This document shows, in pieces, positions 1 to 64,000 of a DNA stretch of 64,000 bases (within the stretch, counting starts at the first letter, position 1; every line of letters begins with the position of its first letter). This DNA comes from a virus: IMG/VR virus record IMGVR_UViG_3300025645_004731, positions 1 through 64,000 of that record; one strand, written 5' to 3'. The position numbers and the translations under genes were made by a program. The notes below the pieces were generated by a model. The model was not told where the DNA came from. It did not search any database and worked only from the letters and a program-made list of their open reading frames with translations.

Positions 1-2
1 GG

Positions 3-224
3 AATGTTATTATGACCGTTGAAGAACTTGGATTAAAAAGTTGCTGTCTTAAAGCATTCAACCCGAAAGCATTGGCTATGATTGACGCAGAGTCAGATGA
101 TGTAATGACTGGATTCAAATGGGAACCGATTATTTTTCTATGTATTGGCGAGGGCGTTCAGCCTAAAGGCGATCACAGAGCGTACAAGCCTAAGGGAATT
201 GTTAACACTTTAAGTTTTCAATAA
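3..224 (+). CDS. Nitroreductase-family protein, C-terminal part (5' end outside window)
   Basis: Frame open from window edge; VEELGLKSCC...EPIIFLCIG resembles the nitroreductase C-terminus (A..LGL.S...LxIG). Confidence 0.55.
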   Translation, partial: NVIMTVEELGLKSCCLKAFNPKALAMIDAESDDVMTGFKWEPIIFLCIGEGVQPKGDHRAYKPKGIVNTLSFQ

Positions 225-804
225 TAGAATTTGCGAAGTCCCGGTGTGCTAACATGCCGGGATGACTGCCATCGTTTGCTCGTGGATGATTTAATTTGAA
301 CTGATTGAATGTCGTGGGAAGCATTACTGTGTTATTCCATGCTGGAGCAGTTGTTGGCTCTATCTGTAGATGATATCTATTTTTACTTAGTAAAAAGCTA
401 TCAACATGATTAATGCGAGTATACATATCCATTAGCATATCATAATCACTGTGTAGATACTCGAAGAACGCCCGATCTCGTTTAGTATTACCTCGATGAT
501 CTATTTGATAATCTGTACTCTCATCTTCGAAAAAGTGATAACGATCCATAAAACTCCAATGTATGAATATCAAATCGTTATACTTAAAATCGAAATTTAA
601 TACACTGTGCCATATATGCTTATTGCTGGCACCACCCAATCCCAGATTAATACATTCCATATCTAGTTTATCTGCCACTAATTGCGGCCAGGCATACTTA
701 CTAGGTTGAGGAAATATGCTGCGATTATTTGTATAATCCCATACATCATCGAGGGCTGTGCCTCTAGTGTAACTACACCCGAATGCTATTACTCTATTTG
801 TCAT
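202..804 (-). CDS. SGNH/GDSL hydrolase-like protein
   Basis: AFGCSYT (block I), NLGLGGASN, DGSHPG (block V); start moved to ATG 804 after GAGGA RBS. Confidence 0.75.
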   Translation of the reverse strand: MTNRVIAFGCSYTRGTALDDVWDYTNNRSIFPQPSKYAWPQLVADKLDMECINLGLGGASNKHIWHSVLNFDFKYNDLIFIHWSFMDRYHFFEDESTDYQIDHRGNTKRDRAFFEYLHSDYDMLMDMYTRINHVDSFLLSKNRYHLQIEPTTAPAWNNTVMLPTTFNQFKLNHPRANDGSHPGMLAHRDFANSIIENLKC

Positions 805-824
805 GTACGATATATCCTCTGTCA

Positions 825-831
825 ATAAATA
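825..831 (+). promoter_or_regulatory. T4-like late promoter (ATAAATA), with a divergent TTAAATA on the minus strand at 842-848
   Basis: Motif lies in the only divergent gap of the enzyme cluster. Confidence 0.5.
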
Positions 832-861
832 GTTATGTATGTATTTAACAAGGAAACAATA

Positions 862-1416
862 ATGCTAATATCAGGCAATAAAAATAAAGGATTAGCGCAG
901 AGTATATCCGCCATATATCCAGACGCGACATTTATCAGCCGCGAATCTGGTCATGACTTGTGTGATTTTTCACAGCAAAAACAATTTGCCAGAATAGCGA
1001 TTGAGCATGATGTAATCATTATCAATAGCGCACTATATCAGTTCGAACAAACTGTGCTACTAGATACAGTATATAAATCGCTGGTGGAGCATCAGAAACA
1101 GGCACATATAGTAGTCATCGGCAGCACTACCGATCGGGTAAAGAACGGCAAAGCCTGGTTATATAATGCGGAGAAGAAAGCGTTACGTGATTATTCAAAT
1201 ACTCTTGCTATCGGTGGAGTCTGGGGAGATCATGCTCCGAAGGTAAGTTATATAAGTTTTGGCACATTAAGCAACAACCAAGAAAAGCATCCAGACAGAA
1301 AATGTCTTGACATTACTGACGCAGCGTGTTATATTAAATGGATAATAGATCAACCAAAGCATCTTAATATAAATGAAATCAGTATAGATCCGATGCAGGC
1401 TAACAAGTGGTATTAA
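862..1416 (+). CDS. Short-chain dehydrogenase/reductase
   Basis: ISGNKNKGLA glycine-rich variant, IINSA, YNAEK (YxxxK); AAGGA RBS before ATG 862. Confidence 0.8.
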   Translation: MLISGNKNKGLAQSISAIYPDATFISRESGHDLCDFSQQKQFARIAIEHDVIIINSALYQFEQTVLLDTVYKSLVEHQKQAHIVVIGSTTDRVKNGKAWLYNAEKKALRDYSNTLAIGGVWGDHAPKVSYISFGTLSNNQEKHPDRKCLDITDAACYIKWIIDQPKHLNINEISIDPMQANKWY

Positions 1417-1420
1417 ATAA

Positions 1421-2533
1421 ATGACCGAAGATTTGAAATGGAGCAACTATGACTTTACTAAAATACCGTTTGACGATGTCGTATCGGTTGGACAGAGAAC
1501 TCTCCTTTACAGAGATATATTTACTGTTTCTTGGCTACTGGGTCGTTTTTGCAATTATAAGTGTAGTTACTGTTGGCCCTATGCACGGTCAGATAGAAAA
1601 GACCATCGTCCTACCGAGTTATGTCTCAGCACAATAGACGAAATAAAGAGACAAGCACGTGGTAATGGTTTTAATAGTTTTCATTTTAGTTTATCTGGCG
1701 GTGAGCCTACTTTTCACCCTGGTTATTTGGACATTCTTAAACATCTTGCGAATGATGTTGATAATACTAATTATACTAGCGTTCACATGACAACAAACAT
1801 GTCACGCAATATGAAGTGGCACAAAGAATACGTAGAAGCAGTTAAGCCGTTCCACCGAGCCAGTATCACAGCTAGTCTACACACAGAACACTTAAATACA
1901 ATTGAGAAGATGCAAGACTTTGCCGATAAATTAATCTTCTGTCAGGAGCACGATGTACAGGTTACAATCAATATGGTTATGGTTCCAAACTGGTTCGAAA
2001 GAGACTGGGAAAACGCCCTGTTCTTCCACGAGCAAGGAATCAACGTCACACTCAAGCCGCAATCAGATCCTACTGCGAGCCGTGTGGTCGATGGTTACAA
2101 AGAGGAAGACTTAAAACGTTTACACAACGGTATGCCACAACGTGCGTACACAGAAAGTAAACGCAAATGGGAAGGTCGACCTAAGCCAAGTTTTCTAATA
2201 CCTACTGGGGTAAATGGAAAAAATGACGCAAGTGTGCCTTGGCATATGCAGATTGAGTTTGAGGACAAGGATGGTAAAAAATGGTACATGGACCAGGCTG
2301 AGAGATTCAATGCTTTCAACTTCAACAACTTTAAAGGCTGGAGTTGTAATTCAGGATATCAAGGAATTATTATTAGAGAGCCTGATGGAAGCATCAAGCG
2401 TAGTTACAGTTGTGCGGATGTACCGCTCGGCAACATAGAAACAGGCTTTAAGTTGTTTGACAAGCCTATGCCATGTATAAGTAATGCATGTGTAAGTAGC
2501 GCAGATAGTAAGATACCCAAACGCAAGATTTAG
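1421..2533 (+). CDS. Radical SAM protein with Cys-containing (twitch/SPASM-like) C-terminus
   Basis: CNYKCSYC, SGGEPT, C-terminal CNSG...DGSI...C...LGNI...C..C. Confidence 0.9.
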   Translation: MTEDLKWSNYDFTKIPFDDVVSVGQRTLLYRDIFTVSWLLGRFCNYKCSYCWPYARSDRKDHRPTELCLSTIDEIKRQARGNGFNSFHFSLSGGEPTFHPGYLDILKHLANDVDNTNYTSVHMTTNMSRNMKWHKEYVEAVKPFHRASITASLHTEHLNTIEKMQDFADKLIFCQEHDVQVTINMVMVPNWFERDWENALFFHEQGINVTLKPQSDPTASRVVDGYKEEDLKRLHNGMPQRAYTESKRKWEGRPKPSFLIPTGVNGKNDASVPWHMQIEFEDKDGKKWYMDQAERFNAFNFNNFKGWSCNSGYQGIIIREPDGSIKRSYSCADVPLGNIETGFKLFDKPMPCISNACVSSADSKIPKRKI

Positions 2534-2557
2534 TTTGGAACGATATGGAGAAATAAT

Positions 2558-3172
2558 ATGGTATTACCACATGAATATATTAAAACTAGCATAGATACAA
2601 GCCAACATTGTCAGCGTAATTGGGATTTGTCAAAATCTGTTACACAAGAAGATTTAGATTTGATGATCCATGCGGCAACGCAGTGTCCAAGTAAGCAAAA
2701 TTTTTCATATTATCGTGTTCATGTTATTACTAATCGCTCAATTATCGAGACTATACATGATTCTACAAGTGGATATATTACGGCAGACGATAAAATGTTA
2801 ACAAACAGCCAGTGTCTGGCAAATGTCTTATTTGCATTCGAAATTGTAGGACCTAGTGATAATAGCAAATCTCATAACAAGAGAACAGAAAATGGAAATA
2901 ATAATCTGATTAGCAGAGATTCGCTTATGGCGATAAGTATTGCTACTGGATATTTAAACTTAACAGCACATATGCTAGGATACTATACGGGATATTGTCA
3001 ATGTTTTGGTAGAGATACAGTGAGTGAAATATTAAATTCAGGCAATATAGAGATATTACTGGGCGTTGGACATAACAATCCAAATTTAGATAGAAAAATA
3101 CATCACTTAACCAGCGATGATGTGTACGCATCATTTACAAAAGAAGTTACTGATGTGATATATTATAAATGA
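2558..3172 (+). CDS. Nitroreductase-family protein
   Basis: CQRNWD, AATQCPSKQN, AHMLGYYTGYC, LLGVG. Confidence 0.8.
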   Translation: MVLPHEYIKTSIDTSQHCQRNWDLSKSVTQEDLDLMIHAATQCPSKQNFSYYRVHVITNRSIIETIHDSTSGYITADDKMLTNSQCLANVLFAFEIVGPSDNSKSHNKRTENGNNNLISRDSLMAISIATGYLNLTAHMLGYYTGYCQCFGRDTVSEILNSGNIEILLGVGHNNPNLDRKIHHLTSDDVYASFTKEVTDVIYYK

Positions 3173-3753
3173 GAAATACTACAGATTTTATTCAACTTGA
3201 TTATCCAACATATGATTTGGAGAGTGAGTTAAACTCATTGCTGAAGAGTGGTGTAATATCTTGGAATACTTATAATGGGCAGATTTGTATTAATGGCGTA
3301 GAAGATGATCCGGATAATCAATCAATTGGATGCGGTAGTTTATATTATGATTGGGACAATTCTTACTACGACGATACTGACAATCTTGTAATACCAAAAA
3401 AGAACATCGTCTATAATGAAGATGATTTTGTAGTATTGAACTCAAATTTTCGTGGTACATTGTTTGAAGATGTGCATAATATGTTAAAAGAAAAACATAA
3501 AATAGGACGGATGCGAGTGATGAAATCCAAGATGAAAACTTGTTTGACGTGGCATAACGATAGCTCTACTAGAATACACTATCCTATCAAGACACAAGAA
3601 GGATGCTTGATGATAATTGAAGATCAGGCATTTCACATGCCGGTTAACACATGGTGGCACACTGATACTACAAAGAAGCACACGGCATTAAATGGTAGTA
3701 CCATCGATAGAATTCATCTTGTTACTTGTATGATCGACGAATATAATGAATAA
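3169..3753 (+). CDS. Asp/Asn beta-hydroxylase-like 2OG-Fe(II) oxygenase
   Basis: WHND...RIHYP...HTALN...RIHLV (HxD...H...R). Confidence 0.75.
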   Translation: MRNTTDFIQLDYPTYDLESELNSLLKSGVISWNTYNGQICINGVEDDPDNQSIGCGSLYYDWDNSYYDDTDNLVIPKKNIVYNEDDFVVLNSNFRGTLFEDVHNMLKEKHKIGRMRVMKSKMKTCLTWHNDSSTRIHYPIKTQEGCLMIIEDQAFHMPVNTWWHTDTTKKHTALNGSTIDRIHLVTCMIDEYNE

Positions 3754-4303
3754 AATTGCGTTAACAGGACATACCTCTGGCCTAGGTCTAGCTATTCACA
3801 CTCAATATCCAATGGCTGTTGGGTTCTCTCGTTCTAATAACTATGACTTACTTAATTCAGATAACATTACTAAGATGTTAGAACAAATTGATGACTGTAA
3901 TATTTTTATCAATAACGCATTCCCTGCGCTCGCCGCAGATAAAGTCGAGGGCATGAGCACACAGCTTGATATATTGTATAAAGTATATCAACTCTGGGAG
4001 CAAGAGAACGATAAGTTAATAATCAACTTAGGATCAAATACTAGTGATGGTATAAAGAAACATATTTGGCCTTATGCTGCTTCAAAAGCTGCTAGTGATA
4101 AGGCATGTGAGCAATTGTCATATATCACATCAGGACCATCGGTTTGCAATTTGCGCTTTGGGTACATTGATATGCCGCATGTCAATGCGTTTGCTCCCAA
4201 TGAAAAGAAATTACCACTAACTACTGCCCTGGCTACAATACAACATATAATTGACTCCTGGCACCAGGGCGCAACAGTGAGAGAGATTACAGTAATACCT
4301 TAA
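3746..4303 (+). CDS. Short-chain dehydrogenase/reductase
   Basis: TGHTSGLG, FINNA, YAASK. Confidence 0.85.
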   Translation: MNKIALTGHTSGLGLAIHTQYPMAVGFSRSNNYDLLNSDNITKMLEQIDDCNIFINNAFPALAADKVEGMSTQLDILYKVYQLWEQENDKLIINLGSNTSDGIKKHIWPYAASKAASDKACEQLSYITSGPSVCNLRFGYIDMPHVNAFAPNEKKLPLTTALATIQHIIDSWHQGATVREITVIP

Positions 4304-4956
4304 TAAGATATCTTATGCTTCTGTATATTGATTTCAATATTTTCGATTGATTCAGTAAAATGTATCGTACATCCGATTTTAGGACCATTCATACGTCCTG
4401 TCGCATGTAACATATCAGCATCAAATAACAAACCTTTTCCTACGGTATACTTCCACGCATATCCTGTTAACCCGTGATATAAATCTTTTGAATACGGCAA
4501 GTATTTGAATAGTTCATCGGAAATTGGGTGGTCTGTGCATCCTTTTACTTCTGGCGAATCGCATGGTCTGCATCGTAAGGATTTGTCATAATACATATCT
4601 TTTAGTTCTTCGTCAGTTTTGTCTGAGAATATATCATGTATCCAACTCATGCCCACATCACTGTCGAGTCTTTGATCAAAAATAACAAACGTCTGATCTG
4701 GATTGTGTGATTCGATAGGGATTAATAGGATAGTCTTCTTGCCTGTCTTCATATCACTATGTACAGCAAACGGGTTAGCATGATTAAATAAGCTACCAAC
4801 AACAACGGTTGATGGGTCGATAAATTCACTGATAATATCTTTAATATCTTCTTTGTCTTCAATGACTGAAACATTTTTCATTGTGTTTTTGTTACCACTT
4901 TGTGATAGCTGTGTAAACTTATCAATGACGGATTGTGTTAAATCTATTTCAAACAT
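4300..4956 (-). CDS. Putative 2OG-Fe(II)/cupin oxygenase
   Basis: VHSD...LHAT; paralogous to the next gene (RPCD, LPY...HGL.G..W...GK.L.F shared). Confidence 0.55.
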   Translation of the reverse strand: MFEIDLTQSVIDKFTQLSQSGNKNTMKNVSVIEDKEDIKDIISEFIDPSTVVVGSLFNHANPFAVHSDMKTGKKTILLIPIESHNPDQTFVIFDQRLDSDVGMSWIHDIFSDKTDEELKDMYYDKSLRCRPCDSPEVKGCTDHPISDELFKYLPYSKDLYHGLTGYAWKYTVGKGLLFDADMLHATGRMNGPKIGCTIHFTESIENIEINIQKHKISY

Positions 4957-5643
4957 TTATATTTCCTTTGTATTAATTGATTGCAATGATGACATAAGAA
5001 CAACACATCCAACCTTAAATTCAGATTGCATAGCAGTACAGTGTAGTTGACTGGACTTAAACATTAATGCTTTGCCCGGCTGTTGATCCCATGTAATGCC
5101 ACTCAGGCCATGATAGAAATCTTCATTGCCGTATGGTAATAATTTTCTAATATGATCCGGAATATCATGCTCGGTTAACCCACTCACATCTTTTGTATCA
5201 CATGGACGTATGCCCGTCAGTACGTCAGACGCCAAGTGATCATTATCTGAGACAGACTTCTGTACTTCATCTGGCACTGCCGGCTTGTGTCTGATATGAT
5301 CTACTCCCTCTAGGCGCCAACTTAGACCGTATTGTTCAAACTGTTGGTCGAAAACTATCAGTGATTGGTTAACGTCTTGCTTTTTATGAAGAGGAACACA
5401 CATGTTATATACACTATCTCTTTTCCACCGATCTACGTGTAATGGAATAGGCTGTGTATGTGCGTATATGTAAGCAGTTTTCATAATGGATGTGTCTAAA
5501 TAGTCACCGAATGCCCGCTCACGTAATTCCTCATCGACGTTCATGTAAAATGGATCAGGATCTGTTGTGATGTCAACATACTGTGAAACGTGATTCAGTA
5601 GAACTTGTATAGAACTGTCTTTTATGTCAATCTCAAATGCCAT
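4957..5643 (-). CDS. Putative 2OG-Fe(II)/cupin oxygenase
   Basis: PLHVD...LHCT; paralog of 4300-4956. Confidence 0.55.
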   Translation of the reverse strand: MAFEIDIKDSSIQVLLNHVSQYVDITTDPDPFYMNVDEELRERAFGDYLDTSIMKTAYIYAHTQPIPLHVDRWKRDSVYNMCVPLHKKQDVNQSLIVFDQQFEQYGLSWRLEGVDHIRHKPAVPDEVQKSVSDNDHLASDVLTGIRPCDTKDVSGLTEHDIPDHIRKLLPYGNEDFYHGLSGITWDQQPGKALMFKSSQLHCTAMQSEFKVGCVVLMSSLQSINTKEI

Positions 5644-6259
5644 CGAAAGTTAAATCTTCCTGTCCATCCAGACTAAACATTAATGCGATACGCGGAGAGT
5701 TACTATTGTTTTCGACCGAGTGAGCAAACCCTGTATTTAAAAAATATGCTTTTCCTGCTTCTAGATTATGGTCTTCTAAGTCGTCCTTGCGTTTAAAAAG
5801 ATTTCTAACTTTTGAATTAGTATAAATTGGAACAATAATTCTAGTGGCATATGTTGGATCATAATCAATATGGAAAGGAATAACTTTTCCAGGTGCTAGT
5901 TTTGTGATACGTACTCGCATTGCCGATGCGCTAAACATATTTACAATTTCTTCGAAATACGATCCCGTGTACAATTCCGTTGGTTTATTGTATCTAGTTT
6001 CCTCACGACGACGAATGCGTTCCTTGACATCGGTAGTGTACTCTAGTTCTTCGCCATTTAGTTCGGTTAAGTTAATTTGTTCAAAGTTGTCGTATACATC
6101 CTTTACGAGTTCCATGTGGTTCTTACATAGCGCTGGATTTGCTGACACAACATCGATAAAGCTAGACGCCGCGGCATCGCATTCGGATTGTAATCTTTCT
6201 AAGTCGAATGTTAAATCAAACTTATGTATACAAGGTAGTTGATGCTTTCTTCTTTTCAT
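5633..6259 (-). CDS. Asp/Asn beta-hydroxylase-like 2OG-Fe(II) oxygenase
   Basis: LAPG..IPFHID...HSVEN...RIALM; GGAG RBS before ATG 6259. Confidence 0.8.
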   Translation of the reverse strand: MKRRKHQLPCIHKFDLTFDLERLQSECDAAASSFIDVVSANPALCKNHMELVKDVYDNFEQINLTELNGEELEYTTDVKERIRRREETRYNKPTELYTGSYFEEIVNMFSASAMRVRITKLAPGKVIPFHIDYDPTYATRIIVPIYTNSKVRNLFKRKDDLEDHNLEAGKAYFLNTGFAHSVENNSNSPRIALMFSLDGQEDLTFDGI

Positions 6260-6863
6260 AGTATTCTCCAATTTCTGTTAGATCGATGCCAGCTTCTAGC
6301 ATCTTGTCTTCATAGTTAATTATATCTGATAGCTTGTGGAATTTTGAAAATGGAAAATCTAAATCTTCGTAGTAGATGACATTTCCTTCTACAGTATCAA
6401 GTTGGTCTTTAATATAAAAAAATTGATCTAAAGATTTTTTTAAATCAATTTTCGTGTTAATATTTATAGTCCTAGCCGCGGAGACATCCATTATGCCGGC
6501 AGTCTTCCAGTTTGCCAATTCTTGCCACATAAAACTAAGAGCCCATTTCCAGATGCCTCTGCGTTTAAGAACAAGAATCTCGTCGTTTTCGTAAAAATCC
6601 TTAAACCAGTTGTTATAGTAATCATAATCCGGAGTAATCAGATAATTGATATGGTGCTTGAACGTATAGTTAATGCCTTTTTTCTTTTCAAGATTTAAAA
6701 AGTCAATTTTTTCCGAAAGGCTAGTTTCGGGCATAATATCTGGATTTAAGAACTCTGCCTTTTGATGAGGTTTTCTAACTGATGGATCGTTTAAGTTTTC
6801 GATGTCGATATGTTCATACACATACGAACTGCCTGTTCTCGGGCCGCCTATTAATACTTTCAT
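6222..6863 (-). CDS. Sulfotransferase-like P-loop protein
   Basis: GGPRTGSS (PAPS-binding loop), LKRR...ALS, IYYEDL. Confidence 0.65.
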   Translation of the reverse strand: MKVLIGGPRTGSSYVYEHIDIENLNDPSVRKPHQKAEFLNPDIMPETSLSEKIDFLNLEKKKGINYTFKHHINYLITPDYDYYNNWFKDFYENDEILVLKRRGIWKWALSFMWQELANWKTAGIMDVSAARTININTKIDLKKSLDQFFYIKDQLDTVEGNVIYYEDLDFPFSKFHKLSDIINYEDKMLEAGIDLTEIGEYYEKKKASTTLYT

Positions 6864-7462
6864 GTTATTTCGTCTGAACTTATAATCAAGTCTGAGTTAG
6901 GTTTCCATATAAAATCTGGATCATTCAATCTGATACTATACACGTACTGTACAATAGGTCCAGTCTTAAATAGAAAATCTGTTTCAAGTTGGAGACTAGT
7001 GTACCACTCACTATCGGTCCACTCATTAAAACTTTTGACTGTCATTTTCTTTTTTCGTTGATATAATGCGTTGATGGCACGTTTTGTAATATCATGTGTG
7101 ATATACAGAATTTCGAAGCCTCGTTGTCTTGCCCACTTGAGTTGATGTTCGCCCATTCTTAATCCACAATGTGTGAATCTATATTCCTTGAGAATGTGAT
7201 ATCGACAAATTCGGACAGCAATATCAGGATCGTTTGTATAATGAGAAGCCTCTGCCGCGGAGATTGAAATAAGTTTATCTCCTATGAAGCACATCCAGGT
7301 TTCAATATTCTTATCATCCGGATCATATGACCGTGCGCTGTATTTTTTAAGACTGTCATTGCCTTCTTCGATACTTTTCTTTGCGAAATCCCATATTAAC
7401 TCACGATATGCGTCTGGATCTTCGCTGTATTTACAGATCGAAATGTTCGGTTGTGATTGCAT
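6860..7462 (-). CDS. GNAT-like acyltransferase
   Basis: RYHILKEYRFTHCG...WARQRG...INALYQR resembles GNAT motifs A/B. Confidence 0.55.
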   Translation of the reverse strand: MQSQPNISICKYSEDPDAYRELIWDFAKKSIEEGNDSLKKYSARSYDPDDKNIETWMCFIGDKLISISAAEASHYTNDPDIAVRICRYHILKEYRFTHCGLRMGEHQLKWARQRGFEILYITHDITKRAINALYQRKKKMTVKSFNEWTDSEWYTSLQLETDFLFKTGPIVQYVYSIRLNDPDFIWKPNSDLIISSDEIT

Positions 7463-8225
7463 ATTCTTTGTACCTATTCCAGCTTTTTTCTAATAATTTA
7501 TGCCATTTTGGCATATCATATACGCCATGTACGACAAGTTGAACTCTATCTCGCATATCAAATCCACGATTGACACCATGCTCATATACCGCACCGTCGT
7601 ATGCGAAAGCATTTGTTTCAGGCGGCAGCATTGGATATACTTGTGTCGCGTCACTATTTTTTGTCATATAAAAGTGCTCTTCGCGCCAGTCTGTCACCTT
7701 ACTCCATCTAAAATGTAAGTGACTGGGCGCTTGAAGTTTAAGTACTTCTGCCATACCCAACTCTTCATCATAGTGAGCAGGGATAGCAGAGGGAGCTTGG
7801 ACAAAAAACGCTTGGTGTATTGTTTCAAAAGGTAAATTCTCAATGTAGTCAACAACATGTCCAAGTTCTTCTTTGGCAAAATCAAACCAGTCGGGGTGCT
7901 CTCCTGCCATTCCACATTGGTTTGGCTTTAGAAATATAAGTGAGCCGGTATTCTTTGTTACATAAAAGTTCTTCTGAAGATCGGGATCTTCGGCCAATGT
8001 CGCTATCTGGTCCATATCTATATCCAATATAGGAAGATCAATCGGAGACCATACCATATCTCTGTATCCTGTATATTCTTCGTCGATAGACAAATATTCA
8101 TATGTGGGCCGATCAATTTTTACCGCACAGCCCGGATCATCGTTTAGATAACGACGGATGGGTATACCATCTTCATTGAATTTAATATCATTTTTCTTAA
8201 TATGATAGTTAGCTGTATTGAACAT
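7431..8225 (-). CDS. Putative 2OG-Fe(II) oxygenase
   Basis: IPAHYD...YEHGV...RVQL. Confidence 0.55.
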   Translation of the reverse strand: MFNTANYHIKKNDIKFNEDGIPIRRYLNDDPGCAVKIDRPTYEYLSIDEEYTGYRDMVWSPIDLPILDIDMDQIATLAEDPDLQKNFYVTKNTGSLIFLKPNQCGMAGEHPDWFDFAKEELGHVVDYIENLPFETIHQAFFVQAPSAIPAHYDEELGMAEVLKLQAPSHLHFRWSKVTDWREEHFYMTKNSDATQVYPMLPPETNAFAYDGAVYEHGVNRGFDMRDRVQLVVHGVYDMPKWHKLLEKSWNRYKEYAITTEHFDL

Positions 8226-8763
8226 CCAGTATAGTCCTTTTCTTACATGGTATATCTAGCGATAGATGATGTATTATATGCGTATATTTATCAGTAAAAT
8301 ATTGTAAGTTTGTGTATTCAAAGTCTTCAATGTTGTCATCGCTTACTTCGTGAATAATAGCTCTCTTGGGCTGATAAAAATAGCATATATCCTCGAACAG
8401 TTTTTTAGGATCATCTACATATATTAATACGCTACTGAATAATACAACATCTACTTTAAAGTTCGGAGTATATAAATTTTCCCATGATCTGACATCGAAC
8501 TTCTTACTAGGATATAGTTTCTTTGCTAATTCGATTGGACCAGGACTAGTATCGATCCCGTAGTAATTGTATGTATAATCTTTCAAATAATTGTTGATTG
8601 TTCCTGTACGGCATCCTATGTCAACAATACCTGTTAGCTGATGCTTGCGTATTAATGATGCCTGATAACTATATATCGGCGCAGCGCCGTCACCGTCCAG
8701 ATATGACATTTCTGATATATCATATATTTCACGTAGGTGTGATTTGCTGATAGTCACAGGCAA
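8209..8763 (-). CDS. Class I SAM-dependent methyltransferase
   Basis: VDIGCRTG, GIDTS, DVVLFSSVLIYV. Confidence 0.85.
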   Translation of the reverse strand: MPVTISKSHLREIYDISEMSYLDGDGAAPIYSYQASLIRKHQLTGIVDIGCRTGTINNYLKDYTYNYYGIDTSPGPIELAKKLYPSKKFDVRSWENLYTPNFKVDVVLFSSVLIYVDDPKKLFEDICYFYQPKRAIIHEVSDDNIEDFEYTNLQYFTDKYTHIIHHLSLDIPCKKRTILDVQYS

Positions 8764-9541
8764 TTCTCCATAACAATCTATTCGGATCGGAGACCGGAGT
8801 ACGTCTATGTAGTGTCGTGAATTGATCCATCAATAACAAATCGCCTTGCTTAAATATGTGGTGGTACTGGTACTTAGATTTAAATATAATATTTTGTAAT
8901 GACTGAATCATAACTTCATGATCAATTACTTGCTTGCCTTGCCATGCTTTTGAAATGAAATGATAAGGAAAATAGAAATACTCCTGTCCAGATACTGGAT
9001 GTTCGCCGACTAACGATCTAATTGAGCCTTTATTTTTTGACATAAACTCAAGTTCTGGGTCATCTTCTTCGAGATGATACATTGTATTGTTTTTAAACTT
9101 GATACGAATCTTAATGCTACGCCAATAATCTTGTTCTTCATTACTTAATGTTTCAAATGGTATAGCAGTATTACAAACGCTTAGAGTTGTATTAATATCT
9201 TCATTTATGCAGTATAGCCCAATAAGTATCTTATCTATGTTATGTCTACTATTGCCATTGCTGTGCCATCCTAGCTCAGTATCGCCGAACATACCTATCT
9301 TATTGCCCTTATCGTCACGTTTCGCCGTTACCAGAAATATCTCTGGATAATCTGTTGGGTTCATGAAAAGGTCTGGTTTTTCGCATTCTCCGAAACGTTT
9401 CATGGTCGAAATGTAAGTTTCTTCGGACAATGATTGGTCATAGCCTACTGCAATACCAACTTTTTGTATATCAGATGCTAGTTCCTTGAGTTCCGTGTCG
9501 TTATATTCAGATATTGATTTTGATAATATTTTTGGTATCAT
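8729..9541 (-). CDS. TauD/TfdA-family dioxygenase
   Basis: GWHSNG, HPVSG, GDLLLMDQFTTLHRR, RLLWR. Confidence 0.85.
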   Translation of the reverse strand: MIPKILSKSISEYNDTELKELASDIQKVGIAVGYDQSLSEETYISTMKRFGECEKPDLFMNPTDYPEIFLVTAKRDDKGNKIGMFGDTELGWHSNGNSRHNIDKILIGLYCINEDINTTLSVCNTAIPFETLSNEEQDYWRSIKIRIKFKNNTMYHLEEDDPELEFMSKNKGSIRSLVGEHPVSGQEYFYFPYHFISKAWQGKQVIDHEVMIQSLQNIIFKSKYQYHHIFKQGDLLLMDQFTTLHRRTPVSDPNRLLWRIACDYQQITPT

Positions 9542-9555
9542 TACTTACTTTCCTA

Positions 9556-10332
9556 TTATTGCTGATACATATACTTGATTATATCTGCTAGACATAATCT
9601 ATTAGTATAGTTTCGGTAGAATTTTTTATATTCTGGGTCATCGGATGTTGCTAGCCATAGTACATCAGACGGTGTCATATTTAACTGATTGCATATTTCG
9701 CCCTGGTACTTGTTTAGTGTGTTATATACTATTTCGGTGTCGAAATGTTCAATAATTGTTTCTCCTAACCTCATACTGTGATAGTTATAATATTTTGCGC
9801 TATTTTGTAATAAATCAAGACGAAAATCTGGCTCTCTTGTCCAACAGTATCCAATTCTATAATTTCTTAATCCAAATGTTTTGCTTAAACTAAAGAACAC
9901 GCGTTCCACATTATCTGGTATCATGATATTGCGCATTGGTGTACTGCCGACATATGCCAGGTCCAGTACTACTGGAATATCAACAGGTATATCAACATAA
10001 TTGCCGTCGTAGCTTGCTGGGTTACTTAGATACAACACCTCGCCATCTTCTTTGCCACTTACCCATTGATAATCATCAGTTGCCATTTTAATTGTACGTT
10101 TTTCTTGCCACATCCAGTAATTCATTGCCTCGGTAATACCATTAGTGGCATAAAGATGCTCGAATGAGGATAGATCACATATTGGAGCAATCCATTCGGT
10201 GATATCACTAGTAAACTTCTTAACTTCGTCGTGTTGAATAAGAGTATGTTTGCTGACTACATCTTGGACTGGCGCAATTGGAAATGTTCTGATTGCTAGA
10301 CTTTGATTGAGGATAATATCTTTGAAATCCAT
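9556..10332 (-). CDS. PLP-dependent aminotransferase class I/II-like enzyme
   Basis: NGITEA, LSNP, LDLAY, SLSKTFGL...RIG. Confidence 0.85.
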   Translation of the reverse strand: MDFKDIILNQSLAIRTFPIAPVQDVVSKHTLIQHDEVKKFTSDITEWIAPICDLSSFEHLYATNGITEAMNYWMWQEKRTIKMATDDYQWVSGKEDGEVLYLSNPASYDGNYVDIPVDIPVVLDLAYVGSTPMRNIMIPDNVERVFFSLSKTFGLRNYRIGYCWTREPDFRLDLLQNSAKYYNYHSMRLGETIIEHFDTEIVYNTLNKYQGEICNQLNMTPSDVLWLATSDDPEYKKFYRNYTNRLCLADIIKYMYQQ

Positions 10333-10992
10333 CTACGGTTTTCCCGAATTAGATTGAAAAATCCCGTATTTAATAAACTTCTCTGCGACCCAACCACCAC
10401 TATCGAATCGATGTAATCGTAGGCGTCTAAAGTTGTTATGATGATTGAGGTGATAACCTTCGCCCGCAATCAGTAAATTGAGCCACGGCTGATTACTTGG
10501 TACTGGATAATGACATACCGTGTTTAATAATCCAAATCCTACTTTTGCGTGTATGAATGGTATAAGAGCAAATGCTACAAACAGTTTTGGACTTATTAAT
10601 ATTGTAATAAGCCATACCGCAATCCATATCTTACGCCAATGTTTATGACAAAATACAAGTCTAGGATTGGCATACAGGTCCTTAGCAAACTTTGGCGAAA
10701 TCTTAGGAATGCTCCAGGTTGTAGTAAGTACCTTGAAAATCCCAGAATGGACTGGAGAATGTGGATCATGTTCCGTGTCGGAGTAAGCATGATGAATTCT
10801 GTGTGAAGATATCCAGCCAATCGGAGTACGAATTACTGCGATCATTAGCATTCCGAGACCAATTACTTCAAACCAAACTGGTGCAGAGAACTGCTTATGA
10901 CAGAAGTAACGATGTAACAGTATTGATGCTCCAAAATGAGAAATTACAGTGCTCCATAGTAATCCTAATATTATAACTAGTGTCCAACTCAT
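10333..10992 (-). CDS. Membrane fatty-acid (acyl-CoA/delta-9-like) desaturase
   Basis: His boxes HRYFCH, HRIHH, GEGYHLNHH; hydrophobic segments; start at ATG 10992 overlapping the upstream stop. Confidence 0.9.
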   Translation of the reverse strand: MSWTLVIILGLLWSTVISHFGASILLHRYFCHKQFSAPVWFEVIGLGMLMIAVIRTPIGWISSHRIHHAYSDTEHDPHSPVHSGIFKVLTTTWSIPKISPKFAKDLYANPRLVFCHKHWRKIWIAVWLITILISPKLFVAFALIPFIHAKVGFGLLNTVCHYPVPSNQPWLNLLIAGEGYHLNHHNNFRRLRLHRFDSGGWVAEKFIKYGIFQSNSGKP

Positions 10993-11708
10993 TTTATTTC
11001 CTTTAGTATATCTATTGATTCTTCCCATGTTTGAGAACAACTCTCAAAATTAATATTCGCAATCACACGATGCTGAGTCCCTGTGTTGATAGCTTCATGC
11101 CATTGTTTGACATTCCATAGTACGGGCCTATCAGTTAGCGCATAACGACATGCTGCGTCATCGTCGGATAATAAGAATCTCTCGTTGTTCTTTTTATAAG
11201 TTTGCCAGTAATATTCACTATAGTATACTCCTTGTGTAGGATCTGTGGGAACATACCCATCAACATCTTCGAATTCCGGCCATGATGTGATTGTATTCTC
11301 GTCGCATCCGGCGATAGGAAAAATAAGCGATGCGACAGATGATGTATAGTGATGTCTGTGGCAGAAGAATAAGTGTTCAACCTTTTTAAATCTTGGATCT
11401 GTAGGATCAGACTGGAAAAATTTAATTGCGCTCGAAAATCCGAAATTGCTTAATGTATCACTTAATTCCTTGTATTTTGGAATATCTGACAGATAAACTA
11501 CTTGCATAAGTGGCTTATCTGGATCAAACAATCTATAATGTTTTTTAATATTGTCTTTGAAGAATTTAGTCTCTGGCTTTTGCGTGAATATATTTGGCAA
11601 ATGAGAAAACACTTCTAGGCATTGTTTATGAATCCATTGAAGACGTGGCGTCACCTCTGGCTCATAAACAAATGGACTTGATAATTTTGGGTTTGTTATT
11701 ACTGGCAT
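10989..11708 (-). CDS. Putative cupin/2OG-like oxygenase
   Basis: CHRH...SLIFP...WHEAIN...RVIAN. Confidence 0.5.
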   Translation of the reverse strand: MPVITNPKLSSPFVYEPEVTPRLQWIHKQCLEVFSHLPNIFTQKPETKFFKDNIKKHYRLFDPDKPLMQVVYLSDIPKYKELSDTLSNFGFSSAIKFFQSDPTDPRFKKVEHLFFCHRHHYTSSVASLIFPIAGCDENTITSWPEFEDVDGYVPTDPTQGVYYSEYYWQTYKKNNERFLLSDDDAACRYALTDRPVLWNVKQWHEAINTGTQHRVIANINFESCSQTWEESIDILKEIK

Positions 11709-11716
11709 GATACTAT

Positions 11717-12571
11717 TTATATCGCCATATTTGCTTTAATACTGGGCATTGGATCATAGCCGTCAAGTATATAGTCAGTTGGCTTAGTAGAGATTAATTC
11801 TTTCAGTGTATTAAACGCTGGCATCTGTAATGTTGGACCAGTCATTGCTTTTCGCTCTAACTGTTGGTTAACTTGTTCCATATGATTACTATAGATGTGG
11901 CAATCGCCGCCAGTCCATATAAACTCACCTACTTCTAGGTCGCATAGTTGAGCAAACATATGTGTTAGTAGACTATAACTAGCAATGTTAAATGGTACGC
12001 CCAAAAACATATCGGCGCTGCGTTGATATAATTGGCAGCTTAGTCGACCATTAATAACCCGAAACTGTGCCATAGTGTGACACGGAGGCAATGACATGAC
12101 GGGAATATCAGGAACATTCCAGGCACTTAGGATAATACGTCTACTATCAGGATCGTTTTTGATTTGGTCTAGAATAATATCAATCTGATCAACACCGCCG
12201 AAATCGCGCCATTGTTTACCATACACTGGTCCTAAATCTTTATTGGTATCGCTATTAAAGTGACCAAGCGCCACTCCTTGAGCATCCGCGTTAGCAGTCC
12301 AGATAGTTTTCTTGCCGATTAAATTATCCTTGGTATCATCATAATGAATCTCTGCTAGGCGTCTTTCATTCATGCTGCCCTCTAAGAACCACAACAACTC
12401 ACTCACTACACTGCGCCACGCTAGTCGCTTAGTTGTGACTGCCGGAAAGCCGTCTCTAAGGTCAAAACGCATTTGGTGACCGAACACAGTCCGAGTACCG
12501 GTCCCTGTGCGATCACTTACGTCTTCGCCTGTATTCAAAATGTGTTGGAGTGATTCTAAGTATTGCTTCAT
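11717..12571 (-). CDS. thyA: Thymidylate synthase
   Basis: DRTGTGT, ELLWFL, LPPCH, YQRSADMFLGVPFN; uninterrupted. Confidence 0.97.
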   Translation of the reverse strand: MKQYLESLQHILNTGEDVSDRTGTGTRTVFGHQMRFDLRDGFPAVTTKRLAWRSVVSELLWFLEGSMNERRLAEIHYDDTKDNLIGKKTIWTANADAQGVALGHFNSDTNKDLGPVYGKQWRDFGGVDQIDIILDQIKNDPDSRRIILSAWNVPDIPVMSLPPCHTMAQFRVINGRLSCQLYQRSADMFLGVPFNIASYSLLTHMFAQLCDLEVGEFIWTGGDCHIYSNHMEQVNQQLERKAMTGPTLQMPAFNTLKELISTKPTDYILDGYDPMPSIKANMAI

Positions 12572-12957
12572 AGTTTGCCTTCTGCTCTTAATTGTGCTCT
12601 GATTTTTGTAGCACTTATATCATGTATTGTAGCACCCATATCATGTTCTGTCAAGCTATATCCTACACCGCGGCCATAGCTGATGTCCACTATATTAGGA
12701 ACCTTGGCTACTTCATATTCTTTGTGTAAGGTATATCCATGCTCGACTAAACCCGCTACAATGTTCTTCTTTACATCATAGTAATCATATGGGTTATCAG
12801 CCTGACCTGGTCCAGCATCTTGACCCTGGACATCACGGCACATGATAATAACCTGCCCTGTTAGTTCTAATGATTTTACGAATAGAGCAGTGTGACCATC
12901 ATGCCACGGCTGCCATCTTCCCAACATTTGTACTGTGGGTGCTTTAAAATCAAACAT
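12568..12957 (-). CDS. Small HxGH nucleotidyltransferase (cytidylyltransferase-like)
   Basis: GRWQPWHDGH, ISATKIR. Confidence 0.8.
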   Translation of the reverse strand: MFDFKAPTVQMLGRWQPWHDGHTALFVKSLELTGQVIIMCRDVQGQDAGPGQADNPYDYYDVKKNIVAGLVEHGYTLHKEYEVAKVPNIVDISYGRGVGYSLTEHDMGATIHDISATKIRAQLRAEGKL

Positions 12958-13405
12958 TTATACATGAGCCATTTGAGGTAATACCTGATTTAACAGCAGC
13001 ATATCGTTGCACTACCTGATGTAAAACCTCATGCGTATCCGTAAACCATTCACTGACATGATAATCATAATGATCTGGCGTAATGTACATTTTGTTGGTA
13101 TCTGCGTAGCGACTTTCCGAAATAGTATCCATCAATACTGTAAAATCAGCATTGAATAGTTCTCGTGTTTCGTGAGTAGGACACACAAAATCACATACAG
13201 CAATCTTATCAGCCATCACTACACCATCGGCTAACATACTCATGCGCATTGATTGTCGTGCTCTGCCGAATATACTAAAATCCCAATCGTCGTATCGTGT
13301 GCGAACATCATCAGCATTAATCCAAACACCGCCTAGTAATTTAGCCAATGGTCTAGCAAGAGTGCTTTTGCCACTGCCCGGCAATCCCATAATCAATATC
13401 TTCAT
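12950..13405 (-). CDS. Adenylylsulfate kinase-like P-loop kinase
   Basis: GLPGSGKST, NADDVR, DFS..GR..Q, FVCP. Confidence 0.75.
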   Translation of the reverse strand: MKILIMGLPGSGKSTLARPLAKLLGGVWINADDVRTRYDDWDFSIFGRARQSMRMSMLADGVVMADKIAVCDFVCPTHETRELFNADFTVLMDTISESRYADTNKMYITPDHYDYHVSEWFTDTHEVLHQVVQRYAAVKSGITSNGSCINV

Positions 13406-13884
13406 CGTTTGCTCCATACATCTACATACACATCCCCGCGTATGCCGCTATCGGTTAAGGTAAATTTTTCTTCTATCAATGTACGTGGTAAGAAAGTATC
13501 ACAGTCGTATGAGCCGCGTATTTGACTTAGATGAATTTCGTCAATGATTGAAAGCAATCCTTCAACTAGTTTTGCTCCACCAATAATCCAAACATCTTGT
13601 AGTTTGTTCATGTTAGTAAGGTCAGTCTTGGCATTATCAAATTTAATATAATGATATCCGCCCTTATCTTTATCTTGTGCACTACTAGTGATAACGATGT
13701 TATTACGATTAGGTAGTGGCTTACGTGGTAAACTATCCCACGTAGATTTTCCCATTGCTACTACGCCACCAGTAGTACATTCTTTGAACCATTTCAGATC
13801 CGCTGGGTTGTGAGGCCAAGGAAGGGTACCGGCTTTACCGATACCCCAATCTGCGTCACACGCTAGTATTGCCTTTATCATCAT
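13402..13884 (-). CDS. folA: Dihydrofolate reductase
   Basis: GIG...LPW...DLKWFK, MGKSTWDSL, PLPNR, IIGG. Confidence 0.95.
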   Translation of the reverse strand: MMIKAILACDADWGIGKAGTLPWPHNPADLKWFKECTTGGVVAMGKSTWDSLPRKPLPNRNNIVITSSAQDKDKGGYHYIKFDNAKTDLTNMNKLQDVWIIGGAKLVEGLLSIIDEIHLSQIRGSYDCDTFLPRTLIEEKFTLTDSGIRGDVYVDVWSKR

Positions 13885-14191
13885 CTACGTCCTTGTTTAG
13901 AATTTTGCTGGTCATTGTTCTAACTTGTTTTTCAAGTTCTTTATAATCAATGACAACTTGTAGATCGGTTACCGGTGAACCATAGTCTTCGGAAAGTTCA
14001 TGAACTGCGCTCATAAGAAACGAAAAAATATTATCTTCTTCAATCTCGGCAAGATCAGCACCTTCGAACACAATGGAATCACCGTTCTCTAGGATCAAAC
14101 TCATACTATGGATGAATTCTGCTGGAATATTATCTATGTCCACCTGGTCAACAATTTTTTGAAAGCTGCGATCCCTTTTATGTATTGGCAT
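13856..14191 (-). CDS. Hypothetical protein
   Basis: Acidic ORF overlapping both neighbours in the operon. Confidence 0.7.
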   Translation of the reverse strand: MPIHKRDRSFQKIVDQVDIDNIPAEFIHSMSLILENGDSIVFEGADLAEIEEDNIFSFLMSAVHELSEDYGSPVTDLQVVIDYKELEKQVRTMTSKILNKDVDDDKGNTSV

Positions 14192-14876
14192 TTGATGCTG
14201 ACTTTTTTGTCGATGCTGCCTTTTTTGCTGGCTTTTTTGCTGGAGCTTTTTTTGCCGCTGCTACCTTCTTCTTCAGGGCCGGCGCAATTGCGTAGGCTTC
14301 ATCTTGTAGACGTTTTGCTTCGGCAAGAAACGTGTCAGCCTGGGCAATCAAATTCTGAGCAATCGCGGTATCATCAAGCACTGCTTCGGCAGTATCAATC
14401 GCCTGGTCAATAGTTTGTGTACTATCAAACGATGTCTGTGTACGAGGTGCACTATCAGTATCATCTACCATTGTGTTTTTGATTTCAGATTCATTCATGC
14501 CAGATTCTTGCTTGCGAATGATCTCGTTTACTTCACTCAACTTAATCATTGACTGACCATTTGGTGTCAGGACAATTTGGTTAGTTGGGTATTTACGAAG
14601 CCGTCCACGCTGGTGTAGAGCTACCAACATATTGGTACCGTCACCGAATTTATTACGATGTGCTACTTCATAAAACTGGGCAGCATCTTGACCTTGTACA
14701 CTTTCGACAACACGAATAACCTCATCGTGTTCTGCGTCCGGTAGTCGTTCTGTTTCAACGACCAGACAGTGATCAGGATCAACCACTTTACCTTTGTCGT
14801 CATAGAGTTGCCTAAACACTACTACGCATTTAACGTCCGTGTTTTCAACTCTGCCTATATGTTTAATATTTCGCAT
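14178..14876 (-). CDS. Hypothetical phage protein with basic AKK-rich tail
   Basis: 232 aa, GGAG RBS. Confidence 0.75.
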   Translation of the reverse strand: MRNIKHIGRVENTDVKCVVVFRQLYDDKGKVVDPDHCLVVETERLPDAEHDEVIRVVESVQGQDAAQFYEVAHRNKFGDGTNMLVALHQRGRLRKYPTNQIVLTPNGQSMIKLSEVNEIIRKQESGMNESEIKNTMVDDTDSAPRTQTSFDSTQTIDQAIDTAEAVLDDTAIAQNLIAQADTFLAEAKRLQDEAYAIAPALKKKVAAAKKAPAKKPAKKAASTKKSASNANT

Positions 14877-14888
14877 TATGAATACTCC

Positions 14889-15125
14889 TTATTCTGTTGC
14901 GGTGTCGGCATCGTCCGATTCTGCTGCTTGTTCTGCTTGTGCTGCCTGTTGAGCAGCGATAACTCCAATGAACGCAGCAAGTTTATTGTATACTGCGCCA
15001 ACTTGTTCAGCTTCGTTGCCTTTAAAGGCGCCACGCTGTACAGCAAGATCAATGATTTGTGCTGCGTTTTGCAGATCTGTTACTTCGAGATTTACTTCTG
15101 GTGTTGGTTGTGTTTCTTCGCTCAT
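14889..15125 (-). CDS. Hypothetical phage protein
   Basis: AGGAG RBS; late-type motif upstream. Confidence 0.75.
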   Translation of the reverse strand: MSEETQPTPEVNLEVTDLQNAAQIIDLAVQRGAFKGNEAEQVGAVYNKLAAFIGVIAAQQAAQAEQAAESDDADTATE

Positions 15126-15161
15126 AATTTTCTCCTATGTTAAATTAGTTATATGCGTACT

Positions 15162-15172
15162 TATTTATTTAT
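15162..15172 (-). promoter_or_regulatory. Late-type promoter (ATAAATA, tandem)
   Basis: GATAAATAAATA upstream of the long minus-strand run 15125-4300. Confidence 0.45.
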
Positions 15173-15518
15173 CGTGGGTATATGTCAGCTTCTGGGCGAT
15201 TAGTTCATTTCTGAAATATTCATAATCCATTCGATCCTCGAACCAGATTCTTATTATTTGACTGTCATTTACATCTTCCACATAATGAAACTTGGTAGTA
15301 TTCATTAATTCTAATATCTTGATACTATCGGATAGGCATGTATGCCACCTGTCCGCGGCTGTTACGGCCTGTCGAGGCTGATTGTCTGACAAAGAAGTGG
15401 CACTTATTGTAATTCTGTTCCTCATCATTTCGATCAATAGGTCAGTTCCCGCTAGCATTGCGATATCATTATCACTTAGTGATAAGCCAATGTCTGGTAT
15501 AATGTATATATCACTCAT
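15165..15518 (-). CDS. Hypothetical protein
   Basis: ORF abutting the VWA gene. Confidence 0.65.
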   Translation of the reverse strand: MSDIYIIPDIGLSLSDNDIAMLAGTDLLIEMMRNRITISATSLSDNQPRQAVTAADRWHTCLSDSIKILELMNTTKFHYVEDVNDSQIIRIWFEDRMDYEYFRNELIAQKLTYTHDK

Positions 15519-16733
15519 TTATGCTGCTTCCGCGATTGTTGATTTACTATCGAAGTATACGGATTGACCCCACGGAGCAACAGGCTTGCGATAATCATTC
15601 TTGATAAGAAACAGTGTATCGCAATATTCTTCGATTCCCCATTTACCCCAAGGCTCACCGTCTGTGAACATAATGAATTGATCAGGCTCAATTTCGTTCT
15701 CTACCATGTAGTTCCAGTTACACATAAAGTCAGTGCCACCGCCGCCAGTCATAGCAAATTCAGTAATTGAACGACCATCGTCGCTTGTAAATTCATCATA
15801 GCCAGTAACCCTAGTATCAAAGCACCATACACGAATGCGATAGCAGTCGAATTGATCCATGATACCCTGAACTTCACTTAGAAAGACACGAGAATCTGCT
15901 TCGCCAATTGATCCACTAACATCAAGAGCAATACAGATATCAATCTGGTCATCCTTGATGGGACCTGGCAAACATACATTGGTAAACTGGCTCTTACGAT
16001 TTGGACGCATAAATGATACATCACTTGATATATTGCTTTCAAGCGATACTTGGATCATTTCACGCCAGTCCATTTTAGCTTCGGTAAGATTGCTGATCAT
16101 GCGCTTAACATCACCGGGTACATTACCTGCGCCCGCGGCTTGTGCTGCCTGGATAACTGCGTTTTTCAGTTCATCACTTAGTGCCTTAGCATCTTCCTCG
16201 CTAATAGTCGGTCGACCTTTGCCGTCTTTGTTATCACCTTCGCCGTCACCACTGCCGCCCATTTCGAGGTGAACATCAAGAGTATCTTCTGGTGTTGCGC
16301 CATTTTCAATCAGATCATCATACACGCTTTCTGTGTGCCAATCGTCAGACGCATATTTTTTATCATATAATACTTTTACTTTATCAATAAGACGACCGAT
16401 GTTTTCACGAACCAGCATCCCGTTGATTTTATAATCGCCAGCCATATTCCAGATTTGAGGATCACGGTCTTTACGGCGTAGGAAATGCTCATACACACAG
16501 TGACCGACTTCGTGACCAACCAGGAACACGGTCTCGTCCATGTCAAGTTTCATTACAAAATCTGAGTTATAATAGAAATTACGACCATCTACTGCCGCGG
16601 TGTTACACCAACCTTGGTCAGTAGCATCCACTAGCTTCAAACGACAGGCAATATTGCCAAAGAACGGCTGCTTAAACAGCATTTTTATACGGGCAGAAAC
16701 TAGCTTGTCGTGTGCGTTTTTATACTTTTGCAT
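15519..16733 (-). CDS. Metallopeptidase + VWA domain protein (DUF2201-like), MoxR partner
   Basis: TAAVDG, HEVGH (HExxH), MIDAS DVSGS, GGGGTDF, FTDG. Confidence 0.88.
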   Translation of the reverse strand: MQKYKNAHDKLVSARIKMLFKQPFFGNIACRLKLVDATDQGWCNTAAVDGRNFYYNSDFVMKLDMDETVFLVGHEVGHCVYEHFLRRKDRDPQIWNMAGDYKINGMLVRENIGRLIDKVKVLYDKKYASDDWHTESVYDDLIENGATPEDTLDVHLEMGGSGDGEGDNKDGKGRPTISEEDAKALSDELKNAVIQAAQAAGAGNVPGDVKRMISNLTEAKMDWREMIQVSLESNISSDVSFMRPNRKSQFTNVCLPGPIKDDQIDICIALDVSGSIGEADSRVFLSEVQGIMDQFDCYRIRVWCFDTRVTGYDEFTSDDGRSITEFAMTGGGGTDFMCNWNYMVENEIEPDQFIMFTDGEPWGKWGIEEYCDTLFLIKNDYRKPVAPWGQSVYFDSKSTIAEAA

Positions 16734-16764
16734 CTGATGATCTCCTGATTCATATTATATATCT

Positions 16765-16793
16765 ATCATACACCATTATGTTGGCAATGTCAA
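16765..16793 (-). promoter_or_regulatory. sigma70-type promoter
   Basis: TTGACA-17 nt-TATGAT. Confidence 0.75.
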
Positions 16794-16806
16794 GCATTAT
16801 TATACG

Positions 16807-16832
16807 AATATAGGGCCCGAAAGCCCTATATT
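16807..16832 (-). terminator. Stem-loop after the MoxR gene
   Basis: Perfect 10-bp stem AATATAGGGC/GCCCTATATT; loop reads TTTCGG on the minus strand. Confidence 0.65.
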
Positions 16833-16848
16833 TTAACATATATTATTT

Positions 16849-17961
16849 TTATGCCTCTTCGATTAGAGCACCGTATGTTTTGATAAACTCTTTCCAGTTG
16901 GTCAAATCACTGAACTTGACACGGATTTTGTATTTACCAAGAGCGATAGACGCAGCCATAACAACCATCTCGGTTTCGAAGTTATCCATTGTAAAGCGCA
17001 TAAAGTTATCAAACATGGAGTTAAGGTTCTTATCCTCATTCAGATATGCTTCTTTGAGTTCATAGCACAGCGCGGTAGACAGTGAATACTTAGCACTGAT
17101 ATTGTCTGTTTTCAACTGAGTGACTTTACCGCTAAGGATATCGCTTGGGTTAGGCAATGTGCCAGCAATTTGGCGATGCGCTTTGAATTTTAGCGCTTTG
17201 CCTTCGCCGATACCAGCAGCAACCATGTCGGTCACTTCTTCCTCGTTAAAGCCATCAACATCGCGGATGGTGTCAGAAACAAACACCCATGAACGTGGAG
17301 TAGCAAACGACCGCTCGGCAGAAGATGCGTCGAAATCATATAGATCCTCTTTGAATGTAGTCAGATAGCCAACAACATCAGGATGTACATTGTTATTCAC
17401 AGCCCAGTCAAACCAGGTGTTGAAATCAGAACGCACCTCATAGTGAAGAAAACGGTTAGCAAGTGGCTTAGGCATACGATAGCTAACGCCCTTGTCGCTA
17501 TCACGGTTACCAGCAGCAGCGATTACTACATTATCAGGCAAACGATATGTGCCGATAGCGCGGTTATGGATCAACTGATATGCGGCGGCTTGTGTAGCTG
17601 GCGCGGCACCATTCAACTCGTCAAGGAACAAGATGATGATATCATAATCTGCTGCCTCTTTCGCATCTGGAAATTCTTCAGGAGGACTAAAGCGCATTTT
17701 ATTCGCATCGGCATCGTAGTACGGAAAGCCTTTGATGTCGGTAGTATCCCATAGTGACAAACGACAGTCAATCAATTTTGCTGTTTTGCCATCGACGATA
17801 TATGAATTTTTAATACCTTCCATGGTATCACTTTTGCCGATGCCAGGAGGACCCCATACGAAGAAAGGACGCTTTGTACGAAAGTGATGCTTAGCGTACT
17901 TGGTCAATTCATTGAGGGTAATGGAACGAGCTTCTGATGGCGAATCGCTTTTGCGTGTCAT
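16849..17961 (-). CDS. MoxR-type AAA+ ATPase
   Basis: GPPGIGKS, LFLDELN, AAGNR, LANRF, TPRSW. Confidence 0.9.
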   Translation of the reverse strand: MTRKSDSPSEARSITLNELTKYAKHHFRTKRPFFVWGPPGIGKSDTMEGIKNSYIVDGKTAKLIDCRLSLWDTTDIKGFPYYDADANKMRFSPPEEFPDAKEAADYDIIILFLDELNGAAPATQAAAYQLIHNRAIGTYRLPDNVVIAAAGNRDSDKGVSYRMPKPLANRFLHYEVRSDFNTWFDWAVNNNVHPDVVGYLTTFKEDLYDFDASSAERSFATPRSWVFVSDTIRDVDGFNEEEVTDMVAAGIGEGKALKFKAHRQIAGTLPNPSDILSGKVTQLKTDNISAKYSLSTALCYELKEAYLNEDKNLNSMFDNFMRFTMDNFETEMVVMAASIALGKYKIRVKFSDLTNWKEFIKTYGALIEEA

Positions 17962-17996
17962 AGTGTATTCTCCTGGTATATTTTGATTACTCTGCT

Positions 17997-18025
17997 ATGA
18001 TAGCAGGAAGATATTTCATTGTCAA
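17997..18025 (-). promoter_or_regulatory. sigma70-type promoter
   Basis: TTGACA-17 nt-TATCAT. Confidence 0.7.
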
Positions 18026-18040
18026 GCTTTATTTTAACTT

Positions 18041-18223
18041 TTATGCGCCGTCGTCCATTTCACAGATGTCATCATAATAAGATGACTCCTCGTATAATGA
18101 ATCAAACAGACTTTCCGGAATTACTCCTAATCCGACAACCCGACGAGTTTCGCAGTAATGTGTGTAGTCGTCACAATCCTGAACTTCGGGAAGATATGCG
18201 TGTGATTTGATAACTGTTGCCAT
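18041..18223 (-). CDS. Small hypothetical early protein
   Basis: ATG 18223 downstream of its own promoter. Confidence 0.55.
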   Translation of the reverse strand: MATVIKSHAYLPEVQDCDDYTHYCETRRVVGLGVIPESLFDSLYEESSYYDDICEMDDGA

Positions 18224-18255
18224 AGTGATTCTCTTTTCTCTGTTACTATACATAT

Positions 18256-18284
18256 AATATACAATAAGATATCACGATTGTCAA
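18256..18284 (-). promoter_or_regulatory. sigma70-type promoter
   Basis: TTGACA-17 nt-TATATT. Confidence 0.7.
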
Positions 18285-18341
18285 GAAAAAAGCGCAACAA
18301 TAAATGCTGCGCTTTCAATAGTTTATAAAATAATTCAGTTA

Positions 18342-21300
18342 TTAATCGTAATAGACAAATTCGCCTGTTGTTGGATTGTATGCTACTTGCTTAAATCCTG
18401 CTGGCAGACCGCCGCCCAATACACTTCTAACTGGTTTAACTACAAAGGTATCAGCTACGATGTTTTCTAACGCGGTGCCACTTGCGTTTAATATAATCGA
18501 ATTTGCTGCTTGCGGATTTAATCCGCCTGAAAGCGCACCAATTGCTATAGAGTTTGTGCCTTGTCCATCTGTTGCAGCAGTTACCCCAATCGCTATTGCG
18601 TTGTCACCTTGAGTTGTTTCACCAGCGCCGCCGCCAATTGCTATTGCGAAGTCACCCTGATCGATGCTGCCTGCTGTCTCGCCAAGTGCTACTGCGCTTA
18701 TGCCTTGAGTTGTTCTGCCTGCTTTATTACCAATTGCTACTGACTCATTACCTTGACCAAAACCGCCTGCTAGATTACCAATTGCTACCGAGTCAACACC
18801 TTGATCAAGAGTGCCTGATTGTACTCCAATTGCTATTGATCTTTCTTGCTGCGGCGCTTTACCGTTTGTAAATGTCAGTTCAGTACCGATTGGTACTGAA
18901 AAGTCAGGGCCGCTAGACATAAATATTATCCCTGTATTCAACACTGTGTTGACCGTCTGACCACTGAGGTAACCTGCACTAGTTACTACCGCTCCTGGAT
19001 AGATTCCTGCTGTGGAGTCAACAATAATATTAGTAGTACCGATATCAATACGTGTTATCGTCGTTGCAGTAGTCACAGCGGCTAAGCCATTACCGGCAAA
19101 TCTGCCGATGGCAATAGATTCTGTGCTTTGCATGACTTCGCCCGCCTGACTACCAAGTGCTACTGCGTATGTGCCTTGGGTATCATTGCCAGCCATGCCT
19201 CCGATTGCGACAGACATAAATCCTTGGTCCGTCTTTCCTGATTTACTTCCTATAGCAACACCAGCCGAGCCCTGCTTATTGCGGCCCGCCTGGCTGCCTA
19301 ATGCGACTGTTGATGACCCTTGATCTAACCAGCCTGCTTGATTGCCAACTGCTATTGCAAGTGTGCTTTGCGTTGTTTCGCCAGCCTCAAAACCAATTGC
19401 TACTGCCTTGTCCTTTTGAGTTGTTTTGCCTGCTTTATTACCAATTGCTACTGAGCTAACACCTTGTCCATTGAAAAAAGAGTGATTGTCACCCTGAACT
19501 GGGGCAATGTCCGCGCCCGCGGACATTACAACATCGTGAGTTGTTATATTAGTAAATGTAATTTCTCCAAATGGCTCGGGAGCAGAGGGGGCAGACAATG
19601 TTACTGAGGTAGCACTGTCCACCCTAATAACAGTCGAACCGCCACCATCGACAAACCCCGGACCGGTGACGGTCGCGCCTACTTCAATTCCTGCTGTGGA
19701 TACTACATTCATCTGATTATCAAAAGTTCTATTGACGAAATCTGTAACCACAATCGTTCCGAGGTTGCGTGTGGAAGATATAACATATTGACCACTAGTG
19801 AATGCCGGCGAAATGATTATCATTCCGGGAATAATATTTGCATCGCGACTGCCGGTGTAAGTTATCGCGGCATTCAATCCGCCGGACTCGAATTCTAAGA
19901 TGAGTGAAGTCCCCACATACCCGGCTTGGAAGCCAAGTGATATTGCGTACTCCGATTGTCTATAAAATCCAGCCACATATCCAATCGCTATTGCAGATGT
20001 CTCTTGCGAAGTTCCTCCAGCGATAGCACCTATTGCTATTGCCCTGTCGCCTTGGTACTGTACGCCGGCTGAGTTACCAATTGCTATTGCTGATAAGCCT
20101 TGTGTGTCATTACCTGCCAGCTGCCCAATTGCTGTCGCGTCGGCGCCTTGATTTACACTGCCCGCGTTTTTTCCAACGGCGATGTTTACTGGACCGTTAG
20201 CATTATTAATGTCCGTGATTTCTGCCCAAGTGACACCGCCCGCACCGCCATCTGCTCCATCTGCACCATCATTGCCCGCTGGTCCTTGAATAGATCCGCC
20301 ATCAACCCAAATAGCGCCATCCCATACATGAAGACTATCGTCTAGTTGTACAATATAAGCATCGCCTTTGGTGTTGGGTCCTGCTGGCAAATTGCCAGCA
20401 ATATCTACATTACCCTTGAGTGTGATACTTGATCCGTCTGTGCCGTCAGTTCCATCCACGCCTGATTCGCCTTGAATGCCCTGAATGCCCTGTGTGCCAT
20501 TGGTTCCGTTAGTGCCATTGGTTCCGTCTGTTCCTGCTGCGCCTGTTTCGCCTTGAATGCCTTGAATGCCTTGCGCGCCATTGGTTCCGTTAGTGCCATT
20601 GGTTCCATCTACGCCATCTACGCCATCTACGCCGTTAGTGCCATTGGTTCCACTACCACCGACTGGACCCTGTACGCCCTGTACTCCCGTAATGCCCTGT
20701 GGTCCTTGAATAGGACCTCCACTTACCCAAGCATTGCCATCCCATACATTAAGACTATCATCTTCTTGTACTAGATACGCATCGCCCTGTACCAGGGTCC
20801 CTGGCGGAAGTGCTTCAAGTTCCACAAAAGTAGGCATTTCGCCGAGGAATGTAATACCTAATCCAGCTGCGCCCTGGATGCCCTGGATGCCCTGGATGCC
20901 CTGTGTGCCAGTATCGCCATCTACGCCATCTACGCCATTAGTGCCATCTACGCCATCTGTGCCGTTAGTGCCATTGATTCCATTAGTTCCATCTGCGCCT
21001 GCTGCGCCAGTATCGCCATTAGTTCCGTTAGTGCCATCTATGCCATCTACACCATCTACGCCTGCTGCGCCTGTTTCGCCCTGAATGCCCTGAATGCCTT
21101 GTGCGCCATTAGTGCCATTTACGCCATCTACGCCATCTACGCCATTAGTGCCATCTACGCCATCTATGCCATTGGTTCCGTTAGTGCCGTCAGTGCCATC
21201 TGCGCCTGCTGGGCCTGTTTCGCCATTGGTTCCGTCTGTGCCATCTGCGCCTGTTTCGCCTTGGATGCCCTGTCTGCCTTGTGCGCCTGTTTCTCCCTGA

Positions 21301-22592
21301 ATGCCTTGAATTCCCTGTGCGCCTGTTTCGCCCTGAATGCCTGTTTCGCCCTGGATGCCTTGTGTGCCATCTATGCCATCGGTTCCGTCTGCGCCTGTTT
21401 CGCCCTGGATGCCCTGAATGCCCTGAATGCCTTGTGCGCCATTAGTGCCATCTACACCATCTACGCCTGCTGGGCCTGTTTCGCCCTGAATGCCTTGTGC
21501 GCCATTAGTGCCATTTACGCCATCTACGCCATCTACGCCATTAGTGCCATCTACGCCATCTATGCCATTGGTTCCATTAGTGCCATTATCGCCAACAGGA
21601 CCCGGTACGCCCTGTACTCCCGTAATGCCCTGTGGACCCTGAATAGGACCTCCACTTACCCAAGCAGCACCGTCCCATACATTAAGACTATCATCTTCTT
21701 GTACTAGATACGCATCGCCCTGTACCAGTGTTCCTGTCGGAAGTGCTTCTAGTGCCACAAAAGTAGCTATTTCGCCGTAGAATGTAATACCTAATCCGGC
21801 TGCGCCCTGGATGCCCTGGATGCCCTGGATGCCTTGTGGTCCAGTATCGCCATCTACGCCATCTATGCCATTAGTGCCATCTACGCCATCTGCGCCGTTA
21901 GTTCCATTAGTGCCGTTGAGTCCATTAGTTCCGTCTGCGCCAGGAAGACCAGCAGCGCCATTAGCGCCATCTACGCCATTGGTTCCATCTACGCCTGCTG
22001 GGCCTGTTTCGCCCTGAATGCCTTGAATGCCCTGAATGCCTTGAATGCCATTTACGCCATCTATGCCATTGGTTCCGTTAGTGCCAGGAAGACCAGCATC
22101 GCCATTGGCGCCATCTATGCCATCTACGCCATCTGTGCCTGGCACGCCTTGAATGCCTTGAATGCCCTGAATGCCTTGAATGCCCTGAATTCCATCTGCG
22201 CCATCTGTGCCATCTTCGCCTGCTGGTCCTTGAATAGGACCGCCATCAACCCATTCAGTTCCTGACCAGATATGTAAACTATCATCTGCTTGTACAATAT
22301 AAGCATCGCCTTGAGTATTGTCTGCCACTGGCAAATCACCAACTTCGGCTACGTTGCCTACCAGAATAATGCCAAATCCAGCTGGTCCCTGTGGACCCGG
22401 TTCGCCTTGTGGACCCTGTTCGCCAGCACCGCCGCCACCGCCGCCTGTTATTATTTCTGCGCCGCCCGCAGTTACTCCGTCACTTACTTTGAGTGTGTTT
22501 GTGACCGTATCGATCCAGACTTCGCCGTCTCTGCCGATGTATTGGTCACTTGCTACGTTTATATATTTGCTTACTAACTGTCTGGTGCTCAT
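18342..22592 (-). CDS. Collagen-repeat fibre protein with YadA-like head repeats
   Basis: Long Gly-X-Y tracts broken by four GDAY(I/L)VQ.DDSL..W.G..WV.GG domains; AIAIG repeats; 1416 aa. Confidence 0.85.
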   Translation of the reverse strand: MSTRQLVSKYINVASDQYIGRDGEVWIDTVTNTLKVSDGVTAGGAEIITGGGGGGAGEQGPQGEPGPQGPAGFGIILVGNVAEVGDLPVADNTQGDAYIVQADDSLHIWSGTEWVDGGPIQGPAGEDGTDGADGIQGIQGIQGIQGIQGVPGTDGVDGIDGANGDAGLPGTNGTNGIDGVNGIQGIQGIQGIQGETGPAGVDGTNGVDGANGAAGLPGADGTNGLNGTNGTNGADGVDGTNGIDGVDGDTGPQGIQGIQGIQGAAGLGITFYGEIATFVALEALPTGTLVQGDAYLVQEDDSLNVWDGAAWVSGGPIQGPQGITGVQGVPGPVGDNGTNGTNGIDGVDGTNGVDGVDGVNGTNGAQGIQGETGPAGVDGVDGTNGAQGIQGIQGIQGETGADGTDGIDGTQGIQGETGIQGETGAQGIQGIQGETGAQGRQGIQGETGADGTDGTNGETGPAGADGTDGTNGTNGIDGVDGTNGVDGVDGVNGTNGAQGIQGIQGETGAAGVDGVDGIDGTNGTNGDTGAAGADGTNGINGTNGTDGVDGTNGVDGVDGDTGTQGIQGIQGIQGAAGLGITFLGEMPTFVELEALPPGTLVQGDAYLVQEDDSLNVWDGNAWVSGGPIQGPQGITGVQGVQGPVGGSGTNGTNGVDGVDGVDGTNGTNGTNGAQGIQGIQGETGAAGTDGTNGTNGTNGTQGIQGIQGESGVDGTDGTDGSSITLKGNVDIAGNLPAGPNTKGDAYIVQLDDSLHVWDGAIWVDGGSIQGPAGNDGADGADGGAGGVTWAEITDINNANGPVNIAVGKNAGSVNQGADATAIGQLAGNDTQGLSAIAIGNSAGVQYQGDRAIAIGAIAGGTSQETSAIAIGYVAGFYRQSEYAISLGFQAGYVGTSLILEFESGGLNAAITYTGSRDANIIPGMIIISPAFTSGQYVISSTRNLGTIVVTDFVNRTFDNQMNVVSTAGIEVGATVTGPGFVDGGGSTVIRVDSATSVTLSAPSAPEPFGEITFTNITTHDVVMSAGADIAPVQGDNHSFFNGQGVSSVAIGNKAGKTTQKDKAVAIGFEAGETTQSTLAIAVGNQAGWLDQGSSTVALGSQAGRNKQGSAGVAIGSKSGKTDQGFMSVAIGGMAGNDTQGTYAVALGSQAGEVMQSTESIAIGRFAGNGLAAVTTATTITRIDIGTTNIIVDSTAGIYPGAVVTSAGYLSGQTVNTVLNTGIIFMSSGPDFSVPIGTELTFTNGKAPQQERSIAIGVQSGTLDQGVDSVAIGNLAGGFGQGNESVAIGNKAGRTTQGISAVALGETAGSIDQGDFAIAIGGGAGETTQGDNAIAIGVTAATDGQGTNSIAIGALSGGLNPQAANSIILNASGTALENIVADTFVVKPVRSVLGGGLPAGFKQVAYNPTTGEFVYYD
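20650..21930 (-). repeat. Near-identical internal duplication in the fibre gene (933-nt offset) plus 9-nt collagen microrepeats
   Basis: cccatacattaagactatcatcttcttgtactagatacgcatcgccctgtaccag at 20741 and 21674. Confidence 0.85.
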
Positions 22593-22622
22593 TGTTATTT
22601 CTCCTACGAAACTATCTGATTG

Positions 22623-22630
22623 TATTTATA
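22623..22630 (-). promoter_or_regulatory. T4-type late promoter TATAAATA
   Basis: Perfect match 30 nt upstream of the fibre gene. Confidence 0.7.
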
Positions 22631-22654
22631 TATTCTGCTTATAAAATTATTGTG

Positions 22655-23014
22655 TTATAGATTAGATTCCATGTGATCTATCCATATATCAACATCACTA
22701 CCGTAAAGCTTGAACAATACACGATCTTCCTGTCCGAATAGCACAAGTTTCGTTTTGTCTATATAGTATGGATATTTGTTATATTTGTCCATTAGAATTC
22801 TGAGCTTGGGTGTAAATTTTATAGTATCTTTATCAAACATATAAATGTCGCATTCAAAGTCCATAAGATGCATAGCAGAAAGGCCCAACTTAGATAAGTT
22901 GAGCCCTTTACCATTACGGTAGTTTTTGAATAGATCCCGTACCTTTACATTCCGATAGTGTAGGTTTTCTTGCGCAAATTTCTGTATTTCAAGATAAAAG
23001 GCTGGTATCGTCAT
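22655..23014 (-). CDS. Hypothetical phage protein
   Basis: 119-aa ORF overlapping the upstream gene. Confidence 0.7.
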   Translation of the reverse strand: MTIPAFYLEIQKFAQENLHYRNVKVRDLFKNYRNGKGLNLSKLGLSAMHLMDFECDIYMFDKDTIKFTPKLRILMDKYNKYPYYIDKTKLVLFGQEDRVLFKLYGSDVDIWIDHMESNL

Positions 23015-23303
23015 CGTCTTCTTTTACTATTTCGCCCTGTGTTAGTTTCACTACCTCAAACTTGTTTGTCTTAAACATTTTGTTTAATCGCTGTGCTAAA
23101 TTAAAAGCGTGACCGCTATTACTAAAACTAACCTTCTTATATTTCGGACCAGGATAGTTTACCAGACTGTTCAGACTGCGCAAGTTAATTGGCGCTCCAT
23201 CATGAAACACCGCATAAATCGCACCTGCCTTTAGTATCTGCTCACTACGATAACTCTTAGGATCAGTGAATTCCATTAATATTTTTGGTTTGGGTCTGGA
23301 CAT
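22989..23303 (-). CDS. Hypothetical phage protein
   Basis: MSRPKP...PKYKKVSFSNSGHA; CTAAATA upstream. Confidence 0.75.
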   Translation of the reverse strand: MSRPKPKILMEFTDPKSYRSEQILKAGAIYAVFHDGAPINLRSLNSLVNYPGPKYKKVSFSNSGHAFNLAQRLNKMFKTNKFEVVKLTQGEIVKEDDDDTSLLS

Positions 23304-23361
23304 ATTATATAATTCTCTACTACTTTAACTCTATTGTATTTAGTCAAAATAGCATAAATAG

Positions 23362-23369
23362 TATAAATA
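23362..23369 (+). promoter_or_regulatory. Late promoter TATAAATA
   Basis: Perfect match just before ATG 23375. Confidence 0.55.
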
Positions 23370-23374
23370 ATATT

Positions 23375-23821
23375 ATGGCAAGATCATTTACAAAAATGGG
23401 CAGAGACATTATGATATCTCATGCGGCATTGGTCCACAATGTGGTAATACCAGTTGAGACTAAATATCGACAGATATTAATCCAAGTCATAAAGATGCGT
23501 CCAGTCTTCGATGACAATGACCAAAGTAAATGGGTTGGCAACCATACGATTAAATACACGGATATTAATCATATTGGTAGGGATCTCCAGGTCGACGCCG
23601 TCGATAGTTATTTGTGGTCTATGAACGCATATAAGCCAGAAAAGCAAGGCCAAATCAGCAAATGGTTAACGATAAATTGTCCGCAACTGTTTCCTGACCA
23701 TTGCTTTAGTCATGGACCAGATGAATCTAACAGAGAATACTGGCTCACAGTATCTGGTGAGAAAGTTAATGTCCAATGGGTAATGTTCGCTCCAGAACGG
23801 GACGAAGGACCAACAAAATGA
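23375..23821 (+). CDS. Hypothetical protein
   Basis: Fills the gap between minus-strand genes; start reassigned to 23375. Confidence 0.6.
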   Translation: MARSFTKMGRDIMISHAALVHNVVIPVETKYRQILIQVIKMRPVFDDNDQSKWVGNHTIKYTDINHIGRDLQVDAVDSYLWSMNAYKPEKQGQISKWLTINCPQLFPDHCFSHGPDESNREYWLTVSGEKVNVQWVMFAPERDEGPTK

Positions 23822-24076
23822 TTAAACAATCTCGACTGTGGTCACATTCTCCACACGAAAACTGCGCCATCCCTGTGCTTTGGTATCCCACACACTAACT
23901 ACTTCTTCGTTGATCTCTCGAACCTTCTTTTCACTCACCTGGTCATCTTCTTTGACCTGAGGTAAGTGTGATTCATTTAGTGTACAGTCCATAATTCGTA
24001 CATCGCCGTTGATTTTGGTAAATGTTACTTGCGCGACATTTTCCTTTAGTACTGTTATGATTTCTTCTCTGGTCAT
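23822..24076 (-). CDS. Small SH3-like/WYL-like phage protein (DUF2693-like)
   Basis: VTFTKINGDVRIMDCTL...WD...GWRSFR. Confidence 0.75.
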   Translation of the reverse strand: MTREEIITVLKENVAQVTFTKINGDVRIMDCTLNESHLPQVKEDDQVSEKKVREINEEVVSVWDTKAQGWRSFRVENVTTVEIV

Positions 24077-24077
24077 T

Positions 24078-25070
24078 TTAATTCCTATTTCCATAAGTTG
24101 CGTTTAGATATTGTGCGTGTGTTTCGGCGTTAGTGCTGATACGGGCTAGATCATGCTTGCCACAGAAGCGCAGAAAGTGTACGCCTACACTAGATGTTGG
24201 CTCTTTCTGTACCTGTGTAGTGATACTTTCATCAAGCGCCGTCTTGATATCATCTGGCTGTAGTGTAAGATCGATAAGTGTTTTATTACGATTGTAATCA
24301 TCTAGTACACGATGCTCAACACCTTCGTGATCAGTCCACCGCTGTAGCATAAAGTTATTCCAATCAAAGCCTTTACTATCTTTGTCAGCATATGCCTCAA
24401 GTAAGCCTACTTTACTCTTGGAGCCTTTCTTACGAACACCTGGATAAGCACTGAATACATTATCGGCACTATCACCACGAACACATTTCTCAAACAATAC
24501 CCAGTTAGGATCACCGATATGCTTTTGGATCTTAGTCTTCTTATCAATGACGGGCTTGCCCTTATCATTGAATGTGCCATTAACCGTGTGATGTTCGTTA
24601 CTAATGCCGTTGTATTGTGATACAGTAGGGCTTAGTAGCTGATAAAAGTCACTGTCGCTGCTGATAATAACATGATTATCATTGGGATGATTCTGGATCC
24701 AACGACCAATAAAGTCATCGGCTTCACAGTTCTTATGCTGTAGCGTTGTACAGTTGGTACGCTTTTCAATAAAGGTACGCAGTTCATCAAAGGCAGCAAA
24801 GTACTGCTGATCTTCTTCTTTGTCTTTGGGACTAAGAGCCGCGCGCTTTTCTGTGCGATTTGCTTTATACGGTGTATAAAAGTCCTTGCGCCACGAACGA
24901 CCTTCAAAGCAAAACACTACATGAGCGCCATCAAAGTCACGCCATGCTTTGTTAATGGCGCCAAACATAATCGAATATGCCATGCCAATTTTGGTTTCAA
25001 TGTCATCACCACGTACCACGTGTCGAGCACGATAAAACATGTTGAGAGTGTCTACTAGAATATAAGTCAT
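24078..25070 (-). CDS. rnh: T4 RNase H-like 5'-3' exonuclease
   Basis: LVDTLN, YKANR, EADD, SSDSDF, GDSADN. Confidence 0.88.
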   Translation of the reverse strand: MTYILVDTLNMFYRARHVVRGDDIETKIGMAYSIMFGAINKAWRDFDGAHVVFCFEGRSWRKDFYTPYKANRTEKRAALSPKDKEEDQQYFAAFDELRTFIEKRTNCTTLQHKNCEADDFIGRWIQNHPNDNHVIISSDSDFYQLLSPTVSQYNGISNEHHTVNGTFNDKGKPVIDKKTKIQKHIGDPNWVLFEKCVRGDSADNVFSAYPGVRKKGSKSKVGLLEAYADKDSKGFDWNNFMLQRWTDHEGVEHRVLDDYNRNKTLIDLTLQPDDIKTALDESITTQVQKEPTSSVGVHFLRFCGKHDLARISTNAETHAQYLNATYGNRN

Positions 25071-25101
25071 TAAGTGTCCTTGTGTTATTGTTCTGTATAT
25101 A

Positions 25102-25130
25102 ATTCTAGCACATCCCTGAGGCTATGTCAA
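25102..25130 (-). promoter_or_regulatory. sigma70-type promoter
   Basis: TTGACA-17 nt-TAGAAT. Confidence 0.75.
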
Positions 25131-25153
25131 GAGTTATTTTTGATTTATAGGGG

Positions 25154-25227
25154 ATAAATAAAGATGAATGTAGTTCGCGGTGCGTCAACACCCAACTACT
25201 CTAATGCTTACTAAAGGAGCAATCAGC
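25154..25227 (+). promoter_or_regulatory. Late-type promoter plus structured 5' leader of homing endonuclease 1
   Basis: ATAAATA; hairpin GTAGTT-cgc-GGTG-cgtcaa-CACC-c-AACTAC; second hairpin TGCTT/GAGCA overlapping AAGGAG. Confidence 0.55.
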
Positions 25228-25872
25228 ATGAATATTTATCCCTCTTATACCTATCATATTTCCTGGACAGAACAGGACAAACACTATTATGGTGTTCGTG
25301 TAGCGAATCAATGTCAGCCAGAAAAGGACTTATGGATAGAGTATCATACTTCCTCCAATATTGTCAAGTCATTTCGTGAAGAATACGGCGAGCCAGATAT
25401 CATACGTATAGACAAGACGTTCGACACTCGTGAGGCAGCAGGCGAATATGAGATTCGATTCCTGACAGAGAATGGGTGTGTTATGTCATCGAAATGGCTG
25501 AATATGGCAGCCTGGCCGCTGATTGATAGTCGCGGTAAAAATAACGGCATGTATGGAAAAACTCATTCCGAAGAAGCCAAAAGAAAACAGGCCGAGGCTA
25601 GTAAGGGAGAAAATCATCCTATGTATGGAAAAACTCGTTCCGAAGAAACCAGAAAAAAACATTCTGAGTCGATAAAGGGAGAAAATAACGGCATGTATGG
25701 AAAAACTCATTCCGAAGAAGCCAAAAGAAAAATATCTGAGTCGAAGAAGGGCAAACCACAAGAAAAAGTTACATGCCCCCACTGTAAGAAGGTAGGTGGT
25801 ATTACCGTTATGAAAAGATGGCACTTCGATAACTGTAAGAAAAAGTCAATCATTATTACACGAATTATGTAG
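25228..25872 (+). mobile_element. Free-standing GIY-YIG-like homing endonuclease with NUMOD3 repeats (copy 1)
   Basis: YTY...HYYGVR, repeated [14 protein letters not shown]-terminal CPHC; opposite strand to neighbours. Confidence 0.85.
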
Positions 25873-25876
25873 TTTG

Positions 25877-27232
25877 TCAATAGTCCATATTCTTGTCTAC
25901 TGAGAAGACTTTAATGTCAGCCCGCGCCGCAACAAACTGATACAGCGTTCTTACACCAAATCCTGTCGCACCTTTTGGACATGTTGATTTACTACCTTCT
26001 TCCCATGCCATACCGGCGATATCAAGGTGGGCCCATGCTGTATTACTATCTACGAACCGATACAGAAATTCTGCTGCGGTCGTTGATCCGCCATACGGTC
26101 CACCGATATTCTGCATATCAGCGATATCTGAATCAATCATTTTATTCCAGACTGGACCCATTGGCATACGGAAGTAACCTTCGCCACTTTCTTTGCCTGA
26201 TGCTTCGATTGCCTGTTGCAGAGGTGTAGAGTTAGTAAACAAACCAGCCATTTCGTGACCGAGTGTTCCGACAATTGCGCCGGTTAATGTGGCTAGGTCA
26301 ATAATGGTATCTGGATTATATTGATTCTGGACTAGTGTGAGAATGTCCGCTAATACCAATCTACCTTCAGCATCGGTGTTGAGATTTTCAACAGTCTTGC
26401 CACTTAATGAGGTAACAACATCGCCTGGTTTAATTGATTTACCATCTGGCATATTCTCTACTAAGCCTACAATGCCCACGACATTCTGTTTAATTTGTTG
26501 TGATGCGATAGCATGTAACGCGCCGACAACCGCCGCACTACCACCCATGTCGAATTTCATATCACCCATGCCACGAGATGGCTTGATACTAATACCACCA
26601 GTATCAAATGTAACACCTTTGCCAACTAAGGCAACAGGACGATCATTGGGTTTACCATTCATGTATTCCATTACGACAACATAACTGTCGCATTCTGAAC
26701 CTTGACCTACACTTAGTAGTAGATTAAGTCCCATCTCACGGAGTTGTGTTTCATGATATACTTTTACATTTACTCCAAGACCGGCTAGTTTTCGAGAAAT
26801 ACGAGCAGCGTATGTTGTAGGATACAATACATTACCTGGCTCACTTACTAAATCACGAGCAAAAGCAATACTAGAAGCAATGCCAGCATCTTTGCCTACT
26901 TGTAGTTTAGAAATCTTGCCATCTGTTTTGTATTTGTCAAATGTATATGACGCCATAGCGGCGCCTTCATTTACTTCCGTGATGTGACCTAGGTCTTCGT
27001 CGAATTCAATCGATACTGCCCTGTCTTTGTATTTGGTATACATATCACCGCCGAGATCACGAGCCTCCTGAGATGTTTTTGGCTTGTCTTTAACTACCGT
27101 GATGTAATCATAATCTTTGTGTGCGAACGCAAGGTCTACACTTTTTTCCATATCTGTACTAGCACGGACAACCGCTGGTCCTAGTTTCTTTGCTTGCTTA
27201 GAATCGGCAAGCACGATGATTGATTTATTCAT
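25877..27232 (-). CDS. pepA: Leucyl aminopeptidase (M17)
   Basis: VGKGVTFDTGG, MKFDMGG, NTDAEGRL, HLDIAG. Confidence 0.95.
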   Translation of the reverse strand: MNKSIIVLADSKQAKKLGPAVVRASTDMEKSVDLAFAHKDYDYITVVKDKPKTSQEARDLGGDMYTKYKDRAVSIEFDEDLGHITEVNEGAAMASYTFDKYKTDGKISKLQVGKDAGIASSIAFARDLVSEPGNVLYPTTYAARISRKLAGLGVNVKVYHETQLREMGLNLLLSVGQGSECDSYVVVMEYMNGKPNDRPVALVGKGVTFDTGGISIKPSRGMGDMKFDMGGSAAVVGALHAIASQQIKQNVVGIVGLVENMPDGKSIKPGDVVTSLSGKTVENLNTDAEGRLVLADILTLVQNQYNPDTIIDLATLTGAIVGTLGHEMAGLFTNSTPLQQAIEASGKESGEGYFRMPMGPVWNKMIDSDIADMQNIGGPYGGSTTAAEFLYRFVDSNTAWAHLDIAGMAWEEGSKSTCPKGATGFGVRTLYQFVAARADIKVFSVDKNMDY

Positions 27233-27503
27233 TGATTAAATTGCTCCATGTTTTTAGTTTGTTTCTCTTTATATTCACTCTAGCGCCCAGTTCGTCATTT
27301 GTCAAGAGATTATGTTCTACCATTAGCTCAATCATACACAGGACATCGCCTGCTTCCTCGACTAGTTTATTATGCCACTTGTCGTCAATTTGATCTGAGG
27401 CATCGAACTTTCGTAAATGCTTCATACACACTTGTGTCAGTTCTCCGCATTCTTCTGCTGCAATAGCGACGAGTTGTTGGTATGTATTAATAGGACTGGT
27501 CAT
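27225..27503 (-). CDS. MazG-like NTP pyrophosphatase
   Basis: EECGEL...EEAGDV. Confidence 0.75.
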   Translation of the reverse strand: MTSPINTYQQLVAIAAEECGELTQVCMKHLRKFDASDQIDDKWHNKLVEEAGDVLCMIELMVEHNLLTNDELGARVNIKRNKLKTWSNLINE

Positions 27504-27506
27504 TTT

Positions 27507-27797
27507 TTATCTCCCATGGTATTGCCACATTACCGCGTTACATTTAGCATGAACAGCGCCCTCTGTCATATCGGTATCATGATTGTGCTGTAAATGTACT
27601 GAATTTCTAAGAAATCCTGGCGGAAATAGTTTTAAATTAATCTTTAATTTTTGAATATCATCGCGAGGTTTGTCGGCAAGTGGTTCGTGACACCAATAAC
27701 ATAGACCATGTTGCTCGGTGGTATATTGTTCTCTTACTTTTCTGCGCTGAGCAGATGTTATCTTACTGTAAGGCACTGGCAGAATATATTCTGTCAT
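27507..27797 (-). CDS. His-Me finger (Endo VII/HNH-like) small protein
   Basis: CYWC...HLQHNH...VHAKCN. Confidence 0.65.
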   Translation of the reverse strand: MTEYILPVPYSKITSAQRRKVREQYTTEQHGLCYWCHEPLADKPRDDIQKLKINLKLFPPGFLRNSVHLQHNHDTDMTEGAVHAKCNAVMWQYHGR

Positions 27798-28018
27798 TTT
27801 TTACCATCACTGATACTAGATCCAATTTGTTTCTTACTGCCACAGCTTTTACAGTATGCGATTCTCACAGTGAAATCGAATTCTCCCGAACTCACAATAA
27901 AGAAATCATTCTCTAATTTGAAATTCATGCAACAGTGCATAATACTCATTTTTGTATCCTCTTCGGCATATCTGCGGCGTATGTACGCATCGTATGGCTC
28001 CTGTGTTTCGATACTCAC
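27794..28018 (-). CDS. Hypothetical protein
   Basis: Overlapping junctions with neighbours; CKSC. Confidence 0.55.
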   Translation of the reverse strand: MSIETQEPYDAYIRRRYAEEDTKMSIMHCCMNFKLENDFFIVSSGEFDFTVRIAYCKSCGSKKQIGSSISDGKK

Positions 28019-28245
28019 AATAAGCTTCGTTTCTCATTGATTGCTTCTTGTAAATCAATAATTTGCTCATTTTCAATTAATCGGATAATAGTATTAGTAA
28101 CACCGATCTCTTGCTGTACCATTCCCAAGCGAAACATTAGTTTTTCTAGTTCTGCTTGGTAAAATTCTAATTCTTTTTCTTTAACAGCACGTTGCGCGTA
28201 TATATCGCTGATATCTATGATAAGTTTTGTACTATTTTCATTCAT
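28015..28245 (-). CDS. Hypothetical coiled-coil protein
   Basis: In operon. Confidence 0.65.
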   Translation of the reverse strand: MNENSTKLIIDISDIYAQRAVKEKELEFYQAELEKLMFRLGMVQQEIGVTNTIIRLIENEQIIDLQEAINEKRSLL

Positions 28246-28248
28246 AAT

Positions 28249-28779
28249 TTAATCCCATAAGTTCTCAAAATAAGTTCCAAACAGTTTAAATCCGTTTGTC
28301 ATTCGTTCTTGGTGTGCTTTTCGTCCTGCATGGTCCTTACACACAAGTTTTGATCCGCCAAAGAAACCGTCGTAATTTTTTTCATCTGGACTTAGTACAT
28401 GATGTTCGTAGTAATCACTTTCCCAATCATCACGACACTTTTGTTCAAACGCCCAAACCATTTCGTCTAGAATCCAATCCCAACGTTCGAAGTGCTTGGG
28501 ATCAACATCGCCATTCTTGCCGTATGCGTCTAACTGCTTTTTAGTAGCACGTAGTTCTCGTGGAACATCTTTCATGTCTACCATAGGAGCACCGTGTTTA
28601 GTTTCTTTCAACTGTACAAGCATAGGCAAGATAATAGGAGCAAGAGTATCGTCCATGCTCCATGTATCGTATTTGTGTATCTTTATACTTGTTCGTTGCT
28701 GTTGACTATAACCAAACCAGTTATACAACCAGTTGTGATAGAACCTATGAGTAGGATATTTTCCAATCTTTACTCGCAT
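28249..28779 (-). CDS. Hypothetical phage protein
   Basis: DTWSMDDTLA...WDWILDEM...ENLWD. Confidence 0.75.
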   Translation of the reverse strand: MRVKIGKYPTHRFYHNWLYNWFGYSQQQRTSIKIHKYDTWSMDDTLAPIILPMLVQLKETKHGAPMVDMKDVPRELRATKKQLDAYGKNGDVDPKHFERWDWILDEMVWAFEQKCRDDWESDYYEHHVLSPDEKNYDGFFGGSKLVCKDHAGRKAHQERMTNGFKLFGTYFENLWD

Positions 28780-28940
28780 TCGCTGTATCCAAAAATTGTT
28801 TCATCTATTATTTCAACACTAAATGGATCTACTTCTTTACAGACAATATCATCACATGCCCACACTGCTGGTGAGCCATCTTCTAACTCTACAAAATAAA
28901 CTTTTTTTGTAAGTTCAACAGTTTCTACTCTAACTTTCAT
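28770..28940 (-). CDS. Small hypothetical protein (56 aa, not in ORF track)
   Basis: MKVRVETVELTKKVYFVELEDG...YSECE; fills the gap and overlaps both neighbours. Confidence 0.6.
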   Translation of the reverse strand: MKVRVETVELTKKVYFVELEDGSPAVWACDDIVCKEVDPFSVEIIDETIFGYSECE

Positions 28941-29200
28941 TATTCTGCCAACGTTTCTGAGGCAACACTACGGCAAAGATCATTAAACCATAGGTCTACG
29001 ATTTCCTCGTCATTCTCGCCAGCATACCCTGCTTCACCAAGAAGTCCAACAAAGTCAGCATTCCAGTCTAGTTCAAAGTATCCACGTGTCGGATCATCCT
29101 TGTCAAAATGTACCTCGACAACAGTGACCCACGGACCCTTTGCTGTTTCTTTAGTTAATTTTTTACTACTCTTAAAAATATTCTTTAGTTTATCAAGCAT
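28940..29200 (-). CDS. Hypothetical phage protein
   Basis: PWVTVV...FELDWN...VDLWF. Confidence 0.75.
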   Translation of the reverse strand: MLDKLKNIFKSSKKLTKETAKGPWVTVVEVHFDKDDPTRGYFELDWNADFVGLLGEAGYAGENDEEIVDLWFNDLCRSVASETLAE

Positions 29201-29408
29201 CCGGATTCTCCTTCAAATATTTCACACGTTGCGTAATTTCAGTTACTTCAACGTACTTAGGTTCAGTGTATGAGGTAGTGCCTTTAACTGCCGCATTAAT
29301 ATACACATCATGTTTATGTAACGCTGCCCAAGTTTTATTAATGGCAGCTACATCTTTATTGAACTGTTTTACAAGTTCTGTTACTTTAGGATCTTTCATT
29401 AATACCAT
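29193..29408 (-). CDS. Hypothetical protein
   Basis: In operon. Confidence 0.6.
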   Translation of the reverse strand: MVLMKDPKVTELVKQFNKDVAAINKTWAALHKHDVYINAAVKGTTSYTEPKYVEVTEITQRVKYLKENPDA

Positions 29409-29698
29409 CCCATCATCATACGAGTGTCTTCTGGAACCATTTCGATACTAAACGGAGGATCAAAAACTAGTTCTCTGTTTACAGTTTCGACACCCTCAAG
29501 TGCGCCAACTGCTGTTTCAATACCTTCACAAATCTCGTCTGCGAAAGGACACATCATGCTAGTCAGTGTATGCTTGATGTGTACCTCTGTATCTTTACAA
29601 TTTACTTCGTAAATTAGTCCAAGCTCTTCTACGCTTAAACTGATTTCAGGATCATACACTTCTTTAAGTGCTTCCCTTACAATCTCTTCAGTTACCAT
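29399..29698 (-). CDS. DUF59/SufT-PaaD-like Fe-S assembly protein
   Basis: VYDPEI..S.EELGLIY, TLTSMMCP, VFDPPF. Confidence 0.88.
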   Translation of the reverse strand: MVTEEIVREALKEVYDPEISLSVEELGLIYEVNCKDTEVHIKHTLTSMMCPFADEICEGIETAVGALEGVETVNRELVFDPPFSIEMVPEDTRMMMGWY

Positions 29699-30786
29699 CC
29701 TAATTTCTCCCAAGGTACATCTTTGTCACCAAAGTGTCCATATACGCAATTCGTACTATAATTAGTATAACTGAATAAATCGAATCTGTCAATGATTCCT
29801 TTTGGTGATAAGTCAATTTCATTACGAATAAAACGCTCAATGCTGCGATTGTGTCCGTTACTGTCTACAAGAATACTAGTAGGTTGCTTAACACCAATAG
29901 CATAGCTCAACTGAATGTTGCACCAATCTGCCATTTCATCTGCTACTACGTTCTTTGCTAACCAACGTGCCATGTAAGCAGCGGACCGATCAACCTTTGT
30001 TGGATCTTTGCCACTAAAAGCGCCACCACCGTGAGGAGCAAAACCCCCATAGGTATCAACAATAATCTTACGCCCAGTAACACCAGCGTCACCATCGGGC
30101 CCACCGATAACAAAGTTGCCAGTAGGATTAAGATGCCAGACAGTATTTTCATCAATTAAATCTCCCAGAGCATGGTGTGCTGCTTGTTTTGCAAGCACTC
30201 TCGCTGTTTCAATTTCGCCATCAGCATGTTGTGTGCTGATAACAATTTGGTCAATGCGCTTAACGATGCCTTCGCGCCTAGCACCTTCGTACTCCACACT
30301 CACTTGTGATTTAGCATCAGGACCTAATACGCTGTCTAGTTTACGCAGTTCTTTTAGTTCTTTTAGAATTTCGTGACTGTAGTGAATAGGCGCTGGCATC
30401 ATACTGTCTGTATGATTACACGCATAGCCAAACATAATACCCTGATCACCAGCACCAAAGTCATCAGTGCCCAGCGCAATGTCAGCACTTTGTGAATGGA
30501 TCTCGTTATAGATGTTTAGTTTATCCCAGTGAAATCCATCTTGCTCGTAACCAATGTCACGAACTTTGTTACGCACGATTTCTTTAACTTCGTCTCTGCT
30601 TACGTTAAAGTTTTTAACTTCGCCTGCTAACGTAACATGGTTAGTAGTTACAAGTGTTTCGACTGCTACTCGTGTTGTAGAGTCGCCAGCCTTTAATCCA
30701 GCATCTACCAGCGCATCACTAATCTGATCCGCTACTTTATCTGGATGTCCGTCACTAACACTTTCGCTAGTAAAAATATAGTTCAT
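29692..30786 (-). CDS. metK: S-adenosylmethionine synthetase
   Basis: FTSESVSDGHPDK, GAGDQG, GGGAFSGKDPTKVDRS. Confidence 0.97.
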   Translation of the reverse strand: MNYIFTSESVSDGHPDKVADQISDALVDAGLKAGDSTTRVAVETLVTTNHVTLAGEVKNFNVSRDEVKEIVRNKVRDIGYEQDGFHWDKLNIYNEIHSQSADIALGTDDFGAGDQGIMFGYACNHTDSMMPAPIHYSHEILKELKELRKLDSVLGPDAKSQVSVEYEGARREGIVKRIDQIVISTQHADGEIETARVLAKQAAHHALGDLIDENTVWHLNPTGNFVIGGPDGDAGVTGRKIIVDTYGGFAPHGGGAFSGKDPTKVDRSAAYMARWLAKNVVADEMADWCNIQLSYAIGVKQPTSILVDSNGHNRSIERFIRNEIDLSPKGIIDRFDLFSYTNYSTNCVYGHFGDKDVPWEKLGW

Positions 30787-31271
30787 AAATGTTTCCTTAA
30801 TTTGTCGTCTAGGTTTTTAATCGGAGCCTTCATGGCCCGCTCGTGTTGTTCATTTTTATATCCAAGTTCTTTACGTATTTCCGCAGAGTGAAATGTGTAG
30901 TCTCCTGCCAACTCGTCATCCTTTTTCCATACTGTCATTAGTCTCTTGGTGAACGACACGATTACACTTTTCATTGCTTTCGTCCACTTAGACGAGATAT
31001 ATTGGATACTCAGCCCGGGAATTCCCATATTGCCGAACAGTTCGCCTACTCGCCGGATCGACGTGACCAATAGTGGTAGCAGAGTTGAAATGAAGATCGC
31101 CATCATCAACAAGAAAATACTTATGAGTAACGCCAGACTCAATAACATCATTTCGACTTTCGTCCGAAATAAAGAGATATCGGCGTCAACTCTGTGCGAT
31201 TGTAATTCTGATATCGTATGTTTGATTATCAAAGAAACCGTTGTGTGAATATTTTTCAGTATTGTTTTCAT
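30783..31271 (-). CDS. Hypothetical membrane protein (probably leaderless)
   Basis: Long hydrophobic stretch; ATG 7 nt after the -10 box. Confidence 0.6.
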   Translation of the reverse strand: MKTILKNIHTTVSLIIKHTISELQSHRVDADISLFRTKVEMMLLSLALLISIFLLMMAIFISTLLPLLVTSIRRVGELFGNMGIPGLSIQYISSKWTKAMKSVIVSFTKRLMTVWKKDDELAGDYTFHSAEIRKELGYKNEQHERAMKAPIKNLDDKLRKHL

Positions 31272-31277
31272 ATTACA

Positions 31278-31306
31278 ACTATACTACTTATCTGTGCCTT
31301 TGTCAA
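31278..31306 (-). promoter_or_regulatory. sigma70-type promoter
   Basis: TTGACA-17 nt-TATAGT. Confidence 0.75.
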
Positions 31307-31386
31307 CCATTAAATAAGCATATCTTCACTAAATACTACAGCATGAGCGAGATTATTAACACAACACACCACACGGAGAATCAGCC

Positions 31387-32358
31387 ATGGCATGGATAAT
31401 AAGATATACAATCAAGTGGATAGTCCAGGGATGGATTATTGAAAAATTAGCAAAACGTTTAATAAATTGGATGATAGAGAAATATTCATTAGGAGAAAAC
31501 TTCATACAAAGTTTCACAAAGCCACACGAGGTTGATTGGAATAGTATACGATGGTTCGCAGTGTTTGCTAGAATGGCATATAAGAAAGATAACGATGTAA
31601 TAAGAGCACATTACAAGGACTATGATGTTTACATTAATGAAATAAATGAAGTGAAATACATCGTCATTAGTGATTCGATAAAAAAAGAGCAATACATTTC
31701 TGTTCGTGGAACAAGTAACTCGCACAACGCATTACAAGACATCAACTTTCTTCGTAGCAAGAGCCGTAGACTTGGCATTTCTTTACACAGTGGATTTCAC
31801 AGAACCGCCGAGTTAATTGCTGATGATTTAATACCTAGACTAGATACAACATGGACCACATGGGTCACTGGACATTCACTTGGCGCAGCCGATGCGCTGA
31901 TTGTTGGATGGTACCTTGACCACGCTGGGCACAGTGTAGCAGAGTGTATAAATTTCGGTCAACCTAAAGTAACAGACAGTCGCGGTATTCACAAGATGCG
32001 TGATAAAATAAAAATTACTCGTGTTGTTAATGAAACAGATATAGTACCGTTAGTGCCGCCAAGTGGTACTCATGTACACAGATATGCCCATAATGGCGAG
32101 TTACTCAAGTTATTAGATAATGGCAAATATTGCTTCTTGGAAGAACCTGATAGCCTAAATTATGGCGTAAATAGTTTTTGGTTGTTTGCTGCCAGAGAAA
32201 GTTTCTCATTCTACGAGATTGGCAAAGAATTGCCTGACCACTTTATGGACAACTATATTGACAATATAGATGCCATCATAGCTGAAACAGAAGAAGTTAA
32301 TTGGAAAGATAGACTAGGATATCTGGATAACTCCGGTATAGCAGGCGAATGGATCTAA
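31387..32358 (+). CDS. Lipase class 3 family protein
   Basis: VRGT, HSGF, TGHSLGAA, FGQPKV, DIVPLVP; CTAAATA and GGAG upstream. Confidence 0.88.
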   Translation: MAWIIRYTIKWIVQGWIIEKLAKRLINWMIEKYSLGENFIQSFTKPHEVDWNSIRWFAVFARMAYKKDNDVIRAHYKDYDVYINEINEVKYIVISDSIKKEQYISVRGTSNSHNALQDINFLRSKSRRLGISLHSGFHRTAELIADDLIPRLDTTWTTWVTGHSLGAADALIVGWYLDHAGHSVAECINFGQPKVTDSRGIHKMRDKIKITRVVNETDIVPLVPPSGTHVHRYAHNGELLKLLDNGKYCFLEEPDSLNYGVNSFWLFAARESFSFYEIGKELPDHFMDNYIDNIDAIIAETEEVNWKDRLGYLDNSGIAGEWI

Positions 32359-32522
32359 TCTTTCTTGATTGATAGCGTAAATGAACCATTTTCGTTGTCG
32401 GTCCACACTATTGTGTCACCTTCTTTCCAATTCATCGTTTCTAACATATCGTCAGGAAATTCAAGAAACAACTCTCCGTTGTCGCTGTCTTCTTGTACGG
32501 TCAATGTGTTATTCTGGTCCAT
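32355..32522 (-). CDS. AbrB/SpoVT-like small protein (55 aa, not in ORF track)
   Basis: GELFLEFPDDMLETMNWKEGDTIVW; AAGGAG RBS. Confidence 0.65.
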   Translation of the reverse strand: MDQNNTLTVQEDSDNGELFLEFPDDMLETMNWKEGDTIVWTDNENGSFTLSIKKD

Positions 32523-32532
32523 GGTAACTCCT

Positions 32533-33456
32533 TTAGCATTTCCAAATATATATCTTGTCTTGTTTCTTTTTGCCTGTTTGTTGGCCTAGTTGTTGCTTCA
32601 GGTCCTCTTCATCGTCACATACTGGTAGTCCGTGCGCGACGGCATCATCATACATCTTAGGACTGATGTTAAAACACACATGCCCTCCTGCTTGTATATT
32701 ATCAACACACTTTTGCCAAAGAGGAATAAAAAAGCCTTTATAAAATGCTTCGTCACTGTTCCACACTTCCATATGTTCATATATTTCTAAGTTAACATAA
32801 GGAGGGCTAGTTAGCACAAAATCATAATCCAGTTTACTGAAATCAACGTCCAACGCACTTTGCCAAATCATTTGTAATTTACCAGACTGCTTTTCTTCTA
32901 TTAGTGGATTATTGAATTCACTATAGTTACCAAGATACTCCATCATACTGTCATATGCCGGCTTCATGTTGGTGTTTGTGTCAATGCCTGTGTAGCTGAT
33001 ATCCAACGCCCACGCACCCAACATACGTCCGCCCCAACCTGCTGTAGGATCCAATACACTTTTAACTGAATACTTCTTATACAGATACTTAGCTGTTGTG
33101 CTTTTGAACATTACGATACTGCCGAGATTAATTCTAAAGCATTCAAACACATTGCCAGCAGCAGTACGTCCGCCTCTGTTACGCTTACGTGCGCTATCTA
33201 TAAGTTTACTCCACGCTGATTTATCAGCATAAAGTTCATAGATAGTTTTGCCCTTCTCACGTTTACAGTTAAGCAGATTCTTAAACTGGAAATGATATAG
33301 GAAAGGATTGCCATAAAAGTTATTGCGATTCTCAGTAGCATCAAAGTTCTTTAAGTTTTTAAGATCCCTATTCAAATCATCATTACTAATCAGCTTGTGA
33401 TCTTCCACATCTGTTATTGTAACGCTGTCTAGATTTTCATTAACTGGTTTAAGCAT
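32533..33456 (-). CDS. Amino (N4-C/N6-A) DNA methyltransferase
   Basis: VLDPTAGWGG (motif I), TSPPY (motif IV). Confidence 0.85.
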   Translation of the reverse strand: MLKPVNENLDSVTITDVEDHKLISNDDLNRDLKNLKNFDATENRNNFYGNPFLYHFQFKNLLNCKREKGKTIYELYADKSAWSKLIDSARKRNRGGRTAAGNVFECFRINLGSIVMFKSTTAKYLYKKYSVKSVLDPTAGWGGRMLGAWALDISYTGIDTNTNMKPAYDSMMEYLGNYSEFNNPLIEEKQSGKLQMIWQSALDVDFSKLDYDFVLTSPPYVNLEIYEHMEVWNSDEAFYKGFFIPLWQKCVDNIQAGGHVCFNISPKMYDDAVAHGLPVCDDEEDLKQQLGQQTGKKKQDKIYIWKC

Positions 33457-34136
33457 TATTGTCCTAGTAAATTTAATACATTGCCTTCACGTCGATCTCT
33501 CGCCACATGTGTAAAGTAGTTAGTCTTGATACCGCCGCCAGCTTGAAAGAATTGCTTACGACAAGTAACAATAAACCCACTCATAAACTCATCTGCGTCT
33601 TTAGCTAGATCGTTAAACGTAGCAGCAATCGCATTCATTTGTCCCACTGCGTCATTAAAGTGTGAAATTGTTTCTTTTGTGATTACGTCTTCGCCCATAA
33701 ACATAGTAGTCGCATTTGCTTTAGCACTGCTCATAATATAAACGGCGCCTAGTTTAGGTGTGCTATCATTCCACATAGGATGCGTACCCTTAGCACTTTT
33801 ACATTCAACAGCAACAATCTTGCCGTCAAAATCTTTTACTAAAATGTCTGGGAAACTTTGTGAACCGCCTGGTTGTAGAATATAACTACCGCACGGCATA
33901 TCAGACAGTATGTCGTCTAGTTGATTGCCAAATTCATTGTCCCACCACTCTTTTAGATGCTTGCGCTGTAATTGCGGGAAGTCTGGTTGAACAAAGCCTT
34001 GAAAGCCACATTCTGATAGCACTACTGCCACAGCATCTTCATGCCCTGGATTGTAATCACCACTACGGGCATTATCATTCTTATAATAACCCATCTGTAA
34101 GATAAGTTCACCTGCTGCTTTAAGTTGTGTTGACAT
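33456..34136 (-). CDS. PD-(D/E)xK restriction endonuclease-like protein
   Basis: SQSFPDILV...VECKS; TAATG coupling to the methyltransferase. Confidence 0.7.
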   Translation of the reverse strand: MSTQLKAAGELILQMGYYKNDNARSGDYNPGHEDAVAVVLSECGFQGFVQPDFPQLQRKHLKEWWDNEFGNQLDDILSDMPCGSYILQPGGSQSFPDILVKDFDGKIVAVECKSAKGTHPMWNDSTPKLGAVYIMSSAKANATTMFMGEDVITKETISHFNDAVGQMNAIAATFNDLAKDADEFMSGFIVTCRKQFFQAGGGIKTNYFTHVARDRREGNVLNLLGQ

Positions 34137-34169
34137 AGTATACTCCTGTACGTTTTTGTCTATAGAATA

Positions 34170-34198
34170 ATACTAACACAAGAGAATACCATTGTCAA
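34170..34198 (-). promoter_or_regulatory. sigma70-type promoter
   Basis: TTGACA-17 nt-TAGTAT. Confidence 0.7.
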
Positions 34199-34201
34199 CT
34201 G

Positions 34202-35350
34202 TTATTTTATTATAAGTTCTGGTATCCAAGGACAAATATCTTTTGTTTTTAGTCCTGGATTCATATCCCATACTTTAACGAAATCTGTCAGATATTCTCG
34301 TTCTGTATCGGTTATATTACGTTCCAGATTACATCCTTCGTTGAAAAATTTACGATAAGCTGGCTGATCTTTTTCTGGCAACCAAGATATATCCATTGAC
34401 TGGACAATATCAATAAATTCTTGTCTATATTTGATTGGTACTAATTTGTATTCTAAGAACGATGAATCCTTTAATACATTACATCCGATACTGATATCGT
34501 CGAATTGTTTAAGCCATTCTAGAAATTTAGGCATACCTAGTAAGTTCAACTGCGTAATACATGGCAATACACGTATACCAATATTGTCGTTATCTGTTGA
34601 CAGTTTATGTAACGCACGGAAGTTCTTTTCAATCGTTGACCATTTTGCGGGATATCGTTGAAACTCTAATGTCTCTTCTATTCCATCTATACTACATATG
34701 AAATAAACATGCTTGAACTTTTTTAGTTTTTCCATTAACTTTGGCTTAACACTGGTGACATTTGTGATGAAATATATAGTTACATTTGTCTTGTCTCTGG
34801 TTATCAATTCATCAATAAACCATTCTACTTCAGGCATAACAAACGGCTCACCGCCCGCGAACTGAATAATTTCTAAATCATTCAATGTTAGAACTAATTC
34901 TAAAATCTTATTTTTATTTTTGAAATCGACATACAATTCATGCTGTAGAGTAAAGTGATTACTGATGCCCTGATCTTTTAACTTAGTAACTACATTTTTT
35001 ATTTGATCACTGCTATTGACATCACACATTTTACATTGGAGATTACACTTATTGCTAAATCTAACTTCTATCTTTTTAATAGCAATTTCATCATCTACTG
35101 GATCTTTTCTTGCACTTTGTAATCCATTATTTTCTAAATTCCAGCATCTCTTACAGTGATCATTCTGAATGCCATTAGCCAAATCATTTCTTATAGCATT
35201 GAATGGCTCAAATGTTTTATGCCATTCCGCAAGATCGGTAATATCGTTCCAGTCAGGAGCCTCCCAGCCTCTTCCTTGCATACAGCACTGAGCAATATTA
35301 TTTTCTGTTCCTAAGAACAATTCCGTGTTTGCTATTTTACAACTAAGCAT
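34202..35350 (-). CDS. Radical SAM protein with N-terminal Cys cluster
   Basis: N-terminal C..CC..CKRC; CNLQCKMC; AGGEPF; SIDG. Confidence 0.88.
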   Translation of the reverse strand: MLSCKIANTELFLGTENNIAQCCMQGRGWEAPDWNDITDLAEWHKTFEPFNAIRNDLANGIQNDHCKRCWNLENNGLQSARKDPVDDEIAIKKIEVRFSNKCNLQCKMCDVNSSDQIKNVVTKLKDQGISNHFTLQHELYVDFKNKNKILELVLTLNDLEIIQFAGGEPFVMPEVEWFIDELITRDKTNVTIYFITNVTSVKPKLMEKLKKFKHVYFICSIDGIEETLEFQRYPAKWSTIEKNFRALHKLSTDNDNIGIRVLPCITQLNLLGMPKFLEWLKQFDDISIGCNVLKDSSFLEYKLVPIKYRQEFIDIVQSMDISWLPEKDQPAYRKFFNEGCNLERNITDTEREYLTDFVKVWDMNPGLKTKDICPWIPELIIK

Positions 35351-35353
35351 GAG

Positions 35354-35923
35354 TTAGGAGATATTTTCGTGGATACGGCCCATTTTCTTCCGAGTGTATT
35401 CCCATGGATACACAACTGTCTTTCCTTCATCCGTGAGCAGATGAGCAGTATACGTGTCTTCGACAAACTCATTAGCATCATTATCGGTCAGCACGGCAAA
35501 TCGTACATTATTGCCCCAGACTGTAGACCAACTATCTTGATTAGGGAAACATCCACTTTCCCAATCTTTTTTGATCCAGTTAAAGATATTGCCAGTATTA
35601 TTAATGTTATCCACAATAAGAATGTTCTTACGCAGTCCAATATCCCATCGTGCGCCAGTAATGCCAGTCTCTTCAGGATTGTTTACTCCAAACGCTTCCT
35701 CTGCCATCCAAAGATTGCTTTCGCAACTGCTGTCATCTGGTAAATTTACGCTTAGTGATTCGCATCGAACATTTATAATATTACTAATGATAGTAGCAGG
35801 AATACTGCCACTGCCTGTAATGCCAACAATATAATCAGGCTTCCAATCGTCCTGGTACATTTGCGTGACAATATTCATGCTCATGTCTTCGACTTCTTTC
35901 CAACTGTAATAGTGATTTTTCAT
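35354..35923 (-). CDS. Phosphoribosyltransferase-like protein (degenerate)
   Basis: KPDYIVGI, ILIVDNINNTG, VYPWE. Confidence 0.75.
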   Translation of the reverse strand: MKNHYYSWKEVEDMSMNIVTQMYQDDWKPDYIVGITGSGSIPATIISNIINVRCESLSVNLPDDSSCESNLWMAEEAFGVNNPEETGITGARWDIGLRKNILIVDNINNTGNIFNWIKKDWESGCFPNQDSWSTVWGNNVRFAVLTDNDANEFVEDTYTAHLLTDEGKTVVYPWEYTRKKMGRIHENIS

Positions 35924-36105
35924 TTGGCGTCCTTACTCTTTTTTTCATCTTTTGTAAGTTTTTGGTTCCATTGGTTATTACTAATGCCAAGTTCACTTGC
36001 CATTTTTTTAGTTTTGCCTTTGGTAATTTTGCCGCCTTTTTTAAGAAACTGTGCCACCAAATCTTCAGTGTCGTTATCTTTTTTAGGGCTATGATTCATC
36101 GCCAT
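35920..36105 (-). CDS. Small hypothetical protein
   Basis: FLKKGGKIT. Confidence 0.6.
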   Translation of the reverse strand: MAMNHSPKKDNDTEDLVAQFLKKGGKITKGKTKKMASELGISNNQWNQKLTKDEKKSKDAK

Positions 36106-36508
36106 ATTGTTCTCCTGTTTTCTCTAATCTATCGGCAACTCTGATCCCACGATATACTTCCATGTATGTATCGTATGCTTCTTTAAGTTCTGGATAATTT
36201 TCTTCTAGGTTTATATTACGTGAAGGCAACATCAATGCTTCACGTAGTTCGTCAATTTCGGCCATAACATCTCGTTCGTTAACCGTTAAATCGCCAGTTA
36301 CATGAGTATTTCTTATGCTGTTGATTGATATGATGTCATCAGCACCTAATATATCGTGTGCTGCTTGAAGTGGTGTCGTGTTGAGCTGTACCGATCCGGG
36401 CAATAATTCTGTTGTTGATGCCCAAGTATTATCTATATTTATGGTGTCACCGTTGTAGGTAATAACGCCGATAGGCAAATCGTCATAGTTATTGCTATAA
36501 TCATTCAT
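36089..36508 (-). CDS. Hypothetical protein
   Basis: In operon; LEENYPELK. Confidence 0.65.
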   Translation of the reverse strand: MNDYSNNYDDLPIGVITYNGDTINIDNTWASTTELLPGSVQLNTTPLQAAHDILGADDIISINSIRNTHVTGDLTVNERDVMAEIDELREALMLPSRNINLEENYPELKEAYDTYMEVYRGIRVADRLEKTGEQYGDES

Positions 36509-37277
36509 CTTCTTCTCTTTCAATATCATCTTCGTGTAGTTCCGCGCCCATCCATACCTCGATTACCTTGGCTGAATGATTGCCTACATTAGTAGCACGA
36601 TGCCATGTACATACTGGAATATCTATACTTTCACCAGGTCCGTATGTCTTTGATAGTTTATCGCCATTTGGATAAATCAGATCCAGTCGCGCCAATCCAG
36701 AAACTATACACCAATGTTCGCTGCGTATAAAGTGTCTCTGATTACTTAGTGATTTGCCAATATCAATACTAAGCTCCTTGACTTGCCATAACTCTTGGCT
36801 GTCAAGAATGGTATAATTTCCCCAGTGTCTGGACACATTTGGCTTTTGCCATTCTTTAAGTATCCAACTACTACTATTCTTTTTATCTTCGCCGCCTACT
36901 CCAAACACAAATTCTACGTCCTTGGAATCGCCGTACATATTATATTCGGGAGTATTGATGTTTGTTCTGTCACCACCATTAGCAAATACTACTTTAGTAT
37001 TGTTGCCGTTGGTTGATAATATTCGCATGATAGCACCACACGCACTGTTGTCACTGTCATTAAATCCAATAATACTATCTACACATGACAGTTCTTGTAT
37101 AATAGCAGACCGTTCTTTGAACGTCATGAATGGTCGTCCCTTCTTTCGGGATAACCATTCATCACTATTCAGACCCACGACGAGTTCATCTCCTAGTCGT
37201 CTCGCTTCTTTGAAGTATGCAATATGACCACTATGTAACGGATCAAATCCGCCAGTGACTATTACAATTTTCTTCAT
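36501..37277 (-). CDS. Cytidylyltransferase-like domain fused to a mannose-6-P-isomerase-type cupin
   Basis: TGGFDPLHSGH, FANGGDR; RHWG...LSNQRH..RSEHW...WHR. Confidence 0.85.
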   Translation of the reverse strand: MKKIVIVTGGFDPLHSGHIAYFKEARRLGDELVVGLNSDEWLSRKKGRPFMTFKERSAIIQELSCVDSIIGFNDSDNSACGAIMRILSTNGNNTKVVFANGGDRTNINTPEYNMYGDSKDVEFVFGVGGEDKKNSSSWILKEWQKPNVSRHWGNYTILDSQELWQVKELSIDIGKSLSNQRHFIRSEHWCIVSGLARLDLIYPNGDKLSKTYGPGESIDIPVCTWHRATNVGNHSAKVIEVWMGAELHEDDIEREEDE

Positions 37278-37594
37278 TTCTTGCGTGAGCCGTTGTATAC
37301 GCCAACGTGAATTTTCAATTTCTTCACGCTGCGATCTTCACTCATCTTCACTGCGATGTCATAGGTGATAGCAGTATCACGAATCATGCTAGTGATGTTG
37401 TAATCACTAACCAGATTAGCATATTTTAGGTCACTAAGATAGGACCAAAACAACCGCTTTACGGTACGTTCACTGCCGTCGGTTGATGCTAGGACACCAT
37501 CATACGGATCGATAATCTTAATCAAGTCCCATTTGATGTCATTGATACTCACTCGTCCTTGACGAAGAGCGCGGATATTAGTTTGTTCAGCCAT
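37274..37594 (-). CDS. Hypothetical protein
   Basis: GGAG RBS. Confidence 0.7.
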   Translation of the reverse strand: MAEQTNIRALRQGRVSINDIKWDLIKIIDPYDGVLASTDGSERTVKRLFWSYLSDLKYANLVSDYNITSMIRDTAITYDIAVKMSEDRSVKKLKIHVGVYNGSRKK

Positions 37595-37650
37595 TGTTAT
37601 GTAGCTCCATGTTTGTCTGATTATCAGACGTTACGATTGATTGTGTAGAT

Positions 37651-37827
37651 TTAGTCTTCTGATTCTACGATAGAGAGTCTTTTTTCCATGCGTTGCATAG
37701 TTTGTAGAATTTCCCATAGTTTCCAGTCCATGGATTTCATCATTTCAAATCCTTGGCGTTTCATGTCATCTTCTGTCAATACGACAGATGTATCGACTTC
37801 TTCCAATACTCTAATTTTCTTTACCAT
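37651..37827 (-). CDS. Small hypothetical protein (58 aa, not in ORF track)
   Basis: MVKKIRVLEE...MDWKLWEILQ...ESED; AGGA upstream. Confidence 0.6.
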   Translation of the reverse strand: MVKKIRVLEEVDTSVVLTEDDMKRQGFEMMKSMDWKLWEILQTMQRMEKRLSIVESED

Positions 37828-37911
37828 TTCTTATGTTTCCTATAATGTCTCGTGATTAATTTCATCTACGAGACTTGATTTTTGTTTAAGGCCATTAATG
37901 CTATGCTTGTA

Positions 37912-37940
37912 CTTATACAGCACTTTGTGCCCGGTGTCAG
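37912..37940 (-). promoter_or_regulatory. sigma70-like promoter (variant)
   Basis: CTGACA-17 nt-TATAAG. Confidence 0.45.
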
Positions 37941-37970
37941 GCATAATATGCCCGTGTTTTGAAAGTTAGT

Positions 37971-38396
37971 TTACCCATTACTTTTCTCTGTGGCACACAC
38001 TCGGTGGCGTAAATCACTTGTACTAAATCTGTGATCACGTTTATTGAAGTGTAGATGAATACCGCGTTTGCGACACACATCTTTACCACTAAACTCTTTT
38101 TCCCGATACTCTTCACCTAGAAAACGTATATCAATTTGAAATAGTTCTAGAATGTCGAGTAGATCGGCTTCTGTCTGATATGGAATAATCTCGTCAACAA
38201 ATTTTAGTGCGTTCAGTTGAGCATAACGCTCAACCAAACTTTGTACGGGTTTATTCTTCTCAGCTTTTCTATCTATGGTTGGATCAGTCTGTAATCCAAC
38301 TATAAGATAATCGCAATGCTCTCTGGCTTCACGCAACATCATGACATGACCGGCGTGGAGTAAATCAAAGGCACTACAGGTGAAACCCACTTCCAT
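37971..38396 (-). CDS. Glycerol-3-phosphate cytidylyltransferase (TagD)-like protein
   Basis: FDLLHAGH, KPVQSLVER, RDHRFSTSDLR. Confidence 0.88.
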   Translation of the reverse strand: MEVGFTCSAFDLLHAGHVMMLREAREHCDYLIVGLQTDPTIDRKAEKNKPVQSLVERYAQLNALKFVDEIIPYQTEADLLDILELFQIDIRFLGEEYREKEFSGKDVCRKRGIHLHFNKRDHRFSTSDLRHRVCATEKSNG

Positions 38397-38399
38397 GAG

Positions 38400-39122
38400 T
38401 TAGACCGCTTGAGCAGGGAAAATGTATTCGTATACAGCCATGCCGTTGTCTACATCAATTTGTAGAGCACCCATGTCACTGAATTTCATTTTCTTATCGC
38501 CATTGAGATTAAGTACAGATTGTACTTCCGCAATAGGATACTTCCAGCTTTGCTTTAGTTCGCCACCAACGTCTGCTTGGAATACAAAGTTACCTGTGTG
38601 ACCACTATCGTCACCAAAGTAGAACTTCAGATTGCCTGCTTCTGTTTTAGCAATAAAGACAGTTTCTTCATTGTTAGCTTGGCTTTGGAACTTAAACCGT
38701 GTTTTGCTGGCATCATGTGGTTCGATTTCCACATTCCATGTCGCGCCTTTGAAACGTACTTCTGGAATACGCTGAGTGACCAGGTCACGCGGCATTAAGC
38801 GATAATCGTTTTTGAAGTCGCCCGCAGCATTTTCAAAATGCATACTGAATGGCAATTCTTCGCCGTTGCGTTCACGCTTTTCAATAGCGATGTTAGCGTT
38901 AGTAGCATACTCTGGAATATTCAGAATAATATTGAGTTTGTCAAGATTGGGAAGTCCCAATACGCCAGACAACTCACCAATGGCACTTTTATATGTTGCC
39001 TTTACGATGACTTTGTTATCGTCATCCTTTGCTTCGACAGTTGTGCCGTTTGTGACTTTAACTGCGTCAATATTTCCGACACCTCGTGTATGTTTAACGA
39101 TGTCGAGTAGATATTCTCTCAT
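38400..39122 (-). CDS. Probable DNA polymerase sliding clamp (gp45-like)
   Basis: 240 aa next to polB; C-terminal GALQIDVDNGMAVYEYIFP; call from position and recalled resemblance. Confidence 0.6.
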   Translation of the reverse strand: MREYLLDIVKHTRGVGNIDAVKVTNGTTVEAKDDDNKVIVKATYKSAIGELSGVLGLPNLDKLNIILNIPEYATNANIAIEKRERNGEELPFSMHFENAAGDFKNDYRLMPRDLVTQRIPEVRFKGATWNVEIEPHDASKTRFKFQSQANNEETVFIAKTEAGNLKFYFGDDSGHTGNFVFQADVGGELKQSWKYPIAEVQSVLNLNGDKKMKFSDMGALQIDVDNGMAVYEYIFPAQAV

Positions 39123-39355
39123 GTGATCTTCCTTTTGATAAATTTAATTATGTAACTGCCTTGAGTACGACTTAATCTATATTCTCGTACCTTGGCATTT
39201 GAATGTAACCATATTTCTATTTCTTGTTTAATCAGGCCTTGTCCGCAAATGATTTCACAAGATTTATACTTACTATAATAGCATGTATTCAGGAAGATGT
39301 CAACCTTTTTCCACGCATTATGTAAAGTTAAACCATGTAAATCGAGTTTTTGCAT
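39119..39355 (-). CDS. Stand-alone Smr-domain protein
   Basis: LDLHGLT...EIICGQG...GSY. Confidence 0.8.
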   Translation of the reverse strand: MQKLDLHGLTLHNAWKKVDIFLNTCYYSKYKSCEIICGQGLIKQEIEIWLHSNAKVREYRLSRTQGSYIIKFIKRKIT

Positions 39356-39356
39356 A

Positions 39357-42056
39357 TTAGTTACCAAAGTCAAACAAGCTGGCAAAAGTGGTTTTGTCTT
39401 CTGCCGCACCAAGATCCCAATTCATAACTCCTAGTAAGTTTTCAATCTTCTTGGTGATAATACTTTCTTCCATCAGATCAGTGTCGAATGGAAGTTCTTT
39501 GAACCACGTGGGAATTCTTGTCACATCAGTTGGAATACCGATACTCGTAAATCCCATTGGGTTTTGTTTTAGCTTACACACGATAGTTTTCATGCCATCA
39601 GTAATGTCCATGCTATACATGTCATTGTTGATTTGCTTGAGTCTATTGTAGTTGATAGCTGCTCGGACATGTCCTGGCATATTTGCTTTGCCTTTATAGG
39701 ACGATTTGCCACTCTTCTTATCCTTGTCCCATTCTAGGCTGCCGTAATGTGTTAGCTTATTAACACGCTTTGGGCTTCCCATAGACCAAGGGTCCATACT
39801 TCTGAACTCACTTCTGAATTCAATGATACGATCAATAATCTCACGCTCTTTGCTGCCTGTCAGTGTTTTAAGCAGTATTTCTCCGAGAAAGTCTTGCATA
39901 TATGCTGGCGTATCACTGCGTTTTAGGTCAAGACCCATGGCTTTTACTTTGCCTGGCTTGCCATCAGTATCGGTGCGATAACCTTCGATATCGTATGTGA
40001 GAATTGCGTACTTTTTCTTCTTAACAAAGATACCAGTGAGGGCGCAGATTTCTCTACCCGCGGCAATAATCTCTCCCTGTACAGGATCAAGCACATTGTG
40101 CGCTTCTGCCATGTAAGTTGGAAAAGTTACGTTTGCTTGTTCACATACTTCATCGTAAATCGCTGTAACAGAATCTTTGTCCCATACGATTTCTCCAGAG
40201 TCAATTTGTTCCTTGAAAGCGCCAAACCCACTAAAGTATACGGAGTCAGTATCGCCGTATATGATAGAATCACCCTTGTAATCGTATTTGCCAGTGAATA
40301 GTTCGTTGACCTTGGCAGACATATGACGAGCAATACAGCGACCCGTAAGAGTTGTACTTTGGCCCATGCGCGGATCATTAAATCTACTGCCTGGGTTAAG
40401 TAACGCACCATACAAACTGTTCAAGTTAATCTTTTTAACAAGTTGTAGTTTATCCCAATACGCAAATTTATCTGCGTCAACACCCTGTAACTCTTTGGCT
40501 TGCTTTTGCATAACCTTGCGTTCAGCATACCATCGTTCTAACAATCCAGGAATAATGCCTTTTTTGTTTTGATTAACAATCGTGCCGTTGGCTGTTAATA
40601 CCCATGGCTGGTCACTATTGAAGATGATGTTATAGATTTCTTCTCCGTTAGCCATAAGTTCTTCGCCATTTTCGAAGTCAATCCACAAATCAATATGGGT
40701 ATCTTTTTCTAACACTAGTTCGTATTCTGGACAGGCAAACTTGCCATCCCACGCCTTTGCTGCTTCCCACTTAAAGTCATCTAACATAGGCACGGTTAAT
40801 GTATGACGAATCTGTCCAACAATCGTTTCCGTGCTTAGATTTAGACTTCGCAGAATACTTGGATAAAGACTGTTCAAATCCATTGAGCCAATCCACTCAT
40901 GTCTGCCTTTCTTGGGTGTAGCAACATATGCGCCAGCGGCAGATACAGGCTGTGGATAATACTTTTGTAATTTATCGTGCTGTTTGTCAGGAACAATCAA
41001 TCCGCGACTATGCGCTTCATTAATAATCGCCTGATCAGTAACAGCAACCGCGCCCATTGTTGTCTGAATTAGCACCGTATTATCATGCGCAATAACATTC
41101 GCTAGATCGATAAACTGTAACTTTGCGTCTAGTCTTACTAGAAGATCAACATCCTGGATAGAATAGTCGATAAACTTTTCAAAGTCTTCGTTGTACAGTT
41201 TATCAAGTGAGCCTTCATACTCTACCTTGCGTTCACCAAGTTCATATTCAGAGATAGCATCAAGACTATAGCTGTGCATCTCGTGATATGTGTACTTTTG
41301 ATAAAGCAACATCAAGTCCATATGAAGCCGCCCGATTGTATCAAACGTCTCCTGCTCTTTGCCGAATTTCTCGAATGACCGTTTCTTTGGATACTTGCCC
41401 CATAGACAGAACTTTCGAGTATAATCTTTGCCTAGCACTCGGCCAATACGATTAACCATGTATGGAATATCAAAGCCTTCGCTGTTCCATCCGCTTAGTA
41501 CATCGGCATCGTCAATCAATTCCAGAAATAACTCCAGCATTTCTTCTTCGGTGTCTAGTAGTATAGCGTTTGGAAATCTTCCAGCGATTGTTAGGGCATC
41601 TTCTTTGCCAATGGTATCAGGCTTGATCACTAGACAAATTGTTTTATCTAGCGAGGCAAGATTTATTGAAATTGCTGTTACTTTATTGAACGGATCTTCT
41701 GGAGGAGCAAAGCCTAGCGCCTTGTCATAGTCGACCTCAATATCGAAAAACGCAATGTTTAGTTTTGGTGTTGTTACGCCAAGATAGTTATCAGCCAGGC
41801 ACCGAAATACTGGGTTAATATCACTCTCGAACAATTTCTTGTCTCTGCGCATTTTCTTTTCACGAGCAAAATTCTTGCTGCTGGTACATACAATCTGATC
41901 CAACTTATCGCCAAAAATACTTTCGTATTTCCCACGTGGGTCAGGATAATATAACAGATAACGAGCAGGATAGTCTTTGAAAACTCTCTTGCCGTTAACA
42001 CGTTCTACCACGTGGATAATGTCTTTGTCTTTATCGAGGATTGCATCTACATACAT
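39357..42056 (-). CDS. Family B DNA polymerase (T4 gp43-like)
   Basis: Exo FFDIE, GWNSEGFD; DLNSLYPS, KINLNSLYG, YGDTDS; start ATG 42056. Confidence 0.97.
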   Translation of the reverse strand: MYVDAILDKDKDIIHVVERVNGKRVFKDYPARYLLYYPDPRGKYESIFGDKLDQIVCTSSKNFAREKKMRRDKKLFESDINPVFRCLADNYLGVTTPKLNIAFFDIEVDYDKALGFAPPEDPFNKVTAISINLASLDKTICLVIKPDTIGKEDALTIAGRFPNAILLDTEEEMLELFLELIDDADVLSGWNSEGFDIPYMVNRIGRVLGKDYTRKFCLWGKYPKKRSFEKFGKEQETFDTIGRLHMDLMLLYQKYTYHEMHSYSLDAISEYELGERKVEYEGSLDKLYNEDFEKFIDYSIQDVDLLVRLDAKLQFIDLANVIAHDNTVLIQTTMGAVAVTDQAIINEAHSRGLIVPDKQHDKLQKYYPQPVSAAGAYVATPKKGRHEWIGSMDLNSLYPSILRSLNLSTETIVGQIRHTLTVPMLDDFKWEAAKAWDGKFACPEYELVLEKDTHIDLWIDFENGEELMANGEEIYNIIFNSDQPWVLTANGTIVNQNKKGIIPGLLERWYAERKVMQKQAKELQGVDADKFAYWDKLQLVKKINLNSLYGALLNPGSRFNDPRMGQSTTLTGRCIARHMSAKVNELFTGKYDYKGDSIIYGDTDSVYFSGFGAFKEQIDSGEIVWDKDSVTAIYDEVCEQANVTFPTYMAEAHNVLDPVQGEIIAAGREICALTGIFVKKKKYAILTYDIEGYRTDTDGKPGKVKAMGLDLKRSDTPAYMQDFLGEILLKTLTGSKEREIIDRIIEFRSEFRSMDPWSMGSPKRVNKLTHYGSLEWDKDKKSGKSSYKGKANMPGHVRAAINYNRLKQINNDMYSMDITDGMKTIVCKLKQNPMGFTSIGIPTDVTRIPTWFKELPFDTDLMEESIITKKIENLLGVMNWDLGAAEDKTTFASLFDFGN

Positions 42057-42057
42057 A

Positions 42058-42756
42058 TTAGCTAACAAACGCCCTTTCTTGTACAAACGTACCTTGTGTT
42101 TTCTTATTGCCTTCATTAAATCCTAAGGCATTAAAGTGATCTCGTAGATCATTGTTAAATGATATACTTCCACATAACATTATACGCTGATTGACAGAAT
42201 TGTCAATACTTATTGTGCCGTCTGTCATAAACTGCTGAATACGTCCGTGTAGTTCTGCTGGTTCTTGTGTTACAGTACTAACGTATTCAACGGGCATCTC
42301 ATTTAAGAAATCCCTATAACAATCCTGTTCAGCATGGAGCCTAGTTGTCCACGTAACAGTGACTTTTTCAAACAAGTCGTATACTTCTGGATCTCGCAGT
42401 AAACTAATAAATGGTGTGATACCAGTGCCGCTAGCCATCATTACCAAGTGTCCACCTAGTTCTAGATTAGCAAGTATAAGTGTGCCAGTTGGCTTTTCCC
42501 CTACACGGATAGTCTCTCCAACTTTGACATGTTGTAGTTTACTTGTGAGTGGACCGTCTTGTACTTTGATACTATAAAATTCCAAGTAGTCATCATATGG
42601 ACCACTGGCAATACTGTATGCTCGGTTGGGCGCATCTTCTAGACCAATCATAACAAACTCCCCCGCAGTAAATCTATAACTGCGAGGTCGTTCTGTTCTA
42701 ATTCGAAATAATTTGTCAGTGTAATGCTGGACCTCTATAACTTTTAAGTCTAGCAT
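42058..42756 (-). CDS. fpr: Ferredoxin/flavodoxin-NADP+ reductase
   Basis: GEFVMIGL, RAYSIAS, DGPLTSKL, GTGITPF, MLCGS, ERAFV. Confidence 0.92.
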   Translation of the reverse strand: MLDLKVIEVQHYTDKLFRIRTERPRSYRFTAGEFVMIGLEDAPNRAYSIASGPYDDYLEFYSIKVQDGPLTSKLQHVKVGETIRVGEKPTGTLILANLELGGHLVMMASGTGITPFISLLRDPEVYDLFEKVTVTWTTRLHAEQDCYRDFLNEMPVEYVSTVTQEPAELHGRIQQFMTDGTISIDNSVNQRIMLCGSISFNNDLRDHFNALGFNEGNKKTQGTFVQERAFVS

Positions 42757-43014
42757 TCAATGATCTTTGCCAATCGCAGCAAGCACACTCTCAACTTCGT
42801 CAAAGCCCTCTTGTACTTTGGCAAATTCGTTTTTATAAGCAATACGGATGGCCTTGTTAATCGTTGCAGGCTTCATATCAAGTTCTTCGGCAATTGCCTT
42901 TACTGTGTCAGATAAGCCGCCTTTGAGTGTTTCTAGCTCACCAGTGATTGAAATTCCTTCATTGATGATTTGCTTTAATTTTGTGATTTCGCTGTCGCTG
43001 AATCCTCGTGACAT
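42757..43014 (-). CDS. Small DNA-binding protein (T4 DsbA/GapR-like)
   Basis: LSDTVKAIAEELDMKP..INKAIRIAYK helical pattern. Confidence 0.5.
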   Translation of the reverse strand: MSRGFSDSEITKLKQIINEGISITGELETLKGGLSDTVKAIAEELDMKPATINKAIRIAYKNEFAKVQEGFDEVESVLAAIGKDH

Positions 43015-43049
43015 ATTGTGTAACTCCTATTTGTGTTAATGATACATTC

Positions 43050-43078
43050 ATACTACATTAGTTTAGTTAGTTTGTCAA
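43050..43078 (-). promoter_or_regulatory. sigma70-type promoter of the replication operon
   Basis: TTGACA-17 nt-TAGTAT. Confidence 0.72.
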
Positions 43079-43086
43079 GATAAAAA

Positions 43087-43947
43087 TTAAGAAATCCCCA
43101 TTTTAGCTAATGTAGCGGGTCCAACAATACCGTCAGCAATCAGTCCATTTTCAGCCTGCCAATGCTTCACAGCTCGTTCAGTACCAGGACCAAAATCACC
43201 ATCAGCATCCAGACCTAGAACTTCTTGCATCTTCTTGACGAGACTGCCTTTACTGCCTTTTTTAAGAAGAGTGGTGCCACTTGGAGCAGAATGCCTTGCT
43301 GTTCCTGCTGGCTTCTTTCCAGTGAACAATTCCATAGCGTGTTCCCAGTGTTCCACACGATCTTCCAGTCCGATAGTTCCGCCATTCACTCTTTTGGAAA
43401 GCCTGACAATATCGTTTCTATCGCAGTATTTGTTTAGGTCGTTAGTTTTCCAAAACCAACATGCACTTTCTAGGGCGCCTTCTGGGGTGCGAACATAATC
43501 AGTTGCCTGTTCTGCTCTCATCCTAACAGACTGGCCGAATTGAGTATAATTGTATCTGCCTGTAAGTTGTAGAATACCACCGCCGCGGAATCTCCAACCA
43601 TCTCCGGAATCGGTATCGCCATTGTCCATTCTGCCTGCGTAAATAACATTAGCAATTTTTTCAGGCTGTCTATGATAATCATTAGCATCTCTGCCTGCTC
43701 TGGCAAAGTATTTTGAAAATAAGCTATTAAGCGCCTTAGCACTATAGTTTAGATTTTCAGTCAATACTCGGTAACCATTAGATTCGTGACCAGTCTGAGC
43801 AATAAACCCTGCTACTCTTTCTGGTGTATTAATATCGTATTTTGGAAGAATTTCTACCATGGCATTATGCCATTCGATAGCCATATCTTTCTTCATGTCC
43901 AGAATTTCTGATACCTGTCTTGCCTTAAATTCAAATGTAAAACTCAT
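43087..43947 (-). CDS. GH19-family endolysin with C-terminal peptidoglycan-binding domain
   Basis: FIAQTGHES, ENLNYS, GWRFRGGG.LQLTG, VNGG..GL.DR; DGDFGPGT..AV..WQ...L.ADGIVGP; ATAAATA at 43977-43983. Confidence 0.92.
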   Translation of the reverse strand: MSFTFEFKARQVSEILDMKKDMAIEWHNAMVEILPKYDINTPERVAGFIAQTGHESNGYRVLTENLNYSAKALNSLFSKYFARAGRDANDYHRQPEKIANVIYAGRMDNGDTDSGDGWRFRGGGILQLTGRYNYTQFGQSVRMRAEQATDYVRTPEGALESACWFWKTNDLNKYCDRNDIVRLSKRVNGGTIGLEDRVEHWEHAMELFTGKKPAGTARHSAPSGTTLLKKGSKGSLVKKMQEVLGLDADGDFGPGTERAVKHWQAENGLIADGIVGPATLAKMGIS

Positions 43948-43988
43948 TTTATACTATTCCTTATGTTAGTTGATGTTATTTATTGTGT

Positions 43989-44591
43989 TTATTTGACGAA
44001 TGCGCCAATTCTGCCGTGTATGTCAGGATAATCCCTGTAAGTGTATCCGTCTGGTGGAGTAGTATCATCACCTTCCCATACTGGAATAAAATGATTAATA
44101 CCGCCGATAAAATCCATGTTAGGGCGAAAGTGTATCTCTACTAGTTTATCTACTATATATTCGCAGTTAACCCATGGATAACGACTAGTTGCTACTATAT
44201 CTAGTAGTATTTTGGGAAGAGGTATACTATGCTGTATTCTTCGCCATTCGTCCCATTTGACAAAGGTATCGGTAGTTTTAATACCTTGAACACATAATCG
44301 CTGTATACTCAGATTATAATCTACGCTATAATGTTCGCCTTCGAATACTTCACATCAAAAATGCCCAGTTGGCAAATGGTCGGTATTGTCTTCGATATAG
44401 ATTTTCTGTGTGTCTAATCCTAATCCTAATCCAAGAGCATTGATACATGGTCGAACAATATAATAATCAGGAGCAGGCACAGATGTACCAACTGGTCCAC
44501 AAATATATCCCATTTTACGACTGACAATAAGTTTATCCATTGCCCAAATATCATCAGGGTGTATAGATTTCCATACTTGTTCTTCAGTCAT
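43989..44591 (-). pseudogene. ATP-grasp-like gene (200 codons) with one in-frame TGA at 44355-44357
   Basis: Frame stays open 121 codons past the TGA: GHF*CEVFEGEHYSVDY...NCEYIVDKLVEIHFRPN...IGAFVK*. Confidence 0.7.
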
Positions 44592-44755
44592 TAAAGGCCC
44601 TGTTCGCAGCCACTATCTTGCCACACCCAAGTATCATCATTGGTACTGTTACAATGTTCACATTTACAGTTAACGCATACATCATTACTACATTTGCTAC
44701 ATTCACTGTCACAATGACAGTCACATTTACAATTTTCACATTTACAGTTTGTCAT
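44591..44755 (-). CDS. Cys-rich metallothionein-like peptide (54 aa, 13 Cys; not in ORF track)
   Basis: MTNCKCENCKCDCHCDSECSKCSNDVCVNCKCEHCNSTNDDTWVWQDSGCEQGL; AAGGA RBS; TAATG overlap with the next gene. Confidence 0.8.
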   Translation of the reverse strand: MTNCKCENCKCDCHCDSECSKCSNDVCVNCKCEHCNSTNDDTWVWQDSGCEQGL

Positions 44756-44767
44756 ATTATGTCCTTT

Positions 44768-46255
44768 TTATGTTTTGGTATTGGAGTCTTTGTCACCTTC
44801 GAAGAATGTCGAATCGGTATCTAGTGCGTTTGGAGCAACGCCCTTGCGTCGAACCATGTTATTTTTGTCAACTGGCTTCGCAACACTAGCGATAGAACCA
44901 GAACTAGTTGAACCAGCGCTTGATGTTTCTTCTAGTGGCTTATCATTATTATCTGTGCTGGAATAAAGAGAACTGTATGATTTTCTTATATCATAATCCG
45001 CCACTTTATTAAGCGCCGCGCCTATACCGGCAGCAGCGCCTCTTCCGATTCTGCCTGGGGTTGCTTTAATACTTGCCTTACCAGCCGATACTTTATTCGC
45101 TACCGCAGATTTCGCTCTACTACCAAGACTGGGCTTTTCTGGCTGAGTGGCACTAGGAGGTGTACTAACTTTAACTTTAGTAGGTGTTGTTTTTGTGGAT
45201 GCTTTATTGAGGTCCGCGCCAAGCTCTTTATTGACACTGCCTGTGCTTCCACGTGAGCCATCACTTTTAATAGGCGCCCACATAGCACCCTGGTATTCAT
45301 ACTTTTGACCATTCTTGGTGACTGTCGCGCCTTTTGCTGGTTTGCCTTCGTCTAAATTGCTGTCATCTTTATCGGCAACATCATCATCTTCAACGCCACG
45401 CTTGGCTTTACTGTCATCGATAGCTCTACTCATAATTGAACGCAATCTTTGTTGTGCTCTCATATTGTGACCTGGTTTTGTTTTGGCTTCATCAACCGAA
45501 TCATCTTCTGGCAATTCTGGCAATCTTGAGAATCCACGAGTACTTCCAGTTTTCTGGCCATTTGGTGCGGTTTCAATACTGCCTATATTACTGGATGGTC
45601 TTGCTTTTGGGCGAAGACTTGTCGCAGGAGCACTTGAACCCATTGCTTGACCAACCGCATTGTTAATTGCGTCTTTGTCAACAGCATATTCGTTCACCAC
45701 ACTAGTGACTAACTGAGTAGTACTCATAGTTGGTGCTTCCATAATAGTCAACATACGAACACGAGATTCGTCTTGTTTAATAAGAACTGGATATGCTTCC
45801 ATAACTCTCTTCCAAGTTTTCAATCGTGCCACATCATGAAGATCACGTTCATTCAGATTACGATTAAAGTATTGGTTACTATGCTCTTGCGCAACACTTT
45901 CGCTGATTTGTTTTTTGACAACAATATTGCTTATCATTTTTTGTTCACTAATAACTCTGTATTCGTCTAGTGGAGATTTCCATTCACGTAACACACGCTC
46001 ATATTCTTCGAAAGCACGAGACTTCTCTTGGAGATAAAGAGATTTATCATCAGCATAAAGTCCTGCGTATTCGGTTAGACTGCGATGATACATTGTTTGT
46101 ACTTGATCCCATCCAATAATACCGTGAGCATAGCATTCAAATATGCTGTACATATGTGCCTGAATCATATCGAATTTAGTGTTAGTAATTTCGTAATGTT
46201 CTCTTAGTTTTCTGCTTGCGCTTACTATCTCGTATGCTACTTGAATTGGTGTCAT
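44768..46255 (-). CDS. Hypothetical virion-associated protein
   Basis: 495 aa; LEETSSAGSTSSGSIASV; shares a Y.(Y/F)QG.MWAP.K.DGS.GSTG module with the upstream gene. Confidence 0.75.
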   Translation of the reverse strand: MTPIQVAYEIVSASRKLREHYEITNTKFDMIQAHMYSIFECYAHGIIGWDQVQTMYHRSLTEYAGLYADDKSLYLQEKSRAFEEYERVLREWKSPLDEYRVISEQKMISNIVVKKQISESVAQEHSNQYFNRNLNERDLHDVARLKTWKRVMEAYPVLIKQDESRVRMLTIMEAPTMSTTQLVTSVVNEYAVDKDAINNAVGQAMGSSAPATSLRPKARPSSNIGSIETAPNGQKTGSTRGFSRLPELPEDDSVDEAKTKPGHNMRAQQRLRSIMSRAIDDSKAKRGVEDDDVADKDDSNLDEGKPAKGATVTKNGQKYEYQGAMWAPIKSDGSRGSTGSVNKELGADLNKASTKTTPTKVKVSTPPSATQPEKPSLGSRAKSAVANKVSAGKASIKATPGRIGRGAAAGIGAALNKVADYDIRKSYSSLYSSTDNNDKPLEETSSAGSTSSGSIASVAKPVDKNNMVRRKGVAPNALDTDSTFFEGDKDSNTKT

Positions 46256-49200
46256 TTCTTTCCTCCAGGAATGTATTGTTGTGATCTTTTTAGTTGTAGT
46301 GGGTCGTATACTTGTATTGCCTTAAAGTCTAAATTCTTTTTGGCTGCAGAGCCAATTCCAGCAAGTGCTCCCATACCAATCGCTTTTGCGATATTCTTCG
46401 TAGTGTTGCTTTTCGTATCGGTTTTCGTATCTGGCGTTATTTGTACCCGGGACTGAGTAGTAGCAACAGGAGCAGTTTGTGTAACTGTTTTACTTATGTC
46501 ATTTAATGCAGTAGTGTCTGTCTGGCTAGGAGGAATAACAGGCTGAGACATTGCCGTATCTTCCGCATCTAACTCTTTTTGTAACTCTGCTTGAGCCTGA
46601 GCATCTGCTTTAGCTTTTGCTGTATCTGATACCGTTTTAGCTTTTCTGGCAGCTACTTCCGCATTACCATCCGCATTACCACGACCTTGTGTGGACACTG
46701 CTGGAGTAGAAATCGCGGTATCAATCGATGGCGCCGATACATCTAACTCTGGCGCACCTAACTTTGATGGAGATGTGATATTAATGTTAGGATCTATCTC
46801 GGAGGTTGATGGTGTACTAGCATCTGTTGGCAGTTCTGGTGTCTGTAGCTCGGGCGATTTAGTATCAATATCGGTCCGAGTGCCTACATCTGGCGCGGTA
46901 AATTCTGTATCTGTCTTTGGAACAGATAGTTGTTCAGGTCCATCAGTAGTATTCGTGGTGTCGTTGAATGGATTAAATGACTGCCCCGATGTGTCGTCAG
47001 CTTCTGGAGCTGTCGGCTCTTCTATGCGTGTTGTTGTTTCTGGCTCTGGTGCTGTTCGTGTGATACTATCAGAAGGTTCGCCTTCTATTTCGATCTTCTG
47101 TGGACCATCAGGAGTCTTAATCGTAACAACACCATCCTCGAATCCGTTATACTCGCCATCCAATGTAATACCAGTGGTGGCATCTGTGTATGTGATTTTT
47201 GCTCCGTCTTCGAGGTCAGACATAACAACAGGACCTTTTTCGAGCGGCGCAGGCTCAGGAGTAAACTCTTGCTCTGGATCTAGGTCTACTTGCGGTCCAT
47301 CAGCAGGAGTTTTATCAATTTCGCTGTCGACCTCACTACCAGTTACATCAGAAGTTTCGTCGTCTGCTGATGGTTCAGTCAGTGTAGGAGTCCCTCCATC
47401 AAACTCTGGCGGTCTGCCGTCTGGGCTGTCAAATTCTGTATCTAATTCTGGTGCTACTAATTCTGGACCAGTGGCACTGGCTGTGGTATCGGCGAAGGGT
47501 CCATCTTTCATGCCAGATGTGTCGTCGACCTCAGGAGTTGTTGGCTGAGATGTACTCGCCTGCGCTTCTGTATCTTCGGGAGACGTTATCTCAATACTGT
47601 CAGATGGATCACCCTCTACTTCGATTGTCTGTAGACCATCTGGAGTTTCAATAGTAAGAACACCGTCCTCGAATCCGCTGTATTCGCCATCTAATGCAAT
47701 ACCAGTAGTCGGATCTGTGTATGTGATTTTTGCTCCGTCTTCGAGGTCAGACATAACATCAGGACCTTTTTCTAGAGGACCGGGTTCTGGAGTAAACTCT
47801 TGTTCTGGATCTAGGTCTACTTGCGGTCCATCAGCAGAAGTTTTATCAATTTCGCCGTCAACCTCACTACCAGTTACACCAGAAGTTTCATCGTCAACCG
47901 CTGGACTGACTGGTTGGTCTGTGTCTGTAGATACTGTAGGAGACTCATCGCCGGGCGGAGTATTCGCTGCTGGAGGTGTCCAGTCGCCGGTATCGGTATC
48001 TGTATTATCGCCATCATCTACGCTTCCGTCTGGCATTGGCACGACAGGAGCTAATGTTCTCTCTTTAGTTGTGCCATCCTTATTCGGAGTGACTAAAGTT
48101 CCCTGTGAGGTTGGATCAATATTCTCATCTTGCCACTGTGACGTTAGGGCATCATGATTTTGATGTCCTGTACTACCAAGGGATCCATCTTCTTTAACCG
48201 GCGCCCACATTTGTCCCTGAAATTTGTACTCTTGACCATTAAAAGTAGTAGTGGAATCTTTAGGTGGTTTGCCGCTTAGGACAGGTGACGGAACTACGAT
48301 ATCTTCTTGTTGTAAGTCTGCTTCTACTTCTGATAAATTATCGTCATTGATATTTTCAACACCATTTGGTAGAATTTCACTAATAATGCCATCATACTGA
48401 GCATTTAGATTTTTCAGATATGCTTCTGCTTCACGAGCAGACATAGTGCCACTAGCGATTAGCTGTTTTGATAGCGCAACGGCACTATCTTTATTTGGTA
48501 CTACCGGCGGAGTGACGGTTTTGACTGTATCTCTATCTCTGGCATCTAGTTCAATATTACCATCGCCTCTGCCACTGCCAACAACTGGCTGAGTGATCTT
48601 AGCAACACCACTCTTGTTATGAGTGTCGCCGTACTCATGTTCCCAGAACGCTTGATCACCAATTAGATTATCTTTTAATATCTGCTGTTCTCTTGTCTGA
48701 GCACTAACTGCCGCCCTTGCTCCTGTAAAGTTATACGGATCACCGGGGGTATCTTCGCTTGGTCTTGCTCCGTTGGCACCATCTATGCTATCATCAGGTC
48801 CCAGTGGCTGTCCATCTGGATCTTTAGGACTACCATCTGGATTATGCGTGTCGCTGAACTTCGCATCCCATGATTTTTGGTCAGTCTCAAGCTGGTTTCT
48901 GGCTTGAGTCATTCCCATGCTGAAGTCTATTTGCTGTTGTAGCATTGCTAATTCTTGAGTAGTGCCGGTATTATCCGCAGTCGGAAACGCATCTGTGTTA
49001 TCTACGAGATTTGCGATATTGTCCGGAATACTGTCATTGTTTTGTCTGCTGCTAAAAAGTACTTGATCTCTGGACCACGTCTGGTTTCCTCTATCAGCGT
49101 CATTAATGAATTTAATTTGTCCTGTGCTGATATACTCTTGCTGCTGTCTTGCGTTGAGATCAGTCCATACCGGAGCTTCTAAATTGCTTTTGCCCGTAAT

Positions 49201-51054
49201 ACGAGCATCGAATTTTCTAACATCTTCTAGACTTGCCATGACATCATTAAGATCGCCCTCGCTATCAAGTCCTAGAAGAGCCGCTGTTTCTCTCAAATCT
49301 TCTTCATTTTCGAAGTTAACGATAGCCATGTTTTCGTTGGTATCAATACTAACATCGTCCATCAATTCGAGTAATCTTATTGATCTGCTATTTTTTTCTA
49401 AATCCTCTAGTGTGTATCTTACGCCATCAATCTCGACATCATCTTGTCTATAAAACCCAACTGTACTATTCATTCTTGCAAGTACTTCTGGATCAACATC
49501 GGCTGTTGTCTTTAGTCCGCGTTCTTTTACCAACTCGGCTAATCTCAGCTTTCCATTTTCGTCCACCGCATATTGTCTTAGAGTGTTTGGATCCATTTCT
49601 AGGATGTTAATCAAAGACTGTACATCTGTTTCGCCGCCCATAAAGAACTGTCGGTACATTGCTCTACCGGCTTTTTGTGCCTTATCGCCAGTGCCAATTG
49701 TATCGGCAATCATACTAGTAGCAACAGCGGCATTGCCAGCTATAATTCCGTTATACGCCGCATTGAATACACCTTCGCCCGCTGTTGTTATTTCTCCAGC
49801 TGCGTTCATAACTCCTAAGTTGGTAAGTAACTGTTCCACCCCTTCACTCACACCTTCAGCAGCAAGACCGGTTAACTTTTTTCCTGTGTATGTGACTGGC
49901 GATATTACGGCTTTTAATAATGCCGCGCCAAGATTTCTCGGCCTGATAGGACTTTTGCCATATAGTATCTTATTCTGGACAGTATCCAGAACGCCACCTG
50001 ACGCAGCCACCATGTAGAATGCGTTGCTTATTGCGCTGTGTGTGATTTGTTCTCTTGCTAAATTCTCTGCTGCGCTTTCTAAATCTTCTGCGCTACCGGT
50101 AAACCCATCACCATCATTAGTCAACTGTGTTCGTGCTGCTTCTAGGGCAATTGCCCATTGTGGCTGCTGTTGTAGCCTTCCATCATCATACGCAGAATCA
50201 ATACTTTTTTGAATTTCCGCGGCTGCTGCGCCGCCTGCTTCCATACCATTTAGCGCAGTACTAGCTGCTGCTCCGGCAATTGGAGATAGCATTGTCATAA
50301 GTGCGACATCTACGATTTCACTGGGCAGTTCTTCGGCCATTATGCCAAAGACGCCTTCCCAATTAGCACCGCTCATGCCTGTCATTAATAATGCCAGATC
50401 ACCTAAATTATTCACTGCTCCAGCTGTTGAGTCTACGCTATCTCGGAATTTTTGATCTGTTCTATCTTTTAAGAAACTTTCGAAGTCATCCATCCACATG
50501 TCATCGTACACACGCTTGCCAGTTTCTGGATCAATACTGCTTGATGCTAATGTTGCTGGTAGAAAAATAGGCTCAACTGCGCCATTGGTGACAAAACCCA
50601 GAACATCATCTGCTACCTTGGCTGTGCCTTTGGTAACAGCGCTTGCCTGCTGAACTATACCACCAGCAGCGGTCCATGCTAAATTTTCTAATGCGCCATT
50701 TGTATCATATGGCTTGACTTCTCCATTTTCGTCTAGGAGTAACCCTGGCATACGACCGCCATCAATCCACTTTTGTTGTGCTGCTGCCGTAGCCGCTGGA
50801 ACCTGACCTTCGCCTTCTCCTATCTCCATCACTCTTGGCTCAAACCATCCTTCTGGCTGAGTAAGTCTGTCTCCTGGCCCTTCTACCTGAGGGAATGGCT
50901 GACCAATCATCAGATATACATCGGCAGGAGACATAGTGATAGTTCTCGGAGCAACCGATGACTCGTTATCCGCAGAAGGCTCAGCTTCGAAAACCAATTC
51001 TGTTTCGAAGTCTTTACTTTCAGTAAGTTGATTTATAAAATCAGTAAATTTCAC
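46252..51054 (-). CDS. Very large acidic protein, probably internal/ejected virion protein
   Basis: About 1600 aa; likely GTG start 51054 (GAGG RBS) giving MKFTDFINQLTE; Gly/Ala-rich hydrophobic segments; tandem repeat. Confidence 0.8.
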   Translation of the reverse strand: MKFTDFINQLTESKDFETELVFEAEPSADNESSVAPRTITMSPADVYLMIGQPFPQVEGPGDRLTQPEGWFEPRVMEIGEGEGQVPAATAAAQQKWIDGGRMPGLLLDENGEVKPYDTNGALENLAWTAAGGIVQQASAVTKGTAKVADDVLGFVTNGAVEPIFLPATLASSSIDPETGKRVYDDMWMDDFESFLKDRTDQKFRDSVDSTAGAVNNLGDLALLMTGMSGANWEGVFGIMAEELPSEIVDVALMTMLSPIAGAAASTALNGMEAGGAAAAEIQKSIDSAYDDGRLQQQPQWAIALEAARTQLTNDGDGFTGSAEDLESAAENLAREQITHSAISNAFYMVAASGGVLDTVQNKILYGKSPIRPRNLGAALLKAVISPVTYTGKKLTGLAAEGVSEGVEQLLTNLGVMNAAGEITTAGEGVFNAAYNGIIAGNAAVATSMIADTIGTGDKAQKAGRAMYRQFFMGGETDVQSLINILEMDPNTLRQYAVDENGKLRLAELVKERGLKTTADVDPEVLARMNSTVGFYRQDDVEIDGVRYTLEDLEKNSRSIRLLELMDDVSIDTNENMAIVNFENEEDLRETAALLGLDSEGDLNDVMASLEDVRKFDARITGKSNLEAPVWTDLNARQQQEYISTGQIKFINDADRGNQTWSRDQVLFSSRQNNDSIPDNIANLVDNTDAFPTADNTGTTQELAMLQQQIDFSMGMTQARNQLETDQKSWDAKFSDTHNPDGSPKDPDGQPLGPDDSIDGANGARPSEDTPGDPYNFTGARAAVSAQTREQQILKDNLIGDQAFWEHEYGDTHNKSGVAKITQPVVGSGRGDGNIELDARDRDTVKTVTPPVVPNKDSAVALSKQLIASGTMSAREAEAYLKNLNAQYDGIISEILPNGVENINDDNLSEVEADLQQEDIVVPSPVLSGKPPKDSTTTFNGQEYKFQGQMWAPVKEDGSLGSTGHQNHDALTSQWQDENIDPTSQGTLVTPNKDGTTKERTLAPVVPMPDGSVDDGDNTDTDTGDWTPPAANTPPGDESPTVSTDTDQPVSPAVDDETSGVTGSEVDGEIDKTSADGPQVDLDPEQEFTPEPGPLEKGPDVMSDLEDGAKITYTDPTTGIALDGEYSGFEDGVLTIETPDGLQTIEVEGDPSDSIEITSPEDTEAQASTSQPTTPEVDDTSGMKDGPFADTTASATGPELVAPELDTEFDSPDGRPPEFDGGTPTLTEPSADDETSDVTGSEVDSEIDKTPADGPQVDLDPEQEFTPEPAPLEKGPVVMSDLEDGAKITYTDATTGITLDGEYNGFEDGVVTIKTPDGPQKIEIEGEPSDSITRTAPEPETTTRIEEPTAPEADDTSGQSFNPFNDTTNTTDGPEQLSVPKTDTEFTAPDVGTRTDIDTKSPELQTPELPTDASTPSTSEIDPNINITSPSKLGAPELDVSAPSIDTAISTPAVSTQGRGNADGNAEVAARKAKTVSDTAKAKADAQAQAELQKELDAEDTAMSQPVIPPSQTDTTALNDISKTVTQTAPVATTQSRVQITPDTKTDTKSNTTKNIAKAIGMGALAGIGSAAKKNLDFKAIQVYDPLQLKRSQQYIPGGKK
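46900..47895 (-). repeat. Two tandem copies of a 177-codon (531-nt) unit
   Basis: DDETS.VTGSEVD.EIDKT.ADGPQVDLDPEQEFTPEP.PLEKGP twice; agaagtttc at 47350 and 47881. Confidence 0.85.
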
Positions 51055-51532
51055 CAGTAGTATCCTCGCCTGGTAATGCCATTGGCAGGTCATCAACTAC
51101 GACGGTTTCTTCGCCATCAATACCGTGTGGGTTAACATCTAGGTATTCCATATAATGCTTTACGCTACCGATATAATCGCTTGCTTTTGTGATTTTACTT
51201 TGAACCCATGGCTCTAAGCTATCATTGTCACTGATCATACCGTGAAGAGCAATAGCATACTTCGCAAGTTTATACAACTCACTCTTTGCCATCCATCCAT
51301 CATCGTCGGTATCATCTAGAACACCTTCCATGATTTCACTTGTATAAACCACTGGTGTTTTGCCTTCTTTAAGTTCAGGCAGATGACGCTTGAGATAGCT
51401 TTTTGCTACATCAATATCTTCGAAAACCTTTACTTGTACTTTGTTAACATCACATACTACATAACCTTCAGCAATTTTCACAACTGATGGTCTAGTGATT
51501 TCTTTTTTAGTTTCAATTTTGTCTAATCTCAT
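51041..51532 (-). CDS. Hypothetical head-associated protein
   Basis: MRLDKIE; MAKSELY...LEPWVQSKITKASDY; ATAAATA at 51562-51568. Confidence 0.75.
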   Translation of the reverse strand: MRLDKIETKKEITRPSVVKIAEGYVVCDVNKVQVKVFEDIDVAKSYLKRHLPELKEGKTPVVYTSEIMEGVLDDTDDDGWMAKSELYKLAKYAIALHGMISDNDSLEPWVQSKITKASDYIGSVKHYMEYLDVNPHGIDGEETVVVDDLPMALPGEDTTGEIY

Positions 51533-51596
51533 GGGAGTTCTCCGGGTATGTTATATATACTTATTTATCGTTCAATTTAAGATTTGTTATTAGCGA

Positions 51597-52463
51597 TTAT
51601 TGTTCTCGGCGGCGTTGCTCTTCGTGGAACAATCCTTCGATATATTTGTAATCTTTGTCGTATAATTCAACATCTTTCCTTAGCAGAGTACACCCAAATG
51701 CCGTGGGCCACACCACGCTTATTGATAGCCAATCAGTTTTACTATACACACTGTATCGACTCCATAACCAATGCTCAAATGGAATTTCTGGATTTACTAG
51801 AAAATCACTTAATAGATGCTTGTCGGTAGATGATAACTTTATTAATTCATTATCCATATTCTTTAAGAAATTATGCATCAGGTCTGGTTTTCCAATAAAA
51901 CAAAAATCTCCGAAAAACGGCAGACCATTTTTAATTTTCAACCAAGGAGTAAAGATATTATCGCTAAACACTGAGTTTTTATACATATTATTAAACAACT
52001 GTAGCCATTGTCGTTCTGGGATATTATTAAATATGTTGTCTGTTCTTGTCTTGATAACAATGTCATATTCACTGAGTGGACCAGCCATTCTGGCGCCTCT
52101 TGCGCTAGCTAGATACATACCTGGAAAATTATACGCATAGTTATCGTAATTTTCTCCTTGATAGCATACCAGATGCCGAATGTTCTCGGATGTTAGATCC
52201 CAGTCTGTGGCATCAGCGTTTGCCTGCCTAACTTGATGTCTATGACTATGAAACGCCTCGTCGTAGTTGCCAATTTCAAACTTTACTGGATCATATGCGT
52301 TAACAATTCGGTCGGCAAGATCATCTGACCCATCGTCCCACAAATAAACATAATAATCTACTTTTAGATTACCACAGGTTTTCGGAAAAACCTTTTCTCT
52401 ATTCCAGAATCCTGACTGCTGTACGTGCCTAGCTTGTCCCGTAATTAGTACAGCTATTCTCAT
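51597..52463 (-). CDS. Hypothetical protein resembling glycan-modifying families
   Basis: RIAVLITGQAR...YDIVIKTRTD. Confidence 0.55.
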   Translation of the reverse strand: MRIAVLITGQARHVQQSGFWNREKVFPKTCGNLKVDYYVYLWDDGSDDLADRIVNAYDPVKFEIGNYDEAFHSHRHQVRQANADATDWDLTSENIRHLVCYQGENYDNYAYNFPGMYLASARGARMAGPLSEYDIVIKTRTDNIFNNIPERQWLQLFNNMYKNSVFSDNIFTPWLKIKNGLPFFGDFCFIGKPDLMHNFLKNMDNELIKLSSTDKHLLSDFLVNPEIPFEHWLWSRYSVYSKTDWLSISVVWPTAFGCTLLRKDVELYDKDYKYIEGLFHEEQRRREQ

Positions 52464-52476
52464 TTGTGCGTGCCTT

Positions 52477-53121
52477 TTATCCTATAGGTAGTTCAGTGTC
52501 TGGCGTATGAAAGTTTTTCTTACGCATTACTGTTTTTGCAACCAAGTCCAATTCTTTATTATTATTGTCCCAGTTTAACACAAACGGTACATTAACGTCA
52601 CTGCGCATGTCTTTGATAACAGCCTCGGCATCTGGACCCATCTGTGCGATTTGCTTTCCATACTTAGTATAAGCGTCTTTGAACAAAATAGCAAGCTCTT
52701 TTAACGTGATTTGTTGTTTATTTCGTGTATCATTCGCTCTGTCCAAGAAGTGCCTGGTGAACTCAACGTCCATGCCAAGATTCTTAAACAACGCATCAAG
52801 ATACTCTTCTAACTTGTTTAGCATAATCTGTGTGATTTCTTTAGCATTTGCTTCATCTTCTGTGACTGAGAATTCATCACGATACATTTTCTCTAATTCT
52901 TTTGGGTTAAATCCAAACTCACGAGAAATTTGAAATGCGTAGCCGCCAATGCCCTGTCGATTACCGTCCGAACTCACTAGATCATGTAATGATTGTAACA
53001 TACTGTTAATAAATCGCTGTTTTTGCGCAGCATTTAATTTATTAATCAGTTCATCTTTACTGATGGCTTCTGATAGTTCTGGAATATTATTTTCGATAAG
53101 TTCTGATAGTTTCATAGTCAT
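52477..53121 (-). CDS. Hypothetical head-associated protein
   Basis: MKLSELIE; VEFTRHFLDR.ND.RN...KTVMRKKNF. Confidence 0.75.
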   Translation of the reverse strand: MTMKLSELIENNIPELSEAISKDELINKLNAAQKQRFINSMLQSLHDLVSSDGNRQGIGGYAFQISREFGFNPKELEKMYRDEFSVTEDEANAKEITQIMLNKLEEYLDALFKNLGMDVEFTRHFLDRANDTRNKQQITLKELAILFKDAYTKYGKQIAQMGPDAEAVIKDMRSDVNVPFVLNWDNNNKELDLVAKTVMRKKNFHTPDTELPIG

Positions 53122-53126
53122 TGTCC

Positions 53127-53276
53127 TTAGCCGTGTTCAAATCTTGCTGCTGATTGTGGTACATTATTGATGTTCTCACAATACTGTTTCCAGTAAGCAT
53201 TTCTTTCGTTAGTACTCGCTCTGCGGTCCTCGTGCTCTTTACATTTCTTTATATAATGTACCCTATCTATTGTCAT
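53127..53276 (-). CDS. Small hypothetical protein (49 aa, not in ORF track)
   Basis: MTIDRVHYIKKCKEHEDRRASTNERNAYW...; fills the gap in the operon. Confidence 0.5.
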   Translation of the reverse strand: MTIDRVHYIKKCKEHEDRRASTNERNAYWKQYCENINNVPQSAARFEHG

Positions 53277-53475
53277 TATTTAACTCCAATATTTTGGCAA
53301 GTTCTCTGATCTTGTCACTTGCGTATGTTTCAAAGTAACGAGGAGCAAACATGTGAACAAGTATCGCTAGTTCTGCTTTTTTAAGTTCGACTAGGAACCC
53401 AAAGGCAAACTTAAAATGTTGCCACCGTGACATATTTACATCTTCCAGATGTGATTTGCATTTCTTACTGAACAT
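53263..53475 (-). CDS. Small hypothetical protein
   Basis: HL..VNMS.WQH..FA...HMFAP; TAATG coupling. Confidence 0.65.
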   Translation of the reverse strand: MFSKKCKSHLEDVNMSRWQHFKFAFGFLVELKKAELAILVHMFAPRYFETYASDKIRELAKILELNNDNR

Positions 53476-55634
53476 TATAATTCCTTCATCAACTTACTAA
53501 GACGTGGTTTGAATAATTTCTGATCGCCTTTGGTAGTCTTCAATACTGGTTGATTATGGTCATCTTTGCTAAAGCCTTTGACTTCTGCTTTACGGTTCTT
53601 AAACTTACCAACCATCACTTCGTCGCCCACACTAATCTTTGGTAGCGTTAGTGTGTCTTCTGCTTCTGCTACTGTTGATTCAGACTTGGATGCGTCAGAG
53701 TAATCAACGACCTTCTTGCCATTATTATCCCATGCGCTCATTTTCATGACTTGTTCTTTGGCATACCATTTAGGACTATATGTCTCGTGCCATTCCCAAT
53801 TTTCACTTTGTGGATCCCATTCAAACACTAACCATGCGCCTTTGTGACCGATGTCGCCAGTTTTCATATTCGTATCATAAAACTTTTCAATACGAAATTT
53901 ACGAGTAGGAAAGGCAATCTCCATCTCTCCGTCATTGCCAACTCTTTTCCATCTCGGCATTGCGTTGGTTGTTGCTTCCGCTACACTTTCATTATACTCC
54001 GCAGGTATCTCACCATTTGGTCCTAGTTTGCCGTCGTCTAGTGCGTCAAAATAACCAGCTGGGCGCTCTACTGGTTTAGGATTTACCAAGTTAAAGAATT
54101 CGGTAGTGTCGTTGCCTGTACTACTTTGCTGTAAACTCCAGCCTAGCTGACTAGCAAGTTTTTTAGCAAATCTCGAATACAGTCTTGCTCTGCCGTCACT
54201 AGCATGTTCTTCTTTATTAGCAGCAAAATCAAAAGCTTCTACATGTTCAATGCCTACTACACTGATCCACTTATTCATCATTGCAACTACAGTAGCAAAT
54301 ACTCTAAACTGGTCGCCAGCATCTGTTTTGCCCATTTCATTTCCAATTGCAAAATCAATACTAAAGTCATCATATCCACCATCAAACTCCATAACTAACT
54401 CGCCGTTTGGTGTTTGCGCTTTTGCAAAATAGGTGTTGTCCGTATTTGGGCCACTTAATTTGAATGGATAGGGATTGTCCAATGCTTCTGTAACTGTTGC
54501 TTCTTGTACTTTTTTGACCAGTGTAAAGTCATCTCTGTTGCCAGCATCTTGTACATCAACTGTATATCCTAAACCACCTGCAAAACGCTGTACTATTTTT
54601 TGATACAAGTTTGTTCTACTGTTGCCAGCATCTTTAGCGGCATCAAAGTAAATCTCTTTTGGTGAGTGATCTTGGATAAACTTCTTTAGCATTGCAAGCA
54701 CTGTAGTCATTGTGCGTTGTCCGTCGCCTTTGCCTGTTAAGTCGTATGTGGTGTTATTGGGAGTGTCTGCATTTGCTGTTTTAAAATCTATACCCCAGCC
54801 AGTGTCAACATTTGTTGCTAGGAAAGAAATAATTATGTTATTATCTGTTACTGCTTGCGCTTGCCATCTGTTATTATTGTTTTCAGTGACTTTAAACTTA
54901 TATGGATTGTCAAATGCTTCGTTAAATGCTGTAGTTGCTGCGGCGTTAGCACTTGCGCCCTTGGGGTGTTTTGGATTAATGCCAACAACTTCACCATTCA
55001 TTAGTTCACTGATATTAGCACTCTTGCTAATCTTATCTAGTAACTTATGTAGCTTGTCATCTGCGTCATATCCGTTAGTTTCGTATCCTGCTTTGCCACG
55101 AACCTCAGTACGTTTGCCAGTTACTGTATCAGTAATGTTTAACACCATCATATCAGTGTCACGCTCTAACTGTAGCTTATAACCTTCGTTGATGCCTTCG
55201 TTCGTTTGTGGGTAGCGGATCATTGTTTCTCTAAAGCGGAAGTCTTTGTTGCGACCTTTGTTTGGTACAAAACCAAAACGCTTGTAAAACTTGATTAATC
55301 TATTCTTGTTTCCACCGAATGCGTCATCTGGTGTTAGCGCAATAACTGCGCCTTCCCTATCCATTCTATCAACAATGTCTTGCATTGCTTGAGTACCCTG
55401 ACCAGCATTACGCTCATCGCCTGATACTTCAATCTTAGATAGTGTATAGCCTTTTTCAGCATCGCCATATAGTGATACTTCTACTTCTTCATTTAATGAT
55501 TCTTTCAAGTATGGTAAACTAAACCACAACTTAAACCATTCAGGAGTACCAGGCTCGACATTCTTTTCACGTTCAATATCATGAATGCGCTTGCTTGTGT
55601 AGCTGATATTTTCTGCTATTTCGTTAATCTTCAT
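53475..55634 (-). CDS. Multidomain putative internal head protein containing a GNAT domain
   Basis: MKINEIAE; RNAGQGT...LIKFYKRFGF; two A(F/L)DNPY domains; C-terminal VGDEVMVGKFKNRK module. Confidence 0.8.
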   Translation of the reverse strand: MKINEIAENISYTSKRIHDIEREKNVEPGTPEWFKLWFSLPYLKESLNEEVEVSLYGDAEKGYTLSKIEVSGDERNAGQGTQAMQDIVDRMDREGAVIALTPDDAFGGNKNRLIKFYKRFGFVPNKGRNKDFRFRETMIRYPQTNEGINEGYKLQLERDTDMMVLNITDTVTGKRTEVRGKAGYETNGYDADDKLHKLLDKISKSANISELMNGEVVGINPKHPKGASANAAATTAFNEAFDNPYKFKVTENNNNRWQAQAVTDNNIIISFLATNVDTGWGIDFKTANADTPNNTTYDLTGKGDGQRTMTTVLAMLKKFIQDHSPKEIYFDAAKDAGNSRTNLYQKIVQRFAGGLGYTVDVQDAGNRDDFTLVKKVQEATVTEALDNPYPFKLSGPNTDNTYFAKAQTPNGELVMEFDGGYDDFSIDFAIGNEMGKTDAGDQFRVFATVVAMMNKWISVVGIEHVEAFDFAANKEEHASDGRARLYSRFAKKLASQLGWSLQQSSTGNDTTEFFNLVNPKPVERPAGYFDALDDGKLGPNGEIPAEYNESVAEATTNAMPRWKRVGNDGEMEIAFPTRKFRIEKFYDTNMKTGDIGHKGAWLVFEWDPQSENWEWHETYSPKWYAKEQVMKMSAWDNNGKKVVDYSDASKSESTVAEAEDTLTLPKISVGDEVMVGKFKNRKAEVKGFSKDDHNQPVLKTTKGDQKLFKPRLSKLMKEL

Positions 55635-56251
55635 AGCTTGTTCTCCCATAATGGTCCGTTAACTACCACGTCATCCTGGCTAATCAGATGCTTCTTTATA
55701 AACGATTCTATCTCGGGTGTCAAGTGTCTCGCACGATTAACACTGTTGCTATTGAAAAATAAATGTACTTCAACCGACTCATCACCGAATGCTTTCATAA
55801 TAGCCAACATACGATTGCGTCCTTCATGTCCAGTAACTTGTGCTGGTTCATCTGTTCCATCAACTTTAATAGATAGAAACGGACTAGCAATAGATCCACC
55901 ATTTTTAATATAGTCAATCATTTCGTCTTTTGGTTCTCTGCCTAGTTTAGATGCCAACGCAATAAATGTACTGGGCTTCATCTTAACACGCATACCAAAG
56001 TAGTCTACCTGGGCGTTATTAGGTGTTGCGCCTCTGCCGTCTTTGTTATCAATGTTAACACTTTCATTCGTCATGCCTAGATTAAATGCCGTATTTGGAC
56101 TAGCACCGGGAACACCAAGTGGCTTGGGTTTGCCATTGCCACCAAAGAACTTTTTGGCTTGACGTTCTGTTTCGCCAGGCTTAACATCTACCGTGGTGTT
56201 AACGCCTTTTACAATACGCCCATCTTCATTTATGATATCAGTTATCTTCAT
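55631..56251 (-). CDS. Putative internal head protein with ParB/Srx-like motif
   Basis: MKITDIINE; PFL.I...VTGHEGRNRMLA; ATAAATA at 56257-56263. Confidence 0.65.
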   Translation of the reverse strand: MKITDIINEDGRIVKGVNTTVDVKPGETERQAKKFFGGNGKPKPLGVPGASPNTAFNLGMTNESVNIDNKDGRGATPNNAQVDYFGMRVKMKPSTFIALASKLGREPKDEMIDYIKNGGSIASPFLSIKVDGTDEPAQVTGHEGRNRMLAIMKAFGDESVEVHLFFNSNSVNRARHLTPEIESFIKKHLISQDDVVVNGPLWENKL

Positions 56252-56259
56252 AGTGATAT

Positions 56260-57876
56260 TTATGCCTTCTTCGTCACTGATGGCAACGCGGCGATAAGAT
56301 TTGGTTTATCTTTTGGCGTTGCTCTCGCTAAAGTAGGCGATGGCGCTGGAGAAGATAATGCCGGATCATTCAATACTGGACCCATTGGAGCAGATGCCGG
56401 AGGAGTAACCGGAGTAACTGGCTGTGGTGCTGCTACTGGTGCTGCCGGAGTAACTGGTTTTGGTGCTGCCGGAGTAACTGGTTTTGGTGCTGCCGGAGTA
56501 ACTGGTTTTGGTGCTGCCGGAGTAACTGGTTTTGGTTTTGGTGCTGCTACTGGCGGAGTAACTGGTTTTGGTGCTGCTACTGGCGGAGTAGTCGGAGTAG
56601 ATACGGGCGGAGTAGTCATGGGTGTTGCTCCTTTAGTATCAAATCTTTTCGTGGGTATTGTCGGAGGAGTAGACGCTAATGCACCAGCCTTTGGGGCGAT
56701 TGTCGCTGGCGCTGTGCCGCCTGTTGCTACAGATGACCCTGGTCCACTGTATGATGGAGGAGTAGATGCCAATGCGCCTGCTTTTGCTATTGTCGGCGAT
56801 GTCGTGACACTTGGAGTATCTAACGCACCTGCTGTCGGGGTACTCGGCGTGGCAGGAGTAACTGGCGTTGTTGTCGCCTGGGACGTAAAGATATTCTTCA
56901 TCGCTCCGATTGTTTGATTGCCTGCTATCGCATCCTGCTGTAATCCAAAGTCGCTCTGAAATTGTTTTACTGCTGCTGCGGTATTTTTACCATATCTGCC
57001 ATCGGCTCCTGTACTACCAATATCATAGCCCAGCGATGTCAGCCCCTGTTGTAAATTTGTTACATTTGGGCCACTGGAGCCTTGTTTCATATTGAAATTA
57101 CTTGTGCCTACTTTTCCCAATGTTCCGATACTAGCGGTACTGCGGTCAATCGCGGTAGTAGGAGCAGTGAATAATGGAGGCTTGGTGATTGGTGCGACGG
57201 TTGGTGACGGAGTAAAGGATGCTGGCTTAGGATCTAACGCGCCAGCCTGTGTACTAAAATCGGTCATTGTGTTGCTTGGTCCAGTGAGACTAGCATACTG
57301 TGTGTTGTTCGGCATTGGTGAACCAGATGGGTCGAATGGCTCCGCCTTTAGTGATGTATCAAGAATATTGGCAAAGTCGCTTCTGTTTTTTAATCCGGCG
57401 GATCTGTATTGTGGATCATTTAGTCTCCATCTGATATAGTCGTTGCCCAATACATTAGTGGCAGTAGCATCATCAATATTAGGATTATTCAAGAATTCAT
57501 TCTTTGTGTCGGCATATGACGGATTATTTTCAATTTCGCTGCGAACAAATCCAGCCTGTGCGTCTAGTGTTGCCTGCCCTGGTATCATATTACCAGTATC
57601 GTCTAATACGCCAGCGTTTCCTAAAAAGTTCATAAGCTCGGGTTTGCGATCCCCCTGCCAACTAATCATTCCCACATTTTGTGCGTTATTTGCTGGATCA
57701 CTGTGTGTGCCATAAATTAAATCAGCGTTCATTGAATTTTCTCTGCCTACCTCAGCAGTAAATGCTCTAGCTTGAGCATCGCTAAATCCATTATTTCTGA
57801 ATGCGTTGTATATACCACGAGCCATAGATTGCTGCCGCGCTGTTCCTGCTTCACTGAGTAATTCGTGTAGTCTCAT
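56260..57876 (-). CDS. Phage tail-lysozyme-like domain + peptidoglycan-binding domain + Pro-rich tail
   Basis: GFSDAQA...VGRENS...GMISWQGDR; LQQGL..LGY..G..GADGRYG..T.AAVKQFQ; PAAPKPVT repeats. Confidence 0.8.
   Translation of the reverse strand: MRLHELLSEAGTARQQSMARGIYNAFRNNGFSDAQARAFTAEVGRENSMNADLIYGTHSDPANNAQNVGMISWQGDRKPELMNFLGNAGVLDDTGNMIPGQATLDAQAGFVRSEIENNPSYADTKNEFLNNPNIDDATATNVLGNDYIRWRLNDPQYRSAGLKNRSDFANILDTSLKAEPFDPSGSPMPNNTQYASLTGPSNTMTDFSTQAGALDPKPASFTPSPTVAPITKPPLFTAPTTAIDRSTASIGTLGKVGTSNFNMKQGSSGPNVTNLQQGLTSLGYDIGSTGADGRYGKNTAAAVKQFQSDFGLQQDAIAGNQTIGAMKNIFTSQATTTPVTPATPSTPTAGALDTPSVTTSPTIAKAGALASTPPSYSGPGSSVATGGTAPATIAPKAGALASTPPTIPTKRFDTKGATPMTTPPVSTPTTPPVAAPKPVTPPVAAPKPKPVTPAAPKPVTPAAPKPVTPAAPKPVTPAAPVAAPQPVTPVTPPASAPMGPVLNDPALSSPAPSPTLARATPKDKPNLIAALPSVTKKA
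56438..56590 (-). repeat. 24-nt coding tandem repeat (PAAPKPVT)
   Basis: ggagtaactggttttggtgctgcc x3 plus degenerate copies. Confidence 0.85.
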
Positions 57877-57877
57877 A

Positions 57878-58690
57878 TTATCTTCCTTGAGTTAACATTG
57901 TCATTAGCTGTAATAGGACATGTGGCGATAGTGTTTTTCTAGCAGCGCCCAATGATGATATCGCATTGCGAATCTGGTCAGCATATTCTGGAGTAAATTG
58001 TTGCTTGCTTTCCATGTCGTTAACAAAATTTAATATTGCGTTAGCGTCTATTGGCATTATCTCTTCTTGTGGTTGAGGAGCTTGTGCCATTGGTTGTTCT
58101 TCAGCTTCAGTATGTACTTCTGGATGTAACGCCTGTCCACTAATATCTTTGAATGGCACATTTGCTCTTGTCAATATCGCTGTTAGCTTGTCAACTTCTT
58201 CCTGATTGGAAAGTGTTATCATCATGTCACTTTCGCTCTGTCCAAATTCCTCTGGCGGTTGTTGATTTAATGTAGGAAAATGCTGACCGATCTTACTCCA
58301 ATCTAATTCTCCAGGCGTATCAATAACAAGAGTGAATTGTGGATTCGACAACAGAGTTTGCTGACCCGAGAAATCAGTGTCGCTGACATCACTGGCATCT
58401 TCACCCATAACTTTATCTGATAAAGCAACTCCAGCCCTCTTGGCTATTTTTCTAAGAGAATTAATACCTTTGCCAGTTTTGACCGCTGCTTTAATCATTG
58501 CCATCATAACTGGCGCAGCAAGTCCGGCAACTGCCGCCATTGCGGCAATATCAGATAAGCCCGCAACATCTTCGCTGACATCACTAGCATCTTCTTCGAT
58601 GGGAGTTGGCTCAAATCTAGCCTTTTTGGCGAATGAGAGACCGAAGTTCTCCTCGGATAAAGCTGAAGTGAACTCGTTAATCTTGACCAT
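57878..58690 (-). CDS. Hypothetical head-associated protein
   Basis: MVKINEF...LSE; ATAAATA at 58722-58728. Confidence 0.7.
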   Translation of the reverse strand: MVKINEFTSALSEENFGLSFAKKARFEPTPIEEDASDVSEDVAGLSDIAAMAAVAGLAAPVMMAMIKAAVKTGKGINSLRKIAKRAGVALSDKVMGEDASDVSDTDFSGQQTLLSNPQFTLVIDTPGELDWSKIGQHFPTLNQQPPEEFGQSESDMMITLSNQEEVDKLTAILTRANVPFKDISGQALHPEVHTEAEEQPMAQAPQPQEEIMPIDANAILNFVNDMESKQQFTPEYADQIRNAISSLGAARKTLSPHVLLQLMTMLTQGR

Positions 58691-58738
58691 GATGAAATCC
58701 TTATCTTATATTATATACTAATATTTATGCGATATTAC

Positions 58739-58830
58739 TTGACACGTGGGTTCTCTTGTGATATACTATAATAGTAAGGTGCTTTGGATGACAAATAATG
58801 CTTGACAAGCAAGGCGCCATGGTGTATAAT
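58739..58830 (+). promoter_or_regulatory. Two tandem sigma70 promoters
   Basis: TTGACA-17-TATACT (58739-58767) and TTGACA-17-TATAAT (58802-58830). Confidence 0.8.
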
Positions 58831-58861
58831 ATATGTACAGCAACAAAGAAAACGAATCAGC

Positions 58862-59518
58862 ATGAATATCTATCCCTCTTATACCTATCATATTTCCTGG
58901 ACAAAGCAGGACAAACACTATTATGGTGTTCGTGTAGCGAATCAATGTCAGCCAGAAGAAGACTTATGGATAGAGTATCATACTTCCTCCAATATTGTCA
59001 AGTCATTTCGTGAAGAATACGGCGAACCAGATATTATTCGTATAGACCAGACATTTGACACCCGTGAGGCAGCAGGCGAATATGAGATTCAATTCCTAAC
59101 CGAGAATGAGTGTGTGTTCTCACCGAAATGGCTGAATATGGCAGCCTGGCCGATGGTTGACAATCGCGGTGAAAATCATTACCTGTATGGAAAAACTCGT
59201 TCCAAAGAAACCAAAAGAAAAATGTCTGAGGCGAAGAAGGGAAAAAATCATCCCATGTATGGAAAAACTCATTCCGAAGAAGCCAAAAGAAAACAGTCCG
59301 AGGCGAAGAAGGGAAAAACTCCTTCCGAAGAACACAGAAGAAAATTATCTGAGGCGAGCAAGGGTAAACCACAATCCGAAGAACACTCAAGAAAAATATC
59401 TGAGGGGCTGATGGGAAAACCACAAGAAAAAGTTACATGCCCCCACTGTAAGAAGACAGGTGGTGTTTCCGGTATGACAAGATATCATAACGATAACTGT
59501 AAGAAAAAAGTCAAGTAG
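58862..59518 (+). mobile_element. Free-standing GIY-YIG-like/NUMOD3 homing endonuclease (copy 2)
   Basis: N-terminal domain near-identical to 25228-25872; NUMOD3 repeats; CPHC. Confidence 0.85.
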
Positions 59519-59536
59519 AGAAAGATTCTACTTGAC
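59510..59536. terminator. Inverted repeat between convergent genes
   Basis: GTCAAGTAGA-7 nt-TCTACTTGAC. Confidence 0.45.
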
Positions 59537-59553
59537 AATTAGGCATTAGTGTG

Positions 59554-60042
59554 TTACCACTTCTTACATGACCAATAACGCGCGGCTGTTTTGGGTCCTG
59601 GGTTCTCGCAGTTGTGTCTGGCTCGAAAACTTTTCCGAGCAGCAGGATTATCTTTGCGGATTCTCATAGTCTTTTCATTACCCTTGCCCTGATGTCCAAA
59701 TCTGACCATCTTGACCTTGTCACCATCTTTGACATATACTTTGAATTTCTTCGATTCGTCTTTTCCGGTGGAAATAGGCTTATTTAATTTTACAGTGCGT
59801 CCGCGATATTCCGCTTCAAATAAATCATTTTCATCTTCGCTGTAGCCCAAATATCCAAACTCCTCGTGGAAGCATTGGTCGTCTTCTAGTACAATCTCTT
59901 CTTCAGCGACACAGTTATTAACACGAGTGTCGCCCTTACTGTTCATTTTGGTTTTCGGCTCTCCGATTTTATATCCGTCTTGACAGCTAGGATCCAGCCT
60001 TGTTTTGGTCTTCTTTGCTTCGATTACTTCATTAATTTTCAT
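59554..60042 (-). CDS. Conserved-looking phage protein (DUF6321-like C-terminus), putative head protein
   Basis: MKINEVIE; KKFKVYVK...VRFG...RKSFRARHNC...ARYWSCKKW. Confidence 0.75.
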   Translation of the reverse strand: MKINEVIEAKKTKTRLDPSCQDGYKIGEPKTKMNSKGDTRVNNCVAEEEIVLEDDQCFHEEFGYLGYSEDENDLFEAEYRGRTVKLNKPISTGKDESKKFKVYVKDGDKVKMVRFGHQGKGNEKTMRIRKDNPAARKSFRARHNCENPGPKTAARYWSCKKW

Positions 60043-60517
60043 TGTTATATTCCCATACATCTTGTGCTGTCTGTTCTAACCACGGGAATTTATTAAAGAA
60101 TTCCTTATTAGTGACTTTATATATTGTAAGTGGTAAATTCTTTTGGTCTACATATTGCTTGATGGCATTCATTACTTTAGAACCAGTGCCACCACCACGC
60201 TCGGAGGTAGATATTTGTGACATTAGGATTTTATTTGGACGATAGCTTGCTGCCGCATCTAATAGTATATGTCCAAAGTCACCCTTTAGCATATATGTGC
60301 CGCCACCACCTATCATTTCTGTACCTGACCACGGAACGCCTACTTTGCCCCAACTGGTCCAGCTAGTGGCGCCAATGGCATTGCCTACATGCTTAATGAG
60401 AGGATAATCATCATCCAATGGCCACCATTTCTTATCAAACTCGATATCAACGTATCCATTTTGGATAGCATCGAATTCTTCTTTTGAAACTTCTGATATA
60501 ATTTCTTCGATTAGCAT
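60032..60517 (-). CDS. Putative head protein with GNAT-like C-terminus
   Basis: MLIEEIISE; ERGGGTGSKVM...FFNKF; TATAAATA at 60557-60564. Confidence 0.6.
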   Translation of the reverse strand: MLIEEIISEVSKEEFDAIQNGYVDIEFDKKWWPLDDDYPLIKHVGNAIGATSWTSWGKVGVPWSGTEMIGGGGTYMLKGDFGHILLDAAASYRPNKILMSQISTSERGGGTGSKVMNAIKQYVDQKNLPLTIYKVTNKEFFNKFPWLEQTAQDVWEYNNEN

Positions 60518-60604
60518 CCACAAAAAATCCCTGATAAAACTCTATAATATTATTAATATTTATACGTTTACCAGGGATGAAGTTTGTTGTATTGTCGTTT
60601 CTTA

Positions 60605-61222
60605 TTATAGTTCGCCGCCCGGCACTTCCTGCATGCCATTGCCGACTAGGACAGTTCCTGCTAGACGTACAGTACCTGTGCCTACTACGATTGCGTTCTT
60701 CATAACAAATGTATCTCCGACTGAATACGGACTGTTGTCGCCGCTCAGATCATAAAATTTCCACTCAGTATCTCCTAGTGATACAATTTCGTATTCACGC
60801 GCGGGTAATGCATCTATTAAGCCAATTTCTGCGCCGCCCGCTTCTTCAGTCTGGGCCGCACCGTCAAAATTACTTGCCTCGAATGTCCAAGGATACATTT
60901 CACCGTCGTCGGCTCGTACTTTATGAGCTGAAATCTTTTCAACTTGTACAGCGTTTTGCGCATCGGTGAGAATTGTTATTGTCATTTCGCCTATCGCAGC
61001 ATCTTCTGGTGCGTTTGGATGCGAAGCGGCAACTGCGCCGTCTTTGTTTGACAACATGCATTCAAACTCATTTGTGCCGTCTGTACAGAGGAATTTTTTA
61101 CTGCCTGTTTGCTTTATAATCCAGCCTTGTACACTAGCGAAGCCGTTCCAGAATGTTACTCTAATCTCGTTTCCAGCATCCGTTGGTGGGCCGAAATATC
61201 TTTTGTTTAATGGTCTACCCAT
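60605..61222 (-). CDS. Hypothetical late (probably structural) protein
   Basis: MGRPLNKRYFG...GWIIKQTGSKKF; AAGGAG RBS; late-type promoter. Confidence 0.75.
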   Translation of the reverse strand: MGRPLNKRYFGPPTDAGNEIRVTFWNGFASVQGWIIKQTGSKKFLCTDGTNEFECMLSNKDGAVAASHPNAPEDAAIGEMTITILTDAQNAVQVEKISAHKVRADDGEMYPWTFEASNFDGAAQTEEAGGAEIGLIDALPAREYEIVSLGDTEWKFYDLSGDNSPYSVGDTFVMKNAIVVGTGTVRLAGTVLVGNGMQEVPGGEL

Positions 61223-61310
61223 TTGTTTTCTCCTTCAAGAAGTCCTATGCGGGTTCAAGCCGCTACGGGGTGGTGTCCCCATAAACTCTATTGAGCATAA
61301 CAGTATTTAT
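61223..61310 (-). ncRNA. Candidate structured cis-regulatory leader RNA
   Basis: After ATAAATA: stems UAUGGGG/CCCCGUA and GCGG/CCGC enclosed by GAGUUU/GGACUU, just before the RBS. Confidence 0.55.
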
Positions 61311-61312
61311 CA

Positions 61313-62125
61313 CTATTCAAGGAAGAAATTCTTGACATGTAGATGAGAACTCTCGCCGATGATGTTTATCCCCATCTTGGATTTAACAACATTAATTTCT
61401 ACACCTTCATTAATCATTCGGGAAAACTGTTGTAGAAACGGACTATGTTTTCGTTCGACTGTTATCTGGACGGCTCCTATTTCGCTACTACAAATAAAGC
61501 AATGTACCAGTTTATGTGAATAACTGAATTCATTTTTCACAACAATTTTTCTATTTGCGTAATGACTTGAATCAAATCTGGTAGTATAATCTGCCATATT
61601 GTTATCGTCTAATGAATGATTTGGCTTAACATCTTTGCCAAGATCCATCACAGAGTTATTAAAATAACTAACGTAGTTGTTATAAGGAAGAATCCCCAAC
61701 AAATGGTCTGCTTTTCGTTCCATCTCTCGTGGTGTCATATCCCCATTAATGCGTTGAACACTGGTATCCACCCGATACATCAATTCGAGATATCTAGACA
61801 GTTTAATGCCCTCAATAATAGTTCTTTTAGTATGAGATACATCGCCGCCTATAAATTCACTAAGACTTGTCCTGAATGGCGTCAGCATTGTTTTTGCTAA
61901 TTTTGCCTGAATAAAGAGTTGCCGATAATACTGCCAGATTACATTACACTGTCCAGCTGTTAGTTCAGGATTACATAAACAAAATATTTCAAAGCTGGAA
62001 GTATATTTTGGAGCACACTCGAATTTTCTATCGTTACTCTTATCGAAAACGAATTCGCGTGACAATTCGCCAGTAGTTGGGTCTACAATATCAGAGTCAA
62101 AGTCATAGTCATGCGGGGTTCTCAT
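61313..62125 (-). CDS. Hypothetical protein
   Basis: 270-aa ORF with ATGA overlap. Confidence 0.7.
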   Translation of the reverse strand: MRTPHDYDFDSDIVDPTTGELSREFVFDKSNDRKFECAPKYTSSFEIFCLCNPELTAGQCNVIWQYYRQLFIQAKLAKTMLTPFRTSLSEFIGGDVSHTKRTIIEGIKLSRYLELMYRVDTSVQRINGDMTPREMERKADHLLGILPYNNYVSYFNNSVMDLGKDVKPNHSLDDNNMADYTTRFDSSHYANRKIVVKNEFSYSHKLVHCFICSSEIGAVQITVERKHSPFLQQFSRMINEGVEINVVKSKMGINIIGESSHLHVKNFFLE

Positions 62126-62559
62126 CGGGTGTCTTCTACAAACTCACCATCAACGATTTTCATAACCTTACAGGGAACACTCAAGTCTCCAGCACGTTTG
62201 AAGTATGATCTACCACCATCTACTGCGCAATCGCCAACGTGTCGATAGTCATGTCTATGCTGTGAATACTCCCAACCATTAGGACCTTCAAGCATACCAA
62301 ACTCAAGTGTTTCAATCATATCCGCATCGGTGATCATAATACCACCACGAACGCCACCATAGTTGTTTGCATTATACAATCCAAAGTAGCGATTGCCAAA
62401 CTCGGGATGCGGTGTCTCACGATAGAAGATGTCTGCCGCATAATCAGCATGTTCATTCGGTGCAGAAGTGCAGACATACTTTACTGACACTCCATCCTTT
62501 TCACTGTAGAGTTTTTCTGCTCTTGCTGTGTCAAAAATTGGGTGGTGTTTAATGTTCAT
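62122..62559 (-). CDS. Hypothetical phage protein
   Basis: YSQHRHDY...AVDGGRSY. Confidence 0.7.
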   Translation of the reverse strand: MNIKHHPIFDTARAEKLYSEKDGVSVKYVCTSAPNEHADYAADIFYRETPHPEFGNRYFGLYNANNYGGVRGGIMITDADMIETLEFGMLEGPNGWEYSQHRHDYRHVGDCAVDGGRSYFKRAGDLSVPCKVMKIVDGEFVEDTR

Positions 62560-63584
62560 TGTGTTTCCTCTTCGAATGGAATACTTGCTAGATTTTTACA
62601 TTTTGATTCGCACATTATGTCCGCGATTTCACGAAAACTGCCTGCCCATTCATTTACTGCTTTATTCCACATATAGTCACTGTGTGCTCGTAGCTTGCCT
62701 TTTTTGTATCCATTTTCATAAAGATGTTTGAAGTCTGGAGCTGTGTTAGGGTCTTGATCTGGCAAATGCTCTTCTCTGCTCTGACTATAGTGTATAGCTG
62801 GTCGAACACCACGCCAACTGTCAATCACACGCTTAACACGGTCATCATCTGGCATAATATATTCGGCTTCGCGGCAAACATGGTGATGAATATCTAGCAC
62901 AAGCGCCACGTCTTTAGCCAACTCGAGGCTGTCACTAATTCCCCACTTGTTTTCGTCGTTTTCAATAGTGATACAGTTTCGTGCTTCTGGTGACAATCGT
63001 TGAAGCGCTGCTTTGATACCGGCTGGACCTTGTCGGCCCGAGATGTGGACGTTACACTTGAAGTCTTGCCACTTCTTACCGTAACCCATGTACCTGATGA
63101 TATCCGTGTGATATTCAAACTCCTCAATGCTACTTTCTACGATGGATGGTGTATCACTTGCTAGGACGACAAACTGACCTGGGTGCATAGATAGCCGAAC
63201 ATCTAGTTGTCTTGCTTTCTCGCCAACCTTTGCTAGTTCTCGTTCACAGTAATCAACCACATGAGACTGGCGCCAAAAGTCACGCCAATCAGGGTGAGTA
63301 TAGACTGGAAAAACTTCGCTGCCCAATCGGACCATGCGAAGTTGTGGTGCTAAGCTGCCAACATAACCAATCAGATTGCCAAGACTAGAGATATTATGTA
63401 CCATAATATCCCACAGGCGTTCTTCGGCAACAGCACGATCCTGGCGATTAAGCCATTGTACCGTGGTAGATCGACCGTTGAATGGACGTTGGATTTCTTC
63501 TAGTAATTTTTTCTTGAGTGATTGGTCATTGTGCATATACTTACATGCGAAGCCCACTCGACGGATATCATTATCAAACATCAT
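62556..63584 (-). CDS. uvsE: UV-damage endonuclease
   Basis: RVGFACK, RLGSE, RLSMHPGQF, IENDE, LDIHHH, HYSQ, RAHSD. Confidence 0.92.
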   Translation of the reverse strand: MMFDNDIRRVGFACKYMHNDQSLKKKLLEEIQRPFNGRSTTVQWLNRQDRAVAEERLWDIMVHNISSLGNLIGYVGSLAPQLRMVRLGSEVFPVYTHPDWRDFWRQSHVVDYCERELAKVGEKARQLDVRLSMHPGQFVVLASDTPSIVESSIEEFEYHTDIIRYMGYGKKWQDFKCNVHISGRQGPAGIKAALQRLSPEARNCITIENDENKWGISDSLELAKDVALVLDIHHHVCREAEYIMPDDDRVKRVIDSWRGVRPAIHYSQSREEHLPDQDPNTAPDFKHLYENGYKKGKLRAHSDYMWNKAVNEWAGSFREIADIMCESKCKNLASIPFEEETQ

Positions 63585-63826
63585 GTCATTTCTTCTACTT
63601 CGCAACCTTCTGCGAACAACATCAACTCTGCTGCCAAGTTACGAGCCTGCTCTTTAGTCAACTGTAGGCTATCGAAGAAACGGGCAGATGTGGACAACGG
63701 TTTGTCGCTGTCACGCTTTTGTGTTATCTGTATACAGGACAAACGATCCTTGCCACCCCAGAAACGTGTCTGAGTCAATTGATTCTGTGCCTCACAGTTT
63801 GGAACATTACGCAGTTGAGTTGACAT
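63581..63826 (-). CDS. Hypothetical protein
   Basis: Downstream of a sigma70 promoter; overlaps uvsE. Confidence 0.65.
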   Translation of the reverse strand: MSTQLRNVPNCEAQNQLTQTRFWGGKDRLSCIQITQKRDSDKPLSTSARFFDSLQLTKEQARNLAAELMLFAEGCEVEEMT

Positions 63827-63857
63827 ATTGATTCGCTTTCTTTGTTGCTATACGTAT

Positions 63858-63886
63858 AATATACACCAAGGCATCTTGGTTGTCAA
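63858..63886 (-). promoter_or_regulatory. sigma70-type promoter with palindromic spacer
   Basis: TTGACA-17 nt-TATATT; ACCAAG-N4-CTTGGT at 63865-63880. Confidence 0.7.
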
Positions 63887-63898
63887 GTGTTAATTTAC

Positions 63899-64000
63899 CT
63901 AAAACCCAGAGTTTTCGGGTTGGTCATCAAAACACGCGGTGATATCTGCTACTTCTATCATCTGCTTCATGTGTATTTCGGTGACCAAGCTGCCAACGGA
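63899..64000 (-). CDS. Partial CDS (3' end only)
   Basis: Open frame from window edge to TAG 63899. Confidence 0.35.
   Translation of the reverse strand, partial: SVGSLVTEIHMKQMIEVADITACFDDQPENSGF

Follow-up and report, generated by a model that had tools for sequence, protein, structure and literature searches.

The leftmost 11.7 kb of the window (i.e. the whole 64,000-nt stretch of viral DNA that was analysed) constitute one coherent tailoring module under T4-late-type promoters, which, judging from protein identities, is also laterally mobile. It probably (at roughly 0.65) works as a single functional module on a pre-made substrate. The window begins at base 1 of a 90,615-bp IMG/VR record (CheckV completeness 24%), and the phage carrying the 18-gene cluster is giant and water-borne; its phage origin is borne out by the family-B DNA polymerase, whose closest relatives belong to jumbo phages of 350-490 kb (42-49% identity).

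Positions 3-11708 are filled by 18 ORFs, with intervals of at most 24 nt and the majority overlapping, just as the sequence-only reading had it. That reading is partly confirmed: the cluster is real, but its names were given too freely. Ten of the 18 families are well supported (seven by Pfam matches above the curated cut-off, i.e. o04, o05, o06, o10, o14, o15 and o17, two by predicted fold and one by profile plus motifs), whereas seven have a weak match (o02, o03, o07) or a motif (o08, o09, o11, o18), and o01 is without a family. Of its seven cupin/2OG oxygenases, four are verified as Fe/2OG-type enzymes and three more are suspected from a motif or weak lead. The names radical SAM (o04), GNAT-like (o12), methyltransferase (o14), PLP enzyme (o16) and desaturase (o17) all hold on the evidence given below.

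Gene families of the cluster

At the left end, o01 (3-224, plus strand) retains 73 aa from the 3' part of an ORF that the contig's edge truncates, base 1 of the window being also base 1 of the record. A second nitroreductase, as claimed earlier, was not found: o01 matches no Pfam family, shows no likeness to o05 and has no relative among the locus ORFs at E ≤ 0.01. The first one stands, o05 (2558-3172, plus) being a nitroreductase-family flavoprotein (Pfam Nitroreductase, 2e-7, 31.8 bits against 23.5). The minus-strand o02 (202-825) is a weak SGNH-like hydrolase/acyltransferase candidate, with readable GCS, GGASN and DGSH motifs and weakly similar counterparts in Pelagibacter phage Mosig and 11 loci, but its match to DUF6071 (E 0.0023, 18 bits) lies below the cut-off of 27, and NCBIfam diglucosylglycerate octanoyltransferase gives E 0.038. 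Similarly, the two supposed SDRs, the plus-strand paralogues o03 (835-1416, 193 aa) and o07 (3746-4303), have readable TGxxxGxG-like and YxxxK motifs (YNAEK in o03, TGHTSGLG and YAASK in o07), but only sub-threshold profile matches (o03: SDR_TniO_fam of NCBIfam, E 4.4e-6, far below cut-off, and adh_short, E 0.017; o07: adh_short, E 0.0081). The true start of o03 is probably the ATG at 862, with an AAGGA ribosome site (184 aa); its orthologues in five jumbo-type loci are 56-69% identical, and an o07 orthologue (L060) reaches 72%. Between them, o04 (1421-2533, plus) is a radical SAM enzyme (Pfam Radical_SAM 2.8e-15; CNYxCSYC, GGEPT) with a Cys-rich, twitch-like C-terminal extension and conserved C309, C352 and C357; its top NCBIfam model, N_Twi_rSAM, is below cut-off (9e-12), and its counterparts are 83-86% identical in the jumbo-type set but 67% in T4-like loci. 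An Asp/Arg-hydroxylase-type cupin (Fe/2OG), o06 (3169-3753, plus; PF05118, 6.4e-8, 33 bits against 22.6), has an H-x-D...H motif aligning with the family of the minus-strand cupin o10 (5633-6271, probable start 6259; PF05118, 2.5e-8, 34.3 bits), in which H134, D136, H184 and R119 are invariant across 18 sequences and identity to Mosig is 56%.

The remaining genes are likewise on the minus strand. The paralogues o08 (4300-4956) and o09 (4957-5643) are 28% identical (E 7e-26) with an invariant H-x-D...H motif (H69, D71 and H201 in 13 o09 sequences); none of 85 relatives has a Pfam family, and an o09 profile found no relative in the PDB. For o11 (6222-6863), called sulfotransferase-like, a P-loop pattern of that type (PRxGSS...RR..S) is present, with P8-R9-x-G11-S12-S13 and K100-R101...S110 invariant, but Pfam, NCBIfam and PDB profile searches gave no match; it is restricted to the jumbo-type set (13/13 loci). 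The GNAT-fold acyl/acetyltransferase o12 (6860-7462; AF2 pLDDT 86.4, Foldseek GNAT matches at E 2.5e-8, probability 1.00) stands out as the block's most conserved protein, the 120 listed of its 251 relatives being 59-100% identical. A double-stranded beta-helix of the Fe(II)/2OG oxygenase type (P4H/PolD/PHD/AspH-like) is predicted for o13 (7431-8225; pLDDT 83.5, Foldseek probability 0.99-1.00), with H151-Y-D153, H216 and R227 invariant; with VIA, 50 of 50 among the matches listed are Fe/2OG oxygenases (Z 6.5-8.9).

Further along, o14 (8209-8763) is a class I SAM methyltransferase (Methyltransf_11, 1.3e-11) and o15 (8729-9541) a TauD/TfdA-family oxygenase (Pfam TauD 2.1e-19; 69% identity to Mosig), in which H-x-N (H93-S-N95) replaces H-x-D; N95 is invariant in 23/23 homologues and paralogues, whereas the aligned site in RdpA (6d1o) reads WHTD. 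The short PLP-dependent enzyme o16 (9556-10332) has the aminotransferase class I/II fold (HisC/CobD-like), the best PDB profile match being L-threonine-O-3-phosphate decarboxylase (1.9e-4), followed by histidinol-phosphate aminotransferases (1.8e-3); FFSxSKxFG contains K151, and D124, Y127, S148, S150, K151 and R245 are invariant. Belonging to the membrane Delta9-type fatty-acid desaturase family, o17 (10333-11040; Pfam FA_desaturase 1.2e-7, 32.2 against 29.7) probably starts at 10992 with an ATGA overlapping the o18 stop, keeps its His boxes (H27-x4-H32, H64-R-x-H67-H68, H181-x2-H184-H185) invariant in 14 sequences, and is the only one of 27 proteins with hydrophobic 19-mers. The conserved block opens with o18 (10989-11708; HRHH...WHE...H, mean column identity 81% in seven sequences), which has no PDB relative in a profile search and viral hypotheticals as Atlas neighbours; the nearest named ones, PF05118 and 2OG-FeII_Oxy_3 (cosine score 0.89), provide a lead towards a cupin/2OG identity.

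Transcription units, conservation and mobility

T4-late-type motifs head both units of the cluster, as had been proposed. An ATAAATA motif (825-831, plus) lies ~31 nt upstream of the ATG at 862, and a tandem ATAAATA (15162-15172, minus) lies ~36 nt upstream of the ATG at 15125 with an AGGAG site, probably heading a minus-strand unit that runs through DHFR, a kinase pair and thyA into o18. An exact TATAAATA at 11714-11721 (minus) overlaps the stop of thyA and precedes the ATG of o18 by 5 nt, and ATAAATAG is kept ahead of o18 in three of the seven relatives printed, where o04 rather than thyA is the upstream gene. The layout at 825-831 recurs at the tail-fibre gene, with TATAAATA at 22623-22630, ~31 nt before the ATG, and AGGAG. 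Since the window has no excess of TATAAATA (5 copies against 5.7 expected), the promoter argument is positional only.

The genes o18 to o09, with o08 alongside (on the opposite strand in 13/13 related loci), form a conserved minus-strand operon with start/stop overlaps throughout, while o03-o07 (SDR-like, twitch radical SAM, nitroreductase, AspH-like, SDR-like) are a rearrangeable plus-strand arm. Apart from the Fe/2OG-type oxygenases, the methyltransferase, the GNAT, the PLP and radical SAM enzymes and the one desaturase, the two supply flavin/NAD(P) redox helpers. In all 13 jumbo-type loci (12 contigs, picked via o18 or o09) the ten genes from o18 to o09 keep their order at 41-82% amino-acid identity, which rules out the random gene-capture hotspot that synteny was to reveal according to the sequence-only reading. 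The core (desaturase, PLP enzyme, TauD-like, methyltransferase, AspH-like, often GNAT) is found again in Mosig and another 40 viral contigs. Among 41 loci picked via o15, many ending at contig edges, the counts are 39 for o10 and o14, 35 for o17, 34 for o16, 23 for o12 and 13 for o13; almost all of the genes share one orientation, although their order is permuted. Fusions join a TauD paralogue to an o14-family methyltransferase (L028/L029, 488 aa; TauD 7.9e-23 plus Methyltransf_25), an SDR-like domain to an o06-family AspH (L023/L025), and an o12-type GNAT to a SET domain (L046; 38.1 bits against 22.4). Six module proteins are 40-69% identical to those of Mosig, compared to 28% for the DNA polymerase (53-57% to jumbo relatives), which shows lateral movement of the module.

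The substrate of the module

As had been noted, the enzymes come without a scaffold synthase: no NRPS condensation, ketosynthase or AMP-binding domain occurs in the one record searched, the whole 90.6-kb contig (controls positive). What the cluster encodes is a tailoring module, not a route to a natural product whose synthase has gone missing. Base hypermodification, which had been suggested from the thyA/DHFR neighbourhood, is weak, since thyA is a canonical thymidylate synthase that scores above the NCBIfam equivalog cut-offs and its adjacency is lineage-specific (it abuts o06 in the closest relative, and in Mosig the module sits among tail-fibre genes); three related viral records have no TGT-type transglycosylase.

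A ribosomally made protein or peptide is tentatively favoured as substrate, narrowly ahead of an envelope lipid or glycolipid; that the genes are unrelated is unlikely, and a free metabolite is less probable still. No scaffold gene would be needed, because the infected cell would already supply the scaffold, the first candidates being proteins of the phage's own virion, receptor-binding fibres or others, such as the collagen-like tail fibre (18342-22592, minus; 1416 aa; PHROG tail-fibre families to 2.9e-102; GTN/GVD/GIQ/GET triplets). Side chains would be hydroxylated by the cupin/2OG enzymes, and new or existing groups then methylated (o14) and acylated (o12), while o11 might add sulfate from PAPS. 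The latter could possibly come from o21 (12950-13417, minus), an adenylyl-sulfate-kinase-like P-loop kinase (top PDB match 2yvu, a probable APS kinase, E 4.2e-4, residues 4-87; NCBIfam APS-kinase models at 6e-6 to 1e-4, all below cut-off; PHROG 10255 'kinase'). In relatives, radical SAM steps would be added.

A protein target is consistent with the two genes of the PF05118 Asp/Asn-hydroxylase family (o06, o10), with the contig's lack of NRPS, PKS and adenylation domains, and with the late-promoter layout shared by cluster and collagen-like fibre gene. It also fits the SET fusion, as no role other than protein-lysine methylation is known for that domain, although the fusion occurs in one of six records searched, on an at best putatively viral contig of a bacterial MAG. 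Protein prolyl and aspartyl hydroxylases are among the structural neighbours of o13, but so, equally, are free-proline, nucleoside and sugar oxygenases. The contig ends at the left edge, past which the cluster was said to continue; in relatives the upstream part of the operon holds a PP-loop gene and another 3-5 radical SAM genes. A B12-binding radical SAM gene and radical SAM/SPASM genes, three of which pass the SPASM cut-off, are inserted into this operon in relatives, but the window has no SPASM enzyme. In L055 the module lies directly beside an Mtd_N receptor-binding protein (27.1 against 26.3 bits), and a weak LtfC-like fibre family lies near it in 17/59 loci. Against a protein, the core membrane desaturase (o17 type, 52/59 loci) has no obvious role on one, and enzymes with a PLP aminotransferase fold, like SDR-like proteins and nitroreductases, more typically work on small molecules or sugars. 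Moreover, no conserved candidate substrate gene accompanies the module: ORFs with at least eight G-X-Y triplets flank it in 0/59 loci, collagen-like repeats occur in two of five whole records and not in the complete Mosig genome, and the contig has no tail-collar domain. Finally, synteny says less about a common function among related phages than it does among bacteria.

In Mosig, a cultured SAR11 phage, the core module adjoins tail-fibre genes, which counts in favour of a protein target, whereas in the window it lies beside thyA. Likewise in its favour, Iyer et al. 2010 (PMC2938197) predicted bacterial operons whose enzymes would modify collagen-like or tail-collar proteins encoded alongside them. 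The members described there include a beta-hydroxylase, a dioxygenase-methyltransferase fusion, a sulfotransferase, a PAPS synthetase, an acetyltransferase and an AlkB-like dioxygenase.

Gene content and expression signals of the cluster

The record to which the window belongs is a linear contig of 90,615 bp, 24% complete according to CheckV, and the window starts at its base 1. Positions 3-11708 are filled by 18 ORFs (o01-o18), which are separated by no more than 24 nt and in many cases overlap at start and stop. Two arms can be distinguished, i.e. o03-o07 on the plus strand (835-4303) and o18 to o08 on the minus strand (11708-4300), which are convergent and overlap by 4 nt at 4300-4303, while o02 is divergent from o03 and o01 is incomplete at the contig edge. 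The remaining window genes include a family-B DNA polymerase, a collagen-like tail fibre, endolysins, thyA and DHFR, and the block formed by o18-o09 (4957-11708, minus) is situated between the contig end and thyA, at 6.6 kb from the fibre gene. The DNA polymerase is nearest to those of jumbo phages of 350-490 kb (49% identity to Phosso of Sinorhizobium, 46% to Atu_ph07 and 42% to the 121Q/GAP32 type), and 'jumbo phage' is a fair label for the genome. At the nucleotide level (megablast), 1-11708 had no match among 50,697 phage records. The cluster sequence was found in runs labelled freshwater metagenome (shares of 0.72-1.00) and marine metagenome (0.34-0.63), the top runs of which may be the source sample.

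Several features in and around the cluster deserve a separate description. A second radical SAM gene (34202-35350; PHROG 14086, 7e-14) and an RfaE-like heptose kinase/adenylyltransferase gene (36501-37277; PHROG 7878, 6e-30) are located outside the cluster. The 451-aa ORF at 25877-27232 encloses a tRNA-Ile gene (anticodon TAT; 26624-26717, minus) and lacks a PHROG match, and is therefore probably not a gene as listed. The 230 positions of the PHROG 10255 'kinase' are split over two overlapping ORFs at 12568-13417, of which o21 (12950-13417) covers profile positions 2-121 and o20 positions 124-228; since the same two-ORF form is present in a relative (L060), a local frameshift is not the cause. 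The best PDB relative of o21 is APS kinase (E 4.2e-4, below all NCBIfam cut-offs), and o20 is weakly similar to NMN/pantetheine-phosphate adenylyltransferases. A marine DNA run (X10, depth ~95) contained contigs in which 2521-2600 is replaced by 38 other letters and 2628-2937 is skipped, which points to a more abundant marine relative with another o04/o05 junction and with part of the nitroreductase gene missing.

Seven ORFs passed the curated Pfam cut-offs, namely o04 (radical SAM), o05 (nitroreductase), o06 and o10 (Asp_Arg_Hydrox), o14 (methyltransferase), o15 (TauD) and o17 (FA_desaturase); the bulk of the cluster consists of oxygenases, with a single radical SAM gene. Both Asp_Arg_Hydrox proteins exceed the PF05118 cut-off of 22.6 bits (33.0 for o06, 34.3 for o10), and H134, D136 and H184 (H-x-D...H) are invariant in 18 sequences of this family type. 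A weak match of o06 (1.6e-3) was to TIGR04531, a 'putative nonproteinogenic amino acid hydroxylase', and neither protein matched an NCBIfam lipid A or ornithine-lipid model at E ≤ 0.1. The desaturase o17 scored 32.2 bits against the 29.7 of the PF00487 cut-off; its histidine boxes (HX4H, HX2HH and HX2HH) are invariant in 14 sequences, and with three hydrophobic 19-mers it is the sole protein with hydrophobic segments among the 18. For o04, a twitch-like Cys set was present, SPASM gave no match, and the likeness to PDB entries was that of a generic radical SAM enzyme (viperin, QueE, PqqE). A PDB profile search identified o16 as a short PLP enzyme with an aminotransferase class I/II fold, the top match being L-threonine-O-3-phosphate decarboxylase (1.9e-4), followed by histidinol-phosphate aminotransferases; its invariant residues are the lysine of FFSxSK, D124, Y127 and R245.

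The structures of o12 and o13 were predicted from alignments of phage homologues. On this basis o12 is a GNAT protein (pLDDT 86.4; Foldseek E 2.5e-8, probability 1.00), whose family comprises 251 sequence clusters; fused o12 forms longer than 350 aa were not found, which is weak evidence. The predicted structure of o13 (pLDDT 83.5) is an Fe/2OG double-stranded beta-helix, with L-proline cis-4-hydroxylase, PolD, the Dictyostelium PHD, EvdMO1 and AspH as best structural matches (Z 8.9-8.1) and with invariant H-Y-D, H and R residues. A comparison by hhalign of o09, o13 and o18 against an AspH-like alignment gave probabilities below 1%, and PDB profile searches with o12, o13, o18, o08/o09 and o11 returned noise only. 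No credible family was obtained from Pfam (E ≤ 10) and NCBIfam (E ≤ 0.1) for o08, o09, o11, o13 and o18, and in PHROGs there was no match for 12 of the 18 ORFs. The paralogues o08 and o09, which share an invariant H-x-D...H, have no family in any library searched or among 85 relatives, while the sole lead for o18 is a language-model hint (0.89) towards PF05118/2OG-FeII_Oxy_3. Some of the names given by the sequence-only reading are less well supported. The SDR, SGNH and sulfotransferase labels remain readable as sub-threshold matches or motifs, i.e. sub-threshold matches with TGxxxGxG-like and YxxxK motifs in the short o03 and o07, a GCS nucleophile motif with a weak DUF6071 match in o02, and the PRxGSS...RR...S pattern alone in o11, but none of these four has an above-cut-off family. 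A second nitroreductase was not found in the cluster, o01 being rejected as such for want of any nitroreductase similarity or family match.

The TauD-like protein o15 is well above the PF02668 cut-off (70.9 versus 27 bits, residues 13-260 on profile positions 22-266 of 267). Nevertheless, the 2-His-1-carboxylate triad is incomplete, as H93-S-N95 aligns with the W-H-T-D of RdpA. This N95 is invariant in 23 of 23 sequences (o15 and 22 aligned homologues and paralogues), as opposed to the H-x-D of TauD, RdpA and their relatives. The distal H245 is retained, and so is the arginine expected for the C5-carboxylate of 2OG, as R255 and R259 are invariant and coincide in the alignment with the R...R of RdpA and TauD-like chains. 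A family-profile search of 1.84 billion representative proteins gave 3027 matches, and among the best 150, which were scored for the motif, 89 had HxN, 28 HxD, 9 HxA, 3 HxH, 1 HxG and 1 HxC (19 were fragments or could not be scored). In Fe/2OG halogenases, HxA or HxG is the hallmark motif. An account of an H-x-N TauD clade was not found in the literature searched, and the word 'asparagine' is absent from the available part of a review from 2013 on atypical non-haem iron sites. Judging by its residues, the H-x-N clade may have an unusual metal chemistry, and it is a candidate for new non-haem iron chemistry.

With respect to expression, the sequence-only reading had noticed late-type motifs at the heads of the transcription units, and this observation was substantiated: (T)ATAAATA is located 31-36 nt upstream of the fibre gene, of the ATG at 862 and of the ATG at 15125, each time followed by a Shine-Dalgarno site, and the ATG at 862 is the probable true start of o03. 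The motif TATAAATA as such is not enriched in the window (5 observed versus 5.7 expected), and an exact copy is present 5 nt before o18; ATAAATAG is retained before o18 in three relatives that have o04, not thyA, as the upstream gene. The genes o26 and o27 are instead preceded by sites of the TTGACA-17-TATGAT type. Sigma-70-like TTGACA-17-TATGAT/TATCAT sites on the minus strand, at 16740-16800 and 17965-18030, precede an HNH-endonuclease-like gene (15519-16733) and an ATPase gene (16849-17961). From the placement of the motifs, the cluster appears to be read together with the late genes. Contigs from three metatranscriptome libraries (three studies) cover parts of the cluster at an identity of at least 99%, but since such libraries may contain DNA and contigs cannot rank genes, these do not prove transcription, and bins without coverage in these runs carry no information.

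Conservation and spread of the block

Scans of IMG/VR with o18 and o09 yielded 13 loci on 12 contigs of up to 251 kb. All 13 of these jumbo-type loci have the order o18-o17-o16-o15-o14-o13-o12-o11-o10-o09 on one strand, at 41-82% amino-acid identity, with o08 next on the opposite strand and o04 (83-86%) just upstream; o03, o05, o06 and o07 are close by but rearranged. The DNA polymerases of two of the contigs are 57% and 53% identical to that of the window, which places these two in its lineage. In the closest relative (L060) thyA adjoins o06 and not o18. Random shuffling of genes among relatives would have indicated a gene-capture hotspot; content and order were instead kept, and the cluster is conserved and mobile rather than such a hotspot. 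The position of o08 (4300-4956) differs, in that it is co-oriented with o09 in the window and opposite, together with o07/o06, in all 13 loci (L048-L060), from which it follows that a single gene has been inverted between paralogues. As a side observation, the DNA polymerase of the 251-kb relative was matched in three separate pieces (G001:C1:131589-136670), and the match in a 120-kb relative reads through two TAA codons (G003:C1:47622-50444), which suggests inserted elements or split genes.

A scan with o15 added 40 further viral loci and Pelagibacter phage Mosig EXVC030M, a T4-like member of the Kyanoviridae, which is the sole match for o15, o17 and o10 among 50,697 GenBank phage records. 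In these 41 loci (picked via o15 and in many cases ended by contig ends; tblastn at E ≤ 1e-5 and 50% coverage), o10 and o14 were each found in 39, o17 in 35, o16 in 34, o12 in 23 and o13 in 13. The genes are nearly all on one strand, in several orders and with extra TauD paralogues. Among 185,579 prokaryotic species, represented by one genome each, the o15 peptide pattern was limited to five MAG contigs, each with several module genes. Members of the set are also fused to each other or to other domains, as a TauD-methyltransferase (488 aa, L028/L029), an SDR-like-AspH-like protein (353 aa, L023/L025) and a GNAT-SET protein (334 aa, L046). The latter (L046:13216-14220) combines an o12-type GNAT with a SET domain (38.1 bits). 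The contig that encodes it (349.5 kb) comes from a MAG labelled 'bacterium' and also has three TauD-like, two desaturase, AspH-like and PLP genes; the only DNA-polymerase match of this MAG is on a different contig.

The six module proteins shared with Mosig are 40-69% identical, versus 28% for the DNA polymerase, from which it follows that the module has moved between the lineages or that both took it from one source. The other window ORFs of at least 100 aa had no match in 69 kb of Mosig.

To describe the surroundings of the module, the ORFs of 59 loci were clustered, with near-identical loci kept. The desaturase family is present in 52 of these 59. Companions that are missing from the window are an NADPH-FMN reductase family (30 of 59), a redoxin (22), further radical SAM enzymes (19), a weakly matched LtfC-like fibre protein (17), 2OG-FeII_Oxy_3 (13) and a GDP-mannose-dehydratase/epimerase-like family (10). 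In three jumbo-type loci (L048, L055 and L059), four to five more radical SAM genes precede the block in the same operon, and among the radical SAM proteins of relatives three exceed the SPASM cut-off and one contains a B12-binding domain. Jumbo-type relatives also have a PP-loop/QueC-like gene (29.3 bits), and in L055 an Mtd_N receptor-binding protein directly follows o08.

What the block may act on

It seems probable (roughly 0.65) that the block is a single functional module that acts on a pre-made substrate. The statement of the sequence-only reading that no NRPS or PKS is visible in the window was confirmed, as condensation (PF00668), ketosynthase (PF00109) and AMP-binding (PF00501) domains had no match in the 90.6-kb contig (~24% of the genome), with positive controls, and a missing scaffold of this kind is thereby ruled out for the contig. 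Unassigned space of more than 24 nt is absent from 835-11708, which appears to leave no room for a precursor gene there, and small ORFs near the module in relatives (those of at least 50-60 aa) are not conserved across lineages. Four readings of the substrate stand, which are, in decreasing order of likelihood, a protein or peptide, an envelope lipid or glycolipid, a set of genes without a common substrate, and a free metabolite.

A protein or peptide is the tentative first choice. A SET domain is fused to the o12-type GNAT of L046, and SET domains are protein-lysine methyltransferases. AspH-family genes are part of the block, SPASM and B12 radical SAM enzymes occur in relatives, fibre and receptor-binding genes are neighbours, and late promoters are common to the cluster and the fibre gene. 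Moreover, the APS-kinase-like o21 is near the sulfotransferase-like o11, and the window fibre is a long G-X-Y protein with a third position rich in Asn, Asp and Gln. The parts list fits the hydroxylation-then-sulfation prediction, with collagen-like or tail-collar targets, in the available text of Iyer et al. 2010 (PMC2938197). However, the core includes a membrane desaturase (52 of 59 loci), the SET fusion is a single case, and the tail-collar domain PF07484 has no match in the contig. Collagen-like repeats are found in none of the 59 locus flanks (0/59) and in only two of five whole records (2/5), the complete Mosig genome being one of the three that lack them; the idea that a collagen-like fibre is the universal partner was accordingly rejected. 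The fibre itself (18342-22592, 1416 aa) consists of four G-X-Y blocks (GTN, GVD, GID, GIQ, GET) split by a repeated 'QGDAYxVQxDDSLxVWDG' module, and the local G+C content of its gene is 53.5%, compared to ~40% elsewhere.

The desaturase, with its intact His boxes and hydrophobic segments, would be explained if the envelope lipids or glycolipids (a membrane lipid, an aminolipid or an LPS-type molecule) were remodelled late in infection, a possible but rather unlikely alternative in which o17 would desaturate and AspH/LpxO-type cupins would hydroxylate acyl chains, while head groups or sugars would be aminated, reduced, methylated, acylated or sulfated, which could serve to block superinfection or to tune the membrane. 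PF05118 also includes the lipid hydroxylases LpxO and OlsC, even though o06 and o10 have no NCBIfam lipid A or ornithine-lipid match at E ≤ 0.1. The NADPH-FMN reductase family (30/59), the redoxin (22/59) and the window nitroreductase could feed or protect O2-dependent enzymes, and the SGNH-like gene would be accounted for. Further genes of this type are a verified DegT-type sugar aminotransferase (252.6 bits) flanking the Mosig module, with genes annotated as carbamoyltransferase and methyltransferase beside it, the GDP-mannose-dehydratase/epimerase family gene in 10/59 loci and the RfaE-like gene at 36501-37277. Related viral desaturases showed Delta9 lipid desaturase activity in yeast (Roitman et al. 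2017, PMC5776448, available text), and the available part of PMC7029224 reports LPS genes to be concentrated in the pelagimyophage island and proposes surface modification against co-infection. On the other hand, all enzymes but o17 look soluble, without hydrophobic segments, DegT is present in only one of five records, and the SET fusion and SPASM enzymes point elsewhere. GT2 glycosyltransferases were found in none of the five records, among which the complete Mosig genome, and a phage-made glycan built by GT2 enzymes (this family alone) was ruled out. The SET fusion, like the desaturase, is left unexplained if a free host metabolite (amino acid, polyamine or nucleoside) is converted into a hydroxylated, methylated or acylated small molecule. 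In that doubtful case, the least likely of the four, a common metabolite would be the scaffold and the product might serve as an osmolyte or signal, or act as a toxin or inhibitor. The block has no transporter, ligase or synthase, and it is not obvious how a metabolite would be of use when the genes are expressed late and lie next to those of fibres; still, the TauD/TfdA relatives in the PDB (RdpA, TauD, ScoE, CarC) use small molecules, free-proline hydroxylases, PolD and ectoine hydroxylase are among the best rows for o13, o06 has its weak TIGR04531 match (1.6e-3), and a HisC/CobD-like PLP fold, SDR-like proteins, nitroreductase, GNAT and methyltransferase make up a usual small-molecule set. 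In the available text of Iyer et al. 2010 (PMC2938197), an array of 10 tandem dioxygenases in Syn9 was read as secondary-metabolite genes.

It is also conceivable, albeit unlikely, that there is no common pathway, and that auxiliary genes with independent functions have been inherited as one stable row, as in the hypervariable islands of T4-like marine phages. The desaturase would then act on membranes, and the oxygenases would either take part in repair or consume 2OG and thereby shift nitrogen signalling in the host. Phage synteny can last without shared function, the order is permuted between lineages, paralogues and cassettes are variable and o08 is inverted. The available text of PMC7029224 describes hypervariable islands as mosaics, and that of Sullivan et al. 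2010 (PMC3037559) proposes modulation of 2OG levels or DNA repair for cyanophage 2OG oxygenases. Independent genes would nevertheless not be expected to stay together as five to seven families, despite re-ordering, across phages with 28%-identical polymerases, to undergo three fusions among set members or to have overlapping reading frames throughout the block. Furthermore, the families are tight and apparently phage-borne, as o15, o17 and o10 match Mosig alone among 50,697 phage records and in 185,579 species genomes the o15 pattern was limited to five MAG contigs. A far less probable candidate, suggested in the sequence-only reading by the nearby thyA/DHFR, is hypermodification of DNA bases. 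The genes for thyA, DHFR and the P-loop kinase directly adjoin the block in the same unit, relatives have the QueC-like PP-loop gene (29.3 bits), and radical SAM, PLP, GNAT, methyltransferase and AlkB-like folds all occur in known base-modification pathways. However, thyA exceeds the equivalog cut-off for ordinary thymidylate synthase (348.8 versus 327 bits), by which a role as hydroxymethylase is ruled out, and its adjacency is not conserved. TGT was found in none of the three related viral records searched (one of them 71% complete), the kinase is more like APS kinase than DNA kinase, and a membrane desaturase does not fit such a pathway. The proposed link to a base is therefore very improbable.

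Returning to the preferred protein or peptide substrate, its most far-reaching form, which is speculative and rather improbable as a whole, is that marine and estuarine phages share a transferable kit for the hypermodification of ribosomally made surface proteins, i.e. their own fibres or virion proteins. Such a kit would hydroxylate, methylate, acylate and perhaps sulfate or halogenate its targets, using a TauD-like clade not described before, in which the iron-binding carboxylate would have been replaced by Asn (and by Ala, Gly or His in sister clades). No paper on tail-fibre hydroxylation was found in the literature searched. If true, phages would possess an equivalent of the maturation of collagen and RiPPs, and host range would be determined at an additional level.

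Comparison with known systems

That marine phages carry many 2OG oxygenases and radical SAM genes without an assigned role has been known since ~2010, according to the available text of PMC2938197 and PMC3037559, and published work already reports that oxygenases and radical SAM enzymes form tandem arrays in the variable islands of marine myophages; the Mosig genes are annotated individually. In the literature searched, the module, its presence in jumbo phages and its lateral spread are not described, although the supplement of PMC7029224 or the contig files of PMC5776448 may list the genes. The diffuse observation is thus narrowed to one block, comprising 6 to 11 genes, that is both conserved and transferred between phage lineages that are not related. 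In ocean metagenomes it is abundant, given the 251 sequence clusters of the GNAT alone.

The closest functional precedent is that of Iyer, Abhiman, de Souza Burroughs and Aravind (2010, PMC2938197), the available text of which predicts dioxygenase-methyltransferase-sulfotransferase operons with collagen-like or tail-collar proteins. These operons and the window set have in common a beta-hydroxylase family, a dioxygenase-methyltransferase fusion, an acetyltransferase and an AlkB-like dioxygenase, for which the parts in the window set are o06/o10, o15 and o14 (fused in L028/L029), o12 and o13. As far as the available text goes, the operons also include a P-loop sulfotransferase and PAPS synthesis, for which the candidates here are o11 (recognisable at the motif level only) and o21 (sub-threshold only). 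Their fused dioxygenase is of the PhyH type, compared to the TauD type here. A tail-collar domain is lacking here, the collagen-like protein (18342-22592) is no constant companion, and the window set adds a desaturase, a PLP enzyme and a radical SAM enzyme to the list. With regard to RiPP maturases, o04 has no SPASM match, and SPASM above the cut-off was found in three proteins of relatives only. With the cyanophage vFAD, as described in the available text of Roitman et al. 2017 (PMC5776448), o17 shares a membrane DesC/SCD-type family, HX4H and HX2HH boxes and an occurrence in marine myophages; it differs in being short (~219 aa) and in always heading a multi-enzyme block, and the Delta9 activity is that of other viral desaturases, o17 being assigned by sequence. 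At E ≤ 1e-5, o17 had no match in cultured cyanophage records, Mosig alone being matched.

The pelagimyophage HRC is, in the available text of PMC7029224, an extensive and hypervariable island that carries radical SAM cassettes and LPS genes along with the tail fibres, and an Asp/Asn beta-hydroxylase is listed as pelagimyophage core; that text names no such module and gives no function, while supplementary Table S4 and Fig. S4 may already list the genes. Mosig has its module in the HRC position, i.e. between VrlC and the neck gene gp14 together with tail fibres (neck genes at 37983-39614, fibres at 44.7-54.5 kb, module at 54.7-60.9 kb), whereas the window block is not found there but beside thyA/DHFR. 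The window also belongs to a jumbo phage of another lineage, given a polymerase that is 28% identical to that of Mosig and 42-49% identical to those of Phosso, Atu_ph07 and the 121Q type. Even so, the Mosig locus (MT647606, Mosig_00072-00082) is co-linear and co-oriented with the block, and encodes a desaturase, a short aminotransferase-like protein, a TauD-like protein, a methylase, an N-acetyltransferase-like protein and an Asp_Arg_Hydrox protein, which are 40-69% identical to o17, o16, o15, o14, o12 and o10. To this core the window block adds o18, o13, o11, o09 and o08, and as the core is present in the cultured pair of Mosig and Pelagibacter ubique HTCC1062, its substrate can be tested by virion proteomics, lipidomics and metabolomics.
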